Shown one piece after another: positions 1 to 64,000 of a stretch of 64,000 nt of DNA. How positions within the stretch are numbered: position 1 is the first letter of the stretch; each line of letters begins with the position of its first letter. Where the stretch lies: positions 7,378,001 through 7,442,000 of the forward strand of contig CATNEN010000029.1 of assembly GCA_950097015.1 (NCBI GenBank), in the 5' to 3' direction. A model generated the notes under the pieces. It saw only the letters and a list, made by a program, of their open reading frames with translations, searched no databases and was not told where the DNA came from. Both the position numbers and the translations under genes were made by a program. This stretch comes from Macrostomum hystrix (Eukaryota > Animalia > Platyhelminthes).

Positions 1-311
1 TTAAAGTGCCTAAGAGAAAAAAAAACCAAGAATCACTACGGTTAGGGCCTAGCAGTTATGATTGTTAATGAGATGAATTTGTGTTAAAATCCTTAATCGA
101 AGCCGTCTTATATGTTAGTAAAACATATGTTAGTCTTATAAGTAAAAAAAATATTTAGTCATTTTTTCAAATTGAAGTTTGTTAAATTTTTAGCTAGTCA
201 GTAAAGATTAAATCACATTTAAATGGCAAGCAAGGAAGGTAGAGTCGAATATAAATGGTCCATTTACTATCAAAATTTGCATAGAATAAGACTAGGTAAA
301 AGTACTCGTAG

Positions 312-3300
312 ATGAAGCTGGCTACCTGTCGCCCTCAGCTTCACAGCTTGACATTGGCTCGGGCCTCTCTGCGCCGCCTGCTGCAGTGGAATGTTGCCGA
401 CCAGAGCCAGAACACCAGCTTGGGCTTCAGTGGTGCGCATTCACCGCTGGATCTCGCAGTGGCCGCCAAGACCGACGCTTTCTTGGCCGAAGTGCCAGAC
501 AGTGTGCCCGCAGCAACTAAAGCTTCTGTAGTATCCGAGACGCTGCTATACTGGCGTTATCTGCGAGCTGTTGCCGCAGGCATCGACTGGCTGGCTACCG
601 CAGCCAAAGAAGACAGCGTCGATAAGGTTGTGATGCAGGGGAGAGTGACAAGCCATATAATTACGCGGGAGAGAATAGTGAAAAGCAATATACACGGTAG
701 GGGTGCGTGATAAGCCATAGAATCACACAGGAGTGGAGAGAGACAAGCCATAGAATCACACAGGAGTGGAGAGTGACAAGCCATAGAATCACACACGAGT
801 GGAGAGTGACAAGCCATAGAATCACACACGAGTGGAGAGTGACAAGCCATAGAATCACACAGGAGTGGAGAGTGACAAGCCATAGAATCGCACAGGAGTG
901 GAGACTGACAAGCCATAGAATCACACAGGAGTGGAGAGTGACAAGCCATAGAATCACACAGGAGTGGAGAGTGACAGGCCATAGAATCACACAGGAGTGG
1001 AGAGTGACAGGCCATAGAATCACACAGGAGTGGAGAGTGACAAGCCATAGAATCGCACAGGAGTGGAGAGTGACGAGCCATAGAATCGCACAGGAGTGGA
1101 GAGTGACAAGCCATAGAATCGCACAGGAGTGGAAAGTGACAGGCCATAGAATCACACAGGAGTGGAGAGTGACAAGCCATAGAATCGCACAGGAGTGGAG
1201 ACTGACAAGCCATAGAATCACACAGGAGTGGAGAGTGACAAGCCATAGAATCACACAGGAGTGGAGAGTGACAGGCCATAGAATCACACAGGAGTGGAGA
1301 GTGACAGGCCATAGAATCACACAGGAGTGGAGAGTGACAAGCCATAGAATCGCACAGGAGTGGAGAGTGACGAGCCATAGAATCGCACAGGAGTGGAGAC
1401 TGACAAGCCATAGAATCGCACAGGAGTGGAAAGTGACAGGCCATAGAATCACACAGGAGTGGAGAGTGACAAGCCATAGAATCGCACAGGAGTGGAGAGT
1501 GACAAGCCATAGAATCACACAGGAGTGGAGAGTGACAAGGCATAGAATCGCACAGGAGTGGAGAGTGACAAGGCATAGAATCGCACAGGAGTGGAGAGTG
1601 ACATGCCATAGAATCGCACAGGAGTGGAGAGTGACAAGCCATAGAATCGCACAGGAGTGGAGAGTGACAAGCCATAGAATCGCACTGGAGTGGAGAGTGA
1701 CAAGCCATAGAATCACACAGGAGTGGAGAGTGACAAGGCATAGAATCACACAGGAGTGGAGAATGACAAGCCATAGAATCGCACAGGAGTGGAGAGTGAC
1801 AAGGCATAGAATCGCACAGGAGTGGAGAGTGACAAGGCATAGAATCGCACAGGAGTGGAGAGTGACATGCCATAGAATCGCACAGGAGTGGAGAGTGACA
1901 AGCCATAGAATCGCACAGGAGTGGAGAGTGACAAGCCATAGAATCGCACAGGAGTGGAGAGTGACAAGCCATAGAATCGCACTGGAGTGGAGAGTGACAA
2001 GCCATAGAATCGCACTAGAGTGGAGAGTGACAAGCCATAGAATCGCACACGAGTGGAGAGTGACAAGCCATAGAATCACACAGGAGTGGAGAGTGACAAG
2101 CCATAGAATCGCACAGGAGTGGAGAGTGACAAGCCATAGAATCGCACTGGAGTGGAGAGTGACAAGCCATAGAATCGCACTGGAGTGGAGAGTGACAAGC
2201 CATAGAATCGCACAGGAGTGGAGAGTGACAAGCCATAGAATCGCACTGGAGTGGAGAGTGACAAGCCATAGAATCACACACGAGTGGAGAGTGACAAGCC
2301 ATAGAATCGCACTGGAGTGGAGAGTGACAAGCCATAGAATCGCACTGGAGTGGAGAGTGACAAGCCATAGAATCGCACAGGAGTGGAGAGTGACAAGCCA
2401 TAGAATCGCACTGGAGTGGAGAGTGACAAGCCATAGAATCACACACGAGTGGAGAGTGACAAGCCATAGAATCGCACAGGAGTGGAGAGTGACAAGCCAT
2501 AGAATCGCACTGGAGTGGAGAATGTCAACTCCTCGACTTCTCAGGCCCCACCCAATCCTCGCAGGTTGCCATTGGCGACGTAGCCCTAGCCCAGAGCGGC
2601 CTGGAGTTCCTAACAGGCCTGGGCCTGCGCCCCTGTCTGTCACCCGGCGTTGGGCCGACGCTGTCCGACCGGTTAGCCAGCGGCTCTGCCGGCGCCGACC
2701 TCCTCCGTGTCCGGCCACCGTCGGACGCGTCCGAACGCCTGAGCCGATTGGCCTGGCTGGCCGAGACTCTCGGCCGGTGGTCCGACGCCGGCGGCGACGG
2801 CGGGGCGGTGGCAGTTGCGGCCGCTCGCTTCCTGCCCGACCGTCTGGCTGCGCTGCTTCAGCTGGCGTTCGGGCCGGAGTCCTTGGCAGCCGGCGACGAT
2901 GGTAAAGCAGCCAGGGCTGAGGCCAGGCGGCGACTGCACAGTCTGTTAGGCGGCCTGCCCAATGCGACTGCAATGCGGGAGCTGCTCTGCCTGCAGCGGA
3001 GGGCCGCGTAAGAGACAGTCGCTTCTTTGTACATTTTTACAATTTGGCTTACGAGTTAGGGCATGAGTAACTATACCCTGCAGTGTAAAGTTAAATGCAT
3101 TGTCATCTTTTTAGGATTTAGAAGGCATTGTGCTTTTCTGCTTTACGCTTAGCAAAGCTGATCAATGGAGCAGTTAATGCATTCAAGCATCCCATTGTCT
3201 TTTTAGTAGTCCCCTGTTTGCATCCGCGGCTAGGCAACATCTGTTCATCAGTCATTGTACTGCAGTTTTTAGCTATTGAAAAATACTGGATACTGTATTT

Positions 3301-6300
3301 TTATTTTAGTTACTGGATACTGTATTTTAGTTTTTTTAAACCGCTAGGTTGCCCAACTCAAATGCCAAATGGCTGGTGCGAGCCGCCTCTCGCCTTCTGT
3401 CTGAGCAGCTGCTGCGTCGGCCAGACGGCGTTCTCGGCCTACTCGGCGCCGCTTTCGACGACGCCGCCGCCGCCGGCGCCGGCGACAGTCGCCACTCGGT
3501 GTCCGAGAAAGTCACCAGCGTGGCCGGCCTGCTGGCCTCGTGTCCGGCCGAGTCCACGGACAGCCTGGCCGAGCAGCTGTTCGAGCTTTACGCCCGGCTC
3601 GGCCAAGCGGACAAGCGGCTGCAGACCGCCTGCTGCCACGTCATCGTCTGCTGGTCCGGCGGAGCCAAGGCACTTTCCCGGACAGCGCTTAACCGGCTGA
3701 TTCGGGGCCGAGTGCTGGCCGATTTCGACTGTCTCTGCCCTGTGGGGAGGGGCTCTAAAGATGACGCAATTAATACTGGCGTCACCAAAGACGACGTCAC
3801 CAAAGATGACGTCACCAAAGATGACGTCACCAAAGATGACGTCACCAAAGATGACGTCACCAAAGATGACGTCACCAAAGATGACGTCACCAAAGATGAC
3901 GTCACCAAAGATGACGTCACTAAAGAAAGCTGCACTAAAGACAATGTAGCCAATGAAGCCATTAACGTCGTTAATTTAACTGAGCCGCTAAACCGACTGT
4001 GCATTCTGTTGTCCTGCGTCAAGGAGACCGACGTGGACTTTTTGCAAGGCTTAGCTGGCCTAATTGATCCACTGTTTTATCTACTCGTGACAGCTAGCAT
4101 TGAGCAACAGCAGCAGAAGAAAAAGCAGATTGGAAATCATCTAGACCAGATTTGCAGCCGATTGAAATACAGCCTGTCCACATTTACCAGCGTGTATTCT
4201 ACGGAGTTGGGCGCCAGCCTTCTGCGCAGGCTGCTGTCCGACCAGCTCAACTGCGGCTACCTGCCAGCAGTGGAGTTTGCTGCTCCAGGTGAGTGGTCTC
4301 AGTCTGATGAAGTTAGATTTTGGTTAGTGCATGATGGCACCTTGATACGCTCATACGCAATTCCAGGCTAAACGTTTAGTTTTTTTATAAATTTGGAACC
4401 AGCATTTGAGATAAATGAGGGTGTATCAGGATTTGAGATTCGGATATCAGGATTTGAGATTCGGATATCAGGATTTGTGATTTGGTGATTTGGGTATCAG
4501 CATTTGAGATTCGTGAAACTAGATTTATGATTCGGGTATGAGGATTTTAGGCATGAGATTAAAGTATCATGGTTTGCGATTCAGGTATGATGTTCATGTT
4601 TTAAAATAAAGATTCAGTTACTAGGTTTTGGTATTCTACATTACCCCAAATCTCGCCTAGACACCGTCCTTGTCCAATCCGCGTCGCGTGCGCCTTCCGG
4701 ACGCGGCCGACGAAGCCGGCTTGCGATTGGCCACCGCCGACGCCGTTCTGGCCATGCTAGACGCGTCCGGCCGCTCAGCCCGTCCGGGACTGTCCGGCCG
4801 CCTGTTCGCCCAACTGCTGGGAGATTTGGCGTCCGCTTCCTCGCCTTCGCCAAAGCGTTCAGGCGAAACTGCGAGCCTGGCCGGCCTGTCATGTCTAGTT
4901 CGCCTGTGCGCCGATCCGCAGCGCTCGGAGAGGGTTTTCTCATCAGCCGAGCCTGACGCACTCGTTGACCTCTGTCGTCAGTTGCTGCGTCACGCAATGT
5001 CGCCGTCGCCAGCCTCGGTAGAGTCGTCGGACGCGTCGACGACTGTCGATAGGCGTGGCGAATCTCTAGAGCTGGCCTTGTCGATTGTGTCCGCAGTGAC
5101 GCTCGGCCTGCACTCGGCTAACAGCGGCGCCTTCCAGTTGGCCACTCTGACTCAGCCGCTCATGGAGGCAGCCGGCAGGGCTGACCTGCTGTCAGAGGCG
5201 TCTCGGCGGCTGGCCAGAAGTTTGGCTATCCGAACGGCTACGCTTGGGCGAATCGACGGCGACGCGAATTGTCCGACCTCTCCGGCTTCGGAACTGCTCT
5301 CGGGATCGGCGGTGCTGACGCAGTGCGTCGAGGAGCAGCCGGACGCCGCGGCTGCGACCGCTTCGGCGGCGGCGGATGAAGGAAACGAGGACGAGGGAGA
5401 GGTTAGTGCTTCAGCGGCAATCGGGAAGTGTGTTGTATGGGCACAAATGTATGGATTATTGCTCTTCTTTAGGCAGAAAATTAAAAGCAAAAAAATTGTC
5501 GTGCTTATAGAAAAAAATACTCTACTACTGCTAATACTACTACTATTAAAAATACGTCTGACTACATTTTAAGGCTGCGTACGGCTTTTCAGTCCATGGA
5601 CTGGGGGACGACACACCCTCAATTACCCCCAGCTTATTCTGGTACCCATTTATTTGCAGGGTCAACTGAAGCATTGCAAAGTTATGTGCTGAAGGACACA
5701 AATTGTCCTTCAGCACATAAATTAAACAAATTGACCTTTAAGTCGTAAATCCGACTCTCTTACTAATTATTTTACTACTATTACTACTACTTACTACTAT
5801 TTCTACTAATCAAACCTCTGTCACGTTCTATCTGGGCCCAGGAATCGACAGGGAAATTTATGTTTTTCGATACATATCGGCCATCAAAACTTCTCCACTT
5901 TTCTCTAGGCCGCGGCGGCCGTCTACCGCACCGCATTCAGCGACATCCAGTCTGGCGATCCGCCTCGCATGGGCGCCGGCCTCGTGGCCCTGACTCGGCA
6001 GCTCGGGTTGCGAGCGCCGCGCGGGCCTCGCCTAATTGACGCCTGTGCCCGGCTGTTGCAGATGTGCTCAGATCATCCGGACTCTTATGTACACCTGGCC
6101 GCCGCTGAAGCTCTGGCTGTGCTGTCCTGCCAGCTGCCGGCTCGCCTGCTGCCGCTCCTGGCCAGCCTGTACGGCCCCGGCGGAGTTGGCGGCGTCGACG
6201 CAAGCAAAGGCGGACAGACGCGAACACGATCTGTGGAGCTTCGATTGAGAATTGGCGAGGTTTGTTCATTTTCCAATACCGTGTTTACCACACATCATTT

Positions 6301-8164
6301 GCCACACCTACAAATCACATATTACATACTATATTTACGACACTGCCTTATTATAGCACCTCAATTACAAAGCTACATTTTCGGGCCCTAAACACCTCAC
6401 CTCAATTTCCAAATCTTACTTTCAAGGCCAGACTACAATTGCCATTACACAATTGCCACACCACAATGGTCATACCACAATTGCCACACCACAATGGCGC
6501 CTCTCTTTCACCCCTCCAATTAGTCTATGGTCCGCTGCAGCCGCTACCTGAACGAGCTGCTGCCGCACCACGCTAGCCGCATTGTCGGGGTTCTCCTGGT
6601 TGGCGCGCGCGATCCGGAGCCTCAGCTGCGAGCCAGCAGCCTCAGCTGCCTGGCCGAACTGTGCGCCAAGCAGCGCTGGTGGTGCCTGGACAGACCCTCG
6701 ATTGGACTGCAGGTGAGAATTTAATTCAATGTAGCTTTCCCACATCCCACATGGGTACATCCCACATTTTCCCGCGAACTAAATGTTAGAACATACTTAT
6801 TATCCCTTTTCCCAACTATATTCGTCACACCACTATTCCCACACTACAATACCCACATTACAATACCCACACTACGATTCCCACACCACTTTTCCCACAG
6901 TAAAATTCCCACACGAATCTGCATAAAACTATAATTCCAACGCTACAATTCCCACACTACAATTCCCTCACTAAAATTCCCACACTAAAATTCCCACACT
7001 ACAATTCCCACCTACAATTCCCACCTACAATTCCCACACTACAATTCCCACGCTAAAATTCCCACACTACAATCCTCACACTACAATTCCCACACTACAA
7101 TCCTCACACTATAATTCCCACACTACAATCCTCACACTACAATTCCCACACTACAATCCTCACACTATAATTCCCACACTACAATCCTCACTCTATAATT
7201 CCCACACTACAATCCTCACACTACAATTCCCACACTACAATCCTCACTCTATAATTCCCACACTACAATTCCCACACTACAATCCTCACACTACAATTCC
7301 CACACTACAATCCTCACACTATAATTCCCACACTACAATTCCCACACTACAATTCCCACACTAAAATTCCCACACTACAATTCCCACCTACAATTCCCAC
7401 CTACAATTCCCACACTACAATTCCCACGCTAAAATTCCCACACTACAATCCTCACACTACAATTCCCACACTACAATCCTCACACTATAATTCCCACACT
7501 ACAATCCTCACTCTATAATTCCCACACTACAATCCTCACACTATAATTCCCACACTACAATCCTCACTCTATAATTCCCACACTACAATTCCCACACTAC
7601 AATCCTCACACTATAATTCCCACACTACAATCCTCACTCTATAATTCCCACACTACAATTCCCACACTACAATCCTCACACTATAATTCCCACACTACAA
7701 TCCTCACTCTATAATTCCCACACTACAATTCCCACACTACAATCCTCACACTATAATTCCCACACTACAATCCTCACACTACAATTCCCACACTACAATT
7801 CCCACACTTCAATCCCCACACTCAAATTCCCGCACCCCACTAGGAGATTCTCTCCTGCGCCTGCTCCCTTCTCCGGTCGGATCCGGATCCGCTGCCCAGG
7901 CGAGCGTCGGCCCACCTCCTCGGCCACCTGGTCCGCGGCTGCGACCGGCTTAGCCTCGCCAGCCTGCCAGCCGCCTGCCTGACTGAACTGCACCGAGCGC
8001 TTCGCCTAGCCGCAGCAGCTGAGCGAGACCAATCGGTGCTGGAGTATGTTCAGCTGGCGCTTGAGGAGCTGGACAGCTGCGTGCGAGACGCTCTGTTTCC
8101 CAGCGTTAGCGGCACCGCTCCGATGCGAAAGCGGATTTGGGTGCTAGACTCGCCTTCGGACTAG
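312..8164 (+). CDS. TANGO6: Transport and Golgi organization protein 6 homolog, 7 exons: join(312..626,2565..3007,3348..4311,4661..5401,5909..6259,6524..6712,7844..8164), about 1107 aa
   Basis: Phase-consistent GT-AG exons read by hand. Motifs match recalled TANGO6: LGLRPCLSPGVG, WLVRAASRLLSEQLLRRPDGV, ELRLRIGE, GARDPEPQLRASSLSCLAELC, and C-terminal VQLALEELDSCVRDALFP...KRIWVL. The exon 3 donor (4311) and the true start are less certain. Confidence 0.9.
640..2520. repeat. 33-bp minisatellite (GGAGTGGAGAGTGACAAGCCATAGAATCACACA), about 55 copies, TANGO6 intron 1
   Basis: Direct reading; it produces the spurious 11-aa periodic ORFs. Confidence 0.97.
3781..3930 (+). repeat. In-frame 15-bp repeat (GTCACCAAAGATGAC) x9 plus degenerate copies, encoding (VTKDD)9 in TANGO6 exon 3
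   Basis: Direct reading; the frame stays open through the array. Confidence 0.9.
4420..4590. repeat. Degenerate 21-bp repeat (ATCAGGATTTGAGATTCGGAT), TANGO6 intron 3
   Basis: Direct reading. Confidence 0.75.
5575..5725 (-). mobile_element. SINE-like fragment (AAATGGGTACC core) with an internal 17-bp-arm palindrome
   Basis: The minus strand reads CAGTTGACCCTGCAAATAAATGGGTACCAG, resembling the core at 16900-16926. Confidence 0.45.
6820..7830. repeat. 14-bp minisatellite (ACTACAATTCCCAC / ACTACAATCCTCAC), TANGO6 intron 6
   Basis: Direct reading. Confidence 0.95.
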
Positions 8165-8202
8165 ACCTGGTCCGACCTGGCTCGGGCTCTTGCGCTGCTT
8201 AG

Positions 8203-9141
8203 AACTAGGTGTTATGCAGATTGGTACTAGTTGTTATGCAGATTGGAACTAGGTGTTATGCAGATTGGAACTAGGTGTTATGCAGATTGGAACTAGGTGT
8301 TATGCAGATTGGAACTGGGTGTTATGTAGATTTGAACTAGGTGTTATGCAGATTGGAACTGGGTGTTATGCAGATTGGAACTGGGTGTTATGCAGATTGG
8401 AACTGGGTGTTATGCAGATTGGTACTGGGTGTTATGCAGATTGGAACTAGGTGTTATGCAGATTGGAACTGGGTGTTATGCAGATTGGAACTAGGTGTTA
8501 TGCAGATTGGAACTAGGTGTTATGCAGATTGGAACTAGGTGTTATGCAGATTGGAACTAGGTATTATGCAGATTGGAACTAGGTGTTATGCAGATTGGAA
8601 CTAGGTGTTATGCAGATTGGAACTGGGTGTTATGCAGGTTGGAACTAGGTGTTATGCAGATTGGAACTAGGTGTTATGCAGATTGGAACTAGGTGTTATG
8701 CAGATTGGTACTGGGTGTTATGCAGGTTGGAACTAGGTGTTATGCAGATTGGAACTAGGTGTTATGCAGATTGGAACTAGGTGTTATGCAGATTGGTACT
8801 GGGTGTTATGCAGATTGGTACTGGGTGTTATGCAGATTGGAACTGGGTGTTATGCAGATTGGAACTGGGTGTTATGCAGATTGGTACTGGGTGTTATGCA
8901 GATTGGAACTGGGTGTTATGCAGATTGGAACTGGGTGTTATGCAGATTGGAACTGGGTGTTATGCAGATTGGAACTGGGTGTTATGCAGATTGGAACTGG
9001 GTGTTATGCAGATTGGAACTGGGTGTTATGCAGATTGGAACTGGGTGTTATGCAGATTGGAACTAGGTGTTATGCAGATTGGTACTGGGTGTTATGCAGA
9101 TTGGTACTGGGTGTTATGCAGATTGGAACTGGGTGTTATGT
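8203..9141. repeat. 22-bp minisatellite (GGTGTTATGCAGATTGGAACTR) just after the TANGO6 stop
   Basis: Direct reading. Confidence 0.97.
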
Positions 9142-9407
9142 AGATCAAAATATTATGCAGGTTTGATCAGACTGTTAAACAGAACACTGACTTCGAACCG
9201 TTTGTATGATTTGCTGCACCCTTGAGTTAAAAATAACAAATTTTAAGCAATTAGCACAAATACTGTCTCAGCTCCGACTAATGCCTTTAATTTTTTGAAA
9301 TTTTCTCGCCTAAATTGTTTCTAATAAACTGTTAACTAGTCTATGGCAGGTCTTTCCTTGTGATTTTTTGTTTTTCAAATCTTATTTATCGTTGATAACT
9401 TTTGACC

Positions 9408-9650
9408 GACTCTACCTTGTACAAATGCTAGACAATTCAGTTCGTAGAAATCTATAGACTAACTTAGGTAGCTTTTAGACATGGAAAAACTGACTCTACC
9501 TTGTACAAATGCTAGACAATTCAGTTCGTAGAAATCTATAGACTAACTTAGGTAGCTTTTAGACATGGAAAAACTGACTCTACCTTGTACAAATGCTAGA
9601 CAATTCAGTTCGTAGAAATCTATAGACTAACTTAGGTAGCTTTTAGACAT
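9408..9650. repeat. 84-bp unit, about 2.9 near-identical copies
   Basis: Copies start at 9408, 9492 and 9576. Confidence 0.9.
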
Positions 9651-9780
9651 ATGGAAAAATCGATAGGAAAAATGCCCCGTTTAGAAATGTGCGCTAAAAA
9701 AGTTGGCTGAGCCAATAATTTTGCAAGAAACTTTCTCATATTTTTAAATAGTTGTAAATGCAGTCATTGATACTTTCCAG

Positions 9781-11480
9781 GGATCAGATGCTCAGCTGCT
9801 GCTGCTGCTGCTGCTGCTGACGCCGCTGTCGGTGATTGGCGCGCGGGAGCTGAACTGCAGCTCCGTAGCTGCAGCGCCGGCAGCCGCAGAGCTGACCGCC
9901 GGGTCGCAGCTCCGGCTGCGGCTGAGCGCTAGTGGAGGCAGCGGCAGCTCTTGCCACTCGCTGATCAGCATCAACGTCAGCAGCTCCCGCAGTGCCGGCT
10001 CATATTTCTACGTGAGGCTGGTCGGTCGCCTGGAGTCTCCGCTCTCCGTGCTGAGCCTCAGTCCAGGCCTTGGCAGCTCGCCAGCAGCCGTGGTGACGCC
10101 CGCCAACCAGACCTTGTACAGAGCATTCGCGCTGCAGACGTCTGGCAGCTTGTACTGCAGGCTGAGCAGCTGGGACAGCGACAGCTCAGACAGCGTGTGG
10201 CTGGACGTTGAGCTGGTGCTGAGGTGCCCGACGGGTTGGTTGTACAGCAGCGGCCAGTGCTACGGCAGTCCGTGTGCTGAGAACTCGGCTGCCGCATTTC
10301 GCGATGCCGTCATCGGCTGCCGTCAGGTGCTGGCCAACCTGGCCTTCGACTTTGGCGGCGTCGGCGAGCTGGCGGTCGCCGTCAACGCCACTGGCGTCTG
10401 GCCGACCAACCAGACCGCCTGGATCGGCGCGGCCTACAGCGAGTCAGCCTATTATTTTTTAGACGGCGAAGCCTTTCCGTACCCGTAAGTGTGTCCATAT
10501 TATAATAATAATTGCAGCAGGGCCGCGGGCAATGTCACATCATTGTGTGACACACTACACCGTCAGCGAGGAGGCAGTTCTTACCATTTTGCTGACTCCT
10601 GAGCACACGCGCACGCAGATACCGTACCGTACACTGTACACTTTCACTTTGCCTTTGAGGTTGGCCGCCAAATAAATGTGGCCGCCTCGCCGCGGAATCG
10701 AGCTCAGATCCGAGAGGCAAACGTGTTAGCCGCTCTGTCACCCACCCGCTAAGTGTGTCCATTATCCAATGTCACACACCTAATATCCAAGCTATTGCTA
10801 ACGATCCAATTCTTGCTGAAATCTCCAGCGCTCGAAACCAGTGCTCAGGCTCTGGCGAGTGTCGCTGCCTGTCATTCCGCCGCCTCGACAACGCCTTCAA
10901 TTTGGCTGACTGCGGCCAAAGTCTTCCCTATCTGTGCAGCATGTGCGCCCAGCCCTGCTCAACTGAGTCCCCCTCCTCGTTCAGCCTGGACGGACTGGAC
11001 TGGGAGGTCCGTCAACGCAACAGAACCACCACCACAGCCGCCAAAGGCGCGACGCCTGAAATAAAAGGCCGAACAAATTATTTTCTCATATTTCTCATGA
11101 TTGGCATGTGTGTCACCAGCTTCATTCTCATCTATTGGTTTCGTCGCGACGTTTTTGGGTCGCTGCGACGTCCTCGCCTATCAGGGATTTTTAACAATTT
11201 CCGACTTAGATTCAGAGCTTCAGCAACAGCGGCCGAGTCGTCGGCCACCCCTAACTGCTCGCCTAACAGTCGCGTTGGCATGGCAACCGTTGTTGACGCT
11301 TCCCGATGGGACGCGCCGCCGCCCTATTCAGAGGTGGTGCCTGGGGCAGCTCCGGCCTCCATTGAACTGGCTGTCCACAGCTCTGAAGGCGATGCTGAAG
11401 TGCAGCCTCCACCGTCTTACGATGTGGCAATAGCCACTGCTGCTGCTGCTGATGCTGATGCTGATGGCGCCCATTTGTGA
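9781..11480 (+). CDS. Receptor paralog 1 (signal peptide, CUB-like domain, C-type lectin-like domain, TM, PY tail): join(<9781..10484,10829..11480); no in-frame ATG found
   Basis: Poly-Leu signal segment; CPTGW...CY, WIG and YLCS motifs; TM YFLIFLMIGMCVTSFILIYWF; tail PPPY and PPSY. Phase-2 intron CC|GTAAGT...CTCCAG|C. Confidence 0.82.
10500..10752 (-). mobile_element. tRNA-derived SINE-like copy (family A), internally deleted, filling most of the paralog 1 intron
   Basis: The reverse complement shares GTTTGCCTCTCG, TCGATTCCGCGGCGAGGC, GGTATCTG.GTG and ATGATGTG.CATT with 35560-35950 and 29190-29550, and has an (ATT)n tail. Confidence 0.7.
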
Positions 11481-11984
11481 TCAATAACCCCATTTTTTAA
11501 TTATCAAATTCAACGCAAGGATACAGGCTGTCATTGTTTTATGCGCTCCACTTTTTCTGCTGTTTTTTTCTTTTCTAGTTTTTCTTTCAAAGCAGGTTGC
11601 TAATTGTGACTCAAAAGTGTTTACCCTTCTTTCCTCGATCTTGTTTTTGAAAGGCACGATGTTTCTTCTGTTTTTTTATTGCCTAAAATCTATTAGCATT
11701 TTCAGATTATAACTGTGGCCTTCATTTTATGTATTTTGTCCATATCTAACTATATGACGAAGTTAATCTATTGGAGTTTTTCAGACTTTTTTTATCATTG
11801 CACTACCTTCTACGAGCGTATATCTGGCATAAATTAACTTGAAGAAAAGTTGACAATCTGTTTAAATTAGTCTTACTTTTTTGCTTTGTTTCAAGATCAG
11901 ACTTGTCAGTCTGCTATTATCCTATTCCCAAATCCCTAATCCCTTATCAATCGCCCTTATACCTTCTTGATCATTTGTATCCTT

Positions 11985-13230
11985 TTTATGATTCTTATCC
12001 CTTCTCAGTCATTCTTATCGCTTCCCAATCATTCTTATCCCTTCTCAGTCATTCTTATCGCTTCCCAATCATTCTTATCCCTTCTTGATCATTCTTATCG
12101 CTTCTTATCCCTTCTCAATCATTCTTATCCCTTCTCAGTCATTCTTATCCCTTCTCAATCATTCTTATCCCTTCTCAGTCATTCTTATCCCTTCTCAATC
12201 ATTCTTATCCCTTCTCAATCATTCTTATCCCTTCTTGATCATTCTTATCGCTTCTTATCCCTTCTCAATCATTCTTATCCCTTCTCAGTCATTCTTATCC
12301 CTTCTCAATCATTCTTATCCCTTCTCAGTCATTCTTATCCCTTCTCAATCATTCTTATCCCTTCTCAATCATTCTTATCCCTTCTTGATCATTCTTATCG
12401 CTTCTTATCCCTTCTCAATCATTCTTATCCCTTCTCAGTCATTCTTATCCCTTCTCAATCATTCTTATCCCTTCTCAATCATTCTTATCCCTTCTCAGTC
12501 ATTCTTATCCCTTCTCAGTCATTCTTATCCCTTCTCAATCATTCTTATCCCTTCTCAATCATTCTTATCCCTTCTTGATCATTCTTATCGCTTCTTATCC
12601 CTTCTCAATCATTCTTATCCCTTCTCAGTCATTCTTATCCCTTCTCAATCATTCTTATCCCTTCTCAATCATTCTTATCCCTTCTCAATCATTCTTATCC
12701 CTTCTTGATCATTCTTATCGCTTCTTATCCCTTCTCAATCATTCTTATCCCTTCTCAGTCATTCTTATCCCTTCTCAATCATTCTTATCCCTTCTCAATC
12801 ATTCTTATCCCTTCTCAATCATTCTTATCCCTTCTTGATCATTCTTATCGCTTCTTATCCCTTCTCAATCATTCTTATCCCTTCTCAGTCATTCTTATCC
12901 CTTCTCAGTCATTCTTATCCCTTCTCAATCATTCTTATCCCTTCTCAGTCATTCTTATCCCTTCTCAATCATTCTTATCCCTTCTCAGTCATTCTTATCC
13001 CTTCTCAGTCATTCTTATCCCTTCTCAATCATTCTTATCCCTTCTCAGTCATTCTTATCCCTTCTCAGTCATTCTTATCCCTTCTCAATCATTCTTATCC
13101 CTTCTTGATCATTCTTATCGCTTCTTATCCCTTCTCAATCATTCTTATCCCTTCTCAATCATTCTTATCCCTTCTTGATCATTCTTATCGCTTCTTAATC
13201 ATTCTTATCGCTTCTTATCCCTTCCCACCT
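11985..13230. repeat. 20-bp minisatellite (TCATTCTTATCCCTTCTCAR) with 10-bp variants
   Basis: Direct reading. Confidence 0.97.
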
Positions 13231-13477
13231 ATTCCTATCCTTTCCAGACATTCCTGTCTCTTCCTAACTACAATTATCACTTACCTTCCCAATTATTCCT
13301 TTCCCTTTGCAAATCACCGTTATCCCTTCACGATCGTCCCTATCCTTCGCCAGTAACAATTTCCCTTTACAATCATACTTAACCGCCTGGCAATTGAAAA
13401 CTATTGAGCTGAAATTGCCAACCACAGCATTAAAATTTTCATGAGCAGCCTAGTCCAAACTTTCAGCCTTCTGAAAC

Positions 13478-15208
13478 ATGGCTGCACTGCTATCCCTGCT
13501 ACCCCTGCTGTTTTCCATCGCTGTCGCGGAGCCATTTGTCTACAACTGCAGCAGCGAGTCAAGCTCAGCCATAAACTCGTACTTTCCCAGTGAGAAGCGG
13601 TTCGCTCTGCGGCTGACAACCGGCGGTTCTATTCGCAGCTGTTCCGCCCAGTTCATTAACATCCGCCTTGCTTCCGCCTATTTTTACATCCGCGTCAATG
13701 GCAGCCTCTCGTGGCCCAACTCGCTGCTGAGCCTTAGCAGCTCCGGGTCCACCAGCGAACCTCTCGCCAGCCTGACTAAATCCAACCAGACTGTCTACCA
13801 GGCGTTCGCCACTCCAGGCGCCAGCCTCTACGCTAAACTGTCCTCATCTTCCAGCGAGTCAATTCTGCTGGACATTGAAACCGTACACGGCTGTCCGTCC
13901 TGGTGGGTCTCCTACGGCAAGGAGTGCTACGGCTCCGTTCTGCCCGGCGTCGTCTCGCGAAGCTTTGAAAATGCCGCCGCCGCCTGCAAGATGGTGCGAG
14001 CCAACCTGGCTTTGAGCTTCGCATCGCCGGCTGTGTTGGGCTTTGCTGTTAGAAATTCAGGCTGGTCCAACAGCGAGCCTGTCTGGATTGGCGCCGCTGA
14101 CACCTCTTCTGGGTTGTACTTCCTTGATGGCAGCAAGTTCTCAGTCAGGTGAGACAGCTCACAGGGTGTGTAATCCTTTCAGGTGAGACAGCTCACAGGG
14201 TGTGTAATCCTTTCTCAGTCAGGTGAGACAGCTCACAGGGTGTGTAATCCTTTCTCAGTCAGGTGAGACAGCTAACAGGGTGTGTAATCCTTTCTCAGTC
14301 AGGTGAGACAGCTCACAGGGTGTGTAATCCTTTCAGGTGAGACAGCTCACAGGGTGTGTAATCCTTTCTCAGTCAGGTGAGACAGCTCACAGGGTGTGTA
14401 ATCCTTTCAGGTGAGACAGCTCACAGGGTGTGTAATCCTTTCTCAGTCAGGTGAGACAGCTCACAGGGTGTGTAATCCTTTCTCAGTCAGGTGAGACAGC
14501 TCACAGGGTGTGTAATCCTTTCTCAGTTTGGTAGCTTATAGGGGTCTAATCTCATAGCCAAATGAGATCCCACACTTAACTGGGATCTGATCAAAATTTC
14601 TACAGCTCCAGCAGCAGATTGACTTTCTCCGGGTCGAGTGCCAGCAAGTACAGCTGCGAAACTGGCAGCTGCCGCTGTGTGTACTATCGCGCCGGCTCGT
14701 ACTACAGACAGTACTGTAGCCAGTACATGCGCTACCTGTGCAGCAACAGAATTGGCGGCGACGAGTTGTATTACAGTCTGGACACGCTGGACGCTCTGCT
14801 GGATAGCCAGACCACCTTCGTCTATCCGTACTGGGCCATCAGCCTGATCATCGGTTTCATCTGCCTCGTGGTGGTTGTCAGCACACGCCTGGTGTTCTAT
14901 CATCGCGCCGTCATGGCTCAGAGGAGTCGGAGCGCAGCCGCCATCAATGCCGCCGCCAGGTCGGGCCCGGCTCCGCCACCCGGCAGCTACCCGGTGCAGC
15001 CACCGCCGTCGGCCTATCAAAACTTGGCCTTCTATCATCCCGCAGCTGGCGGGCTGGAACAGCCACTGCCGCCAGCATACCAGGCCCGGCCTGAGCAGCA
15101 GCAGCAGCCTCAGCAGCTACCGCTGGCGCTAGTTGGAGCAACTGGCCAAAATGAAGACGATGACGAGAAGCCGCCGCCGTACGATTTTGCGACAGCTCCG
15201 CTAACATC

Positions 15209-15242
<34 letters not shown>
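13478..15242 (+). CDS. Receptor paralog 2: join(13478..14148,14606..15242), about 435 aa
   Basis: Signal peptide MAALLSLLPLLFSIAVA; CPSWW...CY, WIG, YLCS; TM YWAISLIIGFICLVVVV; PPGSY and PPPY tail ending in polyQ. Phase-2 intron. Confidence 0.87.
14139..14526. repeat. 40/34-bp tandem repeat containing the splice donor (CAG|GTGAGACAGCTCACAGGGTGTGTAATCCTTT[CTCAGT]), 10 copies
   Basis: GT positions at 14149, 14183, 14223, 14263, 14303, 14337, 14377, 14411, 14451 and 14491. Confidence 0.95.
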
Positions 15243-15245
15243 CAA

Positions 15246-15287
<42 letters not shown>

Positions 15288-15306
15288 TAACAGCAGCAGC
15301 AACAGC
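15210..15306 (+). repeat. (CAG/CAA)n microsatellite spanning the paralog 2 stop, interrupted by two in-frame TAA
   Basis: Direct reading. Confidence 0.9.
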
Positions 15307-15784
15307 GTTATTGAAGTAATTGGAGTGATAATAAAAGACAGTTTTGTTTGATGTATTAAAAGTTTTAAACTTACAAATCAGCTAAAAAAATACTAGTATC
15401 ACAGCATGGAGCTCGTTACTTTTTAAATTGCATTATTAGTTTCTTAGTTTTTTATTTTCTGCCTTTTTATTATCATTTATTAAAAAAAAATTTTTAAATA
15501 ACATTTTTTTACTTCAGACAAATTCGATTTAAATTTAGCTAAACTATACAAAGCTGTGTCACTTTGCAAAAAAGTGCTGAACCATTGCTCTTAGTTAGAA
15601 TTCAGTTTTCCCCAATGAGTATTCTTGTATGGTCAAGCCATCTACATACTGCCTTATTATGCTATGTGTATAAAAATATATTTATCTGGTTTCTTTTGTG
15701 TATTGTACAGTAGCTGCAAACAAACAAAACAGCTTATAAAATTTGTACTCTCTGCCACATTCCTGATAAAAAGAAGTAAAAGTG

Positions 15785-15880
15785 TCATGAACTCGGTCAT
15801 CGTGCGTCATGAGCTTGGCATCGTGTGTCATGAACTTGTTCATTGTGTTTCATGAACTGGGTCATCGTGCATCATGACCG
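15785..15880. repeat. Short array of the 22-bp TCATCGTGTGTCATGAACTTGG family
   Basis: Same unit as 20040-21260. Confidence 0.8.
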
Positions 15881-16096
15881 TGTGACGGTCTTTCATGTCT
15901 TGTTCACTTAGTCACTCTACGTGGAGCAGTCATTCATTCAACAAATCAACAAACGCATCGAAGGAATGAAAAAAGCAAAAGATGGCATCTATCAGAGTTG
16001 CTAAAGCAGCATTTCACATTTATCTACAGCTGGCATCTCACCGCACTTTGCTTTCAGCGCTGCAGCCCGTAGGACCTGTTGGAGTCAGTGGCAGCG

Positions 16097-17934
16097 ATGT
16101 GGCTGCTTGATTCTCCGCTGTTCCTGCTGCTCATCGTGCTCAACACGGCCTCCAGCCGGACTGCGGTGTACAACTGCTCATCGGCGAGTCAGCCGCCCTC
16201 GGTGACAGTCGGGTCCGGCAGCTTCGGGCTCCGGCTTCAGCTGACTGTGGCGAGCCGGCTGTGCCACATTCAGCTGATTGGCGGAGGCAGCGGCTACTTC
16301 TTCGTCAGGCTGAACGGCAGTCTGGCCTCGCGCTACTCGCAGCTGAGCCTGAGCTCCGGCTATCAGGGATCCGCGGTGGCCTCCGTGACCGTCGACAGCC
16401 AGGCGGCCTACCGAGCGTTCGCCACCGAGTCCAGCCGGTTGTACGCATCGCTGAGCAGCAGCTCGGCCAGCACTGAGGACAGCATGCTGCTGACTGTGCA
16501 GCTGGTCAGCCAGTGTCCCAGCGGCTGGGCCGTCAGCTCCGGCAGGTGCTACGGCGCGACCTCCGTCAGCGGCGCTGCGGTCAGCTTTTCCGATGCCGTG
16601 ACTGCGTGCAAGTACGTCAGGGCCAACCTGGCCTTGGGCTTCTCGGACGTCAACGCCACGCTTGGCTCTGCGATGCGGCTGGCGGGCTGGCCACAGGATC
16701 GCACCGTCTGGGTCGGGGCGGCCGTCCGGGCTAATGGGGCCGCTTATTTTCTCAACTACGCCATGTTCTCACATTCTATGTGAGTAGCTCTGTTTGCCTA
16801 CTGTTTTATGGTATGCTTTGCACTGAGGGAGTGGTTAGAGCTTTTGACTTCTAATGAAAGGTTGTGGGTTCGAATCTCAACTTGAATCCCCCGGATTCGG
16901 TTCACCCAGCTGTAAAATGGGTACCAGATTATCTAACAGAATATCATTGTCTAACATTTTGTCTAAGAAAATATCGTATCTAACAGATTAACTAACATGC
17001 TATCATGTCTAACAGATTGTCTAACAGAATATCTTGTCTAACAGATTATCTAACATGATACCATGTCTAACAGATTATCAAACAGGATATCATGTCTGAC
17101 AGATTATCTAACATAATATCATTTCTAACAGATTATCTAACAGAATACCATGTTTAGCAGATTATATAACAGATTATCATGTCTAACAGATTGTCTAACA
17201 GAATATCGTATCTAACAGATTATCTAACAGGCTATCGTGTTTAACAGATTATCTAACATAATATCATTTCTAACAGATTATCTAACATAATATCATTTCT
17301 AACAGATTATCTAACATAATATCATTTCTAACAGATTATCTAACAGGATATCATGTCTAACAGATTAGTAGATTATTAGTAGATAATAGATTAGTATATC
17401 TCTAATCTACCCTATTATTATCCAACTGAAGCCCCTCACTCCCCATCCCGCAGTTCCGCCAGCAACCGGCAGTCATGCGCGGGCCTTTCCACGCGAGACT
17501 GCCGCTGCCTGACCTACAACGGCGAGTTCAGCATAGAGCCGTGCTCAGCCCAACTGTCCTATCTGTGCAGCTGCAACATCGGTGGTGACTATAAGTTCTA
17601 TTCGCTGTTCAGACGGCGATCGCACAGGACCAACCGCGCCCGGGTGATCGCCGCCGTTGTCCTGACTATTGCTGCCGCCTCCGCTGTGGTCAGTTTTAGC
17701 GCGAAACTACGCGAGAAACTTCTTGCCAGGCGGTCTGTCGTCGCTGCCGCCGATGTCAGGCCTGTTGCTATGGTAACGCTGAATCACAACGCGGAACCGC
17801 CATCGTTGTCTTCTGCCGCTACTGCTGCTACTACTGCAGCGGCGACAGAATTCGAAGCTGATAACTATGACGACCAGTTGCCTAGTTACGAAGAAGCCGT
17901 CACATGTGGCACCAGCGGAGTCGAACCAGACTGA
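16097..17934 (+). CDS. Receptor paralog 3: join(16097..16779,17454..17934), about 387 aa
   Basis: Signal peptide MWLLDSPLFLLLIVLNTASS; CPSGW...CY, WVG, YLCS; TM VIAAVVLTIAAASAVVSFSA; tail LPSYEEAV. Phase-2 intron AT|GTGAGT...CCCGCAG|T. Confidence 0.85.
16820..16926 (+). mobile_element. tRNA-derived SINE-like fragment in the paralog 3 intron
   Basis: A-box-like GAGTGGTTAGAG, B-box GGTTCGAATC, then CACCCAGCTGTAAAATGGGTACC, a core motif recalled from many metazoan SINEs. No complete tRNA cloverleaf seen. Confidence 0.6.
16927..17390. repeat. About 29-bp minisatellite (CTAACAGATTATCTAACATAATATCATKT)
   Basis: Direct reading. Confidence 0.88.
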
Positions 17935-18509
17935 TGCCGCGAAAGCAGACTGCTGAAAGATCTTGCAGTTCAGGGTTTTTGTTTTTTAGTTTCTTAGCTT
18001 TTACTTAAAGGACCTTATTTTGTAATAAAATGTATTTGTCTATCACAGGCGTGCTTGATTTTGTTATTCTATCTGTCTGCCTTTTTCAGATTTTGCCTTT
18101 CAGTGTTGTGCCTTACTGTGATTTATCAAGAAGCAAGCAGCATATTTTAACAGATTGTTGTTTTTATACAATTTTATTTGTTAAAGAATTTCATATATTG
18201 TCTTTTTCTATCGATGAATCTTGCCAAATTGTATATTTGTTTTACTGAACTTTTTGCAGCCAAAAGGTCTCATAATTGGAGCCTATACAGTGCAATAGAA
18301 TTCGTCTATTTTGAGTGTCTCAAAATTTCCTTTCTTTTTTACCCATTTATTCTACTATCAATTGAAAAAAATTGTCGCTGTGAAAATTTAGCAAGAGATT
18401 AAAAAATTACTTTAAATCCGTGCTCCTTTCTTTTACCTGCAACATAGAAAATAGAATAGAAATGAAACATGACCCATTTAGGCCACTGTACACTGTAGTT
18501 CTCCAGTTT

Positions 18510-19445
18510 CCCCGTGGTTTCCCCTGGTTTCCCTTGGTTTCCCTTGGTTTCCCCTCGGTTTCCCCTTGTTGTCATGTGGTTTCCCTCGGTTTCCCTTGGT
18601 TTTCCTTGGTTTCCCTTCGGTTTCCCCTTGGTGTCATATGGATTCCCCTTGGTGTCATATGGATTCCCCCTGGTGTCATATGGTTTCCCCTTGGTGTCAT
18701 ATGGTTTTCCCTTGGTGTCATATGGATTCCCCCTGGTGTCATATGGTTTCCCCTTGGTGTCATATGGTTTTCCCTTGGTGTCATATGGATTCCCCTTGGT
18801 GTCATATGGATTCCCCCTGGTGTCATATGGTTTCCCCTTGGTGTCATATGGTTTCCCCTTGGTGTCATATGGTTTCCCCTTGGTGTCATATGGTTTTCCC
18901 TTGGTGTCATATGGTTTCCCCTTGGTGTCATATGGATTCCCCCTGGTGTCATATGGATTCCCCTTGGTGTCATATGGATTCCCCCTGGTGTCATATGGTT
19001 TCCCCTTGGTGTCATATGGTTTTCCCTTGGTGTCATATGGTTTTCCCTTGGTGTCATATGGATTCCCCCTGGTGTCATATGGTTTCCCCTTGGTGTCATA
19101 TGGTTTTCCCTTGGTGTCATATGGATTCCCCTTGGTGTCATATGGATTCCCCCTGGTGTCATATGGTTTCCCCTTGGTGTCATATGGTTTTCCCTTGGTG
19201 TCAAATGGATTCCCCTTGGTGTCATATGGTTTCCCCTTGGTGTCATATGGTTTCCCCTTGGTGTCATATGGTTTCCCCTTGGTGTCATATGGTTTCCCCT
19301 TGGTATCATATGGTTTCCCCTTGGTATCATATGGTTTCCCCTTGGTGTCATATGGTTTTCCCTTGGTGTCATATGGTTTTCCCTTGGTGTCATATGGATT
19401 CCCCTTGGTGTCATATGGTTTCCCCTTGGTGTCATATGGTTTCCC
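18510..19445. repeat. 21-bp minisatellite (GGTTTCCCCTTGGTGTCATAT)
   Basis: Direct reading. Confidence 0.97.
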
Positions 19446-19449
19446 CATA

Positions 19450-19715
19450 TGACGGGATGGATTAATGACCAACAACAATGACGGGATTGATTATTGACCA
19501 ACAACAATGACGGGATTGATTATTGACCAACAACAATGACGGGATTGATTAATGACCAACAACAATGACGGGATTGATTATTGACCAACAACAATGACGG
19601 GATTGATTAATGACCAACAACAATGACGGGATTGATTAATGACCAACGACAATGACGGAATTGATTAATGACCAACGACAATGACGGAATTGATTAATGA
19701 CCAACGACAATGACC
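19450..19715. repeat. 29-bp minisatellite (ACAATGACGGGATTGATTAATGACCAACA)
   Basis: Direct reading; related to 22885-23225. Confidence 0.92.
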
Positions 19716-20039
19716 GGATCATTTCGATATGAATTTAGCCGAGTGCTTTAATTTTAAAGTTAAGCGAAAGGTTAAAACGACACAGATGTGATTTGAAATA
19801 ACAACCTGTCAGTCAGGTATATTATTTTAGAGATTGCATAATAACATAGAGTAGCTTTATTTTACCATTTTAAGGACTTTATCAAGCAAAAAAATCGTTT
19901 CGTTATTTTTCTTTTGTTCCAAGCTAGTTACTAATTTTTAAGCACTTTTTAAGTCGTTCAGTTTTTTGTCAAAGGCGCGGCCTTGGATACTTCCAATTTC
20001 GCTCAATTAATTAAAGCAGTTTATAAAAAGATAATCCTA

Positions 20040-21260
20040 ATCGTGTGTCATGAACTGGGTCATCGTGTGTCATTAACTTGGTCATCGTGTGTCATGAACT
20101 GGGTCATCGTGTGTCATTAATTTGGTCATCGTGTGTCATGAACTGGGTCATCGTGTGTCATAAATTTGGTCATCGTGTGTCATTAACTTGGTCATCGTGT
20201 GTCATGAACTGGGTCATCGTGTGTCATGAACTGGGTCATCGTGTGTCATGAACTTGGTAATCGTGTGTCATGAACTTGGTCATCGTGTGTCATGAACTTG
20301 GTCATCGTGTGTCATAAACTTGGTCATCGTGTGTCATGAACTGGGTCATCGTGTGTCATGAACTTGGTCATCGTGTGTCATGAACTTGGTCATCGTGTGT
20401 CATAAATTTGGTCATCGTGTGTCATGAACTGGGTCATCGTTTGTCATTAACTTGGTGATCGTGTGTCATTAACATGGTCATCGTGTGTCATTAACTTGGT
20501 GATCGTGTGTCATTAACTTGGTCATCGTGTGTCATAAATTTGGTCATCGTGTGTCATGAACTTGGTCATCGTGTGTCATTAACTTGGTTATCGTGTGTCA
20601 TTAACTTGGTCATCGTGTGTCATGAACTGGGTCATCGTGTGTCATTAACTTGGTGATCGTGTGTCATAAATTTGGTCATCGTGTGTCATGAACTTGGTCA
20701 TCGTGTGTCATGAACTTGGTCATCGTGTGTCATTAACTTGGTGATCGTGTGTCATTAACTTGGTGATCGTGTGTCATTAACTTGGTGATCGTGTGCCATT
20801 AACTTGGTCATCGTGTGTCATTAACTTGGTGATCGTGTGTCATTAACTTGGTCATCCTGTGTCATTAACTTGGTGATCGTGTGTCATTAACTTGGTCATC
20901 CTGTATCATTAACTTGGTGATCGTGTGTCATTAACTTGGTCATCGTGTGTCATTAACTTGGTGATCGTGTGTCATTAACTTGGTCATCGTGTGTCATGAA
21001 CTTGGTCATCGTGTGTCATTAACTGGGTCATCGTGTGTCATGAACTTGGTCATCGTGTGTCATGAACTTGGTCATCGTGTGTCATGAACTTGGTCATCGT
21101 GTGTCATAAATTTGGTCATCGTGTGTCATGAACTGGGTCATCGTGTGTCATGAACTTGGTCATCGTGTGTCATGAACTTGGTCATCGTGTTTCATAAATT
21201 TGGTCATCGTGTGTCATGAACTGGGTCATCGTGTCATGAACTTGGTCATCGTGTGTCATG
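20040..21260. repeat. 22-bp minisatellite (TCATCGTGTGTCATGAACTTGG), about 55 copies
   Basis: Direct reading. Confidence 0.97.
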
Positions 21261-21373
21261 GTTATATTTTAGATTCCCCTTAGGCTGAAAAAACTCAGCA
21301 AGAACTAAGGCGCTTCTATTTCATGATTCATAATTAGATAATTTCGACTATCAAATCATTCCAGTCACACAGC

Positions 21374-22873
21374 ATGCGATCAAGAATGATGCATCAGCTG
21401 CTGCCCTGTTTGCTGCTGCTGCTTATTCCCAGATCAGCAATGTGTCAAGTCCGACACAGCTGCGGCAGTAACTCAAGCAGCCCGCCCAAAGTGACCTTAG
21501 GCGCCGTGCCAACACGATTTATTCTAGACCTGTCAATCACCAACGGCACAGACTGCCACATCAGAGTTAGCGGCTCCGCTGGAATGTACTTTTACATCCG
21601 GCTCAACAGCAGTCTGGAGATGGCAACCTCCGTGCTCATCTTGAGCTCCGATTTCGGACCGACTGGCGCCCCAGTCGGCTTGGTGACGAAATCCAACCAG
21701 ACTGTCTATCGGGCCTTCGCTACTACTGGCAGTAGCATGTACGCCCGCCTGACTGGCGGCTTTCCGGACAATGTCTCGCTGGAGGTCGAGCTCCTGTCCA
21801 GCACTAGCGCTTGCCCGACTGGCTGGAAGCTCAGCGGCGGCCTCTGCTACGGCGCTGCGCATCCGAGCAACTCGCCGGCAGCTTTCGCCGACGCCTCCGC
21901 CGGTTGTCGCTACGTGCGGGCCAATCTTGCTCTTCGCTTCACCGATGGCTCGGCAGCGCTGAGGGACGCCGTCCTGGCCGCTGGCTGGTCTGCCACCGAG
22001 CCAGTGTGGGTTGGTGTGGCGGACAGCAGCAAAGGCCTGTACTTTCTAGATGCATACGGATTCTTCTATAGGTGAGGCTGCCGCTGCCTCTTCCTCACAC
22101 CTGTTTCTTACCTGCACTCTACTATGACCTTCCCTAACCTCTACAATGACCTTCCCTACCCTCTACAATGACCTTCCCTACCCTTTACAATGACCTTCCC
22201 TACCCTCTACAATGTCATTCCCTACCCTCTACAATGACCTTCTCTACCCTCTACAATGACCTTCCCTACATTGTCCCTTAGATTCTGAAAGAAAATTCTA
22301 ATCGTCTTGAATTTCAGGTCCAGCAGCTCCGTGAAATTCTTCGCCTCAGGGTCTTACACGTGCGCAACCGGCAACTGTCGCTGTGTGTACACCATGGGCG
22401 GCGACTCATTCTACAGGCATTACTGCGTGCAGGCTTTGGTATATCTGTGCAGCAGAAAGCCAGGTGGTGACACCGCTTTCTACAGCCTGGAGACACTGGA
22501 CAAATCTGTGGGAGTTGCCACCACTGTTGTCTTCAGCCAGTACTGGATCATCGGCCTGATTGTCGGATTGATCTGTCTCGTAGTTGGCACCACCATTCGA
22601 GTCATCTGGTACCGTCGCGCTAGGGCGACTTCAAGAAGCCAGCAGGCCGCACTAGCCACCTACACTATGACCGATGACGGCGGAACAGCTTCCTACCTGC
22701 CCGCCGCGGTGCCAGTCAGCACTCACCTGACAGCTCCACCCGGCAGCTATCCGACCCAGCCTACCGGAGCCTATTATCAACCCGGCGCCGATGCCGACGA
22801 AGTCAAACCGCCGAACTACGACGAAGCGATTGCGCCGCCTGCCTACGATGCGGCCACGAATGGCGAGCATTGA
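21374..22873 (+). CDS. Receptor paralog 4: join(21374..22071,22318..22873), about 417 aa
   Basis: Signal peptide HQLLPCLLLLLIPRSAMC; CPTGW...CY, WVG, YLCS; TM YWIIGLIVGLICLVVGTTI; tail PPGSY, PPNY, PPAY. Phase-2 intron. Confidence 0.87.
22125..22270. repeat. 22-bp minisatellite (CTACAATGACCTTCCCTACCCT), paralog 4 intron
   Basis: Direct reading. Confidence 0.88.
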
Positions 22874-22884
22874 GTTGGGGATAA

Positions 22885-23225
22885 AGGACCAGGGGACAAT
22901 GACGGGACTGATGAAGGATCAGGGACAATGACGGGACTGATGAAGGACCAGGGACAATGACGGGACTGATGAAGGACCAGGGACAATGACGGGACTGATG
23001 AAGGACCAGGGACAATGACGGGACTGATGAAGGACCAGGTAGAATGACGGGACTGATGAAGGACCAGGGGGCAATGACGGGACTGATGAAGGACCAGGGA
23101 CAATGACGGGACTGATGAAGGACCAGGGGACAATGACGGGACTGATGAAGGACCAGGGACAATGACGGGACTGATGAAGGACCAGGGACAATGACGGGAC
23201 TGATAGGGGTGCCATGACGGGACTG
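22885..23225. repeat. 29-bp minisatellite (ACAATGACGGGACTGATGAAGGACCAGGG) directly after the paralog 4 stop
   Basis: Direct reading. Confidence 0.93.
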
Positions 23226-23834
23226 TTAAATGAGAATTTTTATGCTTTTGAAAGGATTTTTTTCGATTTGTTGTCAGCTGTTTCATGCCAAACAACTATT
23301 CAGTTTCAAGGTGGCTTTAACTGTCTAAATATACGATACTTTATGGATGTGTTCTTAGCGTTCTTGAATGCCATAACAATGAATACTCAAAACTTTTTGT
23401 TCTGCTTTGTAATTGCCTGTGATATAATCGATTTCTACAGCTAAACATGTATTGCTTGTCTGTTTTACGTAAATTGTACATACTTTATATAATATTTTCA
23501 GTTAGATGCCCTAACCATTCGATTCTCATCGAAGGAAAGAAGGAATTCAGGAAATATTTTTTTAATTTTCGTTTTTTGCTACGTTTAGTAGTGACTGATT
23601 TAAAGCGTTTTCGGAATGAATGAAATCTAATTTGTGGACTAAAACAAAGAAGACAATTTTCTTCCATTGTATTTTCTTAGCCAATCAATGTCTTCGGCAT
23701 TCCATTTTTTGTTTTATATATTTTTTCGATGCTTTTTTCTTTAAATAAAACAATACTTTCTTAGAAACTTAGTTTTTAACTTGCTTCTTTTTATTTGAAG
23801 AACTGGCAACATCACTTTGACTATTTACTCTTCT

Positions 23835-24490
23835 CTTTCCTTCCTTTACCCTCTTTCTCCACTACCTACCCACTTTCTCCACTCCTTACCCTCTTTCTCC
23901 ACTCCATACCCTCTTTCTCCACTCCCTAACCTCTTTCTCCACTCCCTACCCTCTTTCTCAACACCACACCCTCTTTTTCCACTCCCTACCCTCTTTCTCC
24001 ACTCCCTACCCTCTTTCTCAACACCACACCCTCTTTTTCCACTCCCTACCCTCTTTCTCAACACCACACCCTCTTTTTCCACTCCCTACCCTCTTTCTCA
24101 ACACCACACCCTCTTTTTCCACTCCCTACCCTCTTTCTCAACACCACACCCTCTTTCTCCACTCCCTACCCTCTTTCTCAACACCACACCCTCTTTTTCC
24201 ACTCCCTACCCTCTTTCTCCACTCCCTACCCTCTTTCTCCACTCCCTACCCTCTTTCTCAACACCACACCCTCTTTCTCCACTCCCTACCCTCTTTCTCA
24301 ACACCACACCCTCTTTCTCCACTCCCTACCCTCTTTCTCAACACCACACCCTCTTTCTCCACTCCCTACCCTCTTTCACCACTCCTTACCCTCTTTCTCC
24401 ACTCCCTACCCTCTCTCTCCACTCCCTACCCTCTTTCTCCACTCCCTACCCTCTTTCTCCACTCCCTACCCTCTTTCTCCACTCCCTACC
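23835..24490. repeat. 20-bp pyrimidine-rich minisatellite (CCCTCTTTCTCCACTCCCTA / CCCTCTTTCTCAACACCACA)
   Basis: Direct reading. Confidence 0.95.
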
Positions 24491-24579
24491 TTCGTTTTCC
24501 CTTCCATACGATTTTTCTCCACACCTTACTCTTCATTTTAACGCTATCTTTTTTTCCTTATTTTCAGCGCATTCACGGT

Positions 24580-26323
24580 ATGATCGCGTGTTTCGAGTCC
24601 CTGTTGCTATTAGCAACCGCATTACTAAGCTGTCCGGCTAGCGGCTGTCTAAACAGCCAATTAGATCTAGCCGGATGGCAAGAAAATGTCACAATTTCGG
24701 TCGCCGCCAATCAGAGCTGCGCCAGTGTCACGATTGTCGCTAAATCCTTCTACAGCGGCTTGCTGGTCACAGTCGGCCGGCTGAATTCGTCCTCCGGCTT
24801 CGGCGCTCGGCTGACCCTCGCCGAATCGTCCGGTCCGCAGATATTGAATTTGACAGCGTCGTCGACTTCAGCGCCGCGTCAGGCCGTCCTGGGCGTCGAC
24901 GATGGTCGGTTCTGGGCCAGCCTAGCCAAGCTGAATTCGGATTCCTCGACTGCCTACGCCCAGCTGACTGTGCGGCCAATCGAAATGAGCGCCTGCCCGC
25001 ACGGCTGGTCCAAGGGCACTTACAGATCCAATACCGTCTGCTACGGCGTCCCGGTTGTCAATGGTTACGCTAGCTTTGCCGACTCGGCCAGGCTGTGCAA
25101 ATTGGTGCGGGCAAATGTAGCTATCGATTTTTCTACTAGTCAATACTACTTGGACAGCGCCATTAGAAAACGTGACTGGGTTGGCCTTAGCGGGCCGTAC
25201 TGGGTTGGCCTGATGGACTACAACGGCAAGATGTATTACATAACTGGCGAGCCTTACTATCAGAGGTGAGTGCGGAAATTTTCAGGAATCCCCTGGACTT
25301 TGCAATAAACCGCTCAGGGGTACTACCCTTTGGCTTTTCGGAAATTCACTTGGCAATTTATCTACAAAAAAATCCACTGGCCAATTTTCTAAGAAACGCA
25401 CTGATTCGATCTTCTAAGAAAGCTACAGGAAAATCTTCTAAAACACCCACTGGCAGATATTCTAAGAAACCCACTGGCAGATATTCTAAGAAACCCACTG
25501 GCATATATTCTAAGAAACCCACTGGCAGATATTCTAAGACACACTGGCAGATATTCTAAGAAACCCACTGGCAGATATTCTAAGAAACCCACTGGCAGAT
25601 ATTCTAAGAAACCCACTGACAGATATTCTACGAAACACACACCAATGGATGTTTAAGAAATCCCCTCTATCCCTAGAGAAACTTATTTGCTCCACACAGA
25701 AACCCACTGGCTCCCCACAGAAACCCATTATTTTTATATTCGAGCTTGTATTCGAATGATACGCCATAACCGCATGCAATGTCTGCGTAACTGCTATTCC
25801 GCTCAGCAAACCGTCCAGCTTCCGGCTGTCAGTCTCTTGTTCATCATCCGGCTCATGCAAATGCGTATTATACGAAGGAGGCTATTTCTATCTGGACAAT
25901 TGCGCCAGCCGGGTGGCTTATCCGCTGTGCTCAGCCCCAATTGGCGGTGTCATAAATGATGATAACTACTATAATCCGTCCAGCATTTCGGCCTACATCA
26001 GGCGCTGGTCTTTAACAAGCAATAGCGGCAATTCGCTGCTACTGTGGCGCAACTATTGGCCAGCTATAGCCGTGGCCGCATTCCTCACCGTGGGACTCTC
26101 TGTGGCATTTAGAATATTTTATCGGATGCGAGCTGCTCGCGCTATTAATAACCGTCGACTGGCCTTGACCACTAGCGCGATTCAGCAGCAGCAGCAGCAG
26201 CAGCCGCCACCTGGCTCCTATCCGATTCAGACCGGCAACAACACGAACGACCTGACTGTGTGGCAGCAGCCGCAGACCATGACTTATCAGCCGCCGCAGC
26301 CGCCGCCTTACACTGTCTACTAA
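24580..26323 (+). CDS. Receptor paralog 5 (most divergent): join(24580..25265,25807..26323), about 400 aa
   Basis: Signal peptide MIACFESLLLLATALLSCPASG; CPHGW...CY, WVGL, CSSSGSCKCVLY, YPLCS; TM YWPAIAVAAFLTVGLSVAF; tail PPGSY and PPPY. Same phase-2 intron position. Confidence 0.83.
25435..25640. repeat. 24-bp minisatellite (AAGAAACCCACTGGCAGATATTCT), paralog 5 intron
   Basis: Direct reading. Confidence 0.9.
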
Positions 26324-26584
26324 AATTCTAGCTATCAGTGCGATGCCCCGCCAGCTTTGGCTGGTGCTGTTGCGCCAGAAGTTCCGGCTGATCAGGCCAG
26401 CCAGGCTAAAGTGAACCCACCTGAAATCAATGATTGACAGCTGAGCTCTTGGATACCGATTTTATAAATTCTGGCAACTTTTTTCGAGAATTATCCGAGA
26501 ATTATCTCTATTCTTCATATTCCTTATTCACGAAATGAAATCAATTCAACGAATTCCTAGTTCACTTAGCCTACAGCTCATCGA

Positions 26585-27570
26585 AGTTTTAGTTCACTGA
26601 ATTTTCAGTTCACTGAATTTTCAGTTCACTGAATTCCCAGTTCACTGAATTCCCAGTTCACTGAATTCCCAGTTCACTGAATTCCCAGTTCACTGAATTC
26701 CCAGTTCACTGAATTCCCAGTTCACTGAATTCCCAGTTCACTGAATACCCAGTTCACTGAATTCCCCGTTCACTGAATTCCCAGTTCACTGAATTCCCAG
26801 TTCACTGAATTTTCAGTTCACTGAATTTTCAGTTCACTGAATTCCCAGTTCACTGAATTCCAAGTTCACTGAATTCCAAGTTCACTGAATTCCCAGTTCA
26901 CTGGATTCCCAGTTCACTGAATTCCTAGTTCACTGGATTCCCAGTTCACTGAATTCCCAGTTCACTGAATTCCAGTTCACTGGATTCCCAGTTCACTGAA
27001 TTCCCAGTTCACTGAATTCCCAGTTCACTAAATTCCCATTTCATTGAATCCCAGTTCACTGAATTCCCAGTTCACTGAATTCCCAGTTCACTGGATTCCC
27101 AGTTCACTGAATTCCCAGTTCACTGAATTCCCAGTTCACTGAATTCCCAGTTCACTGAATTCCAGTTCACTGAATTCCAGTTCACTGAATTCCCAGTTCA
27201 CTGAATTCCCAGTTCACTGAATTCCCAGTTCACTGAATTCCCAGTTCACTGAATTCCCAGTTCACTGAATTCCCAGTTCACTGAATTCCCAGTTCACTGA
27301 ATTCCCAGTTCACTGAATTCCCAGTTCACTGAATTCCCAGTTCACTGGATTCCCAGTTCACTGAATTCCCAGTTCACTGAATTCCCAGTTCACGGAAATC
27401 CCAGTTCACTGAATTCCCTGTTCAATGAATTCCCAGTTCACTCAATTCCCAGTTCACTGAATTCCCAGTTCACTCAATTCCCTGTTCACTGAATTCCCAG
27501 TTTACTGAATTCCCAGTTCACTCAATCCCCAGTTCACTCAATTCCCAGTTCACTCAATTCCCTATTCACC
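26585..27570. repeat. 16-bp minisatellite (CCCAGTTCACTGAATT)
   Basis: Direct reading. Confidence 0.97.
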
Positions 27571-29189
27571 GAATTTCCAATTTTACTTTTTTTACTTTTT
27601 AGTTCCGCATTCGGGTTGAGATTGGATCTAGTTAACAAAAAATAGTTGTTTTTTACAAGCCTACAAACTGGTGTATCTGTACTGTACTGGTGAATGTTGT
27701 GTCTAGAAATAGAGAGCCTATATGTCATGGTCTATTCCTAATCAGATTTACAGTTTTTGCACTTACATATTTTTTCTGTTTTAGACGTTCCTAAACGCCT
27801 GTATTGTTGTCTCATTGGCTTATAACTCTTTTTGGAAAATTGTACTAGCTTTATTATAATTGGTAATTCACATGAACTTAGCAGGCCCTATTAACATGAC
27901 CTGTTTCACGAATGCCTGAGCAGTTCTAAATGTCTCAAACGATTGTTATTTATTATATGTTTTATTTACCTTTGTGTTTTTCTGTTTCCGACAGTTTTAT
28001 TGCATTCCAGCCCTGTCTTTTGTGGCATTCATTTGCTTTTTTACACAATGTTCGTCTTATTTTGCAGCCTTTGTTATTTTTAACTGGAAAACCCAAAGCA
28101 CCTAATCTATTCAGTCGGAAATCGATGGTGATAGTGGTATATTTTCTAAACTCTATATTATTTTGTATTTCTTCGTTTGTTGTGAAGAATTCCGCAATAA
28201 AATGAGACAAAGAAGCAGATTTAATGTATTTTACTTATTAATAGTATTATAAATTTCGGTAAATATATCATCTCATTGATCTGTTTGTTAAAACATAAAA
28301 CATGAAAATGTCTTCAGAATTTAAACCAGCTGATTCATTTTTTCCTTTTTGCTGTGGGGCTGAATCTGCTCTCTTTAGAAGGAAAGTCTATTTGGGAAGA
28401 CTTGGTTAGTCTATATAGCATAGGTTATATGGTATAGATGGCTAAGGCTTAATAAAATTCAGTATCTGCTCTCATCAGCATTAGGCCTCGTAGCATATGC
28501 TGAAAGGTGTAGCAGGGGGTCAAAGCCGGGGTTTGGGAGTTCTAGAGCTCCGATGCCTCGTATTTGACCAGAAGAGTAAAATGTGAGTTATTTCTACATT
28601 CTATCTAGTGCTTCTCAAGCCGATTTCGATAATGCCAAACAGTTTGTTGGGCAAATCAGCCCAAGAACAGTCATGGCTATTTTTAACGTTAAGGGAATTT
28701 ATAGCTAAAATTAACTTATTTCATAGCAGCAAATCGAATGCTTGCAGAAAGAAAATTTTATTTGTTATTGTATTCTATTTTTCTTTTGGGCTCAGAAAGT
28801 TTGTTGAAATGGTTTATCGAAACGTTTCTTATTTTAAACTAATATTATTCTTAGAAATCGAGGATAGTTTTCTGCAAATATGGTCAAATGTATACGCCAT
28901 GTCCGGTCAACATTCTTGATAGATTGATATGCATTCCTGAAAGCTATTTTCATTAAAATATTAGTTAATGTACAATGTAAATAACCACTTATCTTTTATG
29001 TAGCAGTTCTTATTTGTTTTTATTTCTTGTATTTCTTGTATTCTCCTCATGTAAAAGGCAAAGATCTTTTTTATTTGTCAAAAGTGAATAGTTAATTACA
29101 TGAATAGTATACGGACTAAAATTTTTGGCTTTCACTAAAATGTGCAATACTTGTCACTTAAAAACTTTAGTGGGCACTATTATGGACTT

Positions 29190-29550
29190 GGAGGGCTAGT
29201 GGCAGATTGGTTAACATGGTAAATGCCACTTGTGCCAATGTCTCTGAGCTAGGTTCTGCGGCGAGGCCACATCATTTGGGGCACCGCATAGCTTGGGGTC
29301 TAGTCGTACAATTTACGTCCATAAGGCCAAGCTACAATGCTCAACGAAAGAGTACACTGCCTGACAAATAAACCGAATTTGGCTAAAGTCATATGGTTAA
29401 GCAAGCATTTGTACACATCTGTGTGAGCATGTGTCCAGGCATATAGTATCTGTGTGAGTATGTGCTCAGAAGTCAGCGAAATGGGCAGAATAATATCATT
29501 GCTGGCTGCAGGTCTAGTGTCAGCAAATGATGTGCCATTGCTGTAGCCCT
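29190..29550 (+). mobile_element. Older, diverged copy of SINE-like family A
   Basis: Shares CTGCGGCGAGGCCACAT, TGTACACATCTGTGTGA, GTATCTGTGTGAGT.TG.GCTCAG and AAATGATGTGCCATT with 35560-35950. Confidence 0.6.
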
Positions 29551-31730
29551 CCTTTAATAAAAACAAATTTTATTTTTATCATGGACTTCACTTTAAGCCT
29601 ATTAAATTTGCTGTTATAATATTATTCTGTTGATTATTAAAAACTTTTATATACATAGTAATGAGATGTGTTTACCAGTTAGTATTTCAATTACTCTGTT
29701 TTATTTATTTTGTTTGCTTTCTTAATAAACTTTAGTATTTCAATATAATGTATAATTAAATTATTTTGTATTAGCTAGACTAAAAATTAGCAGTAGAAGA
29801 GTTTTTAATATGAATGGTATTTGTCATGACTTCAAACTATAAAGTTCAACTGTACTTAATTCATACAATATTAGGTCTTACATACTTGTATAATTTTCTA
29901 AAATTACATCATATCTTCTTTCTGTCTAAGGGATCTGGATCAAATTAAAATCTTTATCCTCTGTTTTTAATCGTTTCGATTTGGAAGTTGAAATACAGTT
30001 TTTTGAATAACTTTTACAGTTTGTTTAGGGTAAATTTGGTCTTTTTCAGTGAAAACAAATAGAATAATTAGAATTGGGTGAACACAGAAAGGTGAAGAAA
30101 GGCAAAGGTTGAGATTCGCCCTTGAATTTTTTTGGCAGTGCCCAAATGCTAACAGCATTGGTTGGTGACTGATTGGTTGACAGACTAGGCGATGGTGTCC
30201 TGTGGTTGAGCTGCGCCTAATATTTAGGCTTGATTGATGAAATTGCAGAAATTCATGTCAGGGTGTCCATAGTGGCCTAGTTCGACCTGTTGTAGCCCTT
30301 AAAGGTCCAGCAGTCCGTCTTGATAAAGGTAGGTGACCAACGAAGACATAGATGATGCAGGCACATTCGGGTGACATGCCGATAAATTTTGAAGGACTGT
30401 CAAGGCTGCACTGAGGCGCAGTGCTAATTCGTGTATAGGGCTGTGTGAAATACACCTGCGCTTATGGGAAAACTCTGACCTTCGGCCAGAACCATTGAAT
30501 ATCTCGACGGTCTGAAGAGCTGGCGACTTGGTTATTGTTTCAAGAGATGCGTAAGAAAAAGTTGGCCCATATTCTTGAGTTTCGTGTGCTTGTGTTGCTC
30601 TTTTCAGGTGCAGCAAAAGAAATTGTCAGTTGGGAGAAAAATTTCTCCCCCTCTTGGTAGTTCTACTGTTAAACTAAGTTAGTTTGCAAACAACCTTCAA
30701 CAGACTATAAGTGTAGCATCATCCTTCCACATCTAGTCTTCTTCTAGTAGTCCTAACGATGGGACTTTAAGTCAGAGTTTTTGCAGACATATTAGCTAGT
30801 ATTGCATACATGATTAGAAAGTTTTTAAGTCTGTGTTCAGTTAATGCTTTTTTAAAGAGGACGCTTTGGCTAGGTGAAGGATTTATACTTCAAAATCCAT
30901 GCAAACACAAAAGTACATGCATTAAAATGTCTAATCAAAAGTGTTCTATTTGTGGCTACAGAAGAAAGCCCATTTCATTTGATTTCCTACCTAAAATATT
31001 CTAGCCACATCTGTTCTCTGTCACCTGTGCTGTCACGTGTGCTTTTCACTCTCTGCTGCAATAAACAATTGTTCTGGCTGTCCGATCTCGTGAAGGCACA
31101 AGTGAAAACTAGCTCTGCGGGGTGCTATAAATAGAGATTAGGCTCAGAGCGGTTAGAGAACTGTTTATAGATATTCTTATACCGGGACAATCAATTTTGG
31201 TAACTCTGTTGCGCAATTTTGCAGGTTAGTAAGTTTCTCGTGTGCTTAAATTCGGTCTCTATTTGGTATCTTTTTTAAGCTAAACTATTTCAATTTTCTG
31301 ATTTAAATCCGTTTGCCTTCGCTTTCGCATTATTTTGTATACGTGTATGCCAGTCATTTTTAGTTGTGTTATTCTGTCTTTCTCTTCTCTTGACTTCAGT
31401 TTCGTTACAGTGCCGATAGCATCTTTAAAAATGTATTTCTCAAGTAGAACTATTTTAATACATTTCCAAATTCCTAAACAGTGGGCTGTCTATTATATCT
31501 CTTGCTATTGGATCATCTCATCCTATGCGCATGATGCAGCCAACGTAAACTTTTGATTTTTCACCTCTTAGCGTACATCGCATGATGTGAAGGCTGAACT
31601 TTATGAAATATTCATAGCGAACTTGACAAAACCTGCTGGTCTATACTACTTGTAGTACGATCATACTTTCAATTTTAAACCTTTTTCTACGAAAACACAG
31701 TTGAACTGTTGGATTTTTTCTCAACCATTA

Positions 31731-31965
31731 ATGTACACTCATCCCTCACCAAACCTTCTTGCCCCACAGTGTACACTATAAGGATTTCCCTTCTCACAGC
31801 CTCTCATGTACATTCATCCCTCACCAAACCTTCTTGCCCCACAATGTACACTATGAGGATTTCCCTTCTCACAGCCTCTCATGTACACTTATCCCTCACC
31901 TAACCTACCTGCCCCACAATGTACACTATGAGGATATCCCTTCTCTCAGCCTCTCATGTACACTC
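31731..31965. repeat. 75-bp unit, about 3 copies
   Basis: Starts at 31731, 31806, 31881 and 31956. Confidence 0.88.
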
Positions 31966-32110
31966 ATCCATCCTCCACTTAACCTTCCTACCCCACTTAA
32001 CCTTCCTGTACACTGGTTTAATGTACCCATTTGACTCACTATCTGTTCTGCACGGATTTATTAAGCTCCAATAAATCACTCTATTGAATTCTTGCAGCCA
32101 GTCAGTCCGA

Positions 32111-34626
32111 ATGACGTCAGATAGAAGGGCCTTTCAAACTTGCCAACCAGTGAGGTATTTTTTGCTACTGTTGCTAGCCTCACTAACGCTAGCCAATGCT
32201 AGTGTACTCCGCTTTGACCAGTCGCCAGGCAAGACTCCTATCATTCTAATCCCTGGCGACGGCGGCAGCCAAATCGAGGCCCGCCTAGACGGCAAGCCGT
32301 CAGTGCCGCATTCCTGGTGCTCGAAGCGAACCTCGAACTTTTATCCAATCTGGCTCAACCTGGAACTGCTAAGCGCGTTCACAGTCGACTGTCTTGTTGA
32401 CGATTTTCGCTTAGTATTCGACCCGGCCACTAATAAGAGCCACAATGCGCCCAAAGTTGTCACCAGAGTGCCCGGATTTGGCGATACAGCCACTGTTGAA
32501 TACTTTGACAGTTCGCGCATCTTTGCCAGCGCTTATTTCAACGATTTGGCTGCTAAGCTGGTTGCCATTGGTTACAAAAGAAATGTAACTCTGCGCGGCG
32601 CTCCATTCGATTTTAGACGAGGCGTGCATGATAATCCGGAGTTTCAGGTGAGCGAGCTCCTCGGATTAAAGGGTGGGCAGCTCACAGACCCAGTGAGTGG
32701 CAGCTCACAGACCCAGTGAGTGGCAGCTCACAGACCCAGTGGGGGGGCAGCTCACAGACCCAGTGGGGGGGCAGCTCACAGACCCAGTGAGTGGCAGCTC
32801 ACAGACCCAGTGGGGGGGCCGCTCACAGACCCAGTGGGGGGGGGCAGCTCACAGACCCAGTGGGAGAGGCAGCTCACAGATCCAATGGGGGGGCAGCTCA
32901 CAGACCCAGTGGGGGGCAGCTCACAGACCCAGTGGAGAGGCAGCTCACAGACCCAGTGAGAGGGGCAGCTCACAGACCCAGTGAGAGGGGCAGCTCACAG
33001 ACCCAGTGAGAGGGGCAGCTCACAGACCCAGTGAGTGGCAGCTCACAGACCCAGTGGGGGGGGGGGGGCAGCTCACAGACCCAGTGGGGGGCAGCTCACA
33101 GACCCAGTGGGGGGGGTGGCAGCTCACAGACCCAGTGAGAGGAGCAGCTCACAGATCCAGTGGGGGGGCAGCTCACAGACCCAGTGAGAGGAGCAGCTCA
33201 CAGATCCAGTGGGGGGGGGCAGCTCACAGACCCAGTGGGGGGGCAGCTCAGACCCAGTGGGGGGGCAGCTCAGACCCAGTGGGGGGGCAGCTCAGACCCA
33301 GTGGGGGGGCAGCTCACAAAACTGATTTGCAGACTGAATTGCCTGCAGGCCGACCTGAAATCGCTAATCGAAGCCACCAGCGCAGCCAACTCAGGCCGGC
33401 CCTGCCTGGTGGTGGCGCACAGCTACGGCAACACAATGGCCCTGGCCATGCTGCAGCGCCAATCCGCCGATTGGAAGCGGCGCCACATTCGCGCCCTGCT
33501 GGCTGTGGCAGCGCCATTGGGAGGCGCTGTTAAAACCCTCCGCCTGATGGCTAGCGGCGACAGTCTAAACATTCCACTCGAGCGGCCGCTGGCTATGCGA
33601 CCTTTGCAGCGATCGCTGACATCGACGGCGCTGCTGATGCCGCATTCGAGGTTCTGGCCGGCTGGGGAGACCCTGGTTAGCCGTCCGGGTAGGAACTACT
33701 CAACGGCTGATTATGATCAGTTCTTCGCCGATATTGGCTATCCCATTGGCAGCCGGATGAGGGCCGCCGCTGTGGCCGGTTACCGACCGGATGTGCCGCC
33801 TGGGGTTGAGGTAATTTCTCCAACTGATACCTGCCTGGCCTTATTAAATGACTTCTAATAAATGAACTTTTTTTCGGCGTGATTTACAATCTATACTACT
33901 TATTTAAAAGGTAGTATGGTGTGATAATTAGACTGCAATGCTTCAGGCTACTTGCATATAGCTTGAAATAGACCCGTACATTATATATTACTACTTACGG
34001 TCAATATGGTGCCGCATATGTAGAACAACACAGCTAATTTAGACCACTTAAGGTACATATGTTAAACTAACACCCAGCTACGAGGAAAAACCGAAGCTGA
34101 TATAGAACACCCTATTCGAATTAGAACACCCTATTCGAATTAGAACACACTATTGGAATTAGAACACCGTATTCAAATTAGAACAAATTATAATAAGTCA
34201 ATGTAGAATGCCCCATTTGATGTAGAACATCCATTTGATGTAGAACACCCATTTGATGTAGAACACTCATTTGATGTAGAACACCTCTTTCATGTAGAAC
34301 ACCCATCCGCTGCCAATCACCAGGTGCACTGCATCCACGGCTACGGTCTGAAGACGCCCGGCCGCTTCGTCTGGCGCAGCTTGGCCGACTGGCCAGATGT
34401 TCAGCCGGATGTCAACTACGAGGACGGCGACGGTACGGTGAACGCCCGCAGCTTGGCCGCCTGCTCCGAGCTGTGGGGTCACGGCGCCCAGCCGCAGCCG
34501 GTGTACAATTTTACAATCGCTGGCGCCGAGCACCTGGAAATTCTGCACAATGCAGAATTTCTCTCCTATACTCTGAATGTGGTGCACCGGCTGAATGCCG
34601 AGGCGAACATTGCCGACTCTTTGTAA
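32111..34626 (+). CDS. PLA2G15: Lysosomal phospholipase A2 / LCAT-family acyltransferase: join(32111..32647,33349..33810,34324..34626), about 433 aa
   Basis: Signal peptide; PIILIPGDGGSQIEA, WLNLELL...DC, LRGAPFDFR; nucleophile AHSYG, catalytic Asp in DGDGTV and His in AEHLEIL. Two phase-0 introns. The PLA2G15 versus LCAT assignment is from recalled similarity. Confidence 0.9.
32675..33320. repeat. About 23-bp minisatellite (GGCAGCTCACAGACCCAGTG[AGT/GGG]), lipase intron 1
   Basis: Direct reading. Confidence 0.95.
34103..34305. repeat. 19-bp then 18-bp repeats sharing TAGAACACCC, lipase intron 2
   Basis: Direct reading. Confidence 0.8.
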
Positions 34627-34639
34627 GGTGGTTTTGTCA

Positions 34640-34905
34640 ATGTTGGTTAGCAACTGATTGGGATTTTCAGTGTTGTTAGCAACTGATTGGGAATTTCAGT
34701 GTTGTTAGCAACTGATTGGGATTCTCAGTGTTGTTAGCAACTGATTGGGATTCTCAGAGTTGGTTAGCAACGGATTGGGATTCTCAGAGTTGGTTAGCAA
34801 CTGATTGGGATTCTCAGAGTTGGTTAGCAACGGATTGGGATTCTCAGTGTTGGTTAGCAACGGATTTGGATTCTCGGTGTTGGTTAGCAACGGATTGGGA
34901 TTCTA
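34640..34905. repeat. 30-bp minisatellite (TTAGCAACTGATTGGGATTCTCAGAGTTGG) after the lipase stop
   Basis: Direct reading. Confidence 0.9.
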
Positions 34906-35559
34906 CTATGTTTAATTGCCTAGTGTTTTCTAATGAATGTTGAATCTCATAACAATGGTTGCCATAGCAACAACCCAGCGTATCAAAGTTTGCCTAGATG
35001 TACGAGTTGTACATTGCATGAAATTTTATAGATTTAACTGACATAAGCGATGAGCAAAATAAATTTTTAATCAAGATATAACATCTTAAACTTCTACCAT
35101 TGGATCATTTCAAACTAAAAAATTTATCAGACTTATTTACCACAAAATAAAAATCAGTTGTAAGCATTGGGATTGTTTATTGTAATGCATAATTTTTGTA
35201 TAAAATTTAAATTACGTGTTTCACATTATTCGTAAAATTCTCCGGTTTTCAATTCTACCGTTTTTTAGGATTGGAAAGCTTTTTGTGTCATATTCCATTG
35301 TCTCTAAGCCAGTATTTTAAATCGAAGAGAATTTTTCACCTAACCTGTCTGTCTGAAAAATCCAGTTATCAATAAATACACAGCTTGATTTGACTGAGCG
35401 AAGCGAGAGAGCTCCACGTTTTACACGGATAACTTTTTCTGAATCATTTTTATAACTCATAGTTTCGTAGCCTGAAACCCCACTGGCTTAGTCTTTTATT
35501 ATCTTTGTTTTTTGTGGGGGTTTCGGAAGCCTAAATATGAATGCTATTGGCAGGCATTC

Positions 35560-35950
35560 TCGTTTGTGGCAGAGTGAGTGGGTCAGTGGCAGAACGGTTT
35601 GCCTCTCGCACCACGGTCCCTGAGTTCGATTCCGCGGCGAGGCCGCATTTATTTGGGGCGCAGCTGCGGGGAGAAGGCTTGGGGGCTTGTCGTGAAATTT
35701 ACGCTCTTGGGGGCCAACCTCCAAGGCACAGTGAGAGTGTAAACTGTCTGACGCTGAGAAAGTCAGGGCAGATGTACACACCTGTGTGATCGGGAGCCTG
35801 CTTACGGTATCTGTGTGAGTGTGAGCTCAGGATTCAGCGGAAAGGGTAGAATTGTCTCCTCGCTGGCTGCGGGTCACTAAATGATGTGCCATTTCCCGCA
35901 GCCGTACTGCAATCATTATTATTATTCCCATAATATTAATTATTATAATA
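35560..35950 (+). mobile_element. Longest copy of tRNA-derived SINE-like family A, with (ATT)n tail
   Basis: A-box-like TGGCAGAGTGAGTGG, B-box-like GAGTTCGATTC, and a body shared with two other copies in the window. Confidence 0.72.
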
Positions 35951-36008
35951 ACTACCACTACTACCGCTACTAGTACTACTACTACTACTAATACTACTAC
36001 TACTACTG

Positions 36009-36049
<41 letters not shown>

Positions 36050-36099
36050 GCTACTACTACTACTACTAATACTACTACTACTACTGCTACTACTACTAC

Positions 36100-36139
<40 letters not shown>

Positions 36140-36164
36140 GCTACTACTACTGCTACTACTACTG

Positions 36165-36239
<75 letters not shown>

Positions 36240-36243
36240 ATAC

Positions 36244-36326
<83 letters not shown>

Positions 36327-36357
36327 ATACTACTACTACTACTGCTACTACTACTAC

Positions 36358-36400
<43 letters not shown>

Positions 36401-36413
36401 GCTACTACTACTG

Positions 36414-36485
<72 letters not shown>

Positions 36486-36552
36486 ATACTACTAATACTA
36501 CTGCTACTACTACTACTACTACTACTACTAATACTACTACTAATACTACTAC

Positions 36553-36602
<50 letters not shown>

Positions 36603-36649
36603 ATACTACTACTACTACTACCACTACTACTACTAATACTACTACTACT
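35950..36649. repeat. (ACT)n microsatellite, about 700 bp, with AAT/GCT interruptions
   Basis: Direct reading. Confidence 0.98.
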
Positions 36650-37307
36650 TTTTTCTTTTTTAACTATGAAATCCGTCGTTCATTTTTATGTAAAATCAAA
36701 GTTAGTAGCAAATATTTTGTTTAAACATCTCGGTAGAATCTTACAATTATTAGCCATACACGGCACACATTCAGTCCATTGTGTTGACACAGGCTCGGGT
36801 ACGACTAGCAGAGTTTACAATGCCTCATTCAGTTAGCCATGAAGGATTGCCGCTTGACTGTACTTTCATTTGAGTGCTAGGGTATGTGTATGTGTCTACA
36901 TTGTAAACATTCTGCCAACAAATCTAGCCTCAACGTGGCAGCTTCACTGTCTAAATCGTTAAACAAACATGAATCTGCTAAGGTTTTTGAGCGAAAGCCG
37001 TGCCGTCTACTTCCTCTCTCCTCTCCACACATCCTCCCTTCAACAATAATCGCTATTGTTACAAATCACGGCCGGAGCCTTAATTATGGGAATTAATAAT
37101 TCTCTATAGTTTTATGCTACTTTGTGAGGCGGGTGTCTGCGGGATGGAACCGTGGGACTGTAAGATGGCATCCAATGGGCGCCTTTGAGGCCACTGAGAC
37201 TGAGGGACTGGCTGGGAAAGCTTATAATGCTCGGAAGACCTGACTGGATTATTAGAACATCGGGAGAATTATCCCCCCTCGCCCTGAATTCAAACCTTCC
37301 GACGACC

Positions 37308-40300
37308 ATGCGGTATCACCGACGCCGGCTGACGGGCTGTTGCAATCTGCTCTGCTCCCTCACCTGCCTGACTGCCTCCGCCTGCTGCCTGCTGGTGGCG
37401 TTTCGCGCCTTGCCCGCCCCTTTGCCTTTGTCGGCCGTCAAAGAGCAGCGGCTGTTGTCGACTTTGGCAGCGTCGAGATGGGCCAGATCAGGCACAGATT
37501 CGCCAGCCCTACCTGCCTCACCTTCACAAGCATATTTTCCTCGAATATTGCATCAATTCTACGACACTGACCGAGTGCCGGCTGTCTATATAAAGTACAT
37601 TCAATCTTGCGCCTTCGTGCTCAACTATTCCTACGTGCTCTGGACCGACGCTGATGTGCTGCAGTTAATTTGGGATCATTATCCCCAGTTAAATCACACT
37701 TACCTAAGCTACAAGCATCCGTTGCAACGTTCGGACTTTGGTCGCTACCTTGTTATACGGCATTTTGGAGGTAATTTGATTTTGCTCTGTTTCCAGTATT
37801 ACTTTAAGCACTCAGTTTCTCCAACATTTTTCCTAGAATGTCTTTGACAAACTTCCGTCACCTTTAAGTCCCACAAACTCATAGACAACTGGCTTAATTG
37901 CTTTAACTGCCTTTAATCATTAATTGCCATAGACAATCCTTAAATACCATAGACAACTGACTGTGTCACCCTCAATTTTGTTATAGAAAACTGGCTGTAT
38001 CACCAATAATTGCCATAGAAACTGGCTGTTTCTCCATTGATGACTCCTGTATGGCCATCGACAACTGTCTGGGTCACTCTCGGTGTTGAGTACAGGCTGT
38101 CGCAAAAAAGTTGACTGCATAGATTGCAGTGCTGACAAAGCTAAACTATAGGCAAGACAGTGAAGCGCTTAATTAGTTAAAAAGTGACTTAATCCATAGT
38201 TTTTGTATCAGCGTCTAGGGAGAGAATTCCATTAAGTCAGGCTAATTAATTAGTCAGCCTACAGATTCTCATTGCTACAAAATAATAGCTGCTGCACTGG
38301 AAGTTGCAGCAACAACCTTCTACTGTTCCAAACCAATGCTAAAGATTAACAATGCTTGGCCCACAGGCGTCTACATGGACATGGACGTGGAGTGCGTGCG
38401 ACCGCTGCAGCCACTGCTAACAGCTACCGGTGGCTGCTTCTTAGACCGAGAGCGTTGGGAGCAGACTGCAATCCTGTACAATAGGCCGCTGGCTGCTATG
38501 AACTCCGTCATCGGCTGCACTCCGCGACATCCGTTCTTCATCCACCTGGTGCAGGCGCTAAGGCACTATCCGCGAATGACCGGTTCGATTCATTCCCGGA
38601 ATTAAACTTCCCACAACCTCAAAGAATCAATTAAGCATTAGTTTCTGGGAGCGGGAAACTCTCGTTGGAAAATCTCGTTGAAGAATCTCCATCGGGATAA
38701 GGGATTTCTCGGCGGGGAATTCCAGATAGGGAAATCCCTGTCGGTAAATATCTTTGGGGAAATCTCAGTGGGTAAATATCTATGCGGAAATATCTTTGGG
38801 GAAATCTCGACAAGGAAATCACACTCGGGAAACTCGTCAGGAAACTTCGATAGGGAAATCCCTGTCGGGAAATCTCACTGGGGAAACTCGTCAGCAAGCA
38901 TCAATTGGGAAATCCCTGTCGGGAAATCTCATTGGGGGAAACTCGTCAGCAAGCATCAATTGGGAAATCCCTGTCGGGAAATCTCACTGGGGAAACTCGT
39001 CAGGAAGCATCAATAGGGAAATCCCTGTCGGGAAATCTCATTGGGGAAACTCGTCAGGAAGCATCGGTAGCGAAAATATCGGCGTATGGAAGCTTAAATA
39101 GGCGCAAATTCCCCACAGGCACAGCTAGGCCTTTTCATGCTCCCAAAAGATTTACGAAAAGCATTGAAAGCTAAATAGATTTTTCCTGGATAAGTTACCT
39201 AACTAGGGTTCTGGAAGCAAGAAAATTGCATTTTTGAAATGACAAAAAGACACAAAGAAGATAAAGCAGGCATCCACGTGAGACAAAATTGATTGGAGAG
39301 GTAAAAAGTCTTGGCTAGAAATACAAAAAAAGCTGTTGCCACCAGAGCGGAAAGCAAGCAATAGGCAAGGGGCAGACTCTGAAACAGGAAAAAAGTTTAA
39401 TAATGTTGGCGGCTCACTGAATAGAAATTTCAGGCGGGATAGAGTTTGAGATCACCCCTGCCTCAAGAAGAATGCCTCAGGAAAACTTTTTGAAGCTAAA
39501 CTGCGAAAAATGTTTTCTTTTCTGTGTGGGTGGGTAAAAGCATAGAAATATCGACCCAAACTTTGCGCGCAGGCCAGCCCTCGGAGATTGTCCGCTCAAC
39601 AGGACCGCTCGCGCTGACAGACATTCTGCAAACTTTCTACGCCACCACAGCCGACTTGGGCGGAGCAGCTGCGCCTGTCATTCTACCGTCGGAGGCATTC
39701 TCGCCGTTCATTGACAATCTGGCGCGGTTTCGCAACCACTGCGGTGAGGGTTCGTTAGATTCAGTGCATTTACAGACTGCTCATTTACAGACAGTTAATC
39801 GTTTACAGACTGTTCATATACAGACAGTTCATTTACAGACTGTTCATTAACTGGCAGTTCATTTACAGACAGTTCATTAGCTGGCAGTTCATTTACAGAC
39901 AGTTCATTAGCTGGCAGTTCATTTACAGACAGTTCATTAACTGGCAGTTCATTTACAGACAGTTCAATAACTGGCAGTTCATTTACAGACAGTTCATTAG
40001 TTCGAGTAAGAGCTAACGGTTAGCAGGAGGCCATTAAACGAACTAGTAAAAGGATTGACAAAAAAGTACATCTAAGCCCTATGATTGCTTTTTTCCCACT
40101 AATTGATATTTCATTCCCTGACATGTCCCGGGACAGTGCGGTATTGCAATTGAAAAGGCGAGCGGTGCAATAATTCTCCATCCGGGAAGCTGAGTTAGAT
40201 GGACCTGGGAAGGCGTGAGTTACACGAGTGATAGAAGGGATGGCTTTGGGAGGAATGAAACAGTTGTATCCAGGATGACAATGTGGCCTAATAGAGACAG

Positions 40301-41509
40301 GCAGATAGGGAACCAGGATTCTGATGCTGAATAGAGCTTATATTTGAAATACAAAACAAGGGACGAATTCGGAAAGAATAGATTAGAAAGAAAAAGAAAG
40401 CATCTATTGGGTAGGAGACAGGGATGGATATAGAATAGACTGGGATGGATATGGAATAGACTGGGATGGATAGGGGGATAGACTGGGATGGATAGGGGGA
40501 TAGACTGGGATGGATAGGGGAATAGACTGGGATGGATAGGGGGATAGACTGGGATGGATATGGAATATACTGGGATGGATATAGAATAGACTGGGATGGA
40601 TATGGAATAGACTGGGATGGATATAGAATAGACTGGGATGGATATGGAATATACTGGGTTGGATAGGGGGATAGACTGGGATGGATATGGGAATAGGGGA
40701 ATAGACTGGGATGGATGGGGGAATAGACTGGGATGGATAGGGGAATAGAATGGGATGGATAGGAGAATAGACTGGGATGGATGGGGGAATAGACTGGGAT
40801 GGATAGGGGAATAGAATGGGATGGATAGGAGAATAGACTGGGATGGATGGGGGAATAGACTGGGATGGATGGGGGAATAGACTGGGATGGATGGGGGAAT
40901 AGACTGGGATGGATAGGGGAATAGACTGGGATGGACATGGAATAGACTGGGATGGATAGGGGAATAGATTGGGATGGAAAGGGGGATAGACTGGGATGGA
41001 TAGGGGAATAGACTGGGATGGATAGGGGAACTGGAGACTTTGGACTGGTATAGTGGAATAGATAGCGAAGCGAAGATTGGGATTGGAGAAAAGACTTTGA
41101 AAGAATAGGGTTATTGGTTGGTGAGGGGATAAGGAAATAAGGATGCGATCGGCAGGAGCCCCAGAACTGGCAGGCCCGAAGCACAGAAGAGTTCATTTCA
41201 CCCCTCCACGACCAGCCAGATCGTTACAGCAGCCTGCTGCCCAACCTCGGCCCGGTCGGCCTCAAGGAGCTCGCACTGAAGCTCAACGCCTGCGAATCAC
41301 TTCGAGTCGGCGACTTCGCCGACGACCCGAGCCTCCGGCCGCGAGTGCTGATGCCCGGCACCTACGGAGTGCACCGCTTCCTGCACCTGGGCTACCGGGC
41401 CGACCGGCGAGGCAGCCTAGTGCGGATCCAATCAGCCCGCGACATTGGCAGGGTACTCAGGTACCTCAGCGATGCCAACCTTATCGCTCAACTGGCTAGC
41501 GGCTTTTGA
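37308..41509 (+). CDS. GT32-family (DXD) glycosyltransferase, SUR1/OCH1-like, type II membrane: join(37308..37770,38367..38582,39573..39743,~41187..41509), about 390 aa
   Basis: N-terminal hydrophobic anchor; FPRILHQ, LWTD, QRSDFGRY, GGVYMDMDVEC, NSVIG, STGPLALT, YGVH. Phase-1 introns. The last-exon acceptor is uncertain (41187 fits phase; 41156 does not). Confidence 0.8.
38850..39065. repeat. About 54-bp repeat x4 (GGGAAATCCCTGTCGGGAAATCTCACTGGGGAAACTCGTCAG...)
   Basis: Starts near 38853, 38907, 38962 and 39016. Confidence 0.85.
39765..40000. repeat. 30-bp repeat (CTGGCAGTTCATTTACAGACAGTTCATTAG)
   Basis: Direct reading. Confidence 0.88.
40050..40390 (-). mobile_element. Possible decayed non-LTR retrotransposon ORF2 C-terminal remnant
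   Basis: Minus-strand translation gives QI*..LVPYL...GYNCFIPP...ARLFN...RDMSG, resembling recalled LINE C-termini (KILEGLVPNL..GRKC.VPP..PRLFN..RN.TG). Stops present. Confidence 0.3.
40420..41030. repeat. 22-bp purine-rich minisatellite (GGGATGGATAGGGGAATAGACT)
   Basis: Direct reading. Confidence 0.95.
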
Positions 41510-42320
41510 CATTGTGACCCACCTGACATTGTGACCCACCTGACATTGTGACCCACCTGACATTGTGACCCACCTGACATTGTGACCCACCTGACATTGT
41601 GACCCACCTGACATTGTGACCCACCTGACATTGTGACCCACCTGACATTGTGACCCACCTGACATTGTGACCCACCTGACATTGTGACCCACCTGACATT
41701 GTGACCCACCTGACATTGTGACCCACCTGACATTGTGACCCACCTGACATTGTGACCCACCTGACATTGTGACCCACCTATTATTGTGACCCACCTGATA
41801 TTGTGACCCACTGGATTAACTATGACCCACTGGATTAACTGTGACCACTAGATTAACTGTGACCACTAGATTAACTGTGATGCACTAGATTAACTGTGAC
41901 CCACTAGATTAACTGTGACCACTAGATTAACTGTGACCACTAGATTAACTGTGACCCACTATATTAACTGTGACCCACTAGATTACCTGTGACCACTAGA
42001 TTAACTGTGACCACTAGATTAACTGTGACCCACTATATTAACTGGGACCCACTAGATTAACTGTGACCACTATATTAACTGTGACGCACTAGATTAACTG
42101 TGACCCACTAGATTAACTGTGACCCACTAGATTAACTGTGACCACTAGATTAACTGTGACCACTAGATTAACTGTGACCCACTAGATTAACTGTGACGCA
42201 CTAGATTAACTGTGACCCACTAGATTAACTGTGACCACTAGATTAACTGTGACCACTAGATTAACTGGGACCCACTAGATTTACTGTGACCCACTTGATG
42301 AACTGTGACCCACCTGACAC
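41507..42320. repeat. 17-bp array (TGACATTGTGACCCACC) to about 41810, grading into an 18/19-bp array (CACTAGATTAACTGTGAC[C])
   Basis: Direct reading. Confidence 0.95.
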
Positions 42321-42849
42321 AAAACAACACGCTTGATGAACTGTGACCCATCTGCTGCACTATGACTCACATGAGACTGTTACGCAAGAAGGCTGCGTAC
42401 CTTCAAGCACAGTTTGTATTAGTTTAATTTAAATTGTGTTTAATGCAAGTTTCTAGGAAATAAAAGCGTTTTTTTAAATAAATATCTGTGTGCTTTACCT
42501 GCGTATAATCCACTACCTTGTCATGGGCAATGCTCAATGCTCACTCATATTATTCCGTTTCTATTGCTATATACGGCAGCATATTTAGCAGAATGAGGTC
42601 GTTTTATTGTAACATATATTCTTGGCATCACATATACTCGTATAAAGTTACACTATTGGAGAATTGTAAGCTGACATTAGGACAATAGGAAAATCATCCA
42701 TTGTCTAAAAAATGGGCTAAATGACAAAAGCCTTGTAGAAGTACTTTTCTGAATCATCAAAAAGGCAGTTGAAATTGATCTGAAAATTTATATTTGCCGG
42801 AAACTTACGAATGAAATTGGGATAACGCTGCAGAAAATCGGGATTAATC

Positions 42850-45800
42850 TGGGTAAAATGAGGATAACATGGGGAGAATGGGTATAACATGGGGTAGAAT
42901 GGATATAGCAATGGGGAGAATGAGTATAACACTGGGGAGAATAGGAGAACATTAAAGAAAATGGGAGAATAGGGACAACACTAAAGAAAATGGGAGAATA
43001 GGAAAAACACTAAAGAAAATGGGAGAATAGGGACAACACTAAAGAAAATGGGAGAATAGGAAAAACACTAAAGAAAATGGGATAATACTTGGGAGAATGG
43101 GTATAACACTGGGGAGAGTGGGATAATACTGGGGAGAATGGGATAATACTGTGGAGAATGGGAATAACTCTGGGGAGAATGGGAAAACACTAGGGAGAAT
43201 GGGGATAACTCTGGGGAGAATGGGATCACACTGAAGAGAATGGGATAACACTGAGGAAAATGGAGATAACACTGGGGAGAATGGAGATAACTCTGGGGAG
43301 AATGGAGATAACTCTGGGGAGAATGGGGATAACTCTGGGGACAATGGGATAATACTTGGGAGAATGGGTATAACACTGGGGAGAATAGGTATAGCACTGG
43401 GGAGAATGGGATAATACTGGGAGAATGGGACAATACTGGGGAGAATGGGAATAACTCTGGGGAGAATGGGATCACACTGAAGAGAATGGGGATAACACTG
43501 GGGAAAATGGGATAACACTGAGGAGAATGGGGATAACACTGGGGAAAATGGGATAACTCTGGGGAGAATGGAGATAACTCTGGGGAGAATGGGGATAACT
43601 CTGGGGACAATGGGATAATACTTGGGAGAATGGGAATAACACTGGGGAGAATAGGTATAGCACTGGGGAGAATGGGATAATACTGGGAGAATGGGATAAT
43701 ACTGGGGAGAATGGGAATAACTCTGGGGAGAATGGGATCACACTGAAGAGAATGGGATAACAATGGGAAGAATGGGGATAACACTGAGCAGAATGGGATA
43801 ACACTGGGGAGAATGGAGATAACTCTGGGGAGAATGGAGATAACTCTGGGGAGAATGGGATAATACTGGGCGGAATGGGATAACACTGGGGAAAATGGGA
43901 TAACACTGGGGAGAATGGAATAATACTGGGCAGAATGGAATAATACTGGGCAGAATGGGATAACACTGGGGAAAATGGGATAACACTGGGGAGAATGGAG
44001 ATAACTCTGGGGAGAATGGGATAACACTGGGGAGAATGGAGATAACTCTGGGTAGAATGGGGATAACACTGGGGACAGTGGGATAATACTGGAAGAATGG
44101 GTATAACACTGGGGAGAATGGGGATAACACTGGGGAGAATGGGATAATACTGGGGAGAATGGGATAATCCTGTGGAGAATGGGGATAATACTGGGGAGAA
44201 TGAGTATAACACTGGGGAGAATGGGGATAACACTGGGGAGAATGGGATAATCCTGTGGAGAATGGGGATAATACTGGGGAGAATGGGGATAATACTGGGG
44301 AGAATGGGGATAATACTGGGGAGAATGGGGATAATACTGGGGAGAATGGGGATAATACTGGGGAGAATGGGGATAATACTGGGGAGAATGAGGATAATAC
44401 TGGGGAGAATGGGGATAATACTGGGGAGAATGGGATAATACTGGGGAGAATGGGTATAACACTGGGGAGAATGGGATAATACTGGGGAGAATGGGATAAT
44501 ACTGGGGAGAATGGGATAATCCTGTGGAGAATGGGGATAACACTGGGGAAAATGGGATAACACTGGGGAAAATGGAGATAACTCTGGGGAGAATGGAGAT
44601 AACTCTGGGGAGAATGGGGATAACTCTGGGGACAATGGGATAATACTTGGGAGAATGGGTATAACACTGGGGAGAATAGGTATAGCACTGGGGAGAATGG
44701 GATAATACTGGGAGAATGGGATAATACTGGGGAGAATGGGAATAACTCTGGGGAGAATGGGATCACACTGAAGAGAATGGGATAACAATGGGAAGAATGG
44801 GGATAACACTGTGCAGAATGGGATATCACTGGGGAGAATAGGTATAGCACTGAGGAGAATGGGATAATACTGGGAGAATGGGATAATACTCGGGAGAATG
44901 GGAATAACTCTGGGGAGAATGGGATCACACTGAAGAGAATGGGATAACAATGGGAAGAATGGGGATAACACTGGGCAGAATGGGATAACACTGGGGAGAA
45001 TGGAGATAACTCTGGGGAGAATGGGGATAACTCTGGGGACAATGGGATAATACTTGGGAGAATGGGTATAACACTGGGGAGAATAGGTATAGCACTGGGG
45101 AGAATGGGGATAATTCTTGGGAGAATGTGATAATACTGGGGAGAATGGAGATAACTCTGGGGAGAATGGGATAATACTGGGCGGAATGGGATAACACTGG
45201 GGAAAATGGGATAACACTGAGGAGAATGGGGATAACACTGGGGAAAATGGGATAACTCTGGGGAGAATGGAGATAACTCTGGGGAGAATGGGGATAACTC
45301 TGGGGACAATGGGATAATACTTGGGAGAATGGGTATAACACTGGGGAGAATAGGTATAGCACTGGGGAGAATGGGATAATACTGGGAGAATGGGATAATA
45401 CTGGGGAGAATGGGAATAACTCTGGGGAGAATGGAGATAACTCTGGGGAGAATGGGATAATACTGGGGAGAATGGGATAATCCTGTGGAGAATGGGGATA
45501 ATACTGGGGAGAATGGGGATAATACTGGGGAGAATGGGGATAATACTGGGGAGAATGGGGATAATTCTTGGGAGAATGTGATAATTCTGGGCAGAATGAG
45601 ATAACACTGGGGAAAATGGGATAATACTGGGGAGAATGGGTATAACACTGGGGAGAATGGGATAATACTGGGGAGAATGGGATAATACTGGGGAGAATGG
45701 GATAATCCTGTGGAGAATGGGGATAATACTGGGGAGAATGGGGATAATACTGGGGAGAATGGGGATAATTCTTGGGAGAATGTGATAATACTGGGCAGAA

Positions 45801-48800
45801 TGGGTATAACACTGGGGAGAATGGGATAATACTGGGGAGAATGGGATAATACTGGGGAGAATGGGATAATCCTGTGGAGAATGGGGATAACACTGGGGAA
45901 AATGGGATAATACTGGGGAGAATGGGTATAGCACTGGGGAGAATGGGATAATACTGGGAGAATGGGATAATACTGGGGAGAATGGGAATAACTCTGGGGA
46001 GAATGGGATCACACTGAAGAGAATGGGATAACAATGGGAAGAATGGGGATAACACTGGGCAGAATGGGATAATACTGGGGAGAATGGGATAATCCTGTGG
46101 AGAATGGGGATAATACTGGGGAGAATGGGTATAACACTGGGGAGAATGGGGATAACACTGGGGAGAATGGAGATAACTCTGGGGAGAATGGAGATAACTC
46201 TGGGGAGAATGGGATAACACTGGGGAGAATGGAGATAACTCTGGGTAGAATGGGGATAACACTGGGGACAGTGGGATAATACTGGAAGAATGGGTATAAC
46301 ACTGGGGAGAATGGGGATAACACTGGGGAGAATGGGATAATACTGGGGAGAATGGGATAATCCTGTGGAGAATGGGGATAATACTGGGGAGAATGGGTAT
46401 AACACTGGGGAGAATGGGGATAACACTGGGGAGAATGGGATAATACTGGGGAGAATGGGATAATCCTGTGGAGAATGGGGATAATACTGGGGAGAATGGG
46501 GATAATACTGGGGAGAATGGGGATAATTCTTGGGAGAATGTGATAATACTGGGCAGAATGGGTATAACACTGGGGAGAATGGGATAATACTGGGGAGAAT
46601 GGGATAATACTGGGGAGAATGGGATAATCCTGTGGAGAATGGGGATAACACTGGGGAAAATGGGATAATACTGGGGAGAATGGGTATAACACTGGGGAGA
46701 GTGGGATAATACTGGGCAGAATGGGTATAACATTGGGGAGAATGGGTATAATACTGGGGAGAGTGGTATAATACTGGGGAGAATGGGATCACACTGAAGA
46801 GAATGGGATAACACTGGGGAAGAATGGGATAATACTGGGGAGAATGGGATAATCCTGTGGAGAATGGGGATAATACTGGGGAGAATGGGGATAATACTGA
46901 GGAGAATGGGGAAAATACTGGGGAGAATGGGGATAATTCTTGGGAGAATGTGATAATACTGGGCAGAATGGGATAACACTGGGGAAAATGGGATAATACT
47001 GGGGAGAATGGGTATAACACTGGGGAGAATGGGATAATACTGGGGAGAATGGGATAATACTGGGGAGAATGGGATAATCCTGTGGAGAATGGGGATAATA
47101 CTGGGGAGAATGGGGATAATACTGGGGAGAATGGGGATAATTCTTGGGAGAATGTGATAATACTGGGCAGAATGGGTATAACACTGGGGAGAATGGGATA
47201 ATACTGGGGAGAATGGGATAATACTGGGGAGAATGGGATAATCCTGTGGAGAATGGGGATAACACTGGGGAAAATGGGATAACACTGGGGAGAATGGAGA
47301 TAACTCTGGGGAGAATGGGGATAACTCTGGGGACAATGGGATAATACTTGGGAGAATGGGTATAACACTGGGGAGAATAGGTATAGCACTGGGGAGAATG
47401 GGATAATACTGGGAGAATGGGATAATACTCGGGAGAATGGGAATAACTCTGGGGAGAATGGGATCACACTGAAGAGAATGGGATAACAATGGGAAGAATG
47501 GGGATAACACTGGGCAGAATGGGATAACACTGGGGAGAATGGAGATAACTCTGGGGAGAATGGAGATAACTCTGGGGAGAATGGGATAATACTGGGCGGA
47601 ATGGGATAACACTGGGGAAAATGGGATAACACTGGGGAGAATGGAATAATACTGGGCAGAATGGAATAATACTGGGCAGAATGGGATAACACTGGGGAAA
47701 ATGGGATAACACTGGGGAGAATGGAGATAACTCTGGGGAGAATGGGATAACACTGGGGAGAATGGAGATAACTCTGGGTAGAATGGGGATAACACTGGGG
47801 ACAGTGGGATAATACTGGAAGAATGGGTATAACACTGGGGAGAATGGGGATAACACTGGGGAGAATGGGATAATACTGGGGAGAATGGGATAATCCTGTG
47901 GAGAATGGGGATAATACTGGGAAGAATGGGGATAATACTGGGGAGAATGGGTATAACACTGGGGAGAATGGGGATAACACTGGGGAGAATGGGATAATAC
48001 TGGGGAGAATGGGATAATCCTGTGGAGAATGGGGATAATTCTGGGGAGAATGGGGATAATACTGGCGAGAATGGGGATAATTCTTGGGAGAATGTGATAA
48101 TACTGGGCAGAATGAGATAACACTGGGGAAAATGGGATAATACTGGGGAGAATGGGTATAACACTGGGGAGAATGGGATAATACTGGGGAGAATGGGATA
48201 ATACTGGGGAGAATGGGATAATCCTGTGGAGAATGGGGATAATACTGGGGAGAATGGGGATAATACTGGGGAGAATGGGGATAATTCTTGGGAGAATGTG
48301 ATAATACTAGGCAGAATGGGTATAACACTGGGGAGAATGGGATAATACTGGGGAGAATGGGATAATCCTGTGGAGAATGGGGATAACACTGGGGAAAATG
48401 GGATAATACTGGGGAGAATGGGTATAACACTGGGGAGAGTGGGATAATACTGGGCAGAATGGGTATAACATTGGGGAGAATGGGTATAACACTGGGGAGA
48501 GTGGGATAATACTGGGCAGAATGGGTATAACATTGGGGAGAATGGGTATAACACTGGGGAGAGTGGGATAATACTGGGCAGAATGGGTATAACATTGGGG
48601 AGAATGGGTATAACACTGGGGAGAGTGGTATAGTACTGGGGAGAATGGGATCACACTGAAGAGAATGGGATAACACTGGGGGAGAATGGGATAATACTGG
48701 GCAGAATAGGATGACACTGGGGAAAATGGGATAACACTGGGGAGAGTGGGATAATACTGGGCAGAATGGGTATAACATTGGGGAGAATGGGTATAACACT

Positions 48801-50060
48801 GGGGAGAGTGGGATAATACTGGGCAGAATGGGTATAACATTGGGGAGAATGGGTATAACACTGGGGAGAGTGGGATAATACTGGGCAGAATGGGTATAAC
48901 ACTGGGGAGAATGGGATCACACTGAAGAGAATGGGATAACACTGGGGGAGAATGGGATAATACTGGGCAGAATAGGATGACACTGGGGAAAATGGGATAA
49001 CACTGGGGAGAGTGGGGATAATACTGGGGAGAATGGGATAACACTGGGGAGAATGGGATAACACTGGGGAGAATGGGATCACACTGAAGAGAATGGGATA
49101 ACACTGGGGAGAATGGGATAATACTGGGCAGAATAGGATGACACTGGGGAAAATGGGATAACACTGGGGAGAGTGGGATAATACTGGGCAGAATGGGTAT
49201 AACATTGGGGAGAATGGGTATAACACTGGGGAGAGTGGGATAATACTGGGCAGAATGGGTATAACATTGGGGAGAATGGGTATAACACTGGGGAGAGTGG
49301 GATAATACTGGGCAGAATGGGTATAACACTGGGGAGAATGGGATCACACTGAAGAGAATGGGATAACACTGGGGGAGAATGTGATAATACTGGGCAGAAT
49401 GGGATAACACTGGGGAAAATGGGATAATACTGGGGAGAATGGGGATAATTCTTGGGAGAATGTGATAATACTGGGCAGAATGGGATAACACTGGGGAAAA
49501 TGGGATAATACTGGGGAGAATGGGTATAACACTGGGGAGAATGGGTATAACACTGGGGAGAGTGGTATAATACTGGGGAGAATGGGATCACACTGAAGAG
49601 AATGGGATAACACTGGGGGAGAATGGGATAATACTGGGCAGAATAGGATGACACTGGGGAAAATGGGATAACACTGGGGAGAGTGGGATAACGCTGGAGA
49701 GAATGGGGATAATACTGGGGAGAATGGGGATAATACTGGGGAGAATGGGGATAACACTGGGGAGAATGGGATAATACTGGGGAGAATGGGGATAATACTG
49801 GGGAGAATGGGGATAACACTGGGGAGAATGGGGATAATACTGAGGAGAATGGGGATAATACTGGGGAGAATGGGGATAATACTGGGGAGAATGGGGATAA
49901 TACTGGGGAGAATGGGGATAATACTGGGCAGAATAGGATGACACTGGCGAAAATGGGATAACACTGGGGAGAGTGGGATAACGCTGGAGAGAATGGGGAT
50001 AATACTGGGGAGAATGGGGATAATACTGGGGAGAATGGGATAACACTGGGGAGAATGGGG
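42850..50060. repeat. About 7.2-kb satellite of 20/21-bp units (GGGGAGAATGGG[G]ATAAYACT) with recurring variant blocks
   Basis: Direct reading. Confidence 0.98.
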
Positions 50061-50809
50061 ACATGCGGTCTAGGCCAAAGAAATTGAACTCCGACATCAG
50101 ATGAAGGAGTGATTCGACAAACAACAAGAAGGACAAACAGCGAAGCAGCTGAGACTGTTGCTGCGTTGACTTAGCTAGAACAGAAAAAATATTTTTAATC
50201 TGCGTTTGCAATTGGGCTTCCCGATAGCAGAGTAAAAATTGTGGCCCTCAACTTCTGTTTGCTTTTGTTCCCATGCAGCCTGGAACCCGGCCGCGAAGGC
50301 ATTGTTGCTCGTCGGAGTGCTTCAAGATGGAGTTCTTCCTTCCTCCTTTACGCCTGTTAAACTATTTCTCCCCCGCTTAGCCCCATTATCCCTATGGTAT
50401 TGGCAGAGTAAAGAAGGAAGTCAGTGGAGCAAAGTTGGGTAGAGGGCTCCAGAACAGCCCTCGACAGCAGCTGCTTCTGCTGTTTTTAATAGTGCAGAGA
50501 TGTTTGTGATTTGGAAGCATCTCAATCGAAGTACTTCACTTATCTGGCCCAAATTCGCTGCAAGGTTTGAGGAAAATCAAAAGCGAGAATATATTTATGA
50601 CTGACACATGACATGTTGAGCTGAGTGGCTTTTACCAATAGATACAGGAACTAGCAAGGATGACACAGCATTCAAAATTTAGAGAACACACGACAGACTA
50701 CAAAATGGTAAAGTACACGATAGTAAAAATGAAATGAAAAAAAGCACAAAAGACTTACACTGAGAAGGCAGAACACAAATACCAAAAATCATGCATTTCT
50801 GCTCTTAGT

Positions 50810-52465
50810 GAGAAATCCCTACCTGTTATCAATATGCAATCCCTACTTGCTATCAATCTGCAATCCCTACCTGTTATCAATATGCAATCCCTACTTGTTA
50901 TCAATCTGCAATCCCTACCTGTTATCAATCTGCAATCCCTACCTGTTATCAATATGCAATCCCTACTTGTTATCAATCTGCAATCCCTACTTGTTATCAA
51001 TCTGCAATCCCTACTTGTTATCAATCTGCAATCCCTACCTGTTATCAATCTGCAATCCCTACCTGTTATCAATATGCAATCCCTACATGTTATCAATCTG
51101 CAATCCCTACTTGTTATCAATCTGCAATCCCTACCTGTTATCAATATGCAATCCCTACATGTTATCAATCTGCAATCCCTACCTGTTATCAATCTGCAAT
51201 CCCTACTTGTTATCAATCTGCAATCCCTACCTGTTATCAATCTGCAATCCCTACTTGTTATCAATCTGCAATCCCTACCTGTTATCAATCTGCAATCCCT
51301 ACCTGTTATCAATATGCAATCCCTACATGTTATCAATCTGCAATCCCTACTTGTTATCAATCTGCAATCCCTACATGTTATCAATCTGCAATCCCTACTT
51401 GTTATCAATCTGCAATCCCTACATGTTATCAATCTGCAACCCCTACATGTTATCAATCTGCAATCCCTACTTGTTATCAATCTGCAATCCCTACTTGTTA
51501 TCAATCTGCAATCCCTACCTGTTATCAATATGCAATCCCTACCTGTTATCAATATGCAATCCCTACTTGTTATCAATCTGCAATCCCTACCTGTTATCAA
51601 TCTGCAATCCCTACTTGTTATCAATCTGCAATCCCTACCTGTTATCAATCTGCAATCCCTACATGTTATCAATCTGCAATCCATACATGTTATCAATCTG
51701 CAATCCCTACATGTTATCAATCTGCAATCCTACCTGTTATCAAACTGCAATCCATACTTGTTATCAATATGCAATCCCTACCTGTTATCAATCTGCAACC
51801 CCTACATGTTATCAATCTGCAACCCCTACATGTTATCAATCTGCAATCCCTAGCTGTTATCAATCTGCAATCCCTACATGTTATCAATCTGCAATCCCTA
51901 CATGTTATCAATATGCAATCCATACATGTTATCAATCTGCAATCCCTACATGTTATCAATCTGCAATCCTACCTGTTATCAATCTGCAATCCCTACTTGT
52001 TATCAATATGCAATCCCTACCTGTTATCAATCTGCAACCCCTACATGTTATCAATCTGCAATCCCTACTTGTTATCAATCTGCAATCCCTACCTGTTATC
52101 AATCTGCAATCCCTACATGTTATCAACCTGCAATCCCTACATGTTATCAATATGCAATCCATACATGTTATCAATCTGCAATCCCTACATGTTATCAATC
52201 TGCAATCCTACCTGTTATCAAACTGCAATCTATACTTGTTATCAATATGCAATCCCTACCTGTTATCAATATGCAATCCCTACCTGTTATTAATCTGCAA
52301 TCCCTACCTGTTATCAAACTGCAATTCATACTTGTTATCAATATGCAACCCCTACATGTTATCAATCTGAAATCCCTACATGTTATCAATCTGCAATCCC
52401 TACATGTTATCAATCTGCAATCCTACCTGTTATCAAACTGCAATCCATACTTGTTATCAATCTGC
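50810..52465. repeat. 24-bp minisatellite (CAATCCCTACYTGTTATCAATCTG)
   Basis: Direct reading. Confidence 0.97.
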
Positions 52466-53086
52466 AGTGTTTGTACAAAATTTGTTTTATAATAGGTCCA
52501 GCTTGATTTATATGAGTTCCAGTGTGTTTTAGAAGAGGTCCAGTTTTTTTAGAAAGTTCGAACTTTTTCAGAAGAGGTCTTGTTTTAAAATCTGTAAATG
52601 TTGGTTTCTAATATACGAGCTATGGAGTCATTTTTGCTGTTTCTACTGTTAGTAGTTAAAAAGTTCAGGTGACTCTGATATCGACGCAATAACAAGAAAG
52701 TTTTGACTTTTCAAAGTACAATTTTAAGCAAAGCGTGCATTGTAATTAAGTTTAAGCTAGAAGTGTACACACATTATAAGCACTAGTGTGTTTGTCTGTA
52801 CTTATCACTTATCATTTACGAAACAGCTTCTATAACATTAACATTCTCATGAAAATTAAAGCAAAACAGCCAAGTTTTATGGATTTTTATCTGAAATATG
52901 GGATGTAATGCTTTAGCTTGGTTAATAATTATGATAAAAATTTCCTAATAAGAATACATTCTAAATAATAGCGAATACGAAATACTAAAACACCTGTTTA
53001 CATTTATTTTAAGAAACTGAATGTCAGGATTGAATTTTACTGATCCAATTCAAACAAAAAAAACATTGTGAAATGATTTTAACATT

Positions 53087-55012
<1,926 letters not shown>

Positions 55013-55859
55013 CGTCCTGTTTCCGTTTATTTAGTCGGGATAAAAAGAGAAAACTATTAAGATAATGTTTTGATAGAATTTATACAGTTTTTCTCCGAAA
55101 ATTAATTAGGTTTCGAGTGACAGAGAGAAATAAAAACTGCCACTGAACAAGTTTGCGCAAAAAGCAAAGCCCAAACTGTACATTAGTACATGTATACACC
55201 TATTTTCACATTGAATATCATGTGAGTGTAAGAGGGTAGGCTGTGTACGCCATTAGTGAGAGAACTGAGAGAGTGGGGGGCAGAAAGTGTGGGCCCCATG
55301 CGGTAAATGCATGCCAAGGCCAAAATTTGGTTTCTGTCCCTCTCACCAAGAGATTTTCCCGGATTGGTCTATGCTGAGAAGCAGCTTGAATTAAGAAAAT
55401 TAATGTGCAAGCCTTGGCTATAGGAGAGAGGAAATTGTCAGTTGTGGGACAGATGATAACAGAGGGCAGACAGACAGCCCTAGTCTAAATGTTGCAAAAG
55501 TACATTGCGCGCATTGCAGACCTTCAGATATTATTAATTTTAATTCAGCAGGTTTGAAGCACTGCTTGTAGGCCCCTACAAAGTTAAATAACTTCTTTAA
55601 CTACAGCCATGAAAAAAGTAAGATTTAGTATCGGTTTACCTGAGACCTTTGCCATATCTAGGGGTGGCAACTCTGCCACAGGATCTCTTGTGATTTTTAA
55701 GCTACGAGTACATAAATAAGTGATTGTTACAGCCCTAAGGGATAAGCTGCTGTATAGTGTCAAATATTTACGGAGTTACAACAATGACTAACAATTACAA
55801 TTTCACAGATTAGATGAACTGAATCACTTATGGGTGAACTGACTTGCTTAACGCCACAA

Positions 55860-55945
55860 ATATATTTCATTGGGCTGCGATTCGAACTACCGACCTTTCT
55901 GTCCAACCACGGGGCCAAAGGGCTATACGCTTCGTCGCATACAAT
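55860..55945 (-). mobile_element. tRNA-like / SINE-head fragment
   Basis: The minus strand has GGTAGTTCGAATC (B-box-like); the remainder is degenerate. Confidence 0.3.
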
Positions 55946-57038
55946 AATATCTTCTATAGTACGAGTATTATACTTCTGACCTTTCTCTGCTTGGATCTTT
56001 CTGCCAATAAAAAGGATAATGCTAGAAAAAGCAGCTCAGAAATCTTCCATCCAAAAGTTTTTTGCAGAAAAAGATAGGAGTTTTCAGAAAAATACATATA
56101 TATAGCACCCCAGTTCAGCGTAGCACGCACAAGGACCACTAGAATAAGAAGGATCATTTCTTCTTCAAGCTGTCTCTGAGCAAGTAGGCCTAGTGGAGAC
56201 GCACTTTTTGTTGTCAATTTAAAGTTATTGCAATGTAAATTTTTTAATTAAAATTTAAATCCTTTTAAAATTCTGGCGATTTACAAGCTATTATAATAAA
56301 AATGATGCATTTTTACTCTGTTTGTTAAAACTCTTACCAAGCTGGCGCATGTTCAGATTGCATAAAATCATGAAAGTCTTAAATTTACGTTAATTAAACT
56401 TACTAACTAGCAAATGGCATGGCCTATGAAATATAACACCAGAAATTATATACCTCTTTGTTATGTTTGTTAGAAGAGACTATGAGCAAAATTTGATGCA
56501 ATATAGCATAAGCACATGCGTATTGAGCCTCACTGCAAGTTGTCTATAGAAAAAGTAAAAATGTAAACTGGCATGTAATTTACCCATTGGAGCACTTTTA
56601 GCAATATTTAATCATTTAAGCGCTATCTTGTGTGGCATTTCCATTTTCATTTCCGGTTGCCTCCAAATAAATAAACCAGGAAGCTCCATATAAAAAAATT
56701 ACAACATGAACAAGGTTTATCAGAAATAAACAAATTCGCTTGATGTAACCTGCTTATAAAGAAACATAGGGCCTACACCAGAAACGTTTTTATGTAAGTT
56801 CCAAATTCAGTTTTTTAGTAAGTTACACAATCAAATCGCCAGCGATGCAGCATGGAACATAGTGCAGCGTCTGCCTGAACCAGCTGCTGCACTTCACAGA
56901 CACAGAGGTGTGTAGTATGATCTCTAATGTTGCTGCCTTGAAATGTCTGCTGCTGCTGCCTTAAAAATCTCACCAGTACATGACAGTTGCATAAGGCCTA
57001 GTGTGGTTTCTGGAGCCAAAAGGCAGAGTATCGAGTTC

Positions 57039-57492
57039 GGTCCCAGGTCATTTCGGTGACAAGACATTTCGGTGACAGTCATTTCGGTGACACAATTGGT
57101 CAGATTGTTGACAACTATTTTTGCACCTAAATAGCCTTCCATTTTAACTATGCACACATATAAATTATTAATTAAATAATGCTAAAAGTATTAATAAGAA
57201 GCTGCATCGCTATGTTAAAGTCTGGGTTTTACTTTAAATGAGTTAAATTATTAAATTATTTAATGAGTAGTCAATAGTTTCAATAGTTATTCGTTCCTAA
57301 TTAAATGTGTATAATAATCATTTTTCGAGTTTTGGATTGACAAGGCGAGTGCAGGCTTTAAGCAGCTGCTGGATTGTGGAAGGCTGTTTTCTTAGCATAT
57401 TTAGGTGCAAAAATAGTTGTCACCGAACTGACCAATTCTGTCACCGAAATGACTGTCACCGAAATGTCTTGTCACCGAAATGACCTGGGACC
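57039..57492. mobile_element. 454-bp MITE with 95-bp terminal inverted repeats and an 8-bp TSD (TCGAGTTC)
   Basis: TIRs 57039-57133 and 57398-57492 begin GGTCCCAGGTCATTTCGGTGAC and contain ATTTCGGTGAC subrepeats. Identical 8-mers at 57031-57038 and 57493-57500. Confidence 0.93.
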
Positions 57493-58002
57493 TCGAGTTC
57501 TAGTTGTGCATCTGGTTGGGCCAACCCCCTTTTAATGGCTGCCTTCAGGCAAGAATGCCTGCATTCTACCAAATTCAAGAATGGTGAATAAAGGCAAAAC
57601 CATGATGTGCCAGTTTGCCAGTTTTGTTTATAGTCTTAAAATATTGCACAGGTGACACTCTGGTATCTTTGGCAGTGATTCTGTCAAGGCCTTAAAAATG
57701 GTAATAGCTTAGTCACTTCTGTCTAACATGATAAAAAAACTGAGTATATCAGCATAGATATTGCTGTTTATAGGCTTCCGTGCTTAAATGAGTTGTCTAA
57801 GGATTATATTGCTTATCAGTTTAACACACCTTTTGGCAATGTTGCAGTTTTTTTTCTCATAATTATTTTTACTTTTGAATACATGCCAATGTGTCACAAA
57901 GTCATGAACAATCAAGCAAGTGAACATTAACAGGACTTAACATTGCTCCTTAGTCACTGAATCCTCAAAAGTTGCTCAAAACAAGTATCAGAATTCAAAT
58001 CC

Positions 58003-58430
58003 TCATAGGGGATAGTAATGGGCAATCCAATATAGCACTGCACCAAAGATGGTAGGGTACATGCAATGCCAGAGGTATTCTTCAATGACTTTCATAGAGA
58101 GCATCAAATATGTCATGCATTGATCTGAATTTGCACTTAGCATGTGCCCATGTACCTTTGATTGTGTTCGTATGAGCTGTTACATCCTGAGGGTTGACAA
58201 AGTGTAGAAGGTGGTTGACAATGGGATGGTTCCGGAGCCCAGCATATGCTAGCTAGCCATCTGTGAGGATCCGAGTTCTAGGCAGACCATAGTGCTGAAT
58301 TATAGGAACTATTGTCTAGGCAGTCCTATCTAGTATGACTACCATCATGCACTTGCTTGTGTGGCGTTTGACTATAACCATTGCCCAACACCTAATGCCC
58401 TTTGTGCTATGTACCTTGGTGGTACCTTAA
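58003..58430 (-). pseudogene. Decayed Merlin / IS1595(ISXO2)-type DDE transposase, C-terminal half
   Basis: Minus-strand translation with stops and frameshifts: GQW..IVKRHTSKCMMVVILDRTA*TIVPIIQHYGLPRTRILTDG*LAYAGL..VNH..HFVNP..AHTNTIKGTWAHAK..EEYLW..FGAVL.WIAHYYPL*. Confidence 0.8.
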
Positions 58431-59039
58431 AAGTATAACTAATTACGCGAAACAAAGTGCAACATTGCCCCACCTTTATTATAGGCAACTAGTAATGAAG
58501 CTCAAAATATATGCTTTTGCTATTTTGGATTAAATAGTTTGTTTACAGTTTTAACTAGCTTACCAAAATGTTATATAATATAGTAAGCCCTATTGATTAG
58601 GCCTTATTAGCATTGCTATCCATGTAAGATTTGTTTAAATGATTGGCCTATTGACAACATTACAACTGTCTATAGTTGATTCTTACTTATATCTATTAGG
58701 CCTATAAGAGTTCCACTGTTACCAACATTTTCCTATATCTATATCCATAGCTATATGTCCAAAATTTTCTTATAGCCTATTAGTATTGGTGTCTATAACT
58801 AAAAAAATCCTATATGCCTAACTTCTTATAACCTCTGTAGCTCTATATCCATAATTTCCCATAGGCATAGCCATATCTTTTGATATGGCAGAATTCTATC
58901 TATTATTTTCTTAGGCTCATAGTAGCATACAAGCCTTTTTCATGATGACATTTTCTATTCTTTCTAGCTTTAATACACATCTGTTTAAACTACTAAAATT
59001 AAATTGTCTTATCCTGATTTCTATACTATTATTTTAGTG

Positions 59040-60150
59040 TCAACAATGACTAATTTCAATTGGCTATAGTAAGTACAAGGCCCCAATTTGAAGCTCAATT
59101 CCATTCGGATTAAGAGTAGTTGAATTTTTTTCATTAGATAGTTAAATTGAAATCAAAGTATGACAAAAACGTATCCTTAAAAGACTGCTTTTTAGAGATA
59201 GGACCATCAAATATTGGAACCTACTTCTTGGGCAGCAAGTACAAACTTACAGTCAAACTTACCGCTGCTCATGTTTAGTTGACAGCACCTCAAGAACAGT
59301 TTCTGCCTCTGGCACTACATTTGAATCAAACTGTCTAATCAGTTATAAAATTAGACAGAATTGAGCAAAATATATCATATCTATGAATCAACTTGGCCAA
59401 ATTTGAAGTTGGTGTTCTTTTCATCCATATATTTATCTGTTAATTGAAAAAAATCTGACAAATAAATAAAGTAGAACTACAAATATATAAGCCTAAATTT
59501 TACTTTTAGCCTCGTCCTGAATAACCTTTATTTATAATAAATAATTTAATATTTTCCAATTCAGCTACATGGATTTAGAACTAGCATGTACAAATTAGAA
59601 TTAGGACAAGTCTCACACTGCTTCTATTTTGTCTGGTTGTAAAGGATTTAAAAAAATTAGCTGTTCCCTAGGCTTATATGTAAGACTACTTTTCTAACAA
59701 GTTTTATATACTTGTAGTAGTGTCTAAATTTTGCTTTTTAACTAATGACTATTATAGGTCAGGAAGTCTATATGTTGAAACCTAGACAATACTAATTTTT
59801 TAAAACAAATGTACTATATTTTTTGCTTTTTCCACTGTGTCCAAGTTATATAAAAAAGAGAACCAAGACTCTTTCTTGTTCTTAAAATGCTAGAAGATAT
59901 CATACTTAAAATACTTGTGCTCAATGAAAAGTAGTCAGTGTCAATTTTCCCGTGAAGAGCCAATTCTCTGGCAAGACTGTACCTTGATGCTAGATGGTTC
60001 AATTTGCTAACCATTTTCTAGAATCGAGTTTAGGCTGCTATATTTCTGTGGTCATCTCTTTCTGGTAGATCAAAGTTGATTGGCCATATGACTATGGAAT
60101 TGAAATTCCTCTGCTAGTGAATTCAGGTCAAGGCTATGAGAGCTGTCATT
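59040..60150 (+). pseudogene. Probable decayed WD40-repeat gene (ATG16-like C-terminus), intron-containing
   Basis: Collinear fragments DRTIKYWNLLLGQQVQT (59197), EDIILKILVL...W...LDGSI (about 59895-60005) and AIFLWSSLSGR (about 60035) follow recalled ATG16L1 WD motifs in order. Stops and frameshifts present. Confidence 0.4.
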
Positions 60151-61263
60151 AACCTTCAAGCTCTCCTTATGGTGTGAGTTTTTTATGCCATGGCATATGC
60201 TGTTCATGGCAAGTTTTATATTTATGTAAAAAATATATATATATACTTTGTTGAGTACTATGAATATACAGTGTATGATTGATAAATAGATTTTGACAAA
60301 AAATAAGTATTAAACAAAAAAACAGATAGGAACCTATTAGCATCCTGATTTACAATTTGTCACCATGATTTTGGTCCTAAGTTGCCAAATGGCACTAAAA
60401 TTTTAATTTTTTAAGGGAAAAACCTGACTAATGGTTCCAGCCTTTCAAGTCTTGTCTCCAGAACTTCTATCCTATCAAATTATTGGTTGAAGCATTTTGC
60501 ACCTCTACAGATAAAAGCTCTGACAGAGGATTTTGAAGGCTTTGCCCATCAAAGGAATTTGTCTCAGACTTGTCCTTGGATACCGATTTAAATGCTGCCT
60601 TGGTGTCAGCACCTGTAGCGGCAGCAGATGTCAGATTGTATTCTATCCTTAAAATTGGAATAGAATACAACACAGTGGTGGCGGTTCCCAGCTAGAACTA
60701 GTCTGGGGGGCATGTCTGCGCCCCATTCCTTTGGAGGTACTCAAGCATGTGTGGGCCATCGTCTGCAATGACAGACAGCAATGGATTCTTTCACATGCTG
60801 GACATGCCCAGATGTCCAGCATGTGAACCCAAAAGGCATGCTTAATTATCCTAGGAAAAACCAGGGTACTAGACTGTACTTTTCCAAGTGACCCTGGATG
60901 GTCTCACATCGTGAAGGTGGCAGCTTTAGGAAACATGCTGAGCACACTCAGTGGTCTGAACCACCAGACCACTGGTGGTGGTATGGTTGCAATAAAATAT
61001 AATTTCCTTTGGTTATAACTTCTTTATAGCTATTTTTAGAATAAACTTATTTTTAAGTTTGGTTGATCCACTCCTGCATCTGTAATCACAACTTAAGTTG
61101 TGCTAATAACCTATTAGAGCAATATCATAATTCAACTGTGAGCACCAATTGAATGCAATTTGTCGATAATACACATTTGGCAATAGTAATCATTGCCAAT
61201 TATTTCACTTATTCTTACAATGTCTACAGCTGTAACTTAAGACGTGCATTCATGCTATTACAG

Positions 61264-63079
61264 ATGTTTGGCAAGACAAACTTTTTCTTGTCACAAAGTT
61301 CTGGTGCCAGCAATGCTGGTCCACGTGAAAAAGAGGTTGGAACCTATGGTCCATATGGCCATGCTATCAACCCTGCTGCTGCTTTTCGTCGGACACTGCC
61401 ACCATGGTGGCCCGACGATGCAACTTCGACTGGTTCTGCTTCCGTTACCGCCGCTGGCAATGCTAGTGTCCCTGCAGCTGGTGCTTCTCATATTAGCAGG
61501 CCACAACAGCATCAAAAGCAGAGGCAGCTGCCACAGCCAACGAATGAGGAGAAGCTAAGAGATGCTTACTTGCTTCCTCATCCGGCTTCCCAGAAAAATC
61601 TGCAGCAAAGGCAGCAACAGCAGAAGCAGGAGCAGCAATGGCAGAAAATGGAGCTGCAAAGACAGCAGCAATTAGAGTTGCAACTGCAAAGAAAGCAGCA
61701 AATTGAGTTGCAGAAGAAACAACATGGAAGAGGAAGAGAAGCTTAGGCAGCAACAGCATCAATTGCAACAGATGGAGCAGCAAAAGAAGCAGCTACAGCT
61801 GCAGAGGCAGCAGGTCGAGCAACAGCAAAGGAATCTGCAAATGCAGCAAGAGCGGCTGCGGCGTGAGCAGCAGGAGCAGCAAATGCAGCAGCAGCGTGAA
61901 CTGCAGAAGCAGCAGCGTCAACTCCATCAGCAGCAGCATGCCTACCAGCAGGAGCTAGATCAAATGCACGATTATGATCCTAGGCAGTTATATCATTGCA
62001 CCTTGTGCAACTTGCAGTTCTCAAGCCCTGGTGAGCTTCAGGTGCATAAGCTTGAAAGCACAGAGCACAGGAGCAACCAGAAAATGTTAATTTGCCGCGA
62101 AGAGTGCCAGAGAGTATATGGCGTGGTCACTGACCACCGCCTGATGCAGTTCCTACTGCACTTCTGCCATTCATGCTGCATGGCATTCGAGAATGAAGTT
62201 CAACTTGCTAGGCACACTGCATCTTCCGTTCATCTGGCCGCTACAGGTGTTCCCCAGGCTAGTTTTGCCTCCACTGTTTCTGCCGCTGCTGCTGCATCAT
62301 TCGACTCACTTTCGGCGCAGCGCGCTGATCACTTTCAACTTGGCGGTCTGTCTCACGAAAATAAAGATCGTATGCTTCTTTCAACAGAAAGTATCGCTAC
62401 ATCCTCTGGCATTTCCGGGTATAACAATTCTTTGTTTGGATCGCGACCAATCGGCGCCGCCTTCAAGGCAAGCGAGCCAAACGCAAGCACGAAGTCGCGA
62501 TCACGTGGCCGTCGGCAGCACAAATCGCCGCCGCGTAAGGCTTCGCCGCCGACGCGAAAGCCTTCACCTCCGCCGCCGCGGCCACCGTCAAAGAAGGCGC
62601 ACATTAAACCGAGTACTCAGCCTAAACCTTTTAAACCAAAGCCTCCTTTGCCACCGTCCAAGGCACACCAAGATTCTAAGCCTGTGGCGTCAGCAAACTC
62701 TCTTCTCGGCACTGTTCGTGCGCCTTCTGGCAAAAAGCGGCCATCAGACATGCCACCACCTGCACACTCACCTCCGAAAAGGTTATTAGGCCAGAAGCCC
62801 GGCCAAAAATTTATTGCCCACTGTTCCATTTGCAAGGTGAACATTAACAGCGAGGCTAGTTCCAACGAGCACTTTAACGGCAAGAGGCACGCTCTCGCTG
62901 TAGCTGCTGCCGCTGGTGGTGCATCGACTTCTGCTTCGCCCGATGAGGATCTTGTCCAATGCGAGACTTGCCAGATCAATGTGCGCCGCCAAAATCTGGT
63001 TAGTCACCGGATGTCGAAAGAGCACGCACAGAAGTTGGCTAAAATTGGCGCTGAAATGATGAAGCTTGTGTCGCACTGA
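61264..63079 (+). CDS. Intronless Q-rich protein with four matrin/U1-type C2H2 zinc fingers; ORF split by a frameshift near 61723 (61264..61722 + 61724..63079, about 604 aa if joined)
   Basis: Fingers: CTLCNLQFSSPGELQVHKLESTEH, CHSCCMAFENEVQLARHTASSVH, CSICKVNINSEASSNEHFNGKRH and CETCQINVRRQNLVSHRMSKEH. The Q-rich coiled coil continues across the frame change. Confidence 0.75.
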
Positions 63080-64000
63080 ATTCGTTTTATTGCGATCCGT
63101 TTCTTTGACTGACTTCTGATTGTTTTAAGTTTGTCGATTCCCCAATTTGCACTAGTTGTTTATTTTATCTTATTTACGCAGTCTTGTATGGATGGTTTCC
63201 ATCGTTAAAATAAGGTATGCATGAAAAATAGCTTTCAACGATACCGTTTACTTTATTGCAAGGTAATAGTACATTTTTGCTGACTGTCTGCTAGAGGATA
63301 GAACAAGCCATGTCGTCATTCTTAGTCTACGTTGCGGTCTAAATGTCGATCTGAAGTTCAACTCCAACACAAATGGTCAGGTGCTCCAACCTTGCACAAA
63401 AGTTTTGAAAAAATGTGCGCTGTTCTTATTCTTCTCTCCAAACATGTTAAGAGAAATTACTTTTCTTGTTATGTGACATCTTATTGGCAGCATCATTGGA
63501 GGTTTTCCGTCATTATTTCCTCTCGGGTTAGACGACATTTCGGAGAGCGTTAAATTTTAGATTGTTCTGTTTGCTTCTGGTCAAAAACTCAAGCTTCAAA
63601 TTTAAAGCTTCTGCTGTTGACTTGCTGGCCAGTCCAGACTTCTCTTGCGCTTTGATTAGTTTCAATGAATTCCGAGTTTTTCACTTATGAAGTTAGTTTT
63701 CTATCCCCGATCGGTCTCAGCCGTGTCTTGATAAGCCGTGCTCGTCTTTATAAGTAAAATCTTAACAAATGTCGATTGAAAGGCATACGGCTTTTTTATT
63801 GGTAACCATGGATACTAATCTATAAACCAGAGCCTATCGTGACTTCAAAACGAAAGGCAAATATTTAAATAAGAGCTAGTTTATCCTATTTTTGCATCAA
63901 GGGTATTTGTGCAAAACAATTTATTGCTAACGGGTCTCGAAATCGAGTTGCAAAAAAAGTCCAACGCCAATACTTTCGCGCGTGTCTTGACGATTTCATA

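What the first reader, a model, noticed from the sequence alone, without database searches (positions are those of the whole stretch)
9781..26437. Tandem array of five divergent CUB-like + C-type-lectin-like single-pass receptors
Seen: five same-strand two-exon genes share a signal peptide, an N-terminal domain of about 120 aa, a long-form CTLD, a TM helix and a PY-motif tail. Each has a phase-2 intron at the same point inside the CTLD. The paralogs are clearly homologous yet strongly diverged. Known: CTLD and CUB domains mediate glycan or protein recognition, and diversified tandem arrays are typical of innate immune or chemosensory receptors. Inference: this is a lineage-specific receptor family, possibly for microbe or self recognition, adhesion or mating, which I cannot match to a named family.
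Basis: partly seen in the sequence, partly recalled or inferred. Interest (0 to 1): 0.85.

Follow-up and report, generated by a model that had tools for sequence, protein, structure and literature searches.

The report
Flatworm CUB plus lectin-fold receptor array
Five neighbouring genes of a Macrostomum flatworm encode fast-evolving single-pass membrane receptors that combine two common binding folds in an arrangement not described before; the genes and the array are real and conserved, but the function is unknown.

Summary
Window 9781-26323 (+) carries five paralogous two-exon genes, 26-48% identical in exon 1. Each encodes signal peptide, a 118-130 aa N-domain, a long-form C-type lectin-like domain (CTLD), a TM helix and a tail with [LP]PxY motifs. 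Each has a phase-2 GTRAGT intron at the same CTLD position.

- **RNA:** contigs confirm the g2 and g3 joins exactly and show both mRNAs carry the Macrostomum spliced leader. The g1, g4 and g5 joins were not tested.
- **Folds:** the N-domain is a CUB fold only by predicted structure (Z 12.3; top 23 matches all CUB). Pfam and PDB sequence profiles do not detect it. The CTLD is supported by profile (E 4e-6) and by the fold of a 50%-identical orthologue. It lacks EPN/QPD and WND.
- **Conservation:** M. lignano has the same array, in the same order, behind the same TANGO6-like gene, with 1:1 orthologues annotated as hypothetical. The array is old and stable. Its genes evolve faster than that neighbour (dN 0.42-0.75 vs 0.21; omega 0.31-0.55).

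Most likely these are non-sugar-binding surface receptors regulated through Nedd4-type WW ligases; that function is inferred. The scan had noted the lectin loop and the g2 intron on this same stretch. I rate it a new variant of a known kind, of moderate interest.

The parts
9781..10484 (+). g1 exon 1: signal peptide (no ATG of its own; starts at the in-frame acceptor ttccag|G), CUB-fold domain, and the first two thirds of the CTLD. Ends at donor GTAAGT in phase 2.
   Evidence: The M. lignano orthologue m1 likewise lacks an ATG and starts at an acceptor.
10829..11480 (+). g1 exon 2: CTLD loop and C-terminal strands, stalk, TM (aa 321-339), and a tail with PPPY and PPSY. The acceptor at 10828|10829 is preferred; 10753|10754 is not excluded.
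   Evidence: Not tested by RNA.
13467..14148 (+). g2 exon 1: spliced-leader acceptor at 13466|13467, ATG at 13478, signal peptide to 13528, CUB-fold domain 13529-13891, then the CTLD N part. Donor GTGAGA.
   Evidence: (spliced-leader loose end and join).
14606..15242 (+). g2 exon 2: Ser-rich disulfide-stapled loop, CTLD C part, stalk, TM (about 14829-14900), and a tail with PPPGSYP, PPAY (15069-15080), PPPY (15171-15182) and a polyQ end.
16058..16779 (+). g3 exon 1: spliced-leader acceptor at 16057|16058, ATG at 16097, CUB-fold domain, CTLD N part. Donor GTGAGT.
17454..17934 (+). g3 exon 2: CTLD C part, TM, and a tail with LPSY.
21374..22071 (+). g4 exon 1: signal peptide, CUB-fold domain, CTLD N part. 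Donor GTGAGG.
   Evidence: Join not tested by RNA.
22318..22873 (+). g4 exon 2: CTLD C part, TM, and a tail with PPGSYP, PPNY and PPAY.
24580..25265 (+). g5 exon 1 (the most divergent copy): signal peptide, CUB-fold domain, CTLD N part. Donor GTGAGT.
   Evidence: Join not tested by RNA.
25807..26323 (+). g5 exon 2: CTLD C part, stalk, TM, and a tail with PPPGSYP and a C-terminal PPPY.
3343..8161 (+). Upstream flanking gene, TANGO6-like (RTP1_C1 domain). It serves as the synteny anchor shared with M. lignano and as the rate comparator.

Best explanation
SHOWN:
- The stretch is an ancient, syntenically conserved tandem array of five paralogous genes in a Macrostomum flatworm that is not M. lignano.
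- Each gene has two coding exons. At least g2 and g3 are SL trans-spliced.
- Each encodes a type I single-pass membrane protein with a signal peptide, one CUB-fold domain, one long-form CTLD, a short stalk, a TM helix, and a divergent and in most copies proline-rich (6-17% Pro) cytoplasmic tail that always keeps at least one [LP]PxY motif.
- The CTLD keeps its structural core: C0-C0', C1-C4 and C2-C3 cysteines and W-I/V-G.
- The CTLD has lost the EPN/QPD and WND calcium/sugar motifs. In their place is a Ser-rich loop of 10-21 residues, specific to each paralogue, ending in C-x(4-7)-C-x-C. The conserved intron sits exactly at the start of this loop.

INFERRED:
- The ectodomain binds a protein or other non-glycan ligand through the variable loop face, the CUB domain, or both. 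The five paralogues would then have different, long-fixed specificities.
- The PY motifs recruit WW-domain HECT ligases of the Nedd4 family. Surface level, endocytosis and lysosomal sorting of the receptor, and of whatever it holds, would then be ubiquitin-controlled.
- g1 probably takes its start codon from the AUG that ends the spliced leader.
For: - Gene structure and paralogy.
- RNA joins and spliced leader. The leader sequence matches the 35-nt M. lignano SL given in PMC8629364.
- CTLD: the exon-1 profile hits only CTLDs in the PDB, with the best single-domain E of 4e-6. Pfam Lectin_C scores 19.9-24.1 bits on full-length homologues against a cutoff of 22.6. An AF2 model of a 50%-identical orthologue has pLDDT 87 and matches CTLDs at TM 0.72-0.79.
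- CUB fold: the AF2 model of the window's own g2 N-domain has pLDDT 88. VIA-align top 23 rows are all CUB (Z 8.2-12.3), and the first non-CUB row is at 7.8. The Foldseek top hit is spermadhesin. Atlas CUB clusters match at TM 0.70-0.80.
- Topology and PY motifs: present in 14 of 14 family members.
- Loop anatomy.
- Synteny and 1:1 orthology with M. lignano: (bootstrap 97-100).
- Rates.
- ATG-less, acceptor-started N-terminus conserved in g1 and m1.
Against: - No ligand, localisation or expression data exist.
- No WW-ligase interaction was tested. PY motifs arise easily in proline-rich tails, although one near the C-terminus is kept in every member.
- The CUB assignment rests on predicted structure alone. 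Pfam CUB and a PDB profile search find nothing by sequence.
- The whole-ectodomain fold comes from an orthologue, not from a window protein, because spliced window proteins could not be passed to the tools.
- Loss of EPN/WND does not exclude glycan binding by another site.
- The g1, g4 and g5 joins and the SL-donated AUG of g1 have no read support here.
Confidence: 0.6

Rival explanations
1. Innate-immune pattern-recognition receptors. The five paralogues would recognise different microbial surfaces, as proposed for nematode CLEC proteins that combine CTLD and CUB domains.
For: - CTLD plus CUB is the composition of the nearest Atlas clusters, which are nematode C-type lectins (score 0.83, a lead only).
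- The genes evolve two to three and a half times faster at non-synonymous sites than the flanking gene.
- The loop at the canonical ligand site is variable.
Against: - The Ca2+/sugar motifs are absent.
- The array shows no birth-and-death turnover. There are 1:1 orthologues in the same order at dS of about 1.2-1.5.
- Omega is below 1 overall.
- There are no infection-response data.
Confidence: 0.15
2. Reproductive or partner/self-recognition molecules, for example in sperm, the female tract or cell adhesion, in these reciprocally mating hermaphrodites.
For: - The genes diverge quickly between congeners.
- The best structural match of the N-domain is the spermadhesin CUB, a similarity of fold only.
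- The recent M. lignano duplicates m5/m6 have ectodomain omega 0.62 against 0.28 in the tail.
Against: - No tissue-expression evidence is available.
- A fold match to spermadhesin says nothing about function.
- Both genes covered by the laid stretch (g2 and g3) appear in ordinary whole-animal-type RNA assemblies.
Confidence: 0.1
3. Accessory subunits or adaptors rather than ligand receptors. The CUB ectodomain would dock onto another membrane protein, as NETO, SOL-1 and LEV-10 do on ionotropic receptors. The PY tail would bring a Nedd4 ligase to that partner, as NDFIP-type adaptors do.
For: - CUB type I proteins include Neto2 among the structural matches.
- PY tails are conserved.
- An earlier scan note places a divergent iGluR-like gene a few kb upstream of this window. 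This was not checked.
Against: - The argument is purely by analogy.
- The genomic neighbourhood also holds unrelated housekeeping genes: TANGO6-like, LCAT-like and a glycosyltransferase.
- No co-expression data exist.
Confidence: 0.08

Closest known systems
Nematode CLEC proteins combining C-type lectin-like and CUB domains (C. elegans clec family)
   Same: They have the same two domain types in one protein. They are lineage-expanded, often lie in clusters, and many have CTLDs without sugar-binding motifs. They are the nearest Atlas clusters by sequence features (the rest is from general knowledge).
   Different: They are mostly secreted, and their domain number and order vary. Their CUB domains are detectable by Pfam, and they have no TM helix or PY tail. 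There is no detectable orthology: the profile search found the full architecture only in Macrostomum.
Non-calcium CTLD receptors of vertebrates (NKR-P1, CD69, LOX-1, CD23-type folds)
   Same: They are the best structural matches of the CTLD (TM 0.72-0.79). Their CTLDs lack or dispense with the Ca2+ sugar site, bind proteins or other ligands, and belong to cell-surface receptors.
   Different: Those are type II proteins, mostly dimeric through a neck, with no CUB domain and with ITIM, ITAM or other tail motifs. Sequence identity is only 17-20%.
Type I CUB receptors (neuropilins, Kremen, NETO1/2, LRP3/LRP12)
   Same: They are single-pass type I proteins whose membrane-distal CUB domain makes protein-protein contacts. 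They are top structural matches of the N-domain, at Z 10.9-12.2 for neuropilins and Kremen and 8.9 for Neto2.
   Different: They pair CUB with FA58C, kringle/WSC or LDLa domains, never with a CTLD. They keep the sequence signature and usually four cysteines, whereas here only two cysteines are conserved.
Attractin / mahogany
   Same: It is a type I membrane protein that contains both a CUB domain and a CTLD (general knowledge).
   Different: It is a very large protein with EGF, kelch, PSI and laminin-EGF modules between the two domains. It is a single conserved gene, not a diverged array, and has no PY tail. It was not among the sequence or structure hits.
PY-motif single-pass proteins regulated by Nedd4-family ligases (for example CYYR1, Shisa, NDFIP-type adaptors)
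   Same: They have a short proline-rich cytoplasmic tail with PPxY motifs. Pfam CYYR1 hits the TM and tail of P0010 weakly (E 0.013, below cutoff).
   Different: Their ectodomains are unrelated, and the weak hit is probably compositional.

Membership tests
C-type lectin-like domain (CTLD, Pfam PF00059) | Sequence match to the family profile | tested here: inconclusive
   Exon pieces of the window genes give no Pfam hit because the domain is split by the intron. Full-length homologues score 19.9-24.1 bits against a cutoff of 22.6, with two above and two just below. The five-sequence exon-1 profile hits only CTLDs in the PDB, with the best single-domain E of 4e-6.
C-type lectin-like domain (CTLD, Pfam PF00059) | Double-loop alpha/beta fold with two helices | tested here: met
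   The AF2 model of M. lignano orthologue P0001:30-325 (50% identical to g2) has pLDDT 87.3. More than 360 PDB matches reach E<=1e-3. All 50 listed matches are CTLD proteins; the single-CTLD chains among them align at TMt 0.59-0.79. This is a proxy, not a window protein.
C-type lectin-like domain (CTLD, Pfam PF00059) | Conserved cysteines C1-C4 and C2-C3, plus C0-C0' of the long form, and the WIGL motif | tested here: met
   CPxGW...CYG, the alpha-1 cysteine, CxCV, a cysteine 12-15 residues later, and (Y/Q/P)LCS are present in all 11 array genes. W-I/V/L-G is present in all. Disulfide geometry could not be checked because no coordinates were available.
C-type lectins in the strict sense (Ca2+-dependent sugar binding) | EPN or QPD motif plus WND motif at Ca2+ site 2 | tested here: not met
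   Neither motif occurs in any of the 11 array genes. The region is a Ser-rich loop of 10-21 residues with C-x(4-7)-C-x-C. They should therefore be filed as CTLD proteins, not as lectins.
CUB domain (Pfam PF00431) | Ten-stranded beta-sandwich (jelly roll) of about 110 residues | tested here: met
   The model of window 13529-13891 has pLDDT 88.4 and ten strands. VIA-align gives Z 12.3, rmsd 2.3 over 104 residues to spermadhesin. The top 23 rows are all CUB, and the first non-CUB row is at Z 7.8. Foldseek and Atlas agree.
CUB domain (Pfam PF00431) | Sequence match to the family profile | tested here: not met
   There is no Pfam CUB hit in any of 15 N-domains even at E<=10. The N-domain profile finds no CUB in the PDB. 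UniProt's automatic name for one chimeric M. lignano model is 'CUB domain-containing'; its basis is unknown.
CUB domain (Pfam PF00431) | Four conserved cysteines forming two disulfides | tested here: not met
   Only two cysteines are conserved: one invariant near the N-terminus and a second about 30-45 residues later. Their positions fit the first CUB disulfide. The second pair is absent.
CUB domain (Pfam PF00431) | Ca2+ site (Tyr-Glu-Asp-Asp) of the ligand-binding CUB subset | not tested
   This needs a residue-level structural alignment, which the tools did not return.
Nedd4-family WW-domain clients | [LP]PxY motif in a cytosolic segment | tested here: met
   There are one to three motifs in the tail of all 14 family members, usually within 30 residues of the C-terminus.
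Nedd4-family WW-domain clients | Physical binding to WW domains and ubiquitin-dependent turnover | not testable with these tools
   This requires biochemistry.

The most novel reading that the evidence does not exclude
The five paralogues are a Macrostomum-specific set of recognition receptors. Their disulfide-stapled variable loops, at the old sugar-binding site, would give five fixed ligand specificities for partner, self or microbe. Engagement would be read out by Nedd4-type ubiquitination through the PY tail. This would be a receptor system with no counterpart among known CTLD or CUB receptor groups. A more remote variant has them acting as CUB-type auxiliary subunits of the divergent iGluR-like channels encoded nearby.
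Probability: 0.15. Interest if true: 0.65.

Novelty: new variant of a known kind. Interest (0 to 1): 0.38.

Why it matters
CTLD and CUB are among the commonest animal extracellular modules, so the parts are ordinary. The combination is what I did not find described: one CUB fold packed on one sugar-site-less CTLD, on a type I stalk with a PY tail. It is kept as a five-gene array across two diverged Macrostomum species.

It gives flatworm biologists a defined, experimentally tractable receptor family. M. lignano has RNAi, transgenesis and in situ methods, and its orthologues have accession numbers.

It is also an example of a CUB domain that sequence profiles miss but structure prediction finds.

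It corrects several chimeric UniProt gene models.

It adds a clean, conserved candidate case of a start codon donated by the spliced leader to a signal peptide.

It does not bear on any long-standing open question.

Tried and rejected
- **Pfam on the ten exon pieces:** nothing, because the CTLD is split.
- **The search for homologous proteins, three times:** g3 exon 1, whole P0001, and P0001 residues 36-225. These returned nothing beyond the query's own cluster and one chimera. Length limits and low-complexity words are the likely cause, so the family's range across other Macrostomum transcriptomes could not be charted.
- **Spliced window proteins:** they could not be passed to the tools by reference. 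Whole-ectodomain Pfam and folding therefore used M. lignano orthologues as proxies.
- **Rfam on the window:** no hit.
- **Two-domain structural match in the ESM Atlas:** none. Only the CTLD half aligned, with TM by query at most 0.45.
- **Literature searches:** searches for the M. lignano gene identifiers and for CUB + C-type lectin + PPxY found nothing relevant.
- **Retrocopy or DNA artefact as the source of the spliced contigs:** rejected, because the contigs carry the spliced leader.
- **A true TANGO6-g1 fusion gene, as in UniProt A0A1I8GPA1:** rejected. The NCBI annotation of the same M. lignano locus separates the two genes, and the fused model skips the signal peptide.
- **Whole-gene positive selection:** rejected. 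Omega is 0.31-0.55, with dS near saturation, so the values are rough.


Full report
**1. Observation**

ORF listing and stop-to-stop translation show five pairs of open frames on the + strand between 9.7 and 26.4 kb. tblastn of the joined models against the window finds each copy matching the others at 1e-8 to 1e-38. There is no further copy in the 64 kb.

The exon-1 peptides align over their whole length. Identity to g1 is 26-43%, and 27 columns are invariant, including CP.GW, CYG, a helix cysteine, ANLA and W.G.

Each exon-1 frame is closed by a stop that is itself part of a consensus donor: cc|GTAAGT, ag|GTGAGA, ta|GTGAGT, ag|GTGAGG and ag|GTGAGT. All five introns are therefore phase 2 at the same alignment column.

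Acceptors with pyrimidine tracts restore the frame at 14606, 17454, 22318 and 25807. For g1, 10829 is the better site and gives the family's loop pattern, but 10754 is not excluded.

**2. RNA evidence**

Contigs of three runs of one study, plus one run of a second study, carry the g2 join. It is reported as 14145>14603 with a 3-base slide, which is equivalent to 14148|14606. The three runs of the first study carry the g3 join 16779|17454. Both are GT..AG.

The 5' ends of the g2 and g3 contigs run on into ...TGCGAAGACTCAATTTATTGCAT, joined at the AG acceptors 13465-13466 and 16056-16057. This is the 3' part of the 35-nt M. lignano spliced leader printed in PMC8629364. PMC10468722 states that the leader is highly conserved in M. 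cliftonense and M. hystrix and ends in ATG.

The runs are therefore RNA-derived. Both mRNAs are trans-spliced, and both genes use their own ATG (13478 and 16097).

**3. Organism and orthologues**

A profile of the five exon-1 peptides was searched against 1.84 billion representatives. It found eight proteins covering both domains. Everything else hit only the CTLD part.

Seven of the eight are M. lignano entries. They are named 'hypothetical protein', 'C-type lectin domain-containing' or, once, 'CUB domain-containing'. The eighth, P0010, is an unlabelled 2024 RNA assembly.

M. lignano contig NIVC01001008.1 has the following order on one strand: a TANGO6/RTP1_C1 gene, then m1 to m6. The window has the orthologous TANGO6-like gene at 3343-8161, directly upstream of g1.

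A maximum-likelihood tree pairs g1-m1, g2-m2, g3-m3, g4-m4 and g5-(m5,m6) with support of 97-100. The five-gene array therefore predates the split of the two species. Only the g5 type duplicated later, in M. lignano.

All M. lignano copies have the phase-2 intron at the same place. So do two tandem copies of a distant branch (P0097 type) at a second locus, between scramblase and M13 peptidase genes.

Several UniProt models (A0A1I8GPA1, A0A1I8FUP6, A0A1I8FUL8) are chimeras of neighbouring genes.

**4. Rates**

| Comparison | aa identity | dN | dS | omega |
|---|---|---|---|---|
| Array orthologue pairs | 39-52% | 0.42-0.62 (0.75 for g5 vs the extra copy m6) | 1.2-1.5 | 0.31-0.55 |
| TANGO6-like flank | 74% | 0.21 | 0.94 | 0.22 |

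These are Nei-Gojobori estimates. The family evolves fast but is, on average, under purifying selection. dS is near saturation, so the ratios are rough.

The least conserved parts are the stalk, TM and tail. The CTLD core is the most conserved.

**5. Domains**

*CTLD.* The exon-1 profile hits 63 PDB sequences. All 60 listed are CTLD proteins, with DC-SIGNR at 4e-6. Full-length homologues score 19.9-24.1 bits on Pfam Lectin_C, whose cutoff is 22.6.

An AF2 model of P0001:30-325 (50% identical to g2), built with a 23-row alignment, has pLDDT 87.3 and pTM 0.85. Its C-terminal half matches L-SIGN, NKR-P1, CD69, ASGR1 and LOX-1 at TM 0.72-0.79.

The cysteine pattern is that of a long-form CTLD plus one extra pair. 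EPN/QPD and WND are absent in all 11 array genes. The long loop is a Ser-rich segment of 10-21 residues, poorly ordered in the model, ending in C-x(4-7)-C-x-C.

*N-domain.* Pfam and a PDB profile search find nothing. The AF2 model of the window's own g2 residues 18-138 (pLDDT 88.4, ten strands) is a CUB fold:

- VIA-align gives Z 12.3 to spermadhesin, 12.2 to neuropilin-1, 11.8 to TSG-6 and 11.5 to Kremen.
- The first 23 rows are all CUB, and the first non-CUB row is at 7.8.
- The Foldseek top hit is 1spp_B.
- Atlas CUB clusters match at TM 0.70-0.80.

Only two cysteines are conserved.

*Rest of the protein.* All 14 family members have a hydrophobic N-terminal core, a TM segment near residues 290-340 followed in all but m2 directly by basic residues, and one to three [LP]PxY motifs in the tail. 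The g2, g4 and g5 lineages and the P0059 branch also share PPxGSYP.

**6. g1 start**

The g1 frame has no ATG between the preceding stop and the signal peptide. It begins exactly at ttccag|GGA, in frame. The M. lignano orthologue is the same: ctttcag|TCA, no in-frame ATG, with the signal peptide following. NCBI annotates it as a separate, 5'-partial gene.

A leader ending in AUG would give M-G-S-D-A-Q-(L)8..., a normal signal peptide. It is conserved between species but has no read support here.

**7. Mechanism**

The shown and inferred steps are set out in the best explanation above; in brief:

- Shown: architecture, topology signals, conservation, transcription and splicing for g2 and g3, and loss of the sugar-site motifs.
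- Inferred: the proteins sit at the cell surface. They bind non-glycan ligands through the paralogue-specific loop face and/or the CUB domain. Nedd4-family ligases bound to the PY motifs control their abundance and endocytosis.

The high pTM of the two-domain model suggests a fixed CUB-CTLD unit. No two-domain counterpart was found in the Atlas.

**8. Rivals**

- An immune pattern-recognition array is weakened by the missing sugar site, the stable 1:1 orthology and omega below 1.
- A reproductive or recognition role is compatible with the fast divergence but has no expression support.
- An accessory-subunit or adaptor role is pure analogy.

**9. Novelty and score**

The genes exist in public M. 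lignano annotation as hypothetical or domain-labelled proteins. No paper describing them was found.

The parts are common. The architecture and its conservation as an array have not been described. That makes it a new variant of a known kind. It is useful to flatworm biologists and only moderately surprising to a specialist.

Noticed in passing
window 9748-9835; L001 6761-6880: g1 and its M. lignano orthologue both lack an in-frame ATG and start exactly at an in-frame splice acceptor before the signal peptide. This is a conserved candidate for a start codon donated by the AUG at the end of the spliced leader.
   Followed up: partly
window 14138-14527: The g2 intron is filled by about ten copies of a 40-bp unit. 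The unit repeats the last 11 bases of exon 1 plus the GTGAGA donor, which gives many potential donors. RNA contigs show only the first donor joined to the final acceptor (14148|14606).
   Followed up: partly
window 16925-17367, 22117-22269, 25370-25640: The g3, g4 and g5 introns each hold their own unrelated tandem repeat (29 bp x15, 22 bp x7, 24 bp x10). The homologous intron of M. lignano m1 is only 75 bp.
   Followed up: no
window 11939-13215, 15782-15906, 18515-19719, 20040-21260, 22880-23204, 23847-24522, 26591-27500: Every intergenic spacer of the array is mostly satellite. The same 22-bp unit (containing GTCATGAACTTGGTC) occurs both at 15784-15877 and as a 1.2-kb array at 20040-21260. 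Long ORFs across these repeats are artefacts.
   Followed up: no
window 3343-8161: A TANGO6-like (RTP1_C1) gene lies upstream. The window has an intron of about 1.1 kb (6713-7843) where the M. lignano orthologue is contiguous (L001 6012-6515).
   Followed up: no
M. lignano proteins P0002, P0003, P0009 (UniProt A0A1I8GPA1, A0A1I8FUP6, A0A1I8FUL8): These public gene models are chimeras that join the tail of one array gene, or of TANGO6, to the body of the next.
   Followed up: partly
L002 15860-22648: M. lignano has a sixth array member (m6). It is a recent duplicate of the g5 type (77% identical to m5) with a 5.4-kb intron. The window has no counterpart.
   Followed up: partly
L005 10001-16296: A second family locus in M. 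lignano holds two tandem copies of the distant P0097 type. The public annotation merges them into one gene span. The phase-2 intron position is the same.
   Followed up: partly
window 13467-13480 and 16058-16072: In g2 the leader's AUG is out of frame with the gene's own ATG, which lies 11 nt downstream. In g3 it opens a 4-codon upstream ORF. So the leader's AUG is not used by these two genes.
   Followed up: no
window 9795-9819 and 15209-15306: There are coding trinucleotide repeats. (GCT)8 encodes the Leu run of the g1 signal peptide. A CAG-type repeat (reported by TRF with unit GCA) encodes the polyQ C-terminus of g2 and runs into its 3' UTR. RNA contigs break there.
   Followed up: no
window 32084-33858 (+), 37185-37847 (+), 54110-55012 (-), 61703-63079 (+): The downstream neighbours are ordinary genes: an LCAT-family acyltransferase, a DXD glycosyltransferase, a pyridine-nucleotide disulfide oxidoreductase and a C2H2 zinc-finger protein.
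   Followed up: partly
window 43000-50200: A block of about 7 kb has extreme GC skew (+0.64) and overlapping minus-strand ORFs of up to 1775 aa. It is most likely a long satellite, not a gene.
   Followed up: no
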